Assembly: GCA_036525175.1 (NCBI GenBank)
Contig: DATDAX010000076.1
Location: 1-56,194 of the forward strand
From: Terrimicrobiaceae bacterium
GTDB taxonomy: Bacteria > Verrucomicrobiota > Verrucomicrobiia > Chthoniobacterales > Terrimicrobiaceae
Reading direction: 5' to 3'
DNA length: 56,194 bases
The notes beneath the pieces were generated by a model. The model ran no database searches. It had not been told where the DNA came from and saw nothing but the letters and a program-made list of their open reading frames with translations. Every line of letters begins with the position of its first letter. Within the stretch, counting starts at the first letter, position 1. This document shows, piece after piece, positions 1-56,194 of this stretch. A program made the position numbers and the translations under genes.

Positions 1-141
1 AAATTCGAGCAACTCCAGCAGGTGGACCGCGCCGCCTGGCGCCAGGAAGTCATTGACCACGAAGAACTCTTCCTCGATCTCCACGACCACCTGCCAAAGG
101 AGCTCGTTTACGAACGATCGCTGTTAATCTGCCGGCTTTAA
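1..141 (+). CDS. pckG: 3' end of GTP-dependent phosphoenolpyruvate carboxykinase (partial, continues upstream of the window)
   Basis: Frame 1 is open from base 1 to TAA at 139-141. It reads KFEQLQQVDRAAWRQEVIDHEELFLDLHDHLPKELVYERSLLICRL*, which fits my recollection of the GTP-PEPCK C-terminal tail (W..E....F......LP.EL..E..L..RL). It is absent from the ORF track because it has no start codon in the window. Confidence 0.55.
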   Translation, partial: KFEQLQQVDRAAWRQEVIDHEELFLDLHDHLPKELVYERSLLICRL

Positions 142-469
142 GCGCTTTCTCCGGCGATTTTGTTGGGCTTTGCGGAGCGTGCCTGCCGCCGCAGACGTCA
201 AATATCTTCCTTTTCGTGTTCGGAGACGCGGCGGTTTCCCGCTCGGACCTCTCCCGGTCGAAGGTCCCCCGACCGGCGAGAGGTTCCCTGCGGGAGATTC
301 CCGAGGTGCGGGCGGCTTCACTCCTGCGTTCCGCCGCCATGCACCATCCCATCTAACGATGGAAACCCGTTTTCGCCACGTACCGCGGGGATTGCATCCG
401 GGTCAGGGCCGAGGCCTAGGTCGCACTAAAAGAGATTGCCGCCAGTTTGGAAGCAGGATATCTACGCCG

Positions 470-650
470 CGGCACGATTCGCGTCGAGGCCGGCCCGCGC
501 AAAGAAGGATTGCGAGTGATTCTTGAAATCCATTTTGGCCCGCGCGACGGCGGCGTCGGCGCTGGTCGCTCCAGTGCCCCGGAGCCGCAATCTTTCGTCG
601 GCGGCTGGAGAAGCGAGGGGTTTACCACACTCGCACAAGCGTCCCACTAA
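470..650 (+). pseudogene. Relic of a histidine-kinase 3' end (paralogous to the 3' end of the HK at 20113-21558)
   Basis: The translation GTIRVEAGPRKEGLRVILEI...APEPQSFVGG parallels the HK C-terminus GTIRAEAGPRKGGLRVVFEL...PAEPQSFAGR. The DNA 470-601 aligns by eye with the reverse complement of about 20125-20262. No kinase body lies upstream. Confidence 0.5.
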
Positions 651-920
651 AGGGCCGATCGCACACTGAGCTCGCCGGCGTGAATTTCGGCTTTGGGTTC
701 TGACGCTGCGGCGTCGAGGCCGGGAATGAGCCTGAACGCTTTTTCATCCTGCGTTTAGCTTCGTTTCAGCATCGGGAGCGACGTTTCCACTGTCGTTAAT
801 CCCCTCAAATCAGCAACCTCTCGAAGTAATGATCGAACAATCCTCCCCGGCTGGCTCTATCAACGCCCTCCACCCTCTTGTTTGATATGATCGCGTGCTA
901 ACCATAGGGTAGCGGAAGCA

Positions 921-1988
921 ATGATGACCAAACTCCCGCCTGCAGCACAGTGGTGCATCGTTGCGGCGGCTTCCGCGCTGCTGGCGATGGGATTGCACGC
1001 GGCCAGATTTCCCGCGCCGCTCCTCTTCGGGCCAATGGTGGCGGGTATCCTGATGGGAACTAATGGCGGCACCATCCGCCTGCCACGACCAGCATTCCTG
1101 GCTGCGCAATCGGCCATAGGCTGCCTGATTGCGACGACGATCACGCCCCCGATCGTGGCATCCTTTGTCCGTAGCTGGCCGATCGTTCTCGGTGTTGTAT
1201 TCGCATCCGTTGGTGTGAGCAGCGTGCTCGGATGGCTGCTGACTCGGTGGGGCGGGCTGCCGGGGACGACGGGAGTTTGGGGTTCGTCGCCCGGGGCAGC
1301 ATCCGCGATGGTCGTGATGGCTGAGGCGTTCGGCGCGGATGTGAGACTGGTCGCCTTCATGCAATATCTCCGGGTCGTCTGCGTCGTGCTTGTGGCCTCG
1401 GTGATCGCGCGATTCTGGGTCCCATTTCCGGGCGCGGTGACGCAGGAAATTGTGTGGTTTCCACACGTGCATTGGCCGTCGCTGGCAGGAACTGTTGCGA
1501 TTGCCGGCGTTGGCGCCTTTGCAGGGCGTCTACTGCGGATTCCCGGCGGAGCTTTGTTGGTACCGCTGGTGACGGGGGCCGTCCTGCATTGGTCCGGCGG
1601 CGTCTCGATCGAATTACCCGAATGGCTGCTCGCTGCCGTTTATGCCTCGATCGGCTGGAAAATCGGCCTCGGTTTCACCCTGGAAGTGCTGCAGTATGCT
1701 TCCCGGGCTCTTCCAAAAATTCTCCTGTCGATCGCGGTGTTGATCGCTTTCTGCGGTGGCCTTGCCTTCGTTCTAACGCGGGTGTTCGGCGTCGATCCGC
1801 TGACGGCCTACCTGGCGACGAGCCCGGGAGGCATCGATTCCGTTGCGATCATCGCGGCCTCGAGCAAGGTCGATCTCCCGTTTGTGATGGCGTTCCAGAC
1901 GGTTCGCTTGTTCATCGTGATTCTGATTGGACCGACATTTGCGGGTATCGTTGCGCGACGGATGTTAGGCAAAATCGAGTCTTGCTGA
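921..1988 (+). CDS. AbrB-family (COG3180-type, 'putative ammonia monooxygenase'-like) polytopic membrane protein
   Basis: 355-aa ORF, hydrophobic throughout, with an internally duplicated membrane-domain pattern and a GG..PG..G..S.PGG motif typical of the AbrB membrane family. Confidence 0.65.
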   Translation: MMTKLPPAAQWCIVAAASALLAMGLHAARFPAPLLFGPMVAGILMGTNGGTIRLPRPAFLAAQSAIGCLIATTITPPIVASFVRSWPIVLGVVFASVGVSSVLGWLLTRWGGLPGTTGVWGSSPGAASAMVVMAEAFGADVRLVAFMQYLRVVCVVLVASVIARFWVPFPGAVTQEIVWFPHVHWPSLAGTVAIAGVGAFAGRLLRIPGGALLVPLVTGAVLHWSGGVSIELPEWLLAAVYASIGWKIGLGFTLEVLQYASRALPKILLSIAVLIAFCGGLAFVLTRVFGVDPLTAYLATSPGGIDSVAIIAASSKVDLPFVMAFQTVRLFIVILIGPTFAGIVARRMLGKIESC

Positions 1989-2449
1989 TCAGGGAAGCCG
2001 GACTTCTCTGATTCGCAAAGACGGGTTGCCAGCTTCGTCGACCGCAAGGGCAAACGCCCAGGCCGGCCTCGCAGCCGGTCAAAAGCCGCGCCGAAGACAA
2101 TGCTAGTGACGCTCCGCACGCAGCACGGGCGGGACGCCGTTCGCGCCGGGCGGCTTTTTGACCGAAGCGGAGCCTTCTGGCGCGGTTCCGCGAATCTGAA
2201 CAACATTTAATCTAGTTTTCAGCTTCCGTTTGGCCAGGGGTGCAAGGGTGTTCGGAGACACAACCCTATAAACTCCAAAGCAATGAACTCCTTTCTTTCC
2301 ACTAGAAGCGAAGCGGCAATGCTCGAGAACAGCCGCAGCCGTGGCGCCGAATTCTACTTTAACGGTAATTGCCTTTTAAAGGCGATTACCACCGGGAAAT
2401 TCCGGAAAGTCCCGTTTTTCCTCCGACACCTCTGGAGCGCGCTCGCCGA

Positions 2450-3415
2450 ATGACTGCGCTAGAGCCCGCAAAATCTTTGCCGCCATGGGCTTGGGGCGGT
2501 TTCCTGCTATTCGTTGCTACGATGCTTGCGCTTGACCTGGGCGTGTTCCGCAAGAAGTCAAGCGAGATCAAAATGAAGGAAGCGCTAGTCTGGTGCGGGG
2601 TGTGGTTCTCGCTCGCGATGGGATTCAACGGCTTGGTGTGGCTGTGGCTCGGGAGTCAATCCGCGCTGGAATGGTCCACCTCTTACCTCGTCGAGCTCTG
2701 CCTGAGCGTTGACAATGTTTTTGTCTTCATTCTCATCTTCACCTATTTCAAGGTGCCACCGAAGTATCAGCATAGTGTGCTCTTCTGGGGAATTGTAGGT
2801 GCGACGCTGATGCGCTTTGTCTTCATCCTCGCCGGAGTGAGCCTGCTCGAGCGTTTTCATTGGCTCATCTACGTGTTCGGCGGGTTCCTTGTTTTTACAG
2901 GCATCAAGTTGGTGATGCCAAAAAAGGAAGAGTTTGATCCCGAGAAGAACATCGCAGTACGCTTGTTCCGGAAATTCTACCCTGTCACGTCGGATTACGA
3001 CCAAGGTCGTTTTTTTACGCGCGACAACGGTCGCCGTGCGGCCACGCCGCTGTTCCTTGTGTTGCTGATCATCGAAACGACCGACCTGGCGTTTGCGCTC
3101 GACTCCATTCCGGCCGTGCTTTCCATTACGAGCAACGCCTTCATCGTATTTACATCGAATATCTTCGCAATTCTTGGGCTGCGTTCGCTCTACTTCGCCC
3201 TTAACGGCGTCATGGGCCTCTTCCGTTACTTGGGGCTTGGACTGGCCATCATTCTCGTATTCATCGGCTCAAAAATGCTGCTCACAAGTATTCACGTGCA
3301 TATTCCCATCGGGCTATCGCTCGGCGTTATTGCGGTCGTCCTTTTGGGCTCGGTGTTCGCTTCGCTTGCGATCGGAACCGTATCGAAAGGCGAAGCCGCT
3401 TCCGCAGAGGAATGA
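2450..3415 (+). CDS. TerC/Alx-family integral membrane protein
   Basis: Contains LSVDNVFVFILIF, IETTDLAFALDSIPAV and the repeated-helix pattern characteristic of TerC. I prefer the ATG at 2450 (MTALEP...) over the TTG at 2369 used by the ORF track. Confidence 0.85.
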   Translation: MTALEPAKSLPPWAWGGFLLFVATMLALDLGVFRKKSSEIKMKEALVWCGVWFSLAMGFNGLVWLWLGSQSALEWSTSYLVELCLSVDNVFVFILIFTYFKVPPKYQHSVLFWGIVGATLMRFVFILAGVSLLERFHWLIYVFGGFLVFTGIKLVMPKKEEFDPEKNIAVRLFRKFYPVTSDYDQGRFFTRDNGRRAATPLFLVLLIIETTDLAFALDSIPAVLSITSNAFIVFTSNIFAILGLRSLYFALNGVMGLFRYLGLGLAIILVFIGSKMLLTSIHVHIPIGLSLGVIAVVLLGSVFASLAIGTVSKGEAASAEE

Positions 3416-3596
3416 TGAATATAGATTCCTTGGGAGTCACTTCGATCGACTAACCTGAAAACTTATCGGCATCGTTAGAGCCTGCATCGCGGAATAGCAC
3501 GCTGTCTGTCCTCTCACTGTTCTGCCCTTCGCAGTCTTCGAAGACCCATCGTCCTTCAACCCGTCTCCTAGAACTCAACTCAACTCAAAGCAACTC

Positions 3597-6500
3597 ATGA
3601 TTATGATCGATACATTGCGCACCAATGCACTGCGCACCTTTGATGCCGGCAAAGGCAAGACCGGCTTGTACTATTCCTTGCCAGCCTTGGAAGCGAAAGG
3701 GCTCGGGAAGATTTCCCGACTGCCCGTCAGCATCCGAATCGTCCTCGAATCGGTGCTCCGCAACTGCGATGGGAAGAAAATTACCGAAAGGGACGTCGAA
3801 ACTTTGGCTGCGTGGAACGCCAAGGCGCCCGCCCCGGAGGAAATTCCCTTCGTCGTCGCGCGTATCGTGCTCCAGGACTTCACCGGCGTTCCGCTCCTGG
3901 TGGACCTTGCAGCCATGCGCTCCGCAGTCGCCAACTTGAAGAAAGATCCTACGATCATCGAGCCGCTGGTGCCGGTGGATCTTGTTGTCGATCACTCGGT
4001 GCAGGTGGATTTTTCTGGATCAGCCCAAGCCTTGCGTCTGAATCTTGAAATGGAATTTAAGCGGAATCGCGAGCGCTATAAATTCCTCAAGTGGGGCCAA
4101 CAAGCCTTCAAGACTTTCGGCGTAGTCCCTCCAGGCATTGGCATCGTTCATCAGGTGAATCTGGAATATCTTGCCAAGGGCGTCCTCAGTGCGGAAACGC
4201 CGGAAGGCACTGTCTTTTATCCCGATACCCTTGTCGGTACCGATTCGCACACAACCATGATCAACGGGCTTGGCGTCGTCGGATGGGGTGTTGGCGGCAT
4301 CGAGGCCGAAGCAGGAATGCTCGGTCAGCCCGTGTATTTTCTCGCCCCAGAGGTCTTGGGCGTTCACCTCACCGGTACCCTTAAGGCAGGCGTTACCGCG
4401 ACCGACCTCGTCCTGCGAGTTACCGAAATACTCCGCAAAGAGAAGGTTGTCGGAAAATTTGTCGAGTTCTTTGGTGAAGGCGCAGCCGCGCTTTCCGTCA
4501 CCGACCGCGCCACCATCGCTAACATGGCCCCCGAATACGGGGCTACGGTTGGGTTCTTTGGCGCGGACGAAGAAACTCTCGCCTACCTGCGTGGCACCGG
4601 GCGCAGCGATGAGCTCTGCGAAACCTTTGAGAAATATTACAAGGCCCAAGGTCTCTGGGGGATACCGCGCAAGGGCGACGTGGACTATACCGTAGAAATT
4701 GAACTGGATCTCGGCACCATCGTGCCCGCGGTGGCCGGCCCAAAGCGTCCCCAGGACCGCATTAATCTCCCTGAGCTCAAGCAGACCTTTCGGACTCTCT
4801 TCGAAAGACCTCTGAGTAAAGGCGGTTATGGGAAAATAACCGACGATCTAATGCTCCGAGTGCCGGTAAACACCAATGGTTCTGCTTTCGAAGCGAACAG
4901 CGAGATACCTTCCAGCGACGCAATTGCAAATCATGCAGAAGAGGGTTTGCCGCGGGACGAGTCAGAAATGATCCAAAATCGTCCGACGCCCGACAGATCG
5001 GTTTCTCCGGATTCCACGATTGGGCACGGAAGTGTTCTAATAGCCGCTATCACAAGCTGCACAAATACTAGCAATCCCAGTGTCATGCTAGGCGCGGCGC
5101 TGCTTGCCAAGAAGGCCGTTGGGCTGGGGTTGAGGGTGAATCCCGCCGTCAAGACATCCCTCGGGCCCGGCTCGCGTGTGGTTACCGACTACCTCGAAAA
5201 GGCTGGTCTCCAGCCTTACTTTGACAAGCTCGGCTTTCAAACTGTCGGCTACGGCTGTACCACATGCATTGGAAATTCGGGCCCGCTCCACCCTGCGCTT
5301 GAGGAAGCGATTGCGAAGAATGATCTCGTGGCGGCAAGCGTCCTCTCGGGCAACCGCAACTTTGAAGCCCGAGTGCACCAGAACATCCGCGCCAATTTCC
5401 TAATGTCGCCCCCGCTCGTCGTCGCGTTTGCTCTCGCCGGCACGGTGGACATTGATCTGAGCTCCGAACCGCTTGGAAAGAACAAGGACGGCAAGGACGT
5501 TTATCTCAAGGAAATCTGGCCCACGCTGGAGGAGATCCGCTTGGCAATGATGTCCGCCCTCAAACCAGATGTCTATCGCAAGCTCTACTCCGACTTTGCT
5601 GAGCAAAATCCGAAGTGGAACGAAATTCCCTCCTCCACGGGAGCAGTGTATGAGTGGGACCGCAAGAGTACCTACATCCAAAAACCCCCCTTCTTCGTCG
5701 GATTTGGGATGGAACCCGGTCATATCCAGGAAATTAAGGGCGCGCGTCCGCTTGGCATCTTCGGAGATTCAGTCACCACCGATCATATCAGTCCCGCTGG
5801 CGCAATTACAAAGGCCAGCCCAGCAGGAAAATTCCTTATCGAGAACGGAGTGCCGGTCGCGGATTTCAATAGTTATGGCTCACGCCGCGGCAACGATCGC
5901 GTCATGACGCGCGGCACGTTCGCGAATGTGCGAATCAAGAACCTGATGGTTCCTGGCGTAGAAGGCGGTTACACTCTTTACTTTGGCGAAAGGGAGGTCC
6001 CGGACGAGGACCGGGGCCCGCGCATGCGGCTGCTCGACGGTTACACTCTCTACGCTGGCGAAAGGGAGGTCCCGGGCGACGACCCGGTCCCGCCCACGCG
6101 GCTGCTCGACGGTTACACTCTTTACTTTGGCGAAAAGGAGGTCCCGGAACCACGCAAGGAAATCAAGGCCAAGGATGCAAAATTGACGTTCATCTACGAC
6201 GCCTGCATGGCGTACCAGGCTGACGAAGTTCCACTCATTATCTTCGCCGGTCAGGAGTATGGGACTGGCTCCAGCCGTGATTGGGCAGCCAAGGGCACCC
6301 GTCTTCTGGGCGTGAAAGCCGTCGTGGCCCAAAGCTTCGAGCGCATCCACCGCTCAAACCTCGTTGGAATGGGTGTCCTCCCCCTTCAGTTCCCCGACGG
6401 AGTCAGCGCTCAGACGCTGGGCCTTGACGGCACAGAGGTTTCCGACGTGCTCGGGCTGTCCGATGATATCGTGCCGCGTCAGGAACTGACCTTGCGCATC

Positions 6501-6623
6501 ACGCGTAAGGACGGTTCCGTTATTGAACAATCCGTCAAACTTCGCATCGATACGCCCATTGAGGTGGATTACTACCGTCACGGGGGCATCCTGCCTTTCG
6601 TGCTTCGTCAATTGCTCTGTTAG
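3597..6623 (+). CDS. acnA: Aconitate hydratase A (unusually long, 1008 aa)
   Basis: Aconitase signatures are present: [55 protein letters not shown] and [10 protein letters not shown]...[13 protein letters not shown]. Confidence 0.95.
5967..6148 (+). repeat. In-frame 72-bp tandem repeat (about 2.5 copies) inside acnA
   Basis: Copies start at 5967, 6039 and 6111, each beginning ggttacactct. They encode [48 protein letters not shown] and [13 protein letters not shown]... Confidence 0.9.
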
Positions 6624-6890
6624 CCTCTCCCGCCGTTATTCGCACTGCTAACAGCTATAGAACCGCAGACATAGAAACCTTAGCGATATTTCAGTTGGCA
6701 TTAAGCTTGTCGTCAGTCAGCGACTTTAGCGTCATTGCAATGATTCATTCTGTTAGGCGATCGAGAGCTCTTTCTCAGCCATTTGGAATCTCGTTGACGA
6801 GACCAAGCAAAGCCGAAAAGCGCCTCTCTCCGTAGCGCTCGCTCGCCGAATGCCAGCACAAAAACTCCTTCCTTGTTCCACAACCAGAAA

Positions 6891-7892
6891 ATGAAAACAC
6901 ACATTGTTACCCTGATTCCGGGCGACGGGGTCGGTCCTGAGATCGCCGACGCCGTTATCACAATCTTCAAAGCGGCCGACGCGCCTATCCAGTGGGAGCG
7001 GCAGATCGTCAGCACCGAGTCTGTTAAACCCGGCGGACAGCTCATCTCCGAGGAGGCACTCGCTTCCATCAAAAGGAACGCTGTCGCACTTAAAGGACCT
7101 CTGGCCACGCCGATCGGCACTGGCCACGTTTCCCTCAACCTTACCCTGCGCAAAGCATTTCAGCTCTACGCAAACCTACGGCCTTGCCGGAGCATTCCGG
7201 GATTAAAGACGCGCTACGACAATGTCGATGTCGTCGTGGTTCGCGAAAACACCGAGGGCGAATATTCCGGACTCGAGCACGAAGTAGTGCCCGGCGTTGT
7301 CGAATCACTCAAGGTCATCACGCGCGCTGCTTCGACGCGAATCGCCGAGTCGGCGTTCCATTACGCCGCAACACAGAACCGCCGCAAAGTGTCCGCGATA
7401 CACAAGGCGAATATCATGAAAAGGAGCGACGGGTTGTTCCTGGACTGCTGCCGAGAGGTCGCCAAGAAATATCCGCAAATCCAGTACGAGGAAGTCATCG
7501 TCGATAACTGCTGCATGCAGCTTGTCACAAATCCGCAGCGCTTTGACGTCATGGTGCTCCCCAACCTCTACGGCGACATCGTCAGCGATCTCTGCGCAGG
7601 TTTGATCGGCGGGCTGGGCGTCGCGCCGAGCGGCAATATCGGGGAGAGCGCCGCAATCTTTGAGAGCGTCCACGGCACCGCACCGGACATTGCAGGGCAG
7701 GGCAAGGCCAACCCAACTGCCCTGCTGTTGAGCGCATGCATGATGTTACGCCATCTCGGCGAGATCGAAGTTGCGGGGCGCATCGAGCAAGCTTGCTACG
7801 ATGTCATCGCCAGCAAAAAGCACGTCACCTTTGACGTTGGAGGGACCGCCACGACCTCCGAATTCGCCCAAGCAATTTCTTCTAAACTATGA
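6891..7892 (+). CDS. NAD+-dependent isocitrate dehydrogenase (mitochondrial IDH3-like member of the isocitrate/isopropylmalate dehydrogenase family)
   Basis: Contains [75 protein letters not shown] and [22 protein letters not shown]. The ATG at 6891 (MKTHIV) is preferred. Confidence 0.88.
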
Positions 7893-7930
7893 TGCAAACC
7901 ATACTATCCATAACGAACGAGGGTCCTCGA

Positions 7931-9592
7931 ATGATGAAGGGATCTGATCTTTTAGTCGCAGCCCTGGAGAACGAGGGAGTCGAGCGAATCTTTGGAGTTC
8001 CCGGCGAAGAAAACCTGGACGTTATCGAATCGCTGCACGGCTCGAAGATTGAACTCGTCGTAACGCGGCACGAGCAGGCGGCAGCGTTCATGGCGGCGAC
8101 CTACGGGCGGTTAACAGGTAAGCCCGGTGTCTGCCTGAGTACACTGGGGCCTGGGGCGCTGAATTTCTCCACCGGTGCGGCCTATGCGCATCTCGGTGCC
8201 ATGCCGATGATTATGATCACTGGTCAGAAAGGGATTCTAACCAGTAAACAAGCACGGTTTCAGATCGTGGACGTGGTCTCAAGCATGACGCCACTGACCA
8301 AGATGGCGCGCCAGATCGTCAGCGTAGCAACGATCCCGACGATCGTGCGCGAGGCGTTCAGGGTCGCGCAGCAGGAGCGCCCCGGCCCCGTACATCTGGA
8401 GCTACCCGAGGACCTCGCACGGGAGGAGGTGCCTGAGGTTCCGCTCGTGCCCCCGCATCCGATCGAAATTCCCGTAGCCCATCCAACTGCTCTGGAGCGT
8501 GCAGCATTGATGATCCTCGAGGCCGAGCGGCCCTTGATCATGCTGGGCGCTGCGGCGAGCCGGCCGCGACTTGCGGATGCCCTATCGGATTTCGTTCGCC
8601 GTACGCGCATCCCATTCTTCAATACGCAGATGGGCAAGGGCGCAGTGGCCGGCGGGTCGAACCTATACATGGGAACCGCGGCTCTCTCCGAGCGCGACTA
8701 CGTGCACGAGGCAATAGATCGGGCCGACCTCATCGTTTCCATCGGCCATGACACGATCGAGAAGCCACCCTTCATCATGGGTTCTGAAGGACCCAACGTG
8801 ATCCATGTCGGCTACGTGCCTGCGACGGTAGAGGAGGTCTTTTTTCCACACGCCGAGGTTGTGGGAGATGTCGGACCAAGCCTGGCTCTGCTAGCTGACC
8901 GGTTGGAGGGCAAGCTGAAGAATGCTTCCGCGCTCTTGCCGCTGCGCAAGGAGATCTTTGCACGCCTGACAGACCGGGCCACCGAGAGTCGTTTTCCGCT
9001 GACCCCCCAACGTATTGTCCACGACGTGCGCCAGGTGATGCCCGAGGACGGCATCGTTTGCCTCGACAATGGCATGTACAAGATCTGGTTCGCGCGCAAT
9101 TACCGGACGCGGGTGGCGAACACATTGTTGCTCGACAACGCGCTGGCAACGATGGGCGCGGGGCTGCCTTCGGCGATGATGGCATCCATGCTTTATCCCG
9201 GACGGCGCGTCCTGGCCGTGTGCGGTGACGGCGGTTTCATGATGAACTCGCAGGAGATGGAGACGGCAGTGCGGCTCGGTTTGAACCTTGTCGTGCTGAT
9301 CGTACAGGACAACGCCTATGGTATGATTCGCTGGAAGCAGGGAATCGACGATTTCGCCGATTGGGGACTGACCTTCGGAAATCCGGACTTCGTAAAGTAT
9401 GCGGAGTCCTACGGAGCGAAGGGCTCGCGCGTTGACACGGCGGACGGGTTGGTTCCGACGTTGAAAGCGGCGTTCGAGGGGGGAGGCGTTCATCTGGTCG
9501 TCGTGCCTGTGGATTACTCGGAAAATTCGCGAGTGCTCATAGACGAGTTACGCAACCGCGTGCCAGCGATCACGTTAGCCTCTGCGGCGTAA
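7931..9592 (+). CDS. Thiamine-pyrophosphate enzyme, acetolactate synthase (AlsS)-like
   Basis: Contains GSDLLVAALENEGVERIFGVPGEE, RHEQAAAFMAATYGRLTGKPGVC and the TPP-binding motif GDGGFMMNSQELETAVR-like. The probable start is the ATG at 7931 (MMKGSD). Confidence 0.85.
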   Translation: MMKGSDLLVAALENEGVERIFGVPGEENLDVIESLHGSKIELVVTRHEQAAAFMAATYGRLTGKPGVCLSTLGPGALNFSTGAAYAHLGAMPMIMITGQKGILTSKQARFQIVDVVSSMTPLTKMARQIVSVATIPTIVREAFRVAQQERPGPVHLELPEDLAREEVPEVPLVPPHPIEIPVAHPTALERAALMILEAERPLIMLGAAASRPRLADALSDFVRRTRIPFFNTQMGKGAVAGGSNLYMGTAALSERDYVHEAIDRADLIVSIGHDTIEKPPFIMGSEGPNVIHVGYVPATVEEVFFPHAEVVGDVGPSLALLADRLEGKLKNASALLPLRKEIFARLTDRATESRFPLTPQRIVHDVRQVMPEDGIVCLDNGMYKIWFARNYRTRVANTLLLDNALATMGAGLPSAMMASMLYPGRRVLAVCGDGGFMMNSQEMETAVRLGLNLVVLIVQDNAYGMIRWKQGIDDFADWGLTFGNPDFVKYAESYGAKGSRVDTADGLVPTLKAAFEGGGVHLVVVPVDYSENSRVLIDELRNRVPAITLASAA

Positions 9593-9597
9593 GAGCT

Positions 9598-10980
9598 ATG
9601 CTACAGATCTTACAGGCTTACGATAGGTCCCCGATTGCTGAAGTGGAGACCGAGGACGGCGACGTGCTGGATGCGAAGCTGGATCTGGCTGCGCGCGCCT
9701 TCCGCGATCGCGATCACTGGCTGAAGCCGCACGAGCGCATCGAAATGCTCTATCGGCTTGCTTCCCTGATGGAGCCGATGCGGGAAAAGTTCAGCCAGCT
9801 CATCGCTCAGGAGGGCGGGAAGCCACTTGCGGATGCGATCGTTGAGACCAACCGCGCGATCGACGGCGTCAGAAACGCGGCCGAGGAGCTGCGCAATTTC
9901 GCGGGCCGAGAGATCCCGATGGGGCTGACTGCGGCCAGCGCTAACCGATGGGCCTTCACGACTAAAGAGCCGATCGGTGTTGTCGCCGCAATCTCAGCCT
10001 TCAACCATCCGCTTAATCTGATCGTGCACCAAGTGGTGCCGGCGATCGCCACCGGCTGCCCGGTTATCGTAAAGCCTGCTCCGGCAACTCCGCTCTGCGG
10101 CATAGAATTCGTGAGGCTTGTGCGCGAGGCAGGCCTTGCCGAACCATGGTGCCAAACATTCCTGCCTAGTGAGAACGCGGTCGCGGAGCGGCTGGCAACC
10201 GATCCGCGGGTTGCCTTTCTCAGCTTCATCGGCTCGGCACGGGTAGGATGGTATTTGCACAGCAAGCTGGCACCCGGCGCACGCTGCGCCCTCGAGCATG
10301 GCGGAGCAGCCCCGGCGATCGTCGACCGGAGTGCCGACCTCGACCAGGTAATCGAGCCACTCGTCAAGGGTGGCTACTACCATGCCGGTCAGGTGTGCGT
10401 CTCGACCCAGCGCATCTTCGTACACGCCGACATTCAGGCGGAGTTCGTCGAACGTTTTGTTGCGCGGGTCAAAGCGCTGCGTGTTGGCGACCCCCTCTCT
10501 CTCGAAACCGAGGTGGGCCCGCTGATCCACCCGCGGGAGGCGGACCGGGTCCAATCCTGGATTGAGGAGGCGGCTACTGGAGGCGGGCGCATCGCGGTGG
10601 GCGGCGAGCGCCTTTCGGCAACCACCCTGCGCCCGGCGGTCCTGCTGCAGCCCCCTGCGAGTTCGAAAATCTCACGCGACGAGGTGTTTGGTCCCCTCAC
10701 CTGCATCTACAGCTTCACGAAACTGGACGAGGCGATCAAGGCAGCCAATAGCCTGCCCGTCGCCTTCCAGGCGAGCATTTTCACCCGGGACATCGGTCCT
10801 GCGCTCCGCGCAGCAGAGCGCCTGGATGCCTCGGCAGTGATGGTCAATGACCACACCGCTTTCCGCACCGACTGGATGCCCTTCGCTGGGCGACGGCACT
10901 CGGGCTGTGGCATTGGTGGGATTCCATGGTCGATGCGCGAGATGACCCAAGAGAAGATGATCGTCCTAAGGCAGGCCTGA
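9598..10980 (+). CDS. Aldehyde dehydrogenase family protein
   Basis: ALDH fold motifs are present: FNHPLN, VKPA..TP, LEHGG (Glu region) and the GQVCVSTQR catalytic Cys region. It starts 5 nt after the TPP gene stop. Confidence 0.88.
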   Translation: MLQILQAYDRSPIAEVETEDGDVLDAKLDLAARAFRDRDHWLKPHERIEMLYRLASLMEPMREKFSQLIAQEGGKPLADAIVETNRAIDGVRNAAEELRNFAGREIPMGLTAASANRWAFTTKEPIGVVAAISAFNHPLNLIVHQVVPAIATGCPVIVKPAPATPLCGIEFVRLVREAGLAEPWCQTFLPSENAVAERLATDPRVAFLSFIGSARVGWYLHSKLAPGARCALEHGGAAPAIVDRSADLDQVIEPLVKGGYYHAGQVCVSTQRIFVHADIQAEFVERFVARVKALRVGDPLSLETEVGPLIHPREADRVQSWIEEAATGGGRIAVGGERLSATTLRPAVLLQPPASSKISRDEVFGPLTCIYSFTKLDEAIKAANSLPVAFQASIFTRDIGPALRAAERLDASAVMVNDHTAFRTDWMPFAGRRHSGCGIGGIPWSMREMTQEKMIVLRQA

Positions 10981-11123
10981 AACGTAGTAGTCTCTGCGAC
11001 TCCCTTCCGCGACTACGCTTGGTTGGGCGCCGAAGCATTTTTGCGAGGAGAGTGCCTGGCTCGTCGCCTGAAAAATGGCGACGGCCACCACTCCTTGATT
11101 TCCCGTTCGAAGGAGCGACGTCG

Positions 11124-12641
11124 TCAAAGCGTTGGAGGATTGGCCGTGGCAATCGCAGGCTTGGCGGCAATACGTCGCCAGATAGGCGGGCAAATGAGCA
11201 CCAGCGCCGTAATCGCCAAGATCGTGGCGGAAATCGGCTGCGTGACGAAGATCGACAAATCGCCCTGGCTGATCGCGAGCGCTCTGCGGAACTGCTGTTC
11301 GGCCATCGGCCCGAGGATCATGCCAATGAGAACCGGCGCGACCGGAATGTCAAAGCGCCGCATCAGGAAACCCATCAGCCCGATGGTGAAGAGCAACAGG
11401 AGGTCGAACCAGGAATTGCGTATGCCGTAAGTACCGAGCGTGGCGAAAACCAGAATGCCGGCGTAGAGCAGTGGGCGCGGGATCGACAACAGTTTTACCC
11501 ACACCCCCACCAACGGCAGATTGAGGATTAGCAGTATCACGTTGCCCACATACATGCTGGCAATCAAACCCCAGATGAGTAATGGCTGGGTCTCGAACAG
11601 GAGCGGCCCCGGTTGCAGACCCCATTGCTGGAATGCAGCGAGAATGATCGCCGCAGTGCCAGTGGTGGGCAGTCCCAGGGTGAGCAGAGGCACCAACGTG
11701 CCGCTCGCCGACGCATTGTTGGCGGCTTCCGGCCCGGCGACACCTTCGATAGCACCCTTGCCGAATTCCTCGGGATGATTAGTCAGCTTCTTCTCGATCG
11801 CGTAGGAGAGAAAAGTGGGGATTTCCGCACCACCAGCGGGCAGGGCGCCGAACGGGAAGCCCAATGCCGTGCCACGCAGCCACGGTTTCCAAGAGCGCGC
11901 CCAATCGGACTTGCTCATCCAGATCGAGCCCTTCATTTGTTCGAGCGTGGCTTTCTGGCGGTTGAGGTAAGTCGCAACATAGAGGGTCTCACCCACCGCG
12001 AATAGTCCCACTGCAACCACAACTACATCGATGCCGTCGAAGAGTTCCGGAATTCCCATAGTAAATCGGGCCTGGCCGGTCTGGCTGTCAACGCCGATGA
12101 GCCCGATCACCAGACCGAGAAACAAGCTGGCCAGACCACGTACCGCGGACGCTCCGAGCACAGCGGACACCGTGGTAAACGACAATACCATCACTGCGAA
12201 ATACTCGGCCGGACCAAACTTTAACGCGATTTTCACCACAAACGGCGCCATTACCGTAAGGAGAATCGTCGCAATCGTTCCGGCGACGAAAGAGCCAATG
12301 GCCGAGGTGGACAGGGCCGGGCCGGCGCGGCCACGCTTGGCCATCATGTTGCCTTCCATGGCGGTAACAATGGTTGACGATTCTCCCGGAGTGTTGAGCA
12401 GAATCGACGATGTCGAGCCTCCAAACATGGCACCGTAGTAAATCCCGGCGAACATAATCAGCGCACCGGTCGGATCCAGATTAGAGGTGGCTGGCAGCAG
12501 CAAGGCAATGGTCAATGCCGGACCGATCCCCGGCAGAACGCCCACCGCCGTGCCTAGGGTGACGCCGATGAATCCCCACAGGAGGTTCCTCAGAGTGAGC
12601 GCGACGGCAAAACCCTCCATCAATGCGCTGAAGGTATCCAT
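11124..12641 (-). CDS. tctA: Tripartite tricarboxylate transporter, large permease TctA
   Basis: 505-aa polytopic protein with an N-terminus ([36 protein letters not shown]) typical of TctA. It follows tctB with a 9-nt gap. Confidence 0.9.
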
Positions 12642-12650
12642 GCTACGCCC

Positions 12651-13139
12651 TCAGAAAGGTCCGGCAGGCAGGCTCAAGCCCAACACGCCCGTGAACAGGA
12701 AGAAGGTAACCGTGGATAGCGCTGCCGCTATCCCCAAGTCGCGCCACGGCTTCCGACTGCCGAAGCCACGTGCGACCACCACAAACAGCCCGGTGGAGGC
12801 GATGATGAAGCCCGCCCAGCCGATCAACACCATGTGCAGGATCACGCCCGCGCCGATAACAAAAAATGCCACCCAATCCGGGGCGTCATGCCCTTCCTGG
12901 TCGAGCGGCACGTTGCGCCAGCCACCGGACAGGGCATGCCAGCCCAGAACCGCGCCACACAGGGTAAAGCCGACACCGATGATGTATGGAAAGAGCCGCG
13001 GCCCGACCTGCGCGTAGTCCTGGGTCTCCGCGATGCTCTGGGTGTCATATACAACAAGGGAACCGAGGGCGAAGAGCGCAAGGGATATAAGCAGCTCGCC
13101 TGGACGGATCGGCGATCGTTCTGTATTTCGTTCGGGCAT
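12651..13139 (-). CDS. tctB: Tripartite tricarboxylate transporter small subunit TctB
   Basis: Small four-helix membrane protein between tctC and tctA. The ORF extends to 13292, but the ATG at 13139 (MPERNTERSPIRPGELLISL...) gives a TctB-sized product. The start is uncertain. Confidence 0.7.
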   Translation of the reverse strand: MPERNTERSPIRPGELLISLALFALGSLVVYDTQSIAETQDYAQVGPRLFPYIIGVGFTLCGAVLGWHALSGGWRNVPLDQEGHDAPDWVAFFVIGAGVILHMVLIGWAGFIIASTGLFVVVARGFGSRKPWRDLGIAAALSTVTFFLFTGVLGLSLPAGPF

Positions 13140-13361
13140 CTGAGCCTGGCGGCTGACATCTGGATTGGCAGGCGTCGATTCTTCTGAAACGGGGGCAGTG
13201 GAGGAACCGCGGACGGGGAATCTAGATGTACGCATTTGACGCGGGGGTTGTTCATGAAGATCGCCGAAACCCTGCGTTGCCGCTACCGTCAACGCATGGG
13301 ATCGTGGTTCCGAGTGTTAGACTTGGATCGACTCGCGCTGGTAGCGCCTTGGAGCCTCGCG

Positions 13362-13460
13362 CTGGTAGGGCGCGCTGGCTCAGCGCGCCTTCCCTCTCCT
13401 CTCTCTCTCCTCCTCCTCTCTCTCTCCTCCAAGGCGCGCTGAGCCAGCGCGCCCTACCAG
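13362..13460. repeat. Perfect 30-bp inverted repeat enclosing a 39-nt homopyrimidine (mRNA-sense homopurine) loop, between tctC and tctB
   Basis: The left arm ctggtagggcgcgctggctcagcgcgcctt (13362-13391) is the exact reverse complement of the right arm at 13431-13460. The loop at 13392-13430 contains only C and T. Confidence 0.95.
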
Positions 13461-13468
13461 CAGCGGGA

Positions 13469-14452
13469 CTATTTTTTAGCCAGGCCCAGGTCTTCCATGA
13501 CTTTTCCGATTCGGGCCTGATCGCCATCGAGAAAAGCCTTGAATTGATCTCCCGCCAGGAACAGGTCAGTCCAATTATTCCGTTCCAGCGTCTGCTGCCA
13601 GGATGGCGTCTTGACTGCCTTTTCCACTATGGCGATGAGTTCATGTTTCTGCGCATCGGTAATGCCGGGCGCCGCGAATACGGCGCGCCAGTTGACCATC
13701 TCGACGTCCACCCCTTGTTCCTTGAGCGTGGGAATATCGACGCTGGGAATCCGCTTGTCGCCCGAGACGGCGAGGGCGCGTAGTTTTCCCGACTTGATCT
13801 GGCCGGCGAATTCACCGTAGCCGCTGATGCCTGCCGCCACATGGCCGCCCATGATCGCCGCTTGCGCTTCGCCGCCGCCGGCATAGGCGATGTAGTTGAT
13901 CCTGGTGGGTTCCACGCCCACGGCCCGGGCGATCAACGCCGCCAGGATGTGATCCGATCCACCAGCAGAACCGCCGCCCCACGCCACCCTGCCGGGATTG
14001 GCCTTGAATTGGGCGATCAGTTCCTCCATCGACTGGATCTTTGAGCTGCCTGGCACCACTACGACTTCGTATTCCCCCACCAGGCGCGCGATCGGCGTGA
14101 CATGGGACAGATTGATGGGCGATTTGTGAGAATGGATCGCCCCTACCATGACCATTCCACCAATCATCAGCGCCTTGGGGTTACCCTTGTTGGAGTTGAC
14201 AAACTGGGCAAGCCCGATGGTGCCACCGGCGCCACCTCTATTATCTACGGTGATTTTCTTGACGACGTTGCCGCTTTGGAGAGCGGCCTGCAAGGCGCGC
14301 CCTGTCTGGTCCCAACCTCCACCCGGTGCAGCCGGAACCAGAATCTTCAAGCTGTCGATGGCCAGAGCCTGGTGCGCGATGGAAAGACTCAGCATGAGTG
14401 CCGTAGCTGTGAGTGTTAGGGTACGAATGGATTTCAGGCGCGAGACTTTCAT
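13469..14452 (-). CDS. tctC: Tripartite tricarboxylate transporter substrate-binding protein TctC (Bug family)
   Basis: Has a signal peptide (MKVSRLKSIRTLTLTATALMLSLSIAHQALA) and Bug-family motifs (VDNRGGAGGTIG, INYIAYAGGGEA). Confidence 0.9.
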   Translation of the reverse strand: MKVSRLKSIRTLTLTATALMLSLSIAHQALAIDSLKILVPAAPGGGWDQTGRALQAALQSGNVVKKITVDNRGGAGGTIGLAQFVNSNKGNPKALMIGGMVMVGAIHSHKSPINLSHVTPIARLVGEYEVVVVPGSSKIQSMEELIAQFKANPGRVAWGGGSAGGSDHILAALIARAVGVEPTRINYIAYAGGGEAQAAIMGGHVAAGISGYGEFAGQIKSGKLRALAVSGDKRIPSVDIPTLKEQGVDVEMVNWRAVFAAPGITDAQKHELIAIVEKAVKTPSWQQTLERNNWTDLFLAGDQFKAFLDGDQARIGKVMEDLGLAKK

Positions 14453-14456
14453 ACCT

Positions 14457-14760
14457 TAGAATTTCACGGTGGCATTGAGTGAGAATACATCAACCGCGTT
14501 CATATCGGCTATGGCCGCTCCCTGCGTGGCCTGCCCGCCGACCAGGTTGTCTCGCAGCTTGCCGAGCTTGAACGACACATCGCCCGGAGCGGTATGATCG
14601 CGAGATCTCGAGTTTCACCTGAAACACCCTGCAAATCGGTGAACGGGTTCGAGTTGAGCGCACCGCTCACGTCAGCTGCATTATAGACCATGAATCGCGG
14701 CGCAAGAGTGTTGATGAGGAGCGTCGATCAAGGCGCAAGAGTGAATCCACCAACGTGCAA
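14457..14760 (-). pseudogene. Frameshifted fragment of an outer-membrane beta-barrel (porin-like) gene
   Basis: On the minus strand, two frames read ...FMVYNAADVSGALNSNPFTDLQGVSGE and ...DVSFKLGKLRDNLVGGQATQGAAIADMNAVDVFSLNATVKF*. The second ends with a typical terminal aromatic residue. No intact ORF spans the two. Confidence 0.35.
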
Positions 14761-14867
14761 GGGGCGACATCGTCAGAGTCAAGTTTGACAACAGACCTCG
14801 CTGGGTGTCGCCAGGATAGCCCAACGGTTGTTCAGATTCGCGCGTGTCGCGTCAAGCGGAGCGATCA

Positions 14868-16214
14868 TCAGAAGTTTACACGGAAATGCACGCCCAGGAC
14901 GGTGGCATTGTCCACGACACCGGCGCCGCCGGGCCGGATCACGTATTCAACAAACGGCTGGACGTAGGCCCATTTGTTGAGCTGAATTCGGTAGTCGCAT
15001 TCCAGCAGGGCTTCGTAAGTTTGAACGGGAAGATTGTTCGCTTCCTGGATGGTTTGATTGTCTTCGCTGAAATTGCCGTATGCAAAGGCCACTCCAACTT
15101 GATCCCGGTCGCGGGAGGGAATCAGACCTTTGTAGATCAGCCCCGTGTTGAAATAGAATGGTCTCAGGCCGTTGTAGCTCGGCGCATAGTGGAACCACGA
15201 AAACCAGGTCAGGCCTTGGTCGCTGAGCTTGGGTTTCGTCGCAGCCGCGGTCGCCTTAAAGGATTTCGCGTCTCCGCTTTTCTCCTGCACAGTGGGCGCC
15301 GACGGTTCGCGCCAGAGCATCTGCGCCGCCTGCCAGTAAAAACCGTATTTCCCGGGATTGGTGTCGCCGTTGAACGACTCGTTCTCGATCCCCCAGTAAT
15401 AGCCACCGAAGACGTATTTGCCGGGAAGCTTTGCCGGCCCCAGCTTGGGCGTCACGCCTGTCTCGCCAATGAACCACAAGCCGTTGTGGCCGGGCGAGCC
15501 GTCGAAATCCAGCCCGCGGTTCCCCGTTCCGGTGCCATCGGGAAACGCCATGTACAAGCCTGCCATTGCGTAATACCAGTCCGTCGGTTTGACTTTCACA
15601 TACCCTCCCCACGCCGCATAACTCGACGACCACTCAACATCATTGGCGCTGATTCCCTTATTGTCGATGATGCCGTTGTTGCGGAAAAACTTCGATTCGG
15701 GCTGTTGTGCAAAAATATCGTTGGGATTCTGCCATCCACCCGAGATGGTTAAGAACTCCTTTTTGCCAAATAGCTCCGGTGTCGTGTAGGTCAGATAGAA
15801 GGGCATGAGGCGCCACCCATGGCCACTTCGATAGCTCACCGGACTGAACAGGCTTGTCGTCCCGATGAATGGATTAATGAGCTCGCCGTCACGCCAGCGC
15901 CCGCCGGCGGAAAAGGTGAGACCCTCCAGCGCGTCCCATCCGCTGAGCTTGGCAAAGTCAACGTCGAGCTCGAAAAGGACTTGCTCAACAAAGGTGCCGC
16001 GGTGTTCAAGCCCGCCCGCGACCGCGCCGGCAAATACGCTGGACCAATGCCCGGAAAAATCGATACCCCGGTCCTCGAGCGTCGGGCGGACACCAAACAG
16101 GTCACCCGCGGCCCCTTTTCCCTTCCACCATCCTTCGAGGGACTGGGTTTCGGCCCGCAGCAGAGAGAATGAAAACGTCAGGAAACCAAAAGTAAAACGA
16201 AAGAGCTTGTTCAT
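14868..16214 (-). CDS. Carbohydrate-selective porin, OprB family
   Basis: Has a signal peptide (MNKLFRFTFGFLTFSFSLLRA), the OprB-like N-terminal LFG.RP.L...GI.F motif, alternating beta-strand sequence and a C-terminal ...VHFRVNF. Confidence 0.82.
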   Translation of the reverse strand: MNKLFRFTFGFLTFSFSLLRAETQSLEGWWKGKGAAGDLFGVRPTLEDRGIDFSGHWSSVFAGAVAGGLEHRGTFVEQVLFELDVDFAKLSGWDALEGLTFSAGGRWRDGELINPFIGTTSLFSPVSYRSGHGWRLMPFYLTYTTPELFGKKEFLTISGGWQNPNDIFAQQPESKFFRNNGIIDNKGISANDVEWSSSYAAWGGYVKVKPTDWYYAMAGLYMAFPDGTGTGNRGLDFDGSPGHNGLWFIGETGVTPKLGPAKLPGKYVFGGYYWGIENESFNGDTNPGKYGFYWQAAQMLWREPSAPTVQEKSGDAKSFKATAAATKPKLSDQGLTWFSWFHYAPSYNGLRPFYFNTGLIYKGLIPSRDRDQVGVAFAYGNFSEDNQTIQEANNLPVQTYEALLECDYRIQLNKWAYVQPFVEYVIRPGGAGVVDNATVLGVHFRVNF

Positions 16215-17055
16215 GGAGGTCGTCAGGTTTGTTATTAAGTTATGCTAAGTTTAGTGGCAAGAACGCACCCACTCTGGATGAGGCCGCTTACACGGAGCTT
16301 AATCCGACCTGAAATCTCGTTCAGATTCGCGAACTAACTGGGTCTCATCTGAGAGGCCGGCTGCGACCGAAAGGCTCCTTGCTACGACCCGTTTCTCCGG
16401 ATCTTTCCTGTCACGATGTCATCTGCTAATCCAGGCTATCCTGCAGGAAGCGGAATGCTGGACTGACTGCCTAGCCAGGCGATCCCGAAACAATAAGGAC
16501 GGTCGCCAACGCTTCGACGCGGAGTCCGCTCACGATTTCTACACCGATAAATTTCTCGTTCAACTTTTTGCGGAAGACACCCAGTTCAAATACAAGCATC
16601 GCAGCGGCGAAAACAGGAATGTGGATAGGTCATGTCAGCCAACCTGTCCAATTGGATGAGCTGGCGACCTTCCTGGCGAGCGTCAACTATGCCGTACGCC
16701 TCCGCATGCTGCGAAAACTGAACAACTTTTCATGCACAATTAAGCTTAATTAAGGGAACACGATCCATACTCACCAAAGCTAATTAACCGAACAAGTCGT
16801 CGGTAGCTCGAACATTCCCCCAGTATGGCTCAACCCAATTCCACGTTCCCAGTCGACCTGACTTTCGTCTCCCGAGGCGAAGCCCCCCAGTTTTCGCCAA
16901 GCCGTAGTTAAGGCTCCCCTCAACCCCACTACGAACCCCGATGTTTTCTCGGGCGCACGCGCCCACAGAGACCACCACGTCAATCATTCCAGTCACGCAG
17001 ATCCATGCGCCGGCTACCCTCGGCGCCCAAACAACCCGTTCCGAGACCCATCTAT

Positions 17056-18393
17056 ATGCAAACTAATTTAATAACGATTCTAGCCTTCTCGATGATCATT
17101 GTGTTCATGGCCCTAATCATGACGAAGCGCATGTCCGTACTGACTGCGCTGATCGTGGTGCCGATAGCGTTTGCGCTGCTGGGTGGATTTGGCTTCGCTG
17201 AAATCGGGCCGATGATGCTCACCGGCGTCAAGGCCATTGCCCCCACTGCCGCCATGCTGATGTTTGCCATCCTGTATTTTGGGATCATGATCGATGTGGG
17301 CCTCTTCGATCCCGTGGTCAAGCTGGTTTTGCGTGCAGTGCATGGTGACCCAGTGCGGATCCTAATCGGAACGGCGGTCCTGGCGCTGACTGTCTCCTTG
17401 GACGGCGATGGTTCGACGACCTACCTCATCGTTACCGCTGCGATGCTTCCGCTCTATACGCGGCTCGGCATGAACCGGTTAATGCTCGCCAGCGTCATTA
17501 TGATGGCTGGCGGTGTGATGAACATACTGCCGTGGGGCGGGCCGACAGCTCGTGCGGCGGCAGCTCTCAAGGTCGACCCCGGCCATCTCTTCGTGCCCAT
17601 GATTCCCGCGATGATTGCAGGCTCCGCATGGGTGATTTTCGTGGCATACCTGTTCGGGCGCACGGAGCGTCGGCGGCTGGGCGTAATCGATCCTCAGACC
17701 CTGGGCGAAGTCCATGCAGTGACTGTCGACGAAACGGAAAACGATGCCACGAGCGGCATCCGGCGGCCAAAGCTGTTTTGGATTAATGTGGTTCTGACCG
17801 CGGCGCTGATGGTTGGACTTTTTCTGGGGGTGTTGCCGCTTTCAGTGCTGTTCATGATCGCAGCCGCTCTCGCCCTGATCATCAACTACCCCTCGCTCCA
17901 GGAGCAAAGAGAGCGCATTGAGCACCACGCCGGGAACATCCTCTCCGTTGTGTCGGTTATTCTTGCAGCCGGCGTTCTCACCGGCATTCTATCGGGGACG
18001 AAAATGGTCGATGCGATGGCCAACAGCGTCGTCGCGCTCGTGCCGGATGCCATGGGCCCGTACCTTGCGATCATCACGGCCGTGCTCAGCCTGCCATTCA
18101 CCTTTTTCATTTCGAACGACGCGTTCTATTACGGTGTTGTTCCGATTCTTAGCCACGCTGCGTCGGCCTACGGCATCAGCGCAGCGGAGATCGGGCGGGC
18201 GTCCCTCGTGGGTCAGCCGGTGCATCTCCTCAGCCCGCTCGTGCCTTCCACCTACCTGCTCGTCGCCCTCGCCGGGGTTGACTTCGGCGATCATCAGCGA
18301 TTCACATTGAAGTGGACCCTTATCACGTCGTTCATCCTGTTGGCGATCGGCATGGCCATGGCAATCATCCCACTGGCGGGATGCGCGAAATGA
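17056..18393 (+). CDS. CitMHS-family citrate:metal:H+ symporter
   Basis: The N-terminus ILAFSMIIVFMALIMTKRMSVLTALIVVPIAFALLGGFG closely resembles Bacillus CitM/CitH as I remember them. Polytopic, about 445 aa. The ATG at 17056 is preferred. Confidence 0.88.
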   Translation: MQTNLITILAFSMIIVFMALIMTKRMSVLTALIVVPIAFALLGGFGFAEIGPMMLTGVKAIAPTAAMLMFAILYFGIMIDVGLFDPVVKLVLRAVHGDPVRILIGTAVLALTVSLDGDGSTTYLIVTAAMLPLYTRLGMNRLMLASVIMMAGGVMNILPWGGPTARAAAALKVDPGHLFVPMIPAMIAGSAWVIFVAYLFGRTERRRLGVIDPQTLGEVHAVTVDETENDATSGIRRPKLFWINVVLTAALMVGLFLGVLPLSVLFMIAAALALIINYPSLQEQRERIEHHAGNILSVVSVILAAGVLTGILSGTKMVDAMANSVVALVPDAMGPYLAIITAVLSLPFTFFISNDAFYYGVVPILSHAASAYGISAAEIGRASLVGQPVHLLSPLVPSTYLLVALAGVDFGDHQRFTLKWTLITSFILLAIGMAMAIIPLAGCAK

Positions 18394-18685
18394 CGGACGC
18401 TCCGGGGCGCATCCTTGTCGCGTTTAGGGCTGTCGCTCCACATGGAGTATGCCCCTCACGGCGAATAGAGCGTGCATCCCTTCAATGGATGATACGGAGC
18501 CACGCGGCCCTCTGTCACTCGATGGAAATCGAAACAAGAGGGCCGAGGCGGTGCCGCATTCAGTCGACTGTCGACTTGTCATCCGACTTGGAAATGCCAT
18601 TTTGTTTCGATTTGAACCGCTGCATTCCCGAAAGATACCGACCGAATCTGGAGTTGCAGTAAAGCGATCGCCGCATATCAACCTC

Positions 18686-20101
18686 GTGTTTTCCTCTGTT
18701 GCGAAGCTCTCCTCAATTCGCTGGGCATGGGTCCTCGTACCAGGATTGGTGCTCTATTTCGCACCGATCGGAAGGCTGACCGCCGATCAGCGCCATCTGC
18801 TCGCGTTCTTCACATCCACGATTATCGCTCTCATCGTTCGCCCGATTCCGATGAGCGTTTGCGTGCTGATCTCGATGACACTGCTTGCGCTCACAGGCAC
18901 GATTTCGCCTACAGAAGCCCTCTCGGGCTTTGGCAGCCCCACGGTATGGCTCGTCTTTTCGGCTTTCATCTATGCCTTGGCGGTGATGAAGACCCAACTT
19001 GGGCTCCGGATCGCCTATTTTTTTATCAGCCGTTTTGGCAAAACCTCATTGAGCCTCGGATACTCCCTCGCGCTCTCGAACCTCGCGCTCGCCACCGTCG
19101 TGCCTTCCGACACCGGCCGCGGTGGTGGGATTATGGCGCCGTTGGTTCGCAACATCGCGCACGTTCTCGGTTCCGATCCAGGACCAACAGGGCCGCGCAT
19201 CGGCCTTTACCTGACACTGGTCGCTTTCCACACCAATTACGCGGCTTCGGCAATGTTTTTGACCGGCATGGTGGGCAATCCGCTCATTGCGAAGTACGCG
19301 CACGAAATCGCCGGCGTCGATCTCTCGTGGCCACGTTGGGCTCTGGCCTCGAGCGTCCCGGGCCTGTGCACGTTTGCGCTGGTCCCCTGGCTTATCCATC
19401 ACCTATGCCCGCCGCAGATGAAAGAAACCGAGCACGCCCGTTCATTTGCACAGCTCAAGCTCGTGGAAATGGGGCGGATGACGCGCGCCCAAGGGACCTT
19501 GCTAGTCGTGCTTCTGATGGTCATCACTGGATGGATCACCGCGCCCCTGCACGGCATCAACACTACAGTGATGGCGCTCGCTGGTCTCTGCCTGCTCCTG
19601 ATTTCGGGAGTGTTAGCATGGGACGACGTCATAGGACACACAAAGGCCTGGGACGCAATCACCTGGTTCGCGCCGCTGCTGATGATGGCAGAGCAATTGA
19701 GCAAGCGGGGCGTCATCCGCATCGTTTTCGGCGCCGCCTTTGACCAGTTGCAAGGCTGGCCCTGGGCGTTTGCCCTTGCGGCCTTGGCCGCGAGCTACCT
19801 TTACGCCCACTATGGGTTCGCAAGCATGACTGCTCATGTTTCTGCGCTCTATCCGGGCTTTCTCGGCGCGGCCTTGGTCGCCGGTGCTCCCGGAGCGCTC
19901 GCCGTCTTGATTCTGGCGTTTTTTTCCAGTTTGAACGCTGGGATCACCCACTACGGCACGGGTTCTGCGCTCATCTATTTTGCGCCCGGATACGTTTCAC
20001 AAGACCTATGGTGGCTGGTTGGCTTCCTCGTCTCAGTTCTAAACCTCGCAATCTGGGGAGGGATCGGCCCGGTGTGGTGGGACATTGTGGGACTATGGTG
20101 A
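18686..20101 (+). CDS. DASS/SLC13-family anion (di/tricarboxylate) permease
   Basis: Contains TISPTEALSGFGSPTVWLVFSAF, SDTGRGGGIMAPL and a duplicated hairpin-motif architecture. The start is uncertain: the ORF is open from 18449, and the GTG at 18686 lies just before the first helix. Confidence 0.8.
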   Translation: MFSSVAKLSSIRWAWVLVPGLVLYFAPIGRLTADQRHLLAFFTSTIIALIVRPIPMSVCVLISMTLLALTGTISPTEALSGFGSPTVWLVFSAFIYALAVMKTQLGLRIAYFFISRFGKTSLSLGYSLALSNLALATVVPSDTGRGGGIMAPLVRNIAHVLGSDPGPTGPRIGLYLTLVAFHTNYAASAMFLTGMVGNPLIAKYAHEIAGVDLSWPRWALASSVPGLCTFALVPWLIHHLCPPQMKETEHARSFAQLKLVEMGRMTRAQGTLLVVLLMVITGWITAPLHGINTTVMALAGLCLLLISGVLAWDDVIGHTKAWDAITWFAPLLMMAEQLSKRGVIRIVFGAAFDQLQGWPWAFALAALAASYLYAHYGFASMTAHVSALYPGFLGAALVAGAPGALAVLILAFFSSLNAGITHYGTGSALIYFAPGYVSQDLWWLVGFLVSVLNLAIWGGIGPVWWDIVGLW

Positions 20102-20112
20102 GTCATCTGGGG

Positions 20113-21558
20113 TTATCGATTCATCGAGGAACGACCGGCGAAAGATTGCGGCTCTGCGGGTGTCGGAAGCGACATTGACACCCGTTTCGCGCGGGCCAAA
20201 GGGAGCTCAAAGACCACCCGCAACCCACCTTTGCGCGGACCGGCCTCAGCGCGAATCGTGCCGTCGTGTAGCTGGATAATGACGCGGACGATGGCAAGGC
20301 CAAGCCCGCTTCCTTCAACAACCCGAGTACCAGCGGGAGATGGCAGGCGTACGAAGCGTTCGAAGATTCGCTCGCGTTGGTCGGCAGGCACCCCGGGCCC
20401 CTCGTCTTCAATCGCGACACGCCAGCTGTCCACCGTCAATTCCGAATCGAGAGTGATGAGGCTGCCGTGAGGCGAGACGTTCAACGCGTTGGTCAGCAGG
20501 TTGAGCAGAACCTGCCGGATCCACTTAGGGTCGAAATCGGCCCGCTTACCTCTCGCGATGCGCGCAGCAAATCGAACCCCCCGATGTTCCGCAAGCACCC
20601 GGGCGTCGGGAACAAAGGCCTCCAGGAATTCGCTCGAATCAGAATAACGGATACCCAGAGTAACCGCCTGCGCTTCGGCGCGTGACAAAAAGAGCAGGTC
20701 CTCGATGATCAGTTCCAGGCGGCCAATTTCGTCCATCTGCGCCTGCGCGGCTTCCTGCTGCTGGTCCGGTGTCAGACCTTCGTTCACCAGGAGCTTCTCC
20801 GCTTCCAGCCGCAGCAGGGACAGAGGCGTCTTCAACTCATGCGAAGCCTCTGCGCTGAAGCGCCGAATCTGATTGAACGACGATTCCAAGCGATCGAACA
20901 TCTCATTGAGCAACCGGGCGAGATCGGAAATTTCGTCATGCACGTCCGAGACCGGGATGCGTTGGCTAAGATTGTCCGAGCGAATCCGATTGGCCGTTTC
21001 CTGGATGATTCGCACCGGCCGCAGCGCGACCTGACTGACGACGAGTCCGATCACGACGCTTGCAACCAAGCTCTGCGCCGCCAGCACGAGGCTGATCTGG
21101 GCGTAACCGTCGATGACCTGATCAGCCGCGGCCCTCGACGTCCCGACCAACACTTCGTAATTTTCAAACGGAAAGCGACCGACGCGGAGCCTGCCGATCC
21201 GCGCAAGTTCGGCATCGAAGACCTTGGGATGAGAGTCGTCGATGGGAAGCCGATGGCCACCAAGATTCCTGGAGCTGAAGAGGATCCGCCCATCGGCATC
21301 GCGGATTTCGATATGGAACTGCCGGCTGCTGCGCCCGTCTATCGTCTGCATCCGATTGGCGAGTTCCTCCGCAGTCAGCGTGGCGAGGCCGGAACCGAGG
21401 GCCGACTTCACGTTTTCGAACTCCACTGCGTTCAACAGGTCGAGGCTGTGAATCAAGTGGCGGTTCAGGAGGTAAAACCCAATCGCCACCAGAGATATCA
21501 GCGTGACCGTCGACACGACCGAATACCAGACTGCCAGCCGGGCTCCAAGTGACCTCAT
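20113..21558 (-). CDS. Two-component sensor histidine kinase (2 TM, HAMP, HisKA, HATPase_c)
   Basis: Has the H-box SHELKTPLSLL, the N-box LLNLLTNALNVSP, and G-boxes DEGPGV and GSGLGLAIV. Confidence 0.9.
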   Translation of the reverse strand: MRSLGARLAVWYSVVSTVTLISLVAIGFYLLNRHLIHSLDLLNAVEFENVKSALGSGLATLTAEELANRMQTIDGRSSRQFHIEIRDADGRILFSSRNLGGHRLPIDDSHPKVFDAELARIGRLRVGRFPFENYEVLVGTSRAAADQVIDGYAQISLVLAAQSLVASVVIGLVVSQVALRPVRIIQETANRIRSDNLSQRIPVSDVHDEISDLARLLNEMFDRLESSFNQIRRFSAEASHELKTPLSLLRLEAEKLLVNEGLTPDQQQEAAQAQMDEIGRLELIIEDLLFLSRAEAQAVTLGIRYSDSSEFLEAFVPDARVLAEHRGVRFAARIARGKRADFDPKWIRQVLLNLLTNALNVSPHGSLITLDSELTVDSWRVAIEDEGPGVPADQRERIFERFVRLPSPAGTRVVEGSGLGLAIVRVIIQLHDGTIRAEAGPRKGGLRVVFELPLARAKRVSMSLPTPAEPQSFAGRSSMNR

Positions 21559-21566
21559 AGATACAG

Positions 21567-21852
21567 GTTGTAACTCACTGCCGGAAACGTCGGGACAAAT
21601 GTCTCACGGAGAGCAGTCTCCAGCTTTGTGCGCAATTTGCTCATAGAAAATGAAAACCGCTGTGACGCCTCTCGCGCAGCAGCTGCAGTCTGGCAAACCC
21701 AGGTCAAGGACGATCACGTCGTTCACTGTCTCGGACCCGGCATCCCGGGTCGCTTCGTACGCCTGGACCCACATTGTCGTATCACCATTTTCGGAGAGCC
21801 TTTTTTAGAGAAAGACCCAAGCGCCGCTGATCCAGGGAGTTATCGCAAACAT
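21567..21852 (-). pseudogene. Decayed OmpR-family response regulator (internal deletion of about 365 bp plus an early stop), paralogue of the gene at 24268-24954
   Basis: The minus strand reads MFAITPWISGAWVFL*KRLSENGDTTMWVQAYEATRDA...VIVLDLGLPD, compared with the intact MKILVVEDQRRLGLFLKKNLSENGYTTLWVQTCEAARDA...VIILDLGLPD. The DNA aligns by eye to 24268-24380 and 24745-24954 only. Confidence 0.7.
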
Positions 21853-21885
21853 GATCGCAGTCTTTAAAGTCCACCGCGAGCGAGC

Positions 21886-21963
21886 TCCCCTGAAGGAGCG
21901 AGTCAACCGAGAGCGCCGCCCAAAATTAAAAAAATTTCAGCAGCGCTTCACGTTGAGTTTAGC
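21886..21963 (+). promoter_or_regulatory. 78-bp repeated upstream element, copy 1 (22 nt before the glpX start)
   Basis: tcccctgaaggagcgagtcaaccgagagcgccgcccaaaattaaaaaaatttcagcagcgcttcacgttgagtttagc. It differs from the copy at 23434-23511 at 3 of 78 positions. Confidence 0.6.
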
Positions 21964-21985
21964 TTTCTCATGTAACCAACCTCTT

Positions 21986-23047
21986 ATGGCCATAATTACC
22001 TCAGAAACAAGTGATGTGGAACGGCAAATTGAGCTGGACTTCCTTCGAGCCACCGAATCGGCAGCGTTGAATACGCTCCAATGGCTTGGGAAGGGTCAAA
22101 AGGAAAAGGCCGACGAAGCGGCATGTGATGCCATCCGTGGGATGCTTGACCTAGTGGATATACGCGGCGAAGTCGTAATCGGAGAAGGCATTAAGGACGA
22201 GGCGCCAGGTCTGTTCAAAGGGGAAAAGGTCGGCAGTTGGAAAGCGGAGTCACCCCGATTCGAGATTGCGCTGGATCCCGTCGACGGCACGACCAACGCG
22301 AGCAAGGGGATGCCAAATTCCTTGAGTTGCATCGTCGCGGCCCGGTCGCAGGATGGCGAACCGTGCCTTCAGGATATTCCGGCCTTTTACATGAAGAAGC
22401 TTGCCTACCCTCTTGCGGTTCGCCGCGCGTGGATACAGGATCAGAGCCTTCCAATTCACATCGATGCTCCGATTGAGGATGTCATCGACGTAACCGCGCG
22501 CATCCTTGATAAGCAAGTGCGCGACGTTGTTGTCTGCGTAATGGATCGTCCGCGCAACCAAGACATCGTTGAAGCGGTGCGTCAGAAGGGAGCCACGCTT
22601 CGAATGATTATGGACGGAGACATTTCGGCGGCGATGGCACCGGCAATGCACACCTCGACAATCGATCTATACGCCGGCATCGGCGGCACGCCAGAGGGGA
22701 TACTATCCGCGGCCGGCTTGCGCTGCCTCGGCGGAGGTATGCGCGCCAAGATCTGGCCGCGGGACGAAGCCGAAAAGCAGTCGCTGATCGCCGCAGGGTG
22801 GGGCGACCGCTTGGACAAGGAATACATGTCTCGCGATCTAGCCCGTGGTGAGAGCTTGATCTTCGCCGCTACCGGCATCAGCTCGAGTCCATTGTTGGAC
22901 GGGGTCGAGGTGAATGGCTCAATTGCGACCACGCATTCAGTTCTTATGCGGGCAAAAACCGGTACGGTACGCTTCATAAAGGCGCATCACGATCTTAAGC
23001 GGAAGACTGTCCACCTGCGCTCGACCCACACTGAGCGGCGAGTTTGA
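21986..23047 (+). CDS. glpX: Class II fructose-1,6-bisphosphatase (GlpX type)
   Basis: Contains LDFLRATESAALNT..W.GKG.KE.AD.AA..A.R and DPVDGTT, and is GlpX-like in length and pattern. The ATG at 21986 (MAIITSE) is preferred. The upstream part of the track ORF only reads through the repeat element. Confidence 0.88.
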   Translation: MAIITSETSDVERQIELDFLRATESAALNTLQWLGKGQKEKADEAACDAIRGMLDLVDIRGEVVIGEGIKDEAPGLFKGEKVGSWKAESPRFEIALDPVDGTTNASKGMPNSLSCIVAARSQDGEPCLQDIPAFYMKKLAYPLAVRRAWIQDQSLPIHIDAPIEDVIDVTARILDKQVRDVVVCVMDRPRNQDIVEAVRQKGATLRMIMDGDISAAMAPAMHTSTIDLYAGIGGTPEGILSAAGLRCLGGGMRAKIWPRDEAEKQSLIAAGWGDRLDKEYMSRDLARGESLIFAATGISSSPLLDGVEVNGSIATTHSVLMRAKTGTVRFIKAHHDLKRKTVHLRSTHTERRV

Positions 23048-23433
23048 ACTTCCGGCTTCCTTTCATGTTTCTGCGGAAGGCTTTTTTGAAAATTGTATCT
23101 GAGAGGACGCCACTATCATGAATGGCGACTGACCAAGTTCGGCCGTGCAGCCGTGACTGTGAGCACATTTAAGCCAATAACAGCATGCCGACCTATTGAC
23201 CACGACGCCTTCAATTTGGGCCGGCTGCTTTCGGCTGGAAGCCAGCCGAAAGCGTCTCGCTCATGCCTGCCACAGGAAATCGAGTCATCGTCGCGGTCGC
23301 GGTAAATCCAGCAGTCGGGGCAGCCCTGAGCAATCTTGACGGTCGCGCGGCAGAAACGCAGTCTCGCTCTGCGTTGCCATCCATGTAGGACACGTAACTC
23401 GAGCTGCGGAAGGTTGCGTCGTCGCAAGCGAAG

Positions 23434-23511
23434 TCCCCTGAAGGAGCGAGTCAACCGAGAGCGCCGCCCAAAATTAAAAAAAATTCAGCAGCGATTCACG
23501 TTGCGTTTAGC
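23434..23511 (+). promoter_or_regulatory. 78-bp repeated upstream element, copy 2 (46 nt before the thioesterase start)
   Basis: Near-identical to 21886-21963 (3 mismatches, counted by eye). Confidence 0.6.
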
Positions 23512-23557
23512 CTCCCAATGTAATGTGCAGTTGTTCCGGCAACCGCGCCTCTTAACG

Positions 23558-24133
23558 ATGAACCCTATACAGCACCCAACGACCGAAACAGCGGCGAACC
23601 CCATGCACAACCCCGATGCCGGCGCACATCAGATTGTGTTGCGCTTTCTCGCCGAACCTGGCGACATTAATTTCGGCGGAAAAGTGCACGGAGGCGCCGT
23701 CATGAAATGGATCGACCAGGCCGGCTACGCATGTGCCGCCCAATGGGCTGGCTCCTACTGTGTCACCGTTTACGTTGGCGGCATTCGCTTCTATCGGCCG
23801 ATCCAAATCGGGAACATGGTCGAGGTAGAAGCCCGCCTGATCTACACGGGACGCTCGAGCCTTCACATGGCAATCGACGTCCGAGCCCGGGATCCCAAGA
23901 GCAGCACCTTCACAGAGACGACTCACTGCATCATCATCTTCGTCGCAGTGAACGCCGAAGGCACTCCAATCCCTATCCCTTCCTGGGTGCCGGTCACTGC
24001 GGAACAAGTCGCGTGGCATGAACATGCCGTGAAGCTGATGGAGATGCGCAAGTCGCTCGAGGAGGAACATCTCCGGGTTCATCCCGAGCGTCCCGACAAA
24101 TTTCCTTCCTCACCTCGACCGGCATCCCACTAA
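23558..24133 (+). CDS. Acyl-CoA thioesterase (hotdog fold, YciA/Acot-like)
   Basis: Contains N..G.VHGG.VMKWIDQAGYACA and VGGIRFYRPI.IGNMVEVEARLIYTGRSS. The ATG at 23558 is preferred. Confidence 0.82.
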   Translation: MNPIQHPTTETAANPMHNPDAGAHQIVLRFLAEPGDINFGGKVHGGAVMKWIDQAGYACAAQWAGSYCVTVYVGGIRFYRPIQIGNMVEVEARLIYTGRSSLHMAIDVRARDPKSSTFTETTHCIIIFVAVNAEGTPIPIPSWVPVTAEQVAWHEHAVKLMEMRKSLEEEHLRVHPERPDKFPSSPRPASH

Positions 24134-24267
24134 ATTCGAAGACGCGGATTCGCGATGCAATCTGTTGCGTTCAACAAATCCAAGCTGTGAACCGAGTGAC
24201 GGCTGAGCAGGTAAAATAGCCGCAACCGGGAGGCGAGTCGATGGTCAAGACGAGGCGTACCAGAGCG

Positions 24268-24954
24268 TCAACGGGACTTCACGTGATCTCCTAGCAGCTT
24301 GTAACCCACTCCCCGGAACGTCTTGAACAAGGGCTCGCCGCGAGGGACCTCCAGCTTCGAGCGCAGTTTGCTCATGTAAACGTCAAGCAGGTTTGCGTCG
24401 GCGTCCTGATGGGATTCCCAAATCTTCTGACAGATCGACGTCCGCGTAAGAATTCGGTCCGGGTTCTGCATAAACGTCTCGAGCAGCGAAAATTCGCGAC
24501 TGGTCAGTTCCACCGGTTTTCCGTTCAGATGCGCTGAGCGACTGATCAGATCGAGCTTGATGCCGCGGTGCTCGAGAATTGTTTCTTTCACGGCTGCCTG
24601 CCGCCGGACCAGCGAGCGGATACGGGCCATAAGCTCGGTCATGTTGAACGGTTTCGCGAGATAGTCGTCTGCTCCCAGATCGAGGCCCTCCACACGATCC
24701 TGCACGGCATCCCGCGCACTCAGGATGAGCACCGCTTCCTGAAAGCCATCGTGACGCCACTCGCGCAGCAACTGTAGCCCGCTGCCGTCCGGCAAACCCA
24801 GGTCGAGGATGATGACATCGTAACGGTCCTCGCATAGGGCATCCCGCGCGGCCTCGCATGTCTGGACCCACAAAGTCGTGTAACCATTTTCGGACAAATT
24901 CTTTTTAAGAAACAGCCCCAGGCGACGCTGATCTTCGACGACAAGAATCTTCAT
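24268..24954 (-). CDS. OmpR/PhoB-family response regulator
   Basis: The receiver domain has MKILVVEDQ and DVIILDLGLPDGSG. The winged helix has LT.REF.LLE.F and VYMS.LR.KL...FKTFRGVGY. No kinase gene is adjacent. Confidence 0.9.
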   Translation of the reverse strand: MKILVVEDQRRLGLFLKKNLSENGYTTLWVQTCEAARDALCEDRYDVIILDLGLPDGSGLQLLREWRHDGFQEAVLILSARDAVQDRVEGLDLGADDYLAKPFNMTELMARIRSLVRRQAAVKETILEHRGIKLDLISRSAHLNGKPVELTSREFSLLETFMQNPDRILTRTSICQKIWESHQDADANLLDVYMSKLRSKLEVPRGEPLFKTFRGVGYKLLGDHVKSR

Positions 24955-25499
24955 GGAACCTTACACAATGGCAGACTTTGAAGCCTACAGCAAGGCGCCG
25001 TTCCTGAAGCCAAACGGCCAGACAGTCGTCGAACACACTCAATGAAAATGCGGTTGATTCAGAGGGCGATTCCAGTGCTTTTTTGCGCTCTAATCGGATC
25101 CAGGGAAGCCGATTCTGCGATCACGCAAAAATCTAAAAGCACGGCTTCTTTTGCCGTCGCCGAACGAACATGGGCACTGCCCACGACAAGTTGTTCGATG
25201 ATTTCCCTTGCACGTTGAGGATTTTGATGGAGTCGCCCTGAGCTGACTGGCTGACCACCGTCGTCAATATATTCGTCGTTCTGTCAGACATGGCGTTAGG
25301 TGCTCGCATAGCCCTCCGGGAGCAATTACAACTGCCGTTCATGCCCACACTTGATCGTATTCGGGTGACGATCTCCAGCCGCTGCAACGCACGGTTTCTG
25401 GATGGCCCCGGCGGCATGACAAAGTTTCCTGCGGCAGCACGGACGCGCCCGTTGGGGCAACGCATTTCCGAGTCCTGAGCAACCCCCACATCCAAACCC

Positions 25500-26624
25500 A
25501 TGAGTATCCAAAGAAAACTCGACAAAGCACCCCCCTACAAGCTGCTCGCCTGCGACGGCGGCGGAATCCGCGGAACCATCTCCATCGAAATCCTCGCGAA
25601 AATCGAAGACGAGCTCCGTGCCAGCAGCGGAAAGCCCAGTCTCGTGCTCGCCGATTACTTCGATTATGTGGCTGGTACAAGCACCGGCGCTATTATTGCC
25701 ACGCTGGTGGCGCTCGGTTACGACGTCGCCACGATCCGCGACTTTTACCTAAAAAGCGGCGCGGAAATGTTCGAGCCTGCCGCACTTTGGGAACGTCTGC
25801 ACACCAAGTTCGACTCGGACAATCTGTCCCGGATGCTTAAGGAAATCATCGGCGAGCACGAAACCCTCGGCTCGGACAAATTCAAGACACTCCTGATGGT
25901 CGTGCTGCGCAACGCCACCACCGATTCGCCATGGCCGATTTCCAACAATCCCAAGGCCAAATACAACGACCGGGAGACGCGCCGCGACGATAGCAACCTC
26001 AACCTGCCGCTTTGGCAACTCGTCCGCGCTAGCACCGCCGCGCCGACGTTCTTCCCGCCGGAAACAATCCAGGTCGGCACCCAACGCTTCGTCTTCGTCG
26101 ATGGCGGCGTGACGATGTATAACGACCCTGCGTTCCAGCTCTTCCTCATGGCAACGACGGAGCCTTACAAGCTCTGCTGGGAAACGGGCCGCGAAAAGAT
26201 GCTCCTCGTGTCGGTCGGGACCGGTGCGAGCGCCGACGCAAATTCCAAGCTCACGCCGCGAGAGATGAGCCTGCTTTACAATGCGAGCCACATCCCCTCG
26301 GCGCTAATGGCCGCAGCGCTTCACGAGCAGGATTTCTTGTGTCGCACGTTTGGTGACTGCCTGGCCGGTGGCCCGCTGGACCGCGAAATCGGCGACATGA
26401 TCGGCAGAGGCATCCCGGGGCTCGAAAAGCTTTTCACTTACGTTCGCTACAACGCGGATCTTTCGCGCGGAGGGCTCGATGCACTCGGCCTGCAGGGCAT
26501 CAATCCTGAGCATGTCCAACAGATGGATTCTGTGGATCACATCGGCGAGATGCAGCAGGTCGGCCGCGCCGCCGCCGAGCGTTACGTCCATACAAAACTC
26601 CACTTCGCCGCCTTCCCAGCCTAA
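25500..26624 (+). CDS. Patatin-like phospholipase
   Basis: Has the oxyanion motif CDGGGIRG, the nucleophile elbow GTSTG (Ser codon 25680-25682) and the catalytic-dyad Asp in FVDGGVTMYNDP. Confidence 0.9.
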   Translation: MSIQRKLDKAPPYKLLACDGGGIRGTISIEILAKIEDELRASSGKPSLVLADYFDYVAGTSTGAIIATLVALGYDVATIRDFYLKSGAEMFEPAALWERLHTKFDSDNLSRMLKEIIGEHETLGSDKFKTLLMVVLRNATTDSPWPISNNPKAKYNDRETRRDDSNLNLPLWQLVRASTAAPTFFPPETIQVGTQRFVFVDGGVTMYNDPAFQLFLMATTEPYKLCWETGREKMLLVSVGTGASADANSKLTPREMSLLYNASHIPSALMAAALHEQDFLCRTFGDCLAGGPLDREIGDMIGRGIPGLEKLFTYVRYNADLSRGGLDALGLQGINPEHVQQMDSVDHIGEMQQVGRAAAERYVHTKLHFAAFPA

Positions 26625-26631
26625 CTTAGCC

Positions 26632-28707
26632 ATGCCTGCCACAAACACCCTCTGCCGCGCCTTCGTCGTGATGCCATTCGGAAAAAAGGAGGTACCGAAG
26701 GATCTGTTGAAACAGCCAAAGGTCGAAGTGACCTCCGAAGCACTCGCCTTGCAGGAGGCGCTGAAAGTCGATTTCGATGTCCTCTACGAGAAGCTCCTCG
26801 GGCCCGCGCTGCGCGAGGCGGGGTGCGAGCCTTTCCGCGCGACGGACGAGCAAGGCGCGGGCGACATCCGCAAGGACATGTTCTTCGAGCTGGTAACCGC
26901 CGACCTGGTGCTCGCCGACATTTCAATCCTCAATGCCAACGTTTTCTACGAGTTGGGCGTGCGGCATGCCGTCGGTCCACGCGGCGTGATCAGCGTGCAC
27001 GGCGGCTGGGCGAGCCGACCTTTCGACGTGGCACCGGATCGCACCTTCAACTACGACGGGCAACTCTTCATCGCCGACCTCACTCGCGACGCAGCGTGGG
27101 AAGTGCGTGTCTCGAAAGAAGTGAGCAAACTCGGTGCTGTCTTGCGCAGCGCCATTGCCAATGATGAACAGGAGATCGGCAGCCCCGTTTACAGCCTTGT
27201 GGAAGGACTAAAACCCGTCGACTGGAGCGGGATCAGCACTGCGCGGGCAAAATATTTCCAGAGTATCTCCGAAGAATGGCGTCAGCGTGTGAAGGTGGCA
27301 CGCAAAGAGCGCCATCCGGGCGACATCCTCACGCTCGCCGGCGACATGCCTACCCGGCTGCACCGTAAGCAACTGCTCTGGCAATGCGCTCGCGCGCTCG
27401 TCGAGATCCATCGCTTCGAGGCGGCGCGCGGCGTCCTCGATGATCTTCTGGAAATGGACCGCGACAACTTCGAGACGAAATCTCTGTTAGCACTGGTTGA
27501 TAACCGGACCGGCCGTTCAGCCCATGCGGAGGAAAGCCTCGATGCATTCGTCAACGCGCGGCCCGGCGACGGTGAAGCGCAAGGAATGCTCGGGCGCGTT
27601 TACAAAGACCTCTGGCGGGTCGCATGGAAGGACCAACCGACCCTGGAAGAGCGGCAGACGGCGGCGATGGAAAACGCCGTTATCGCCGCCAAAGCGATCG
27701 CCACCTATGAGCGCGCGCTGCGCCATAACTTGAGCAACTACTACAACGGCATCAACGTCGTTACCCTCCAGTCGCTGCTCGATTTCCTTGCCGAAAAGAC
27801 TGGCACGTTTCCCGCCGAGACTGGCATCACCGATCTGCCTGAACTGGTCTCCGTGGTTAGCGTCGCCACGCGGCAAGCGCTGAAAAATCCGGGCGAAGTC
27901 GCCTGGGCCGCGCCGACGCTTGGTGAGCTTGAACTCGTCCGCGGCAACGGTCCCGAATCCTTGCGACGCTATCAACAAGCGGCCAATGCGCCCGGTGTTC
28001 CATATTTCGAGATTGATTCCATGCTCGGTCAGCTCCGGCTGTTCGAGGGGCTTGGCTTCCGGGCAGAGGCTGTGGCACCGGTGATCAAGCTGCTCGAGAA
28101 GAAGCTCGCCCAGCTGGGAAATCCCCTGCCCACCTTCGGCAAAGTGGTCGTATGCAGCGGACACATGATCGACGCGCCCAGCCGCGAGAATCCCCGCTTC
28201 CCAACAAGCAAGGAAAGGCCCGTGCGCGAGAGGATCGCGGCGCAGCTGGCCGCTTGGGGCGTCGGCAAGGGCGACCTCGCCATCTGCGGCGGAGCATGCG
28301 GCAGCGATATCCTCTTCGCCGAGGAATGCCAGCGCCTCGGCGCTTCCGTACGCCTCCTGCTCGCCCTGCCGCGCGCTGAGTTCGTGGCAAAGTCGATCGC
28401 CTTTGCCGGTTACGAGTGGGTACAGCGGTTCGATCAACTTGCCAAAACCTGCGAAGTGGCCGAGCAGACCAGCCGGCTCGGGAATCCACCTGCGGGACTT
28501 GATGTCTTCAGCCGCTGCAATCTCTGGATCCTCAACTCGGCGCGTGTCGAGATTGGGCCCGCCAGTCAGTTATATTCCGTTCTTATCTGGGACGAAAAGC
28601 CGACCGGCGACGGCCCCGGCGGGACCTCCGACTTCGCGACGCGCGTCCGGGAACTCGGCGGAGTCGTTGAGGTCATCAACCCGATGAAATTTCCGGAGCC
28701 GGATTGA
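26632..28707 (+). CDS. Three-domain protein: N-terminal nucleoside-2-deoxyribosyltransferase/TIR-like Rossmann domain, central TPR (DUF4071/ASK1-like) region, C-terminal SLOG/LOG-like Rossmann domain
   Basis: The N-terminus has FVVMPFGKK...DLVLADISILNANVFYELGVRHA. The middle has GMLGRVYKDLW and NYYNGINVVTL. The C-terminus has VVVCSGHMID...LAICGGACGSDILFAEEC...VRLLLALP. The ATG at 26632 lies 7 nt after the patatin stop. Domain names are from memory, not a search. Confidence 0.6.
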   Translation: MPATNTLCRAFVVMPFGKKEVPKDLLKQPKVEVTSEALALQEALKVDFDVLYEKLLGPALREAGCEPFRATDEQGAGDIRKDMFFELVTADLVLADISILNANVFYELGVRHAVGPRGVISVHGGWASRPFDVAPDRTFNYDGQLFIADLTRDAAWEVRVSKEVSKLGAVLRSAIANDEQEIGSPVYSLVEGLKPVDWSGISTARAKYFQSISEEWRQRVKVARKERHPGDILTLAGDMPTRLHRKQLLWQCARALVEIHRFEAARGVLDDLLEMDRDNFETKSLLALVDNRTGRSAHAEESLDAFVNARPGDGEAQGMLGRVYKDLWRVAWKDQPTLEERQTAAMENAVIAAKAIATYERALRHNLSNYYNGINVVTLQSLLDFLAEKTGTFPAETGITDLPELVSVVSVATRQALKNPGEVAWAAPTLGELELVRGNGPESLRRYQQAANAPGVPYFEIDSMLGQLRLFEGLGFRAEAVAPVIKLLEKKLAQLGNPLPTFGKVVVCSGHMIDAPSRENPRFPTSKERPVRERIAAQLAAWGVGKGDLAICGGACGSDILFAEECQRLGASVRLLLALPRAEFVAKSIAFAGYEWVQRFDQLAKTCEVAEQTSRLGNPPAGLDVFSRCNLWILNSARVEIGPASQLYSVLIWDEKPTGDGPGGTSDFATRVRELGGVVEVINPMKFPEPD

Positions 28708-28786
28708 TAGGGACACGGCGTCAAAGGTCTTCAGAGGGCGATGTATTATGTGTTCCATCGATCGACGCGATTGACTCGCAAACCAA

Positions 28787-31597
28787 TCAATCGTCCGATA
28801 CGCCTTCGCCGGGAGGAAGCTCTGCGAATGTGCGCCGGTAGGGGAGTGTTCCGAAGAAGCGTTTCCATTCGGCGAGTGAGAGATTTCGATTCGCCCGGCG
28901 GGCCGCCCGCCGCTGCCACGTGTCGAGACTGGCATCAAGCAAGAAAAGCCCGGGAGGATTATTGAGACCCACAGCCAGCGTTTTCCCATCCGGGCTGAAG
29001 GCGATCGCATTTACCGTGAAATATTCTCCTTCGGTGAAGGCTGAGACACCCAAGGGTTGACGGCTTTCGGCATCGACGAAGCGCAATGTGCCCCCGAATC
29101 CCGCCATCACGAGAGTCTTGCCGTCGGGGCTAAACGAGAGTCCGGAGACCCTGTTGACAAAGCTCCGGGGTAGTTCGCCACGAGGGCGATGGCTTGCAAC
29201 GTCCCAGAGCAACACGCCGCCTGCGTCATCGCCGGTGCATAGCACCTTACCCGTGGGATCGAAGGTAGCGCTCCAGACAGCGGCGAGATGCCCCGGAAGT
29301 GGAGAGCCCTGAGGCCGGCGGGTGCGCGGATCCCAGAGTCGGACGTTTTTATCATCCCCACCGGAGGCCAGCACCGTTCCGTCGGAGCTGAAGGCGACGC
29401 AGTAAACGCCGCCTTTATGCCCCTCCAATGATTCACCGAGGGGTGACCGCGCTTGTGCGTCCCAGAAACGCAGGGTGCCGTCGCTGCCACCAGAGGCGAG
29501 GAGCTTGCCATCCGGGCTGGAAGCGATGCTCCAGATGTAACTCCCGGCCAGGTGGCCCACGAGAGGTGCGCCGATCGGCTGGCGCGTCACCGCATTCCAA
29601 AGCCGTACCGTGCCGTCCTGGCAGCCCATCGCGAGCACCTTGCTCGCTCCAACGAAAGCGAGGCTTTGGACTCCATCCCAATACTCGAGTGTTCCGAGCT
29701 TTTTGCGCGCCCTCGCATCGAAAATCTCAACGTGTTCGCCGGAGACGGCGAGCAAGGTCCCATCTTTGCTAAAGGCCAAGTGGGAAGTCCGCCCACCAAT
29801 TTGTTCACCCAAGAGAGGGGCAGGTTCGACTTCCCAAAGCCGAATGGTCCCGTCTTTGGCTCCGACGGCGATCTGCCGGCTATCCGGGCTCACCGTGAAG
29901 CTGGCCATCTCACCGACGAAGATCGGCTGCCCGATGAAGGTGGCATGCTCCCAATCGTAGCGATGAATGGCTCCGTCCAGGCCTCCCCAGGAGAGGATCT
30001 TGCCATCGGCGCTAAAAGCGAGATGCAACACCCACCCGGAGCGGCCGACAATAGGCTCGCCGATGGGCTGGCGACGAACAACGTCCCAAAGACGCACAAC
30101 TCCCGTACGATCGCCGGACGCAATGACTTTCCCATCAGGACTGAAGGCGAGCTGCGTGATCCATTCAGTATGCCCAGTAAGTTTCCCAAGTGGTTGGCGC
30201 GTGGCGATTTCCCAGAGCCAAAGTTCCTCGCGAACGTCGAGCGCCAGCAACTTGCCATCCCGACTAAAAGCGACACACGCGGGCTCGCCCGCCCCGAACT
30301 GCGGCTGCCAGGCCGCCCCTAGCCCCAGGATCGGCTCGCCAATGCGTTCTCCAGTAGCGGCATTGCGCAGGGAAAGGTCTACCACATTGCTGACAGCGAG
30401 GGATTTGCTGTCAGGGCTGAAGACGACGGAGGTGACCGTGCCGCCGAAGCGAACGGCCTCCCCACGGAGCCTGCGCGCCGAAACATCCCAGATGCAAAAG
30501 TCGCCGTCCTGAGTGCCCGCAGCCACGCTCGCACCATCCGGACTGAAGCTGAGGCAGCGGACTTCGTTTGAACTGCCCGAATGGCGTTGCTCGAAAACGT
30601 GAAGTGGTGCAGCGACTTGACGCCGTTGCTTCCAGTCCCATAAGCGCACGCTTCCATCGAAACCGCCAGAGACCAGAGTGGACCCATCGGGGCTGAACGC
30701 AATTGAGGTCACCGGCCCCCGATGCCCGTGCAGGAAGGTGGAGAGTCCCGGCTCCATTTGGAGCGCGGAAAGGAGCGTATTCCGCGCCTCGGCGGTATCG
30801 GCAGCACGACACGCCTCGACGCCGAGGAGCAGTGCGAGCGGAAGCTGATCGCGTAGATAGGAGAGGCCAAAGCCAGCCAGCCGTCCGGCGCCTGCGATTC
30901 GCGCCTGCGACTGGGCCTCGTTGCGCTGCGACCAGGCGAGCACCGCCAAAATCAGCGAGACGACCAGGCCCGCCGACACCGCTCCGAGAGTGATCCGCTG
31001 TCTATTAGCAGCAGCTTTGCGGCTGGCGATAATATATCCGGTCTGAAGCGCAGTAGGCTGCCGTTCCTTGTCCGTGCCGGCCTGCGCGAGCCATTGCTCG
31101 GCATCGCGCAGATCGTCTCCACGAAGGACAAAGCTGTTGTTTTTGCCTTTGGCTTCCCATTCGATCGCGCGCGTGAGCAGACGGGTGTGCGCGTGAACCC
31201 ATGCGAGGTCGATATCGAGCGCAGTGATCAGCGTCTCGATCGCCTTGGCGAAATCGTCGGTCTCGCGGCAAAAAATCCAGTTCAGCTTCGCGAGCGCCTC
31301 CGGCACATCAGCGGCATTCACGTCGCGAGCGACGACCGGCACCATCCGCTTGTTGTGCGCCGCGGCGTGCGCGATCTCACGCCCGCAGACAACTGACGCG
31401 ATCGAATCCGGCGTCAGCACAAAAACAAATGTATCAGCCGCTTCGATCGCGCCGTAAATCGCTCTCATGAACTCCTCGGTGGGCCGGATGCCTTCCCAGT
31501 CCACCCATGCCTCGCGACCGCGACGTTTCAGCGCCTCATCCAACTGTTGGACGAACTCCTTGTCCTTGCGCGAGTAGGAAATGAAAACGTCAGCCAC
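28787..31597 (-). CDS. TIR domain - single TM helix - WD40 beta-propeller protein (paralogue A)
   Basis: GTG start. The TIR domain has DVFISYSRKD...FVFVLTPDS..S..CGREI (Glu74 codon 31376-31378). A hydrophobic helix ITLGAVSAGLVVSLILAVLAW lies at about 30932-30994. More than 12 canonical WD40 units follow (GH.G.V.S.AFSPDG..L.SG..DG..RLWD). Confidence 0.9.
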   Translation of the reverse strand: MADVFISYSRKDKEFVQQLDEALKRRGREAWVDWEGIRPTEEFMRAIYGAIEAADTFVFVLTPDSIASVVCGREIAHAAAHNKRMVPVVARDVNAADVPEALAKLNWIFCRETDDFAKAIETLITALDIDLAWVHAHTRLLTRAIEWEAKGKNNSFVLRGDDLRDAEQWLAQAGTDKERQPTALQTGYIIASRKAAANRQRITLGAVSAGLVVSLILAVLAWSQRNEAQSQARIAGAGRLAGFGLSYLRDQLPLALLLGVEACRAADTAEARNTLLSALQMEPGLSTFLHGHRGPVTSIAFSPDGSTLVSGGFDGSVRLWDWKQRRQVAAPLHVFEQRHSGSSNEVRCLSFSPDGASVAAGTQDGDFCIWDVSARRLRGEAVRFGGTVTSVVFSPDSKSLAVSNVVDLSLRNAATGERIGEPILGLGAAWQPQFGAGEPACVAFSRDGKLLALDVREELWLWEIATRQPLGKLTGHTEWITQLAFSPDGKVIASGDRTGVVRLWDVVRRQPIGEPIVGRSGWVLHLAFSADGKILSWGGLDGAIHRYDWEHATFIGQPIFVGEMASFTVSPDSRQIAVGAKDGTIRLWEVEPAPLLGEQIGGRTSHLAFSKDGTLLAVSGEHVEIFDARARKKLGTLEYWDGVQSLAFVGASKVLAMGCQDGTVRLWNAVTRQPIGAPLVGHLAGSYIWSIASSPDGKLLASGGSDGTLRFWDAQARSPLGESLEGHKGGVYCVAFSSDGTVLASGGDDKNVRLWDPRTRRPQGSPLPGHLAAVWSATFDPTGKVLCTGDDAGGVLLWDVASHRPRGELPRSFVNRVSGLSFSPDGKTLVMAGFGGTLRFVDAESRQPLGVSAFTEGEYFTVNAIAFSPDGKTLAVGLNNPPGLFLLDASLDTWQRRAARRANRNLSLAEWKRFFGTLPYRRTFAELPPGEGVSDD

Positions 31598-31760
31598 GGC
31601 ACTGGATGCTGTTTGCCACTAAGTTCCGTCGTTGGCAGCCCAGAGCATTTGGACACGCCTCAGTGCGCGCCCTACCAGCGCCAGTCCGAAAGTCCCCGCC
31701 TTTCATGGCGGCGATTACATGCCCCATTTTCGCTGAGCGCAACGGCAAATCTCGCCGCCG
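30930..31760. repeat. Duplicated segment, copy A (5' leader + TIR + linker + TM of the TIR genes)
   Basis: Aligns by eye along its length with 35093-35925 at high nucleotide identity, including about 165 nt upstream of the GTG start. Confidence 0.85.
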
Positions 31761-32011
31761 TGCGGACCGGTTAGGAGCCGTCGTGGCGGTTGGAAAGGTC
31801 TGTCTCAGCCCGAGAACTTCGGGATCGTGCTGCTCGATATGGGACATTTAACGGAAGAGTCGACCTTTCTTGATTTCTACAAGAGGAAGGCATCAAAGGC
31901 GGGTCAGGAGTAAACAGAGACTCTACCGAAGTATTCGCTCCTGCTGTGCAGTAATTGCTCGCCATTGCTCTTGCTGATTAAAGACGTTGTTCCCACGAGA
32001 ATTCGTTATTT

Positions 32012-32692
32012 ATGTTCAGCCACGCTTCCAAACTTCCTGCAGTCCTGATCGCGTGCTGTGTGGCCGTCACCCTCGGTGCAGCCGGCGCGTGTGATGGCCC
32101 GCGCAAGGTGCGCGAGGCGACCGTCGCGAAGATCAAGGCATTCATCAACGACCAGCAAATGACAGTGCTGACCTTCGCCGGCTATTCAGGGGCAGAGTAT
32201 GAGGACCCGCAGACGATGTTGGCGCACGCTTCACGCGTCCTCGACGGGCTGGACCCGGCGAAAACATTAATCAATATCGGTGCCACGGAGGTGGGAATCG
32301 GCGCCGTTTACGAGCTCTCAAAGCGAAAGGGATTCACAACCATGGGCATCGTCTCCACCCTTGCCCGCGATGAGCGTGTTCCACTCTCGACGTGCGTCGA
32401 TTATGTGTTCTACGTCAAAGACAGTCACTGGGGCGGAAAGGTTCCCGGAACCGATCATCTTTCGCCCACCTCGGCCGCACTGGTCGAGTGCAGCACGTCT
32501 TTCGTTGCCATTGGCGGAGGCGAAGCCGCCAGGGACGAGATGCTCGCAGCACGTAAGGCTGGCAAGCCTGTTGCCTTCATTCCTGCCGACATGAATCACC
32601 GGATCGCTCGAGAGAAGGCACAGAAAAAAGGCCAGCCCGAACCGACCGACTTTCGAGGTGCCGCACATGGTTCGCTCGCTAAAGGCATCTAG
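32012..32692 (+). CDS. Exported (probable lipoprotein) SLOG/LOG-like Rossmann-fold protein
   Basis: The N-terminus MFSHASKLPAVLIACCVAVTLGAAGAC looks like a signal or lipoprotein leader. The body has LTFAGYSGAEY..., GATEVGIGAVYELSKRKGFTTMGIVS and FVAIGGGEAARDEMLAARKAGKPVAFI, reminiscent of the LOG/TIGR00725 layout. The function call is tentative. Confidence 0.5.
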   Translation: MFSHASKLPAVLIACCVAVTLGAAGACDGPRKVREATVAKIKAFINDQQMTVLTFAGYSGAEYEDPQTMLAHASRVLDGLDPAKTLINIGATEVGIGAVYELSKRKGFTTMGIVSTLARDERVPLSTCVDYVFYVKDSHWGGKVPGTDHLSPTSAALVECSTSFVAIGGGEAARDEMLAARKAGKPVAFIPADMNHRIAREKAQKKGQPEPTDFRGAAHGSLAKGI

Positions 32693-32907
32693 CACTGGCC
32701 CAACTGGCTCGAGCCGACCCGCACGAAGCCCGAGATGAAGTGTTATGCTTCGAGTGAATGCTGCCGTGCAATCGCCGGAACGCGGCTCGCCCCTTGGGGC
32801 CTCGGCAAAGGCGATCTCGCTAGCTCGGCAACCGCGGCGGAGCGTGCCGCAGCGCCGCCGTCCTGTCCGGACTTCGGAACGGAGGATAAATGCCACCGTG
32901 ACAGGGA

Positions 32908-35760
32908 TTATTTCTGCAGGCGGGTCTTTTGCGGCATCGTACCTGGACCGTAACGACTCCATTCGTCAGATGTCAGATCGCTCGCCACTTTGGCAGAGGT
33001 CTCGCGGAGGACACCATCAAGAGTGATTGGATGAAGGGTGGGCTCGGGAAAACCGTTCTGCCACCTGTAAGTCAGAATATACCTTCCATCCAGGCTGAAA
33101 CCCGCGAAACGATCACCCCGCGCGACTGGAACTTTGAAGTTTACTCCGAGCGTGTTCGCGTCATAGACGTAGATGACGCTGGGGAATGCGGCAGCTAGGA
33201 GCGTTCCGTCCGGACTAAAACTCAAGAAGTCGTCACGGTCGCCCTCCATGAATCCGCCAAAACCCAGCGGTTCCGATCGGACCGTTGGATTCTTTGCGCC
33301 GATTTTCCAAATCCCAATCATGTTCTCCTGGAGCACCGCGCATCGCCCTTTGTCAGGACTAATCGCGAAGTTCGATCCTTCTGGAATGTCTGACACGGAT
33401 TCGGTCCTCCAATCGAACAGCACGGACTTAAGCGGGACCCCATCCTGGATTTGCTCGGCGATGACGAAGTTGGACCCGGACAGGAACCACAATCGGTTGA
33501 AAGGCTTTACGTTGGGGATCAGCTGCGGGGGTGCCTTATGATCCAGTCGATAGATCTGGGACGAAACCAGCACCCGATTTTCGTCCGGCCCAAACGCCAG
33601 GGGCCCGCCGCCGGGAATCGTGATGTTTCGTTTGGTGGCCATTTCCGTTATTACCCATCCCTTGCGTTGTAAAAGCCGCGCTACAAAGCGGCCGCTCGGT
33701 GACACCACAAGCGCTCCGGCGCCTTCCCCTTTTTCCTCAGCCTGCCACAGGCGTGTTCCACCCGCATCATAGACATTCATCGAGCCGTCTGCTCCATCCA
33801 CCACAACGACACGCGCGTCCACTGGCAGGACCGCAAACTTGCTGGGCAACGTCCAACGGCTCGCCGGGGTAATGGGGACCCATCGTTCCGGGGCGAGCGA
33901 CACAACCTGAATCTTGGCGGGAAGCCGATCCCTGGTCTGGGCTGGGACACGCGAGCTCACGGCCAGGAATCGACCATCGGCACTGAAAGCGGCGCCATTC
34001 ACCGACTGCCTTTTATCGAGTGTGAAGTGGAACACCAAGGCGCTCCGAGTCAGGTCGAAGACCGAAAAGGTCTCCGGGTTTACCGCGGAGTATCCCGCAA
34101 CATACCGGCCAGTTGGACTCACGGCAGGGAGAAGCTGAAAGGTCTCGCCTTGCTTCGATGCGAACGGCAGGTCGAACGAATCCCCACCGGATGTCTTGCG
34201 TAGCTGAGCGCCCCTGACGTACACATCGCCGCCCGCGATGACGCGAGAAGGGTTGGACAAGCTCTCGACAGGCGTGGTGTTAAGCAGGCTGCCATCAGCA
34301 GCGCTTAGAATCGAATGCTGACGAGAACTGATGGCGATCACACACTTGCCATCTCCGCTGAACAAGGCTTCCTCATAATTATCGCTCGCCGGATGCCGAA
34401 CACGCCAGCGAACCGAGCCGTCCGCGACGTTGAAAGCTGTTAAGCCTTCATCGGTTTTCGCGACGACCGTCGCAGCGTCTGGACTGAGCACGACGACGCC
34501 CGCCTCCGACGGGAACATGATGCGCGACCGAACCGTGCCGGCTGTCGGATCGACCGTCCAGATCCCAGCTCGCGAAACCACGAGCAAGTTCCCCTTCAAA
34601 TCGAACGCTGCGATATCGAGATCCTCCGGAAGCGGGACGATTTGTTTGTTTCCGCTCTCGATGTCTAGAACTTCGATCGCAGATCCACCTTTTTGGTAGA
34701 CGACGACACGGTCGCCGGTTGGGCTCATAGCGAGTGTGAAGGCGGATTGATCCGCCTGGACCTCGTGGAGCTGTCGGAGATCGGGCGCTGAAAACACATG
34801 GACATGGCGATCACCGCAGAGCGTAACCAGTCTCCGTGCATCTGGAGTGAACACGATGGCAACTGCGACAGAATCCGTTGCGACATCCGTCAAAATCCTC
34901 GGCATCTGACTGACGGCTGTGTGCCAGGCTGTGTATCCAGCTTCAGTCCACGTCTCTCTGAGCGATTCAGCCGCAAGCAGGCTTCCAATTCGGAGGCCCC
35001 GACTGGGCTCCATGTCTGCGGCCTTGACAGCCTGTCCGGCCAGGAAGCGCGCCGCGGACATCTTGCCTTGCTTGATAGCATCCTGACGCGCAAACCAAGC
35101 GACTACTGATAAAATGACAGCAACGACCAGGCCGAAGCTGAGTGCTCCGAGCGTGATCAACTGCCTTTTAGCGGCGGCCTTGCGGCTGGCGATGATGTAT
35201 TCGGTCTGAAGCGCCGTGGGCTGACGTTCCTTGTCCGTGCCGGCCTCTGCGAGCCATTGCTCGGCATCACGCAGATCGTCTCCGCGAAGGACAAAGCTGT
35301 TGTTTTTGGCTTTGGCCTCCCACTCGACGGCACGCGTGAGGAGGCGCGTGTGAGCCCGGACCCAGTCGATGTCCGTGTCGAGGGCGCTGATCAGCGTCTC
35401 GGTCGCCATTTGAAAATCGTCTGATTCACGAAAAAAGATCCAGTTCAGCTTCGCCAGCGCTTCGGGGACGGCCCCGGCGTTCACCTCGCGTGCAACGATA
35501 GGAATCATCCGTTTGTTCTGCGCCAGGGCATGCGCGATTTCCTTCATGCAAACGACCGATGAGACGGAGTCAGGAGAGAGCACAAAGAGGAACGTGTCTG
35601 TTCCTTCGATCGCGCTGTAAATCGCTCTCATGAACTCCTCGGTCGGCAGAATGCCTTCCCAGTCCACCCAGGCCTCGCGACCGCGGCGTTTCAGCGCCTC
35701 ATCCAACCGTTGGACGAACTCCTTGTCCTTGCGCGAGTAGGAAATGAAAACGTCAGCCAC
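32908..35760 (-). CDS. TIR domain - single TM helix - divergent beta-propeller protein (paralogue B)
   Basis: The first ~220 aa are near-identical to paralogue A (Glu74 codon 35539-35541). The C-terminal ~720 aa have only degenerate propeller blades (FSGDGKCVIA, FSADGRFLAVSS, FSPDGTLLAAA, FSLDGRYILT) and do not align with A. Confidence 0.85.
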   Translation of the reverse strand: MADVFISYSRKDKEFVQRLDEALKRRGREAWVDWEGILPTEEFMRAIYSAIEGTDTFLFVLSPDSVSSVVCMKEIAHALAQNKRMIPIVAREVNAGAVPEALAKLNWIFFRESDDFQMATETLISALDTDIDWVRAHTRLLTRAVEWEAKAKNNSFVLRGDDLRDAEQWLAEAGTDKERQPTALQTEYIIASRKAAAKRQLITLGALSFGLVVAVILSVVAWFARQDAIKQGKMSAARFLAGQAVKAADMEPSRGLRIGSLLAAESLRETWTEAGYTAWHTAVSQMPRILTDVATDSVAVAIVFTPDARRLVTLCGDRHVHVFSAPDLRQLHEVQADQSAFTLAMSPTGDRVVVYQKGGSAIEVLDIESGNKQIVPLPEDLDIAAFDLKGNLLVVSRAGIWTVDPTAGTVRSRIMFPSEAGVVVLSPDAATVVAKTDEGLTAFNVADGSVRWRVRHPASDNYEEALFSGDGKCVIAISSRQHSILSAADGSLLNTTPVESLSNPSRVIAGGDVYVRGAQLRKTSGGDSFDLPFASKQGETFQLLPAVSPTGRYVAGYSAVNPETFSVFDLTRSALVFHFTLDKRQSVNGAAFSADGRFLAVSSRVPAQTRDRLPAKIQVVSLAPERWVPITPASRWTLPSKFAVLPVDARVVVVDGADGSMNVYDAGGTRLWQAEEKGEGAGALVVSPSGRFVARLLQRKGWVITEMATKRNITIPGGGPLAFGPDENRVLVSSQIYRLDHKAPPQLIPNVKPFNRLWFLSGSNFVIAEQIQDGVPLKSVLFDWRTESVSDIPEGSNFAISPDKGRCAVLQENMIGIWKIGAKNPTVRSEPLGFGGFMEGDRDDFLSFSPDGTLLAAAFPSVIYVYDANTLGVNFKVPVARGDRFAGFSLDGRYILTYRWQNGFPEPTLHPITLDGVLRETSAKVASDLTSDEWSRYGPGTMPQKTRLQK

Positions 35761-35925
35761 GGCACCGGATGCTGTTTGCCTCTAAGTGCCGTCGTTGGCA
35801 GCCCAGAGCATTTGGACATGCCTCAGTGCCCACGCTACCGGTGCCAGTCTGAAAGTCCCCCCTTGCATGGCAGCGATTACACGTCCCCTTTGCACTGAGC
35901 GCAACAAATTACGTAGGAATAGGCA
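35093..35925. repeat. Duplicated segment, copy B
   Basis: See copy A at 30930-31760. Confidence 0.85.
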
Positions 35926-36164
35926 TCGAGGGTTGTTCTGGCGGCGGCAGAAAAGGCGGCGAGACCTGCCCCAGCAAGCACTTTGGACTCATGCGTTTCT
36001 AGTTACCTTCAGGGCTCTCAGTTTTAGTTTCGGCTTTAGCGCTGGGTGGACTGCCCTGGTGCTCGTGCGCGATGGTAACTGCCAAGACCTAGGAAATGAA
36101 CCTAACCACTTTGCACGAAGGATCGCGTCAAAATTCGCGCCGGACGCTCGGCCTCAGGTCATAT

Positions 36165-36956
36165 TTACGCAGCAGCTCCCCGAATGAGGCGTTCCAACCT
36201 TGCCGTGAGTTTCTCAAAATGTGTTCCAGACCAGTAAATCCGACCGCAGCCGCAGCACCGGCGGAAATTATCGTAAAAGCGCAAAGTGAGCGGTTCGCCA
36301 GAAAGCCGGGTGAGCACTTCTGACTTCGGCACGGATAGCAGCAATGAGTTGCAGCGGAGACATCGCTGATAGGGCGCAAGGTCGCCGGACTCGGGAGCGA
36401 GGCCGAAACGTCGGAGCACCTCGCGCGCTTGTTCCTCCGCATCCACGCTGCGAGGGCTGTAACCGTGCCGGACGATGGAATGCATCAGCAGGCGGCGATC
36501 GCGAGTCAGCAGCGCGCGATCTTCCGCGACCATGATTTCGAGTAACCGACGATCGTCGGCGTCGCGCTCATAGGCAGTATCAATCCCAAGCAGCCGTAGG
36601 TTGCGCGCGAGTTTGCCGAGGTGACCATCGGCCACGAACCGACACCAATGCTTCGTCTGCAACCTCGGTGCCCGCGGCAGAACCTCTGCTGGTGCAGGAA
36701 CGGCGAAGACTTCCACCCGCCCAGGAGCCTGCACCTGCCAGGCAAAGGTGACCGCTGTCCGCTCGCCGGTGCAAAGATCCGTCGCAACGATCAGATCCAC
36801 CTCCGGGTGCGGCACCCCACACGCCTCAATCACATCCTTGATCGCCGTCTTTTCCCACAACGCACGCAAGAGGCAATTCTCGCTGCGCAAGCCCCGCACC
36901 CCACGACGTAGGAAAAACCCGAGTTCAGCGGAAAAGCTGAGTTCCACCTCAAACAT
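36165..36956 (-). CDS. Mut7-C RNase domain protein (PIN-like nuclease with N-terminal ubiquitin-like domain and C-terminal zinc ribbon)
   Basis: Contains RFVADGHLGKLARNLRLLGIDT...LLTRDRRLL and a terminal C.RCN...CCGCGRIYW.G.H, which matches the PF01927-type layout as I recall it. Confidence 0.75.
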   Translation of the reverse strand: MFEVELSFSAELGFFLRRGVRGLRSENCLLRALWEKTAIKDVIEACGVPHPEVDLIVATDLCTGERTAVTFAWQVQAPGRVEVFAVPAPAEVLPRAPRLQTKHWCRFVADGHLGKLARNLRLLGIDTAYERDADDRRLLEIMVAEDRALLTRDRRLLMHSIVRHGYSPRSVDAEEQAREVLRRFGLAPESGDLAPYQRCLRCNSLLLSVPKSEVLTRLSGEPLTLRFYDNFRRCCGCGRIYWSGTHFEKLTARLERLIRGAAA

Positions 36957-37126
36957 AACGAAAGATACACCTTTGATCTCACATCAAACGCGGCCGTGTT
37001 TCTCGGCCCAAGGTGCTCAAGTGAAAGTGTCCGGCACTTCCCTTTGTCCCAACGAGCGAACAGATCAGGGTCAGTGATAATCAGGGGATCATTTCCATGC
37101 GCAATGATGCGGCCGGACTCGATCGA

Positions 37127-38302
37127 TCAATATGAGAAACTTTCTTGCGGAATTCCCATCCCCCACAGCGAATACGGATCGGCCAGCTCGTTCACGCCCT
37201 CGCCCGCGGCTGAACAGCCCGGCGCGAGGTGTGCCACCGCGCAGGCTCCGAGCGCGGTCACGTAGAGGCCCTGGCGGGTGGCCAGGACGCGATGGGTCAT
37301 GCTGTTTTGTGATGGCAACGCGATGGTCTGTTGCGACTCGATCTGCGCATAACCCCCGCTAAATCCGATCTCGAAGACCGCGTTGAGTGCCATCATCGCG
37401 GCCATTGACGAGCCGAGCAGGTAGATGCGCTCGGGCGCACCTGGCTGGTCGGCGTCGGGTCCAAACGCGAGGTGGATCAGCCCGGACCCCATCGCGGCGC
37501 CGCGATCGAGGTTGAATCGCGAGATCCGGCCCGAGTCGTCGATTCGCCCGAAGCCCCCGTTGCCGCCGCCGGAGCCTCCGAGCGCCGTGAACCACACGTT
37601 TTTATCGGGTCCGGCAATCAGGCCCACTGGCGTTTTGCCGAGACTTTCGGGCAGGGGGAGGATGCTCGTTGTGCCGTCTGGCCGCAGCTGCAAGATCGCA
37701 CTCGACTGGTCGAGGCTGGCATAGACATCGTCGCTTAGCGGGTGAACGGCGACGAAGATTGGACGCGGCGGGCACGGGTGGACAGCGAACTCATGCGGCT
37801 CCTCGATTCCGACTCGGACCACGTGGTGGCTGTCCTTACAAGTCGTCCACACGTGCTCACCATGCTCAATGATTCCATGGGGACCGCGGGCGGGGGCCGG
37901 CAACGCGATGCGCTCGACGATTCGCGGCGGCGCATCGAGATTCCCGGCTACCGGATCGATCCGCAGAAGTTCGGAGGTGAATTGTAGCGTCACCCAAACG
38001 TGCCCCGGGTGGCGACGCGAGACGCACAACCCGTGGAGCCCGTCGTACGCGCTGTTGACGATGTGCCGAGCGACCGCGAGCGGCCGACCGCTGACTGGAT
38101 CCACTCGAATCTTGACGAGCGCGCCGCTCGGTTGCTGAGACACGAGCAGCAACTCCTCGGCCACCTGGACGATCTCGTGAGTCTGCGAGCTGGCGGGAAG
38201 CGGATATTCAATCGCGGATTTGAGTGAGAAGGAGGGGGCGGTCGGGTTCATGGGGCAGGCTATGGGGCCGCGATTCCGCGTGTCAAACCACTCCATGTGC
38301 AA
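37127..38302 (-). CDS. Beta-propeller protein, virginiamycin B lyase (Vgb)/SMP-30-like
   Basis: Has repeated blades such as GPHGIIEHGEHVWTT and LIAGPDKNVWFTALGG...GRIDDSGRISRF. The start may be the internal ATG at 38251. Confidence 0.55.
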   Translation of the reverse strand: MHMEWFDTRNRGPIACPMNPTAPSFSLKSAIEYPLPASSQTHEIVQVAEELLLVSQQPSGALVKIRVDPVSGRPLAVARHIVNSAYDGLHGLCVSRRHPGHVWVTLQFTSELLRIDPVAGNLDAPPRIVERIALPAPARGPHGIIEHGEHVWTTCKDSHHVVRVGIEEPHEFAVHPCPPRPIFVAVHPLSDDVYASLDQSSAILQLRPDGTTSILPLPESLGKTPVGLIAGPDKNVWFTALGGSGGGNGGFGRIDDSGRISRFNLDRGAAMGSGLIHLAFGPDADQPGAPERIYLLGSSMAAMMALNAVFEIGFSGGYAQIESQQTIALPSQNSMTHRVLATRQGLYVTALGACAVAHLAPGCSAAGEGVNELADPYSLWGMGIPQESFSY

Positions 38303-38823
38303 TTGCAGAATCTCTACTCAGCTGTCCGAGGCCAAGTCGAAGGTCGGCTCAGTCGGGGTCGATTCAATGGCCAGCGCGCTGCCGAGGCCGTCAAGCTCCG
38401 ACTTCAAGCTCGTCCGCCGTGCTTGCGCTGAACCGTTCGTGGATGCCGCCAGCGAATTGACGTCGACGGTGAAACAATACACGGCCGGCGCCAGCGGGCT
38501 GACCTTGACCCTACGACAGCGTAAGTCACTGCGGCGACGAGCCGATCAAAAATGTGTCAGCGTCCGGGGACCGCCCGCAACACGTAAGGTATAAACAGCG
38601 CGCTTGATAGAAACTTACTTCCATGGGGGCATTGATAGACTATCAACACGCATTTGTTTGAACCCCCTCCGACCCCAGCGCCGCTCGATCCGTTGACGCG
38701 GACCCTGAAAAAGCAATTTCCTATCAGGAACAACCGATTAGGTGCAAAGAGCAAGATCGCTGTTGCAATCGACGAACCTTCCGCTGAACAATGCGTTGAA
38801 AGCTCTACTTACAGGAGGGCAAT

Positions 38824-40476
38824 ATGACCGAATATCGCGACACCGCCGGGGGCACTTCGCCCACGTGGGAAAACTGGAGCGGCAATATCAAGCACCTGCC
38901 GCCGACCAATGGCGAGAACTACTACTTTACCCCAACAGACCTGAACGAGCTGAAAGCCGTGGTCGCGATGGCCGAGAAAAAGGGCGTGACGGTGCGGGTC
39001 TCGGGTCAGCGGCATTCCCAGCCGCCGCTGGTGACCGAAGACAACCGGGCGGACCCATCGGCGCAGCCCAAGGCCTTTCTCGTCGACATGTCCTGCTACG
39101 TAGATATCGGGACGAATGGAATCGCGCTCGGGCCCGGTGAGAACCAGGTCACGGTGAACCCCGGCGTGCGCGAGGACGATGTCGACGCGTTCCTCACCAA
39201 GAACAACTTGATGATGCGCACGGTCACCGCCGGCGGGTTCTTCAGTCTCGGCGGCATGACCGCGGTAGACGTGCACGGCGCCACGGTCGACGCGCCGATC
39301 TTCGCCGAGACCGCTTCGGCCTTCACGATCCTCGGCGCGGACGGAAGCGTCACGACGATCGATGCGCAGACGCCGGCGGTGAACGGCTGGTCGCCGTTGC
39401 AGTTCGCGCGCGTATCGCTAGGTGGGCTGGGTATCGTGACCCGGGTCACCCTCGACGTGCTGCCGCGCCCTTGGGCGACGACACTGCAGGGCAGTGCGAG
39501 GCAATACCTGCTCAAAGACAAGAAGGCCTTCATTGCGCAATTCGCCCAGCTGCTGGCCGGGCCGTCGAAACATGATCGGATCGAGACCTTCTACACCCCC
39601 TACGCCGCCGCGCCGAACCTACCGTTCCCCGTTCGTCTGGACAATTTCCTCGTGCTTGGCTGGGACGTCGTCAAAAACCCGCAACCCCAGACGCCGAACG
39701 CGGCCCCCGATCCCAAGACGGCCTGCACCCTGGCCGGCGAAGACGAATACGGCGCTCCGTTCCTCGACGGCATCGGGCAGTACGCTTCGAGATACGTGCG
39801 TGAGTCGCAGTATTATTACAATCCCTACGACCCGTTTCACTTTCCTGTCCCGGTGCCTCCCTCGGGCTTCGCTGCCATCGCCATCGACGTAATCAAGTCG
39901 CAAGTCCAGGCCGCGAACAAGATCCATTCAGACCTGTGGCTCGCGAAGGCGGCTCAGGTCATGTTCATGTCCTATTTCATCGAACTGCCCGACCTCGACA
40001 GCGCCGGGCTCGGCAAGGTGTGGGACGGGCTCGATGTGGTGGCGAAGAGGGTCATCCAGGATGGCGCCTTCCATATCGCAGCGCCGATGGAGTTCCGCTT
40101 CATCAAGGCGGGCAATACAGCGATGGCCGGGACGTATTCCGACAAAGCGGGGGCAACCTTCGTCAACCTTGACCTGATCGCCTTTATCGAGCCGACACCC
40201 TCGAGCGAATATCCCGCCAAGCTGCTGCAGTTCTTTGCCGATGTGGAACGCGATTGGGTCGCGATGGGCGGCTTCCCGCATAACGGCAAGATGTACGGCT
40301 TTTATGATCCGAGTCAGCCGACCGGCACGCACACGACAGCCTTCAACGCGAATTTTCTGGCCGAACTGCGCAAGCGCCGGGGAGACCGCCTGAACGCGTT
40401 CAGCGCCTATCGCAAGGCGCAGGACCCGACCGGCCTGTTCTACAACGCTTATCTGCGCCAGCTTCTCGAAAGCTAG
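38824..40476 (+). CDS. FAD-linked oxidase (PCMH/VAO type; cholesterol oxidase / D-arabinono-1,4-lactone oxidase-like)
   Basis: Contains NWSGN......P....EL...V......VRVSGQRHS, and GGMTAVDVHG in the FAD_binding_4 region. A GGAGGG Shine-Dalgarno sequence precedes the ATG. Confidence 0.78.
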   Translation: MTEYRDTAGGTSPTWENWSGNIKHLPPTNGENYYFTPTDLNELKAVVAMAEKKGVTVRVSGQRHSQPPLVTEDNRADPSAQPKAFLVDMSCYVDIGTNGIALGPGENQVTVNPGVREDDVDAFLTKNNLMMRTVTAGGFFSLGGMTAVDVHGATVDAPIFAETASAFTILGADGSVTTIDAQTPAVNGWSPLQFARVSLGGLGIVTRVTLDVLPRPWATTLQGSARQYLLKDKKAFIAQFAQLLAGPSKHDRIETFYTPYAAAPNLPFPVRLDNFLVLGWDVVKNPQPQTPNAAPDPKTACTLAGEDEYGAPFLDGIGQYASRYVRESQYYYNPYDPFHFPVPVPPSGFAAIAIDVIKSQVQAANKIHSDLWLAKAAQVMFMSYFIELPDLDSAGLGKVWDGLDVVAKRVIQDGAFHIAAPMEFRFIKAGNTAMAGTYSDKAGATFVNLDLIAFIEPTPSSEYPAKLLQFFADVERDWVAMGGFPHNGKMYGFYDPSQPTGTHTTAFNANFLAELRKRRGDRLNAFSAYRKAQDPTGLFYNAYLRQLLES

Positions 40477-40513
40477 GCCGGCGCGCCAATCGCCCACCTG
40501 GCCTTGAGGGCAA

Positions 40514-41275
40514 CTAGTTAACCGGCCAATACCCCGGCCTTCCGTAATAGTCGAAAAGTCGCTGTTCGAACTCGCGTGAGATGGGTTCCGCGTGGTTCCA
40601 TTCCGGCGCGTTCTCTATTGTCTCGCGGGAAAGCGCCACAAAAACCTCCTTTGCCTCGAAGCTCATTCTTTCGATCCATTCCGACGAAAGAATGACCTTT
40701 TTTCCAGGCCACCAGCTCCGCAAAATCACGATATAACGCATGCGCCAAGCCTCATCATCGACGATGAAATCATCGACGTGGCCAATCTTCCCATCGGACG
40801 CGTGGATCGAATAGCCGATGATTTCACTTGTACTACGCAGATGCGGATCACCCCGCTCTTGGACGGACTCAACCTTTCGCGCCTCCTCCACGTCCTGTTC
40901 CTGCATCGCAACGGCTGCCGGCCCGGTCCCAAATGAAACCGCTTCAGCTCCGACCCAGTACGCAGGGTGCTTGTAGTAGCGATACCACTTCTCTTCAAAC
41001 TGTCGCGATACCGGCTTGTCCGTTTCAATGGACGGGCTGTGTTCAATTTGCTCTTTGGTAAGATGGACGGCGATGTGTCTACTCTCCTCAGAAATCGTCC
41101 CCAACGAGCGTGGCAAGAGGAGCACCTTGCGCCCCGGGAGCCAGCCACCCGTGTCCACCACGACATAGCGCACAATCCAACTCCGGTCGTCGAAATAGAA
41201 TTCTTTGACCTTGCCAATGTCGCCATCTTCCGCGGCAAGTCGGAAATTTTTGATGTCATGAAAGGCTCGCAGCAT
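40514..41275 (-). CDS. Tandem PRC-barrel domain protein
   Basis: Two copies of D..IG.V..F.FDD..W..RY.V.D......GKKV..P are present. Confidence 0.78.
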   Translation of the reverse strand: MLRAFHDIKNFRLAAEDGDIGKVKEFYFDDRSWIVRYVVVDTGGWLPGRKVLLLPRSLGTISEESRHIAVHLTKEQIEHSPSIETDKPVSRQFEEKWYRYYKHPAYWVGAEAVSFGTGPAAVAMQEQDVEEARKVESVQERGDPHLRSTSEIIGYSIHASDGKIGHVDDFIVDDEAWRMRYIVILRSWWPGKKVILSSEWIERMSFEAKEVFVALSRETIENAPEWNHAEPISREFEQRLFDYYGRPGYWPVN

Positions 41276-41535
41276 GACGGTTCCAAATCCGTAAGATAAT
41301 TCGCAGAGCGCCGGCCGTACGGTCGCAAAAACAAGTGTGAAAATCGAAACGGAAAGACTCCGGCCGATCGTTCAAGGGCGTAACCCACTACGGGAGAATG
41401 CTACCGGAACCACTCCCTCCCACCCTTTCTCACTCGCTATGGGATGGCTGTGGAGCGTTTTGAGCAGCAAACTCTCCGGGGACATGCGTGGATTACCTGT
41501 CTTTTTCCCGGGCGCCGGATGGAATATCGTCGCTC

Positions 41536-42255
41536 ATGCCGCTTGCCTTTCAATTGTTCGGTCCGGCTCATCTCGCGGCGCTCGCATTGATTGTGATTTT
41601 GCCCCTTGCGCTGGCTTTGGCTGTACGCCGTTGGCCCAGTTCCGGGCTTGACCGTGGCGTCGCCAACACCGCTGCCGCGGTGCTCATCCTGAACAAAATC
41701 GCCGTCCTGATCCTCTCGCACAAACAGGGTGCCCTCGATCTGCAAAACGCGCTTCCCATGCACCTCTGCGACTGGGCGACCATCGCAACGATTCTCGCGC
41801 TAGTCGGCCGCTGGCAGCTCCCGTACGAGATGGCTTACTTCTGGGGACTGGCGGGCACGCTGCAAGCGATTCTGACGCCCGACATCGAGGGCGATTTTTC
41901 CGATCTCGCCGTAATGCTGTTTTTCGTCGCGCACGGGGGCGTGATTGCATCCGTCCTCTACCTCACCCTCGGCCTGCGGATGCGGCCAAGACGCGGATCG
42001 GTCCTACGCATCTTCGCCTGGACACTCGTTTATGCCGTGGCGACCGGCGCGGTAAACGCGCTCGTTGGCGCCAACTACGGTTACCTCCGCGCAAAACCGG
42101 AACATCCGTCGCTCCTCGATCATCTTGGGCCATGGCCGATATACATTGCCAGTATGATGGTCCTTGCTTGCGCGCTCTTCTCTGTGCTCTACGGGCCGTT
42201 TCTCGTTGCGGATAAGATCAGGAAGCCGGGCGCTGGCGCTGCACCTTCCCCGTAG
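41536..42255 (+). CDS. YwaF/TIGR02206-family integral membrane protein
   Basis: Contains F.LFGP.HL, LPMHLCDWA and FWGL.GT.QAILTPD. The ATG at 41536 is preferred. Confidence 0.68.
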   Translation: MPLAFQLFGPAHLAALALIVILPLALALAVRRWPSSGLDRGVANTAAAVLILNKIAVLILSHKQGALDLQNALPMHLCDWATIATILALVGRWQLPYEMAYFWGLAGTLQAILTPDIEGDFSDLAVMLFFVAHGGVIASVLYLTLGLRMRPRRGSVLRIFAWTLVYAVATGAVNALVGANYGYLRAKPEHPSLLDHLGPWPIYIASMMVLACALFSVLYGPFLVADKIRKPGAGAAPSP

Positions 42256-42291
42256 GATCTGCGTAGACCGTGATTTTTTCGCCCTTGTACG

Positions 42292-43149
42292 ATGACGATG
42301 AAGCCTGCCAACCCCCTGTTGCGAATGTCGTGCATGGCACTGTTGGTTTACATTGGATTCGCCATTCTGCTCACCGTGCTTCAAGACCAATTCATTTACT
42401 TCCCCTCGCGAGCCTCGGAAAAACGGCTTTTGCACGAGGCTTCATCGACTGGCCTTGAACCTTGGCGCGATGCCGACGGTGCAATCATCGGCTGGAAAGG
42501 CGCCCAGCGGGGGGCACCGGCAGCAAATCGCATGATCGTATTTCACGGCAATGCAGGCTACGCGGTTCATCGGTCCTATTTCGTCAAAGGCTTCGAATCC
42601 ATCGACGCGGGCAAAACCTGGGAAGTCCATCTCTTTGAATATCCCGGATACGGGGCACGTGCGGGGAAGCCGGGCGAGGCAGTTTTCAAGGACGCAGCGA
42701 ATGCGGCGCTTCGCAACCTGCTTGGCGCGGGCAGACAGCCGGTTTTTCTCCTTGGCGAATCGATCGGGACGGGCGTGGCATGCCATGTCGCGAGCGAATT
42801 TCCGAACGAAGTGGCCGGGCTGGTCCTGGTGACGCCGTTCACCTCCCTACCCGACGTGGCCGCCCATCACTACCCGTTTCTCCCGGTTCGCATGCTGTTA
42901 AGTGAACGTTATGACAATGTCGCGGCACTCAAGAAGTATCACCGACCGATTGCCTTTCTGCTCGCCGGAAGGGATGAGGTGATTCCTGCAAAGTTCGGCC
43001 GCAGCCTCTACGACAGCTACGCAGGAGCGAAGCGTCTCTGGACTCAGGAGGACGCCACGCATAATGACCTCGACTATGATCCCCGTGCCGCGTGGTGGCG
43101 CGACGTGTCGGACTTTCTGCTCACTCGCGGCGCAGCCGCACCGGATTGA
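42292..43149 (+). CDS. Alpha/beta hydrolase (N-terminal membrane anchor)
   Basis: Has HGNAG, the nucleophile elbow GESIGTG and a C-terminal H in ATHND. Confidence 0.82.
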   Translation: MTMKPANPLLRMSCMALLVYIGFAILLTVLQDQFIYFPSRASEKRLLHEASSTGLEPWRDADGAIIGWKGAQRGAPAANRMIVFHGNAGYAVHRSYFVKGFESIDAGKTWEVHLFEYPGYGARAGKPGEAVFKDAANAALRNLLGAGRQPVFLLGESIGTGVACHVASEFPNEVAGLVLVTPFTSLPDVAAHHYPFLPVRMLLSERYDNVAALKKYHRPIAFLLAGRDEVIPAKFGRSLYDSYAGAKRLWTQEDATHNDLDYDPRAAWWRDVSDFLLTRGAAAPD

Positions 43150-43596
43150 GGTGAATCGTAAATGGCAGAGGCGCACGGGCCTTCATTCACCATTCACAGC
43201 CCCTTTGGTTGTGGCTGCGCCGCGCGGACGCTGGGAATGTGCCAGTTCGCCGGATATTCTCCCCTACCCCCTATTTCGGCGCCCTTGCACTTCGCCTGTG
43301 CGTCTGGCGAACCTTTTGAAGTGGAATCGCTTCGAAATTAAGCGACCTCACCGCAACCTATTGTTCTGGCGGCGGCAAAGGCGGCGAAACCTGCCCTCAG
43401 AGCAGGTTCGGCTCTCGGCGCCTTTGCTGTGAACGACTCCACGGGCGAAGGCCGGGGAGTTATTCAAGCCGCCGGAAACAACCCGGGTCGAATCACTGAA
43501 AAGCTTTCACACCACAAACCAAAACTACTAACTTTAGCTAAAAGCCCAATCCGCATTTTCGAAGAAAGATTTACTAGTTTCGGGATAGAAACGAGG

Positions 43597-43815
43597 CTAA
43601 AGCGAAGCTGCTTTACTCTTGGTGCCTGTATCAGAGTCGGGCGCGGCCCCACTTGCCTTAGCCAATTCTTCTTCCAGAACCTGGATCGCGCCGCTGATGC
43701 GCAGCATGGTGCTGCGCAGATTATTGGCTTGGCCTTCAATCTCAGCCAACTTCTTCTGCCCGGCCTCGAATTCCGCTTTCAAATCCTGCAATCTGTTCGT
43801 CAGTTGTTCCTGCAT
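43597..43815 (-). CDS. Small (72 aa) coiled-coil protein, unknown function
   Basis: Heptad-like sequence (LQDLKAEFEAGQKKLAEIEGQANNLRSTMLRISGAIQVLEEEL). An AGGGA lies about 6 nt before the ATG. No family assignment. Confidence 0.45.
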   Translation of the reverse strand: MQEQLTNRLQDLKAEFEAGQKKLAEIEGQANNLRSTMLRISGAIQVLEEELAKASGAAPDSDTGTKSKAASL

Positions 43816-44746
43816 ATCATCCCTAAAAATTAGTGAAGCAACACCAACACCGTCCTGCCCTTGCCTTTATCAAGTGATCCCATAGCCGTGCCGATGATGG
43901 TTGACGAGCGCCCCGGTTCTCCTCCTCGGGTGATATCCGGGTAATTTCTTTAGCGATTCGTTCCATATTCCGACTCATAGACGTGCACGAATTTGGCACT
44001 ACTCGGGGTTACCTCGCGATCGCACCATACTGTCGGAGGAGCGTGGCGACCATGGGAATTTTAGTTTTCTTGCCGCGAGGAATAACGAGGATAGTCGGTT
44101 TGGAGGGCGGCCAGCGTGCGAGCAGGCCTCGGGACAGCGTTGCGCGCTGGACCGAGGGCTTTTCGGGCACATTTGGGCTACCATGCTCGGAGGACGATTC
44201 AGGGGGATGGTCGTTTTTCAACATCTCAAGCGTACCGTATGGAGTTGCATATAGACTTGCCGGAACAGCTCCTGTAGGAACTTCAGGATACTGCCTCACA
44301 CGCTGGCGTGCCTCCCACTGTTCGCGATGAGTACGTAGCGATCCGTGGCCGAGTAGATTCTGTATAGAGCCACCTCGTGATCAAGTACGAGCGCGCAGGC
44401 GATCCAGCGCGTGAAGAGTTCCGAAGCCGGTTATTTTCCGGAGAAAAAGCAAGAGGGGCGACGCCATTGCGAGCGCAACCCGAGGAACAACCGGCCGCTA
44501 TTAGAATCGGCGGCGGGTGAGCTACGGCAAGCCATCTAACCGGCGACAACGTCGTATTCTTTTCTTTGACACGGACCCCACCCTTTCGATAAACAAAGCC
44601 CCTGACTACTCTGAGATTCGGGGTGGGCATTGTTCTTTGCCGCAGCTGAAAAAATCAGAATATGAGTAGTTACACCCCCCACAAACTGGACAGTCTGACT
44701 CTACGTTCCGGACCGTTATTCCTCTGCCCCCTTCTAAGCAGCGACC

Positions 44747-47700
44747 ATGAGTAACGTCCTTCTGGTTCCGATGCACCTGGATGCCCTCTGTCTCAAAACT
44801 GATCTGTCCGTTGTCGAGGCAAAGGTCGATTTTTCCCGGATGCCCTACTGGGATGGGACACGCGAAATCAACCACGATGTCGCCAACATCAGTGAAGAAC
44901 TCCTCGCTCGCCCCTTTGAAGACCGTGGGCTGCAGCTCAAGGCGGGTGTTCACCTCCATTGGGCGCTGCCGGATGCCCTAACCAAAGGCGTGATTGCGGA
45001 AAACTGCACGAGCTTCTCGGCTGTCCCCAACCGCTGGCTGGTCACCAGAAGCAGGCTAGATGAAGATGGGAAGGAGCGTCTGGAGCGCCAGTGGATTGTT
45101 GAGAGCGATTATCTCTATCCTGATGACGTAGGCGCGCTGTCAGGCAGTATCGCGATTCCTTTTCCTGCCGAGAAAGACCACCCGCCGTTCCGCTACCTGG
45201 GGCGCAAAATGTCTTTCAACGCCTGGACAGAAGCCACCGCAGAGGGCGCGACAGGGAAATATCTCGGCGCGTTGGGGTATCAACTGACGGCCCTTGGATA
45301 TCAGCATAAAGCACTGCATACCATGGCGACGGCGCCAGGTCGCGGCTATGCTGAGCCCACTTTTGCGGCCTTTTACCCCAATTGTCAGAGTGTCTTCGGC
45401 TTTCATGATGCCGATCCCCCGGCAACGTTACGGGGCGTACAGTACGACGTCATGGGTTGGTACAGCGATCCCACCCAAGACTGTCTGCGAGCCATAGAAA
45501 CTCTGATACAGGAGCGCGCAAAGATCACGAAGGAAGCCCTCACCCTCAAGGCAGCCCTCCAGGAAGTCTATCAATGGGACATGACGGCGGACGCCCAAGC
45601 GCATATCATTCCGGACTCAACGGTGTGTTATGCCCGCCTCACCATCGAGACGGGCACCCCGCCCTCTTGTGTACGTCAGGACAAACCCGTGACGATTGCG
45701 GTAGGGAATACGAGCACCCAGGCGCTGTCAGCCTATATGGCCCATACGCTGGCCCCAGCGCTGAAGATGAGCCCGTCACGTCTCGAGGAACAGTTGGAAG
45801 CGCTCCATCTCGCCTCGCGGTTAGGCGCCAGGAAATTGGACATCGGACCAAAATTCGAGGAAGCGCGACACGAACGAGGGTTTACGGCGGTGCCGGCCGG
45901 CACCCTATGGACCATTCGTCAGGTAAGCGCCAGCCCCCACCCCCCCGATGCCACCGGAGACACCCCGCAAGAAACGCTTCCCGACGAGCTGGCACACTCG
46001 CTGAACGCCCTGAATCTTGTGCAGATGGCCTATGACCAGGCCGGCCACGATCTGGAGTCGATGCAGAAGCAACTCTTTGCCGACTGGTATAAATACATGC
46101 TGTGTGCCTATCCTCCCGATGACACCAGGGATGATTATCCGGACATTGATGAGGTGCGCTATTTCATCGAAAAAAATGATCTCGTGCCGATCACGCGCCA
46201 ACAGGGGAAACGCCAGGTGTTGCGATCGCAATGCCGGCGACTGCATGCACAGGTCGCGGCAAAGGTCCAAGAGTATCAGGAGCGGACGAAGAAACCCTAT
46301 GCATTGCAACCACGCCCGGCACCCCGCTACTGGCGACCGCATGAACCCGTGCTGCTTATCGTGGATGAGGAGATACCGCCGACCACACGCCATGGGCAGG
46401 ACGGGCGCTTGCATCCGGAGGGCTTGCTCACATGTCACGTGCAGTCCGTCAACGCCGCTGACATCAAAACACAGCTTGCTGCTCTCCGGGAGACCATAGG
46501 CACACTCCCGCTGAAGTTGGGAGAGGATGCCATCGGCTGGCACACCTGGACGGAGCAACCCTGGCATCCCTTTATCCTGGAATGGCGTGTGGAGCTAAGT
46601 CCCCTGGACGAGAAGAACAACCTGGACGCAAAGAAGCGAGCGTATGCCCCGGACTTCATTACCAGCAGTTATCAGTTGGAGGAAGACGCCGTCGACCTCG
46701 TTCTCAAGCCGGGCAAGGCGGCCGTCGAAAAGGCCGCGAGTACGTTCACCGGCAGCAGCCTGCTCACGCCACATGCCAAATTCCAGTTACAGAAGCAAAT
46801 CAAAGCGTTTTTGGCCCGAACAGGACGACAGGATGATGACCCGGTCACGCAAGCGATCCAGAAAGTGTCCCAAAAGCTCGACAGCCCCAGCTTCCACGCG
46901 GTCGCGCAATCACTGAATGGCTTCAACGAAGCCCTGCTGATGCACAAGCAAACCTTGCAATTGCCCATTGCCGACCCCTTGGGGTTTGAGGAGGCGCAGG
47001 ATTTTACCAAGGCAGTACACGATGCTGTAGGGCCAAGCAATCGCAGCGCCCCCCAACCGCAAAACGATTTCCACCCGATCCGCACCGGAGTCCTGAAGAT
47101 TCATGCGCTACGTGTAGTCGATACCTTCGGCCGCGTGCAAAATCTGACCTTGCACGACGACAAGGTGATGGCCACCGAGATCATGACCACCCCCGCGAAT
47201 CCGCATTTGGTCTTGTTGCCACCGCGTCTGGCGCAACCGGCTCGCCTCAACTTCCGCTGGCTGGCGGCAGACCGCGGGGCTACCTCAGCCGACGATGAGC
47301 CGGAGATGAATGCCCATCCGGCGACCACCCCAGTGTGTGGCTGGTTGCTGCCGAACAATCTCGACAACAGCCTGATGGTGTACGACAACACCGGTCAGGC
47401 ATTAGGTTCCATAAGCGCGCGCGAGCGCAGATGGATACCGGCGCCGGGGACGTCGATCCTGCCGAATGCGCAGTGGAACGTGCACCTTAGGACGCTCGTC
47501 ACCCATGTGCTCCGCATGCCCGACCCATTTTTAGAGGATTTTCTGACCGGCATCGAGGTCGCGCTCGAACGCATCGACCCGGAAAACTTCGCTCAACACG
47601 AGGCCCTGGCGCTGCTCATGGGCCGGCCGATGGCGGTCGTCCGCGCGGTGGTCAACCTGGAATTGCGCGGCCAACCAGCCATTAATCAGCACTGGAACGT

Positions 47701-48526
47701 GTTTCGGACCGATATGGAGCGCGATCTGCAAGGCGAACTGACACAGCCTGGCGGCGGGCGGAACCAACCGGCCCAACGAGAAACCGATGCTGTCGGCGGG
47801 GTACGCTTTCCCATCCGCCTCGGCGACGATCGGCAGTTAAATGATGGGCTGGTCGGTTATTGGAAAGAGCAGTGGTCCAAAGATAGTGAGACGTACTCGT
47901 ATGAGAAGAACCGCTTCTATGTGCATGCGTGCGACAGTGCCGAGGTGTGCAAGATGGACCTCAGCAAACTGCCGCTAACCGCCAAGCAGAAGGACGATGT
48001 TGCTGATTTGTTGCGCCACGGACCGATGGTCAAGAAACACGACTTCGTGGCACGCCTTGCCGAGGGGGAGAGCATATGGACCTTGCTTTGTGAGAAGAAT
48101 GTGATCCGCGAAGTCGAGCGCAACCGGTACATCCACTACGCCGCGGATACGCCCGACCTCGCCCAGGCCATTGCCGACCCGCCGCAAAAGCTCACGATGC
48201 TGGTGGACCCGCGCGGTGTCGTGCATGCGACATGTGGCATTCTGCCCACGAAAGCGCTTGGCATTCCGCCCGATCAATATGCCAAGGCTTTACAGACCCT
48301 AGCCATCACCTTTCTCTCCGCTCCCATCCTCACTGGCGTGGGGGATAAGGTGCGCCTGCCGGTGCCGACGGAACCGGGTTATGTCTGGTCCTGGCTTGAA
48401 AAGCAACAGGGCGCCTGGTCCGAAAGCGCGCCCATCGGGCCGATGCCACTGGAGGCCACGTTTGCCGAAGCCCAGGCGATACGGGAAGGCTGGTTGAAAT
48501 TGACCAAAACACGGGAGGAAATATGA
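44747..48526 (+). CDS. 1259-aa orphan protein (no family recognised)
   Basis: Long uninterrupted ORF with protein-like composition and no signal peptide. Its stop overlaps the next gene's start (ATATGA at 48521-48526). Confidence 0.85.
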   Translation: MSNVLLVPMHLDALCLKTDLSVVEAKVDFSRMPYWDGTREINHDVANISEELLARPFEDRGLQLKAGVHLHWALPDALTKGVIAENCTSFSAVPNRWLVTRSRLDEDGKERLERQWIVESDYLYPDDVGALSGSIAIPFPAEKDHPPFRYLGRKMSFNAWTEATAEGATGKYLGALGYQLTALGYQHKALHTMATAPGRGYAEPTFAAFYPNCQSVFGFHDADPPATLRGVQYDVMGWYSDPTQDCLRAIETLIQERAKITKEALTLKAALQEVYQWDMTADAQAHIIPDSTVCYARLTIETGTPPSCVRQDKPVTIAVGNTSTQALSAYMAHTLAPALKMSPSRLEEQLEALHLASRLGARKLDIGPKFEEARHERGFTAVPAGTLWTIRQVSASPHPPDATGDTPQETLPDELAHSLNALNLVQMAYDQAGHDLESMQKQLFADWYKYMLCAYPPDDTRDDYPDIDEVRYFIEKNDLVPITRQQGKRQVLRSQCRRLHAQVAAKVQEYQERTKKPYALQPRPAPRYWRPHEPVLLIVDEEIPPTTRHGQDGRLHPEGLLTCHVQSVNAADIKTQLAALRETIGTLPLKLGEDAIGWHTWTEQPWHPFILEWRVELSPLDEKNNLDAKKRAYAPDFITSSYQLEEDAVDLVLKPGKAAVEKAASTFTGSSLLTPHAKFQLQKQIKAFLARTGRQDDDPVTQAIQKVSQKLDSPSFHAVAQSLNGFNEALLMHKQTLQLPIADPLGFEEAQDFTKAVHDAVGPSNRSAPQPQNDFHPIRTGVLKIHALRVVDTFGRVQNLTLHDDKVMATEIMTTPANPHLVLLPPRLAQPARLNFRWLAADRGATSADDEPEMNAHPATTPVCGWLLPNNLDNSLMVYDNTGQALGSISARERRWIPAPGTSILPNAQWNVHLRTLVTHVLRMPDPFLEDFLTGIEVALERIDPENFAQHEALALLMGRPMAVVRAVVNLELRGQPAINQHWNVFRTDMERDLQGELTQPGGGRNQPAQRETDAVGGVRFPIRLGDDRQLNDGLVGYWKEQWSKDSETYSYEKNRFYVHACDSAEVCKMDLSKLPLTAKQKDDVADLLRHGPMVKKHDFVARLAEGESIWTLLCEKNVIREVERNRYIHYAADTPDLAQAIADPPQKLTMLVDPRGVVHATCGILPTKALGIPPDQYAKALQTLAITFLSAPILTGVGDKVRLPVPTEPGYVWSWLEKQQGAWSESAPIGPMPLEATFAEAQAIREGWLKLTKTREEI

Positions 48527-51500
48527 GTACTGAGTTAGTACTTCACCTGGAACTCAATGGCTTCGAAGTCATAGACAAGGAGGAAATCGTCAAGGATGTG
48601 TCTCGCAAGCACCACGTAGGGACAGTGCACGGGCGTGTTGATATCGTTGCGGATGATACGTTCGGTGCGTGTGCCAGCTTTGATGGGAACGCCAGTAATC
48701 ATATAAGCATTCCCTCTGACAACTCCTTGAAGAACTCTGGCGATGTCACCGTTGAAGCGTGGGTGTACGTGAGCCAGGAGGCGTCTGGCTACTTCAGGGT
48801 CGTTGGCCGTGGGGGCTATCCGCAAGATTATAGCTTGTGGTGCGTCCAAGGCGGCGGGTGGTTATTTCAACGGTACGCGAGCATTCCACCTGGCAGTCCT
48901 CCTCCACCCACTGCTTCCGCTGCTGAGTGGCTTAACTGGACCATGAATCCTCAAGTCGTCAATGCGTCCTGCCAAATGGATTCGCCAACAAGGGCTTTGA
49001 ATACCTGGTACCACCTGGCAGGTGTGATTGAAGGGACGAAGGGCTCGCTCTACCTTCACGACCTGCAGGGAAAATGCATTGGATACAAAGAAGTACACGA
49101 TATGCCTTCGGGCCCGGCATTCGACACCGACGGGCCTCTCACGATCGGATATGGCCCCGGCCTGGACTTTCCTGCGCATACCGGCAGAATAGCCCACATC
49201 CGTGTCTATAACGGCGCCCGCTCCCAGGCGGAGATCGAACAGGGTATTGCCAGGGACCGCCTGGCGTTGGTGCCGTTCCGCAAAAGTCATCCGATTGATT
49301 TCCATCTGTACGACGATGACGACCAGGCGGTGCTGTACATCAGTGACGATCCGGCCGGGCACAACCTGCACCTGGAACTGCACAATACCTCGGCGCAGGT
49401 CATTCAATTGCACAACGGCCACGGCGCAGTAGCTTCGGAGGCCAATCACCATTTCGCCGTGCGCTTCCGTCCGGGCACGTTGTCCGACAGCACGCTCAAG
49501 GCGCTGGTCAACCCCCAGGAGCGGGGAAAAATCCTACAGCAGACCGAGCAATGGGAGGTATACTTCCCGCCCACACTGCCGGCAGCGAATGAGGCCGCCG
49601 CGCTGTACTTGCTCTATAAAGGACCGGCGAAAACCATCCAACCGGACGAGCGCCGCACGTTGACGCTGCAGCGAATGAGCGCCGCCCCGGGAAGCGGCGC
49701 GCGCGGCACGCAGGTGGAACTCCTGCCACATCAATTGACCGCTGCTGGCGGTGATGCCACACCGATTACCGGCAGCCGGACGCAATACGTACACATCACG
49801 AATCAACGCGGCCACAAGAACATCCCGTTGCATGTCTGGTTCGAGGGCGGCAACACTGTAGTGAATGATGGCGTCTCATCCACGCCCCTCACCTTGTGTA
49901 TCGGAAATGCTTCCGCCGATAGGGACATCACCCTGGACGCGACATCGCAATTCCTGATCTCATTTGATGTGGGGGACGGAGCAGATGCAGCGTGGACAAT
50001 GACACCGCATGAAAGCGAAGTGCACGTCAGGTATGAGCAGACAGAGCTACCATCAAAGCTTGCCGGGCAGGGCATAAGTAGACAATGGTCATTGAAGTTT
50101 CCTCTGGGGAAGGTCCTTCCGAAACGTGGTAGTGCAGGCACAGGACCTCTGAAAATTACGATAGAAGGCATTCGAACCTCCCCGCAGGCGTCCGGCCATG
50201 CGAATCTTTACGTGCAGTATGACCACATCCCTGGCTATCAGGACGGGCGGTTTATTCTGACGGTCGAAAAGAGCCCGCTCGTGTATGACAAAAAGGGAAA
50301 CGTGGCCATTGGCAAGCCCATCCAGAAGGTGGACATCCCAAAGGTCGATGTCGCCGGTACCGTCGTTGCCGACAGGCTTTCCGTCTCCCGGGATAACGCA
50401 CACCGCGGCGGGTTGTTTTTCGCCGGAGCGGGCGATTTCAATCATGCCCTCTACAACAATCACTCCAATCTGGATGGAGAAGGAACCTGGGATGGGGCGA
50501 AGTGGAATACATTCAAGGGGTTGAACATCCGGGTTGGAAATCGAAATGACAAACCATCAACCCTGCGATCGGCGCTTCTTATTGATGCCACAGGTCATGT
50601 CGGCATCGGGACGCCGACCCCCAAAAGCACCCTCTCCGTCGCCGGAGGGCTCGCGGTGGGGGCTACCTATGCTGAAACGAATGCCGCCCCAGCGAACAGC
50701 CTCATTGTGCAGGGTACCCTCGGCATCGGGACGCCGCAGCCGCAGGCAAAGCTGGAGATCGCCGGGGAGGCCACGGGGAACACCCCCTTGTTGATAGTCA
50801 GAAAAGGCGCGGCCAACTACCTGACCATATCCAATGATGGCAACGTCGGCATCGGGACGACAGACCCGAAGGCGGCTCTACAGATTGGGAATTTTGAGTC
50901 CGAGGATACATATCTCAAGGTTGCTGCTGGGCGCCTCCATCGAGCAGGCATCCAGTTCGAGTGCGGGCAACACAATGAATACTTCATTGAGTTTGAATCC
51001 GGGGGGCCATTCCGACCCGGGCTGCAATTCACCAAACATCGGCCCGACTACCCCAATGTGCCCAGGGTCGATTTTTTTCTGGATGGCGAGACCGGCAACG
51101 TCGGAATCGGGACACCACTGCCTGAGAAGAGGTTGGAGGTCCTCGCGGGCGAACTACGAGTGACGGCAAGACACAACAATCCAACCGCGGATATTGGAGC
51201 GTTTTACGACCCGCGTAAAGCCCGAGGGATCGGCATTGGCTATAACCAGATTGCATCGATTGGCAGTGATCTCAGTCAAGACATTCTCATGGTGCCGAAA
51301 GGACAAGGCATAGTACGTATAAAGGGACCTTTGGAGGTAAACGGAACTTTTCGGGTAAACGGCTTGCCAATATTCGACTATGGCAAGCGAATGAACCAGG
51401 ATGAACAAAAAAAATACGCGCGAATGTTAAAGGAGCCAACTTACCAACCGGGCACCTTCATTTTGTTCGTCCGGGACGACAAAAGCGATGACATTTGCTG

Positions 51501-51570
51501 CCTGGTGAAGAAATCGCACAATGAAGTGCGTCTCCTAAGCTTTTACTGCTCCGGCAACGATAATATATGA
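48523..51570 (+). CDS. LamG (concanavalin-A-like lectin) domain protein with C-terminal fibre-like G-x-[VL]-G-I-G-T repeats
   Basis: The N-terminus has FDG....I.IP......GDVTVEAWV...WYHLAGV..G..GSLYLHD...GRIAHIRVYNGARSQAEIEQ (Laminin_G_3 pattern). The C-terminal half has GHVGIGTPTPKSTLSV, GTLGIGTPQPQAKLEI, GNVGIGTTDPKAALQI and GNVGIGTPLPEKRLEV. Confidence 0.82.
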   Translation: MSTELVLHLELNGFEVIDKEEIVKDVSRKHHVGTVHGRVDIVADDTFGACASFDGNASNHISIPSDNSLKNSGDVTVEAWVYVSQEASGYFRVVGRGGYPQDYSLWCVQGGGWLFQRYASIPPGSPPPPTASAAEWLNWTMNPQVVNASCQMDSPTRALNTWYHLAGVIEGTKGSLYLHDLQGKCIGYKEVHDMPSGPAFDTDGPLTIGYGPGLDFPAHTGRIAHIRVYNGARSQAEIEQGIARDRLALVPFRKSHPIDFHLYDDDDQAVLYISDDPAGHNLHLELHNTSAQVIQLHNGHGAVASEANHHFAVRFRPGTLSDSTLKALVNPQERGKILQQTEQWEVYFPPTLPAANEAAALYLLYKGPAKTIQPDERRTLTLQRMSAAPGSGARGTQVELLPHQLTAAGGDATPITGSRTQYVHITNQRGHKNIPLHVWFEGGNTVVNDGVSSTPLTLCIGNASADRDITLDATSQFLISFDVGDGADAAWTMTPHESEVHVRYEQTELPSKLAGQGISRQWSLKFPLGKVLPKRGSAGTGPLKITIEGIRTSPQASGHANLYVQYDHIPGYQDGRFILTVEKSPLVYDKKGNVAIGKPIQKVDIPKVDVAGTVVADRLSVSRDNAHRGGLFFAGAGDFNHALYNNHSNLDGEGTWDGAKWNTFKGLNIRVGNRNDKPSTLRSALLIDATGHVGIGTPTPKSTLSVAGGLAVGATYAETNAAPANSLIVQGTLGIGTPQPQAKLEIAGEATGNTPLLIVRKGAANYLTISNDGNVGIGTTDPKAALQIGNFESEDTYLKVAAGRLHRAGIQFECGQHNEYFIEFESGGPFRPGLQFTKHRPDYPNVPRVDFFLDGETGNVGIGTPLPEKRLEVLAGELRVTARHNNPTADIGAFYDPRKARGIGIGYNQIASIGSDLSQDILMVPKGQGIVRIKGPLEVNGTFRVNGLPIFDYGKRMNQDEQKKYARMLKEPTYQPGTFILFVRDDKSDDICCLVKKSHNEVRLLSFYCSGNDNI

Positions 51571-51628
51571 TTAGGGATCGAGCACAGGCAATGAAGTCAG
51601 GGCCAAAGCGGCGCTCAGCGCCTGACCC

Positions 51629-51710
51629 GAATGGCGCTAAGATAAGCGAGCTTTGGGAGGAAATTCCTCAGTGTGACGGATCGAAAACGGCCCTTATCTT
51701 AGCGCCATTC
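51629..51710. repeat. 18-bp perfect inverted repeat (46-nt spacer) bracketed by an 11-bp direct repeat
   Basis: gaatggcgctaagataag (51629-51646) is the reverse complement of cttatcttagcgccattc (51693-51710). gcgcctgaccc occurs at 51618-51628 and again at 51711-51721. Confidence 0.9.
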
Positions 51711-51766
51711 GCGCCTGACCCCATTGTGGTGAGGCACCTGTGTTATCTCAACGATAAGGATTAACT

Positions 51767-53428
51767 ATGTACCACCCATTGGTCCATCTTTTAGATCTAT
51801 GCACTTTCTCCTATCAATTGCATAGCCAGACGCTGATCTGGCCTATGGATCCTTATTATGATCAGTTGTCAGGAGAATCAGATAGTCTCCGAAACAGTTT
51901 CATGGCCAAGGTGCACCAGGTGGCTACTCCGTCCAACTACCCTGGATTGCGTGGTCCTAATAGCCTCAATAGTTCGCCGACATCGAACCGAGAACTGGAT
52001 CCGATCATTTCCGATTATTCCCAAATCAACCCATGGCGCCCAAGTCTTACAAGACCTAACAGGGAAGTAGAAGGGTGGATTTTGTACAATACGCCTCGAG
52101 AGATTACTGACCGGATTAATAAAGTCTCTATGGTTCGCTATGATCCCGCATGGAACCCCTTACTCTACGAAATACAAGCTCCACGACCAGCATCAGTACC
52201 AGCAGGGAGAGACTTGTTGTACTGCTTTGAGGGAGGAACCGGAGGTATTCTACGAAACGATAAGGCACCAGCATGGAGCATGATGGGGTTGGTGTTAGCG
52301 AGGGAGGATGACACCGCCCCAGTCCCGCCTGCCCACCGCCCGTATGACTTATACATTGTATTTCGGGGAAGTCGCAGTGGTGACCCAAGGGCAATAACAG
52401 CATTGAGGACAGAACGCGGCAATCCCGACTGGGTAACGGACATGGACTTCGGATTCGGCAGTGGCATGGTCACAAATATTCCGGAAATTAGCGCGATAGG
52501 TAGTGTTAGTCCCGGGTTTGCGGCCAGCGTGCATACAATGCTGCCCACCATCATGGAATGTCTAGAGGGTATTCAGGCGGAAAAAAAGTACGCACCTAGG
52601 ACGATTTATGTCACCGGGCATAGTCTGGGAGCGGCACTGGCGGTGCATTTTACCAGTTCAGTACTGCTGGGCACGACGTATGGTCATAATAGCATTCCAA
52701 CGAGCATGCCAGCGAGTATCCAAAAGTGGCCATGGAGTACCATACAGTTGGTTCCGTTTGCCTTGCCTGTTGTTGGAGGCAAGACCTTTCAGCAGGCTTT
52801 TGACATAACGCTAGCAAGTCGCCGAGTCTATCTTACGGGGGACCCTGTCACGCAAACCACGAGACTGTATCCAGTGGGTATTGAGTATGAAATTATCCCG
52901 GAAGATTTCATGGATGTCTCAAGAAGAGGTCTAGCCGTTAGTGCTCTTCGTCATGAACCTTATAACATACGTTATTATTTAATCAAAGACTTACAGAAAC
53001 TAGGATTTCTGCCTAAGCATTTGCCCGCCGGGCCTCTTACTCAGGAGCCCTGGAAAATCTTTAAAACTTTCAAGGATGTGTTAGCGGAACCATGGGATGG
53101 GAATGCGAATGGTCAGGTCAGTCAGATCCTTGGAATGAAGTTCAATGACCGACTTATACAATATTTAGACGTTCTTGAGGTCATTGGGAAGCGCGATAGC
53201 CAGAGACAATACATAAGCAAGCTGCGTATGGCGATCTTGAACGCCAACATCCAAGGGTTTGATCCGTCGATTCATCCTTTATATTACGAACCTAAGCAAC
53301 TGTTCACATCTGAGCTCGCTCAATTTTTCGGTTTGTGCCTTTTTTTAACTCAGGCCACAAAGGAGACGTATGCAAAAATGGTTAAATTATTGACGATAAT
53401 GCCATACAATGGCCTTCCATTGCAATAA
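51767..53428 (+). CDS. Class-3 lipase family (alpha/beta hydrolase) protein
   Basis: Contains LYIVFRGSRS and YVTGHSLGAALAV (Ser codon 52622-52624). Has no signal peptide and is markedly more AT-rich than the surrounding genes. Confidence 0.82.
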   Translation: MYHPLVHLLDLCTFSYQLHSQTLIWPMDPYYDQLSGESDSLRNSFMAKVHQVATPSNYPGLRGPNSLNSSPTSNRELDPIISDYSQINPWRPSLTRPNREVEGWILYNTPREITDRINKVSMVRYDPAWNPLLYEIQAPRPASVPAGRDLLYCFEGGTGGILRNDKAPAWSMMGLVLAREDDTAPVPPAHRPYDLYIVFRGSRSGDPRAITALRTERGNPDWVTDMDFGFGSGMVTNIPEISAIGSVSPGFAASVHTMLPTIMECLEGIQAEKKYAPRTIYVTGHSLGAALAVHFTSSVLLGTTYGHNSIPTSMPASIQKWPWSTIQLVPFALPVVGGKTFQQAFDITLASRRVYLTGDPVTQTTRLYPVGIEYEIIPEDFMDVSRRGLAVSALRHEPYNIRYYLIKDLQKLGFLPKHLPAGPLTQEPWKIFKTFKDVLAEPWDGNANGQVSQILGMKFNDRLIQYLDVLEVIGKRDSQRQYISKLRMAILNANIQGFDPSIHPLYYEPKQLFTSELAQFFGLCLFLTQATKETYAKMVKLLTIMPYNGLPLQ

Positions 53429-53600
53429 TGAGAACAAAGAAACTACAGTTCAAGCGTGCTATTGTTCTGTACCTATGGGTAAACATCCAGTTTGAGCACG
53501 ATTCCTGGGAGCTGGTGCATGGATAGCGCGCATAACCATGTGGCGTACCAGTACGTGTGCAGGTGCGCATGAAGGACATCTCCTGCCAAAAGGCTACGCA

Positions 53601-56194: not shown

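Follow-up and report, generated by a model that had tools for sequence, protein, structure and literature searches.

The region spanning positions 44747-56194 of the window, i.e., of the whole 56,194-bp contig analyzed in this study, carries four genes, which are the first ones of a horizontally mobile cassette comprising five genes and designated A-B-X-D-E here. Genes A (ORF1), D (a DUF6603 protein) and E encode large, soluble and strongly conserved core proteins, B encodes a LamG/fibre protein, and X represents a position for exchangeable enzymes, occupied by a lipase in the window. The cassette, being approximately 16-17 kb in size, is best interpreted as a new mobile conflict machine, with anti-phage defence as the main rival explanation. 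The joint action of a scaffold, a fibre for binding and a lipolytic enzyme as a conflict module had already been proposed in the sequence-only reading, i.e., an earlier inspection of the DNA without database searches, and this was also the best interpretation reached in our analysis. Regarding its function, we tentatively infer, with slightly less than even confidence, a non-contractile toxin-delivery machine with a swappable payload.

Organization and distribution of the cassette

The following features were identified in the region and directly upstream of it:

43597-43815, minus strand: 72-aa coiled-coil-like ORF upstream of A, kept with the cassette in close relatives
44747-48526, plus strand: gene A (ORF1), giant core protein of 1259 aa, highly conserved and not covered by any Pfam model
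48523-48526, plus strand: ATGA in which the stop codon of A overlaps the start codon of B; translational coupling
48523-51570, plus strand: gene B (ORF2), 1015 aa, with LamG domain, conserved central region and variable fibre-like C-terminal part
50542-51153, plus strand: phage-tail-fibre-like repeat region with PHROG matches, within the hypervariable end of B
51618-51721, no strand assigned: MITE-like insertion between B and X, with a 19-nt perfect inverted repeat and GCGCCTGACCC direct repeats
51767-53428, plus strand: gene X (ORF3), serine hydrolase of 553 aa resembling class-3 lipases, with low GC content
53601-56194, plus strand: gene D (ORF4), DUF6603 protein running off the contig, with its first 864 aa encoded here

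The four large ORFs (1259, 1015, 553 and at least 864 aa) were recovered from the ORF listing and the sequence exactly where the sequence-only reading had placed them. The frame of ORF4 is open from 53496 to the end of the window, and the ATG at 53601, which yields 864 aa, agrees with residue 1 of two relatives featuring 84% identity in ORF4 (contigs L006 and L007). Since the window represents the whole contig, ORF4 is cut by the contig end. ORF1 to ORF4 are regarded as real genes and not as chance ORFs, because each of them has many homologues residing in the same order in other genomes. These relatives also revealed a fifth, translationally coupled gene, E, so that the four-gene unit assumed earlier had to be extended. 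The cassette was defined as co-directional homologues of A, B, D and E together with an enzyme gene located between B and D. Accordingly, the window contains A, B, X and D in this order, and E, lying beyond the contig end, is present in relatives that are 95% identical in A and 84% identical in D.

The block had been described as compositionally foreign, which applies to the lipase gene alone, featuring a GC content of 0.478 (GC3 0.486) versus 0.56-0.59 in its neighbours (ORF1 0.589 with GC3 0.692, ORF2 0.56 and ORF4 0.556). Likewise, the 1.6-kb spacer upstream of A, previously considered gene-poor, contains the 72-aa minus-strand ORF, which is conserved in relatives. This ORF region showed 91.5% nucleotide identity to positions 29-545 of the related locus L009 and 94.7% to positions 9415-9604 of L010, and small minus-strand genes were called at the matching segments of both loci. 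It is regarded as a possible cassette member of uncertain role. Scans for Rfam families, tRNAs, promoters and terminators yielded nothing above background.

The cassette was detected in hundreds of bacterial species belonging to many phyla, and the order A-B-X-D-E recurs in Cyanobacteria, Chloroflexi, Bacteroidota, Acidobacteria, Actinobacteria, Proteobacteria, Planctomycetes and others. Gene D is encoded by at least 438 GTDB species loci. Among the 56 loci with enough flanking sequence, A, D and E occurred together in 55 and A, B, D and E in 47, the gene order being ABDE or ABCDE in 44 of them; B was found by the B family HMM in most of the remaining well-flanked loci. Close relatives with 95% and 78% ORF1 identity showed the order A-B-lipase-D-E, the contigs L006 and L007 carry the end of B, the lipase, D and E, and A-B-X-D was found in Microcystis, Kouleothrix and other assemblies, E beginning right at the border of the locus in two cases. 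Plasmid-borne D-E-A versions were identified in Streptomyces, Embleya and Paenibacillus. It had been considered that the genes might not co-occur outside this genome; instead, their order is kept far beyond it. Filamentous, gliding or predatory bacteria of soil and water are frequent among the hosts, and Herpetosiphon possesses two copies of the cassette. Regarding the host of the present locus, the only lead was a TctA featuring about 70% identity to copies from alphaproteobacteria.

No flanking gene family recurs beside the cassette loci, and in several of them the flanking genes are mostly metabolic or unrelated. Toxin-antitoxin-type genes (Uma2 and NTP_transf_2) were found inserted in the Microcystis operon, and integrases, IstB and nSTAND adjoin one cassette locus. 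Furthermore, defence-like genes are located nearby in the window (TIR-WD40 and Mut7-C) and in L010 (HATPase_c_3 and GIY-YIG).

The core proteins A, D and E

ORF1 was previously taken for an orphan. However, 3,324 relatives at E ≤ 1e-3 were obtained among 50%-identity representatives, with 1,649 of them reaching E ≤ 1e-30 at this cluster level, and every named relative was annotated as 'hypothetical protein'. In the alignment of 63 sequences, mean column identity was 40%, and about 90 columns were invariant. Conservation across phyla was unusually high, amounting to about 45-60% over 1,200 aa, a degree which is rather characteristic of enzymes or machines acting inside the cell than of particles exposed at the surface and therefore argues against delivery. 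Although the AlphaFold (AF2) model of A is confident (pLDDT 80.7, pTM 0.80), Foldseek comparison with the solved and viral structures in PDB and BFVD gave no match, and neither did searches of Pfam, NCBIfam, PADLOC, PHROGs and PDB (sequence/profile). One A homologue carries an inserted WD40 domain. The ATGA overlap between ORF1 and ORF2 noted earlier was seen in the sequence, and the same 4-nt overlap is present in L009 (end of A at 4751, start of B at 4748).

Similarly, ORF4 proved not to be an orphan, but a DUF6603 protein by homology. Its DUF6603 domain (PF20248) begins at about nt 56076 and is cut after 38 domain residues, scoring 14.2 bits (E 0.017; gathering score 27 bits). Membership is nevertheless safe, because the full-length relative with 84% identity reaches 455.6 bits (E 2.5e-136). 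Full-length D proteins in close relatives comprise about 1530-1565 aa. Residues 1-300 (53601-54500) represent a lineage-restricted variable module matched in only 6 loci, and residues 301-864 were matched in 91 loci. Covariation of this N-terminal module with the type of X was not supported, since the Synechococcus locus encoding a lipase is devoid of it. The single-sequence AlphaFold model of ORF4 was unusable (pLDDT 34.7), and a literature search on DUF6603 and on the feature combinations retrieved nothing relevant.

Gene E, as seen in relatives, encodes about 700-775 aa, is translationally coupled and features homology across phyla (E 3e-33). In four loci, D and E are fused in frame. D and E probably form one assembly, given their translational coupling and their fusion in some lineages. 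Apart from DUF6603, neither protein matched any Pfam model, and no matches were obtained in PADLOC, PHROGs, NCBIfam or PDB sequence/profile searches. Paralogy among A, B, D and E was rejected (all hhalign probabilities <2%). N-terminal signal peptides had been reported as absent, in agreement with the crude test of a Kyte-Doolittle scan, in which none of the proteins contained a 19-residue window with a mean of ≥1.6; this result fits the absence of signal peptides and transmembrane segments.

The variable protein B and the exchangeable enzyme X

The LamG fold recognized earlier in ORF2 corresponds to Pfam Laminin_G_3 (aa 56-238, nt 48688-49236; 59.8 bits, E 4.5e-16, gathering score 27.6 bits), a domain found also in the B proteins of relatives. 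On the fetched loci, 68 ORFs were matched by the single-sequence HMM of B, and the B family HMM detected 77 loci. The first 650 aa have conserved counterparts in 68 loci, whereas for the last 365 aa these are limited to 25 loci. The repeat region at this end features four G-[IVL]-G-T-x-x-P motifs (aa 694, 734, 776 and 861) and matches tail-fibre PHROGs, namely phrog_9942 (E 2.2e-12, aa 674-805), phrog_18345 and phrog_3269, with E values ranging to 2e-6. Homology to tail fibres is thus indicated for ORF2 as a local match. PDB sequence and profile searches with ORF2 gave nothing significant, and a match to the fibre protein Bd2133 in the PDB searches (E 0.72) was not counted as evidence.

The tail-fibre-like region, the integrases adjoining one locus and the patchy distribution could also be explained by a structural module, or a decayed remnant, of an unrecognized virus or mobile element. 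This explanation is regarded as very improbable, because tblastn with ORF1 gave no match in 50,697 phage genomes, the A and D patterns were without match in 2.9 million viral contigs, and A, D and E matched no PHROGs. Neither replication nor packaging nor capsid genes recur beside the cassette, and strong conservation and intact reading frames speak against decay.

Comparison with the closest relative revealed identities of 95% for A, 72% for the C-terminus of B, 66% for X and 72% for residues 1-300 of D, rising to 93% thereafter. The C-terminal third of B shares 72% identity with L009 and 44% with L007, whereas the flanking genes are 83-95% identical; in L007 specifically, X and D show 83-85% identity as against 44% for the C-terminus of B. 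A valley of divergence between close relatives thus covers the fibre end of B, the X gene and the N-terminus of D, and was counted in favor of toxin delivery as an arms-race signature. The MITE-like insertion between B and X has its inverted repeat arms at 51628-51646 and 51693-51711, with GCGCCTGACCC direct repeats flanking these arms; the insertion was not found in the relatives L009, L007 and L006 and is probably incidental to the cassette.

The GHSLG lipase noted earlier in ORF3 was confirmed by the motif itself and by a Lipase_3 match (aa 212-365; 48.6 bits, E 1e-12, gathering score 22 bits). The predicted catalytic triad comprises S286 (nt 52622-52624), D359 and H396, with Asp and His being assigned by motif position only. 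GHS286LG and GD359P are invariant in five homologues and RH396EP is conserved in the four full-length ones; even the Synechococcus homologue with 35% identity keeps the predicted triad residues. Judging from these motifs, the Ser-Asp-His triad is apparently intact. The N-terminal 210 aa and the C-terminal 150 aa of ORF3 are specific to this cassette lineage, and no significant sequence relative was found in PDB.

The lipase had been regarded as part of the system, but it does not define it, being only one of many enzymes in an exchangeable slot. Pfam analysis of 52 X-slot proteins yielded Lactamase_B (12), Exo_endo_phos (4), Peptidase_S8 (3), GNAT (2) and Lipase_3 (2), as well as Anthrax_toxA, HNH, DUF4135 and Methyltransf_28 (once each); a PLD-domain protein was found in the Paenibacillus polymyxa locus. 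A docking module common to the different X proteins was not recovered, since jackhmmer starting from ORF3 retrieved only the Synechococcus lipase. The commonest X type thus features the metallo-beta-lactamase (MBL) fold, and MBL-type X proteins of other loci match the PADLOC models LmuA (1e-14), DRT RTasMBL, Avs1a and PDC-M48B; the ORF3 lipase matched no PADLOC model. Between X and D, the window contains no immunity-sized ORF, which fits a sequestered payload or a non-self target.

LamG domains bind carbohydrates, and hydrolases (lipase, subtilase, EEP and MBL) are frequent in slot X. Consequently, the cassette could also represent a scaffold outside of any conflict, carrying a hydrolase for envelope remodelling, surface attachment or the breakdown of polymers and nutrients, where LamG would bind carbohydrate and X would have a digestive or modifying activity. 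The filamentous, gliding or predatory lifestyle of many hosts is in line with such a role. We consider it improbable, however, since signal peptides are missing, the GNAT, HNH and edema-factor (EF)-like cyclase domains in X are not digestive, and the divergence valley, patchy distribution, plasmids and multiple copies indicate conflict and horizontal transfer rather than housekeeping.

Delivery, defence and comparison with known systems

In the proposed mechanism of toxin delivery, the cassette proteins would build a large multi-protein complex carrying the X enzyme as payload, with A, D and E serving as its carrier and as the scaffold for translocation. Targeting to a cell surface would be mediated by the variable fibre end of B, and the payload encoded at this locus would attack the target membranes by lipolysis. 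Besides the conserved gene order, the exchangeable slot with its lipase gene of foreign GC content, the divergence valley and the lack of an immunity-sized ORF, two aspects of the predicted proteins were counted in favor of delivery, namely the putative target-binding parts of B (LamG and tail-fibre PHROG matches) and the toxin-type domains of candidate payloads (class-3 lipase, EF-like cyclase and EEP). Class-3 lipases constitute the family of the T6SS effectors Tle2/TseL, and EF/ExoY-type cyclases and EEP domains are typical of exported toxins. As no signal peptide, transmembrane segment, secretion or lysis gene was found in or next to the cassette, export is purely a matter of what we infer; the complex may leave its producer without a classical signal peptide, e.g., by lysis or another route.

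The same lack of export signals in proteins all predicted to be soluble would also be expected for an intracellular anti-phage defence system of the abortive-infection type, in which A, D and E act as cytoplasmic sensor, B recognizes a variable phage component and the X effector damages the infected cell, at this locus by degrading membrane lipid. An architecture working in both monoderm and diderm phyla agrees with this explanation, and defence systems typically exchange their effectors at a fixed position. The resemblance of the commonest X type to the anti-phage effector domains LmuA, DRT-associated MBL and Avs1a, extending to PDC-M48B in the PADLOC matches, speaks against delivery and in favor of defence. 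Defence-like genes nearby in the window and in L010 do so as well, among them TIR-WD40, HATPase_c_3 and GIY-YIG, and defence is further favored by the Uma2 and NTP_transf_2 genes in Microcystis, the integrases, IstB and nSTAND beside one locus, the WD40 insertion in one A homologue, plasmid carriage and the two copies in Herpetosiphon. Nevertheless, defence seems rather unlikely, because A, B, D, E and the lipase match no PADLOC model and neither an NTPase, a cyclase, a nuclease sensor nor any other known signalling component is present in the cassette. A lectin and tail-fibre module would be unexpected in a cytoplasmic sensor, and the Lipase_3 and EF-like cyclase domains are of exported-toxin types. 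Moreover, flanks are mostly metabolic or unrelated in several loci without any recurring family, and A and D were not found in phage genomes or viral contigs.

Exchangeable-effector anti-phage systems such as Lamassu (LmuA), Avs, DRT and CBASS resemble the cassette in combining a fixed core with a slot accepting different effectors (MBL, HNH, protease or lipid hydrolase), but the cassette lacks an SMC, STAND or cyclase sensor. In PADLOC-DB 2.0, ORF1-4, full-length D and E were without match. The absence of hallmarks of known machines, as stated in the sequence-only reading, was supported by the lack of PADLOC, NCBIfam and PDB sequence matches, Pfam contributing only LamG, Lipase_3 and the DUF. 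Confident hits of ORF1 or ORF4 to characterized families, named earlier as a refuting outcome, were not obtained; ORF4 matched DUF6603 only.

The proposed delivery machine would be analogous in its logic, and not homologous, to Tc toxins, extracellular contractile injection systems (eCIS) and umbrella particles. Tc complexes (TcA/TcB-TcC) are encoded in an operon and consist of very large soluble proteins without signal peptides, possess receptor-binding modules and a variable enzymatic payload, and undergo horizontal transfer. The cassette likewise combines large soluble proteins, binding modules, variable payload and horizontal spread. However, the A, D and E profiles matched no PDB chain, Tc subunits being included in this set, and no Foldseek match was obtained for A, the protein to which the fold comparison refers. 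Pfam reported neither RHS/YD repeats nor other Tc-type domains, and the payload is encoded by a separate gene instead of a C-terminal hypervariable region. By sequence, the cassette is therefore not a member of the Tc group with its TcA-like pore or shell and TcB-TcC RHS cocoon; at the level of fold, this statement covers A.

With eCIS and tailocins (Afp, PVC and CIS), the cassette shares a fibre protein featuring phage-tail-fibre-like repeats and a variable tip, payload genes within the locus and a spread over Cyanobacteria, Actinobacteria, Bacteroidota and Proteobacteria. In contrast to these systems, genes for sheath, tube, baseplate, spike or AAA ATPase are missing from the cassette and its flanks, and A, D and E gave no PHROG match. 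Pfam and PHROG searches of ORF1-4, D and E detected no sheath, tube, baseplate, VgrG or PAAR protein, separating the cassette from contractile injection systems in general (eCIS, T6SS and tailocins). ORF3 shares the Lipase_3 domain and the GHSLG nucleophile elbow with Tle2/TseL, but T6SS genes and an adjacent immunity gene are missing. Streptomyces umbrella toxin particles (UmbA/B/C) are multi-protein particles combining lectin modules with a polymorphic toxin. The cassette shows a comparable combination of a lectin module and a putative toxin. It differs in its far wider distribution and in encoding this putative toxin without fusion to a coiled-coil stalk protein, and homology to the umbrella proteins was not detected.

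Considering these comparisons, the cassette may, with some reservation, represent a new class of protein machine without homology to contractile, Tc, RHS or secretion-system-dependent toxins. Such a machine would package an exchangeable enzyme and deliver it to target cells chosen by a hypervariable lectin/fibre subunit, with horizontal spread over at least 12 phyla and a fold of A without solved relative. If true, it would be a widespread, unnamed bacterial weapon or immune machine whose core parts resemble nothing characterized, and would provide a function for DUF6603 and two large families without Pfam model. It could also become a programmable protein-delivery scaffold. The cassette is compact, with a modular target-recognition end and enzyme slot, and is thus tractable experimentally; cultured carriers include Herpetosiphon aurantiacus DSM 785, Chitinophaga, Streptomyces clavuligerus, Paenibacillus polymyxa, Tenacibaculum and Microcystis.

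Genes of the cassette and their families

The final 11.4 kb of the window are filled by four co-directional ORFs, the first two overlapping through the ATGA at 48523-48526, and these genes, their coordinates and the overlap as described in the sequence-only reading were confirmed on the sequence. Since the window represents the entire 56,194-bp contig, ORF4 is truncated by the assembly.

Cassette genes and adjacent features in the window
44747-48526, + strand: ORF1 (gene A), 1259 aa
48523-51570, + strand: ORF2 (gene B), 1015 aa
51767-53428, + strand: ORF3 (slot gene X), 553 aa
53496 to window end, + strand: ORF4 (gene D), open frame with ATG at 53601, 864 aa to the contig end
43597-43815, - strand: coiled-coil-like ORF of 72 aa, approximately 930 nt upstream of gene A
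51618-51721: MITE-like insertion of approximately 100 nt between ORF2 and ORF3

Pfam searches placed Laminin_G_3 at aa 56-238 of ORF2 (E 4.5e-16) and Lipase_3 at aa 212-365 of ORF3 (E 1e-12), in agreement with the LamG and lipase domains recognized before; the motifs GHS286LG, GD359P and RH396EP are conserved in ORF3. No Pfam domain was found in ORF1, and the final 38 residues of ORF4 correspond to a sub-threshold onset of DUF6603. ORF1 to ORF4 had no significant match in NCBIfam or PADLOC, and a tail-fibre match was obtained from PHROGs for ORF2 (aa 674-805, E 2e-12). As previously noted for signal peptides, none of the proteins contains a hydrophobic segment of signal-peptide or transmembrane strength. 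The block had been regarded as foreign in composition as a whole; this applies to the lipase gene only (GC 0.478 and GC3 0.486 vs. 0.589 and 0.692 in ORF1).

ORF1 and ORF4 had been considered unplaceable orphans, but both belong to very large uncharacterised families. When 1.84 billion cluster representatives were searched exhaustively with HMMER, using ORF1 residues 1-1200 as the query, 3,324 relatives were obtained at E<=1e-3 (1,649 at E<=1e-30), every named one labelled 'hypothetical protein' and originating from Microcystis, Okeania, Hapalosiphon, Kouleothrix or Blastocatellia. In an alignment of 63 A sequences, about 90 columns are invariant, with 48-60% identity to most members. The 84%-identical relatives of ORF4 are 1530 aa long and feature DUF6603 at 822-1339 (E 2.5e-136); ORF4 most probably represents the N-terminal part of such a protein.

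With the 63-sequence alignment as input, AlphaFold2 gave a confident model of ORF1 residues 1-1200 (pTM 0.80; pLDDT 80.7 overall and at least 70 for 969 of 1,200 residues), which predicts beta-rich regions and two helices of approximately 45 residues (413-454 and 467-514). Foldseek retrieved no match for this model in the PDB (best E 0.49, TM < 0.1) or BFVD, profiles of A, D and E did not match PDB sequences, full-length D and E had no match in PHROG or PADLOC, and no mention of DUF6603 was found in the indexed literature. The cassette core thus consists of proteins without known relatives, by sequence (A, D and E) and by predicted fold (A only). A viral or mobile-element origin is very improbable; ORF1 was absent from 50,697 phage genomes, and pattern scans of 2.9 million viral contigs detected neither A nor D.

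Several A-family members (P0061, P0080, P0132, P0103 and others) carry large insertions at fixed sites of the fold (HMM positions ~85, 141, 240-260, 460-496, 686-715, 907-916 and 1045). One homologue harbours a WD40 propeller at approximately 460-496, between or within the two long helices, and one homologue has a length of 4,246 aa.

The 72-aa ORF is retained upstream of A with 91-95% nucleotide identity in the relatives L009 and L010, despite only 78% identity of the A protein in L010, and may be an accessory or regulatory cassette gene in this lineage. The MITE-like insertion, featuring a 19-nt perfect inverted repeat and GCGCCTGACCC direct repeats on both sides, occurs once in the window and is missing from close relatives.

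Conservation of a five-gene cassette across phyla

The operon had been described as comprising four genes; in metagenome contigs whose ORF4 counterpart is 84% identical, however, a fifth gene, E (774-778 aa), directly follows D with a 4-nt overlap. The complete order in L009 is A (1259 aa), B (994, LamG), lipase (570), D (1565, DUF6603) and E (758), and the same order was found in L010, where the lipase and D genes (16640-23168) are split into several ORFs, owing either to pseudogenisation or to long-read assembly errors. The order A-B-X-D was also observed in Microcystis aeruginosa and Kouleothrix as well as in three more assemblies, two of this set having a large next gene at the edge of the locus.

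Scanning one genome per GTDB species with the D alignment confirmed at least 438 D loci. The 80 loci retained for analysis originate from Cyanobacteria, Chloroflexi, KSB1, Bacteroidota, Verrucomicrobiota, Planctomycetes, Acidobacteriota, Actinomycetota, Alpha-, Beta- and Gammaproteobacteria, Desulfobulbia and Spirochaetes. Gene content was determined by profile searches of six-frame ORFs and counted for the 56 loci with enough flank: A, D and E occurred together in 55 and A, B, D and E in 47, a divergent B being detected by the B-family HMM in most of the 'ADE' loci. Genes were arranged as ABDE or ABCDE in 44 loci and as DEA(B) in four, confirming gene-order conservation outside this genome; the compact D-E-A form resides on megaplasmids of Streptomyces, Embleya and Paenibacillus. 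Proteobacterial-type E is homologous to Gram-positive E (E 3e-33). None of A, B, D and E is related to any of the others, and across the examined loci no recurrent gene family was found either before A or after E.

In-frame fusions of D and E were detected in L067, L070 and L046 (Actinobacteria) and in L068 (Rhodocyclaceae), as exemplified by a stop-free frame of approximately 2,450 codons in L070 (7655-15004). Such Rosetta-stone fusions hint at a physical association of D and E.

The exchangeable slot and its diverging flanks

The lipase, previously taken as a defining part, is one option among the enzymes of an exchangeable 1-5-kb slot between B and D, the contents of which fall into many families at BLAST level. 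Pfam analysis of 52 slot proteins assigned Lactamase_B (12), Exo_endo_phos (4), Peptidase_S8 (3), GNAT (2), Lipase_3 (2; this window and a Synechococcus) and one each of DUF4135, Anthrax_toxA, Methyltransf_28 and HNH, the remainder being without assignment; a PLD-domain protein was found in a Paenibacillus locus. A hydrolase-scaffold role of the cassette is improbable. In L011 (Microcystis aeruginosa CP046973, 17318-21730) and L015, the operon is interrupted between B and D by Uma2-family and NTP_transf_2/Polbeta nucleotidyltransferase genes that have the look of toxin-antitoxin modules.

Amino-acid identity of cassette segments to the closest relative, L009
A: 95%
B 1-650: 85%
B 651-1015: 72%
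X: 66%
D 1-300: 72%
D 301-864: 93%

Among all fetched loci, matches were obtained in 81 for ORF1 and 91 for D 301-864, compared to 25 for the B C-terminus, seven for X and six for D 1-300. By this profile and the locus counts, rapid change and recombination are concentrated in the C-terminal fibre region of B, in X and in the N-terminus of D, whereas the rest of the cassette is rigid. Relative to the metagenome contig L007, identity is 83-85% for X and D but only 44% for the B C-terminus; D 1-300 is a stand-alone gene in one locus.

Proposed function and relation to known systems

The locus belongs to a conserved mobile five-gene cassette with a swappable enzyme and a lectin/fibre subunit whose end diverges fast. 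From the combination of fixed scaffold, variable binding tip and variable enzyme we infer biological-conflict machinery. The proposal of an undescribed toxin or defence system was thus broadly right, apart from the protein families, the fifth gene and the role of the lipase.

A toxin-delivery complex is tentatively favoured, because LamG and tail-fibre-like modules serve in surface recognition, several of the enzymes in the slot are of types known from exported toxins (EF/ExoY-like cyclase, EEP and the class-3 lipase type of Tle2/TseL), and no immunity gene accompanies X. The ORF3 payload would hydrolyse membrane lipids of the target. The main weakness of this reading is the lack of any pointer to an export route: signal peptides are missing, as are genes for secretion or lysis in or beside the cassette. 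Its chief rival, an anti-phage system that acts in the cytoplasm through exchangeable effectors, is less probable: the predicted solubility of the proteins, the MBL-type X proteins, which match MBL effector models in PADLOC (Lamassu, DRT, Avs1 and PDC-M48), and defence-like or mobile neighbours at some loci speak for it, but a known sensor or NTPase is lacking and genomic contexts are mixed.

The cassette resembles Tc toxins, eCIS/tailocins, umbrella particles and effector-swapping defence systems in logic, but, as the sequence-only reading had noted for hallmarks of known machines, it lacks RHS parts, sheath, tube, spike and ATPase, and SMC or STAND parts, and its core has no PADLOC match. 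Each membership test run for these systems came out negative. On present evidence, with D and E compared by sequence and the literature by index, A-B-X-D-E appears to be a system of a new kind.

Further genes were observed in the window, the first two being located 9-12 kb upstream of the cassette.

Other genes in the window
32908-35760, - strand: TIR-WD40/beta-propeller protein, 950 aa
36165-36956, - strand: Mut7-C RNase with ubiquitin-like domain
11124-12641, - strand: TctA permease, approximately 70% identical to Azospirillum, Microvirga and Ensifer replicon copies

The TIR-WD40 and Mut7-C genes are possible conflict-system genes and are unlinked to the cassette in other genomes. The window also has OprB, TctC and AbrB-family genes, which together with the TctA similarity tentatively suggest an alphaproteobacterial host. 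Two complete A-B-X-D-E copies (L020 and L072) lie approximately 28 kb apart, at 2.42 and 2.45 Mb, in Herpetosiphon aurantiacus DSM 785 (CP000875), a cultured, genetically described predatory bacterium and thus a convenient experimental host.
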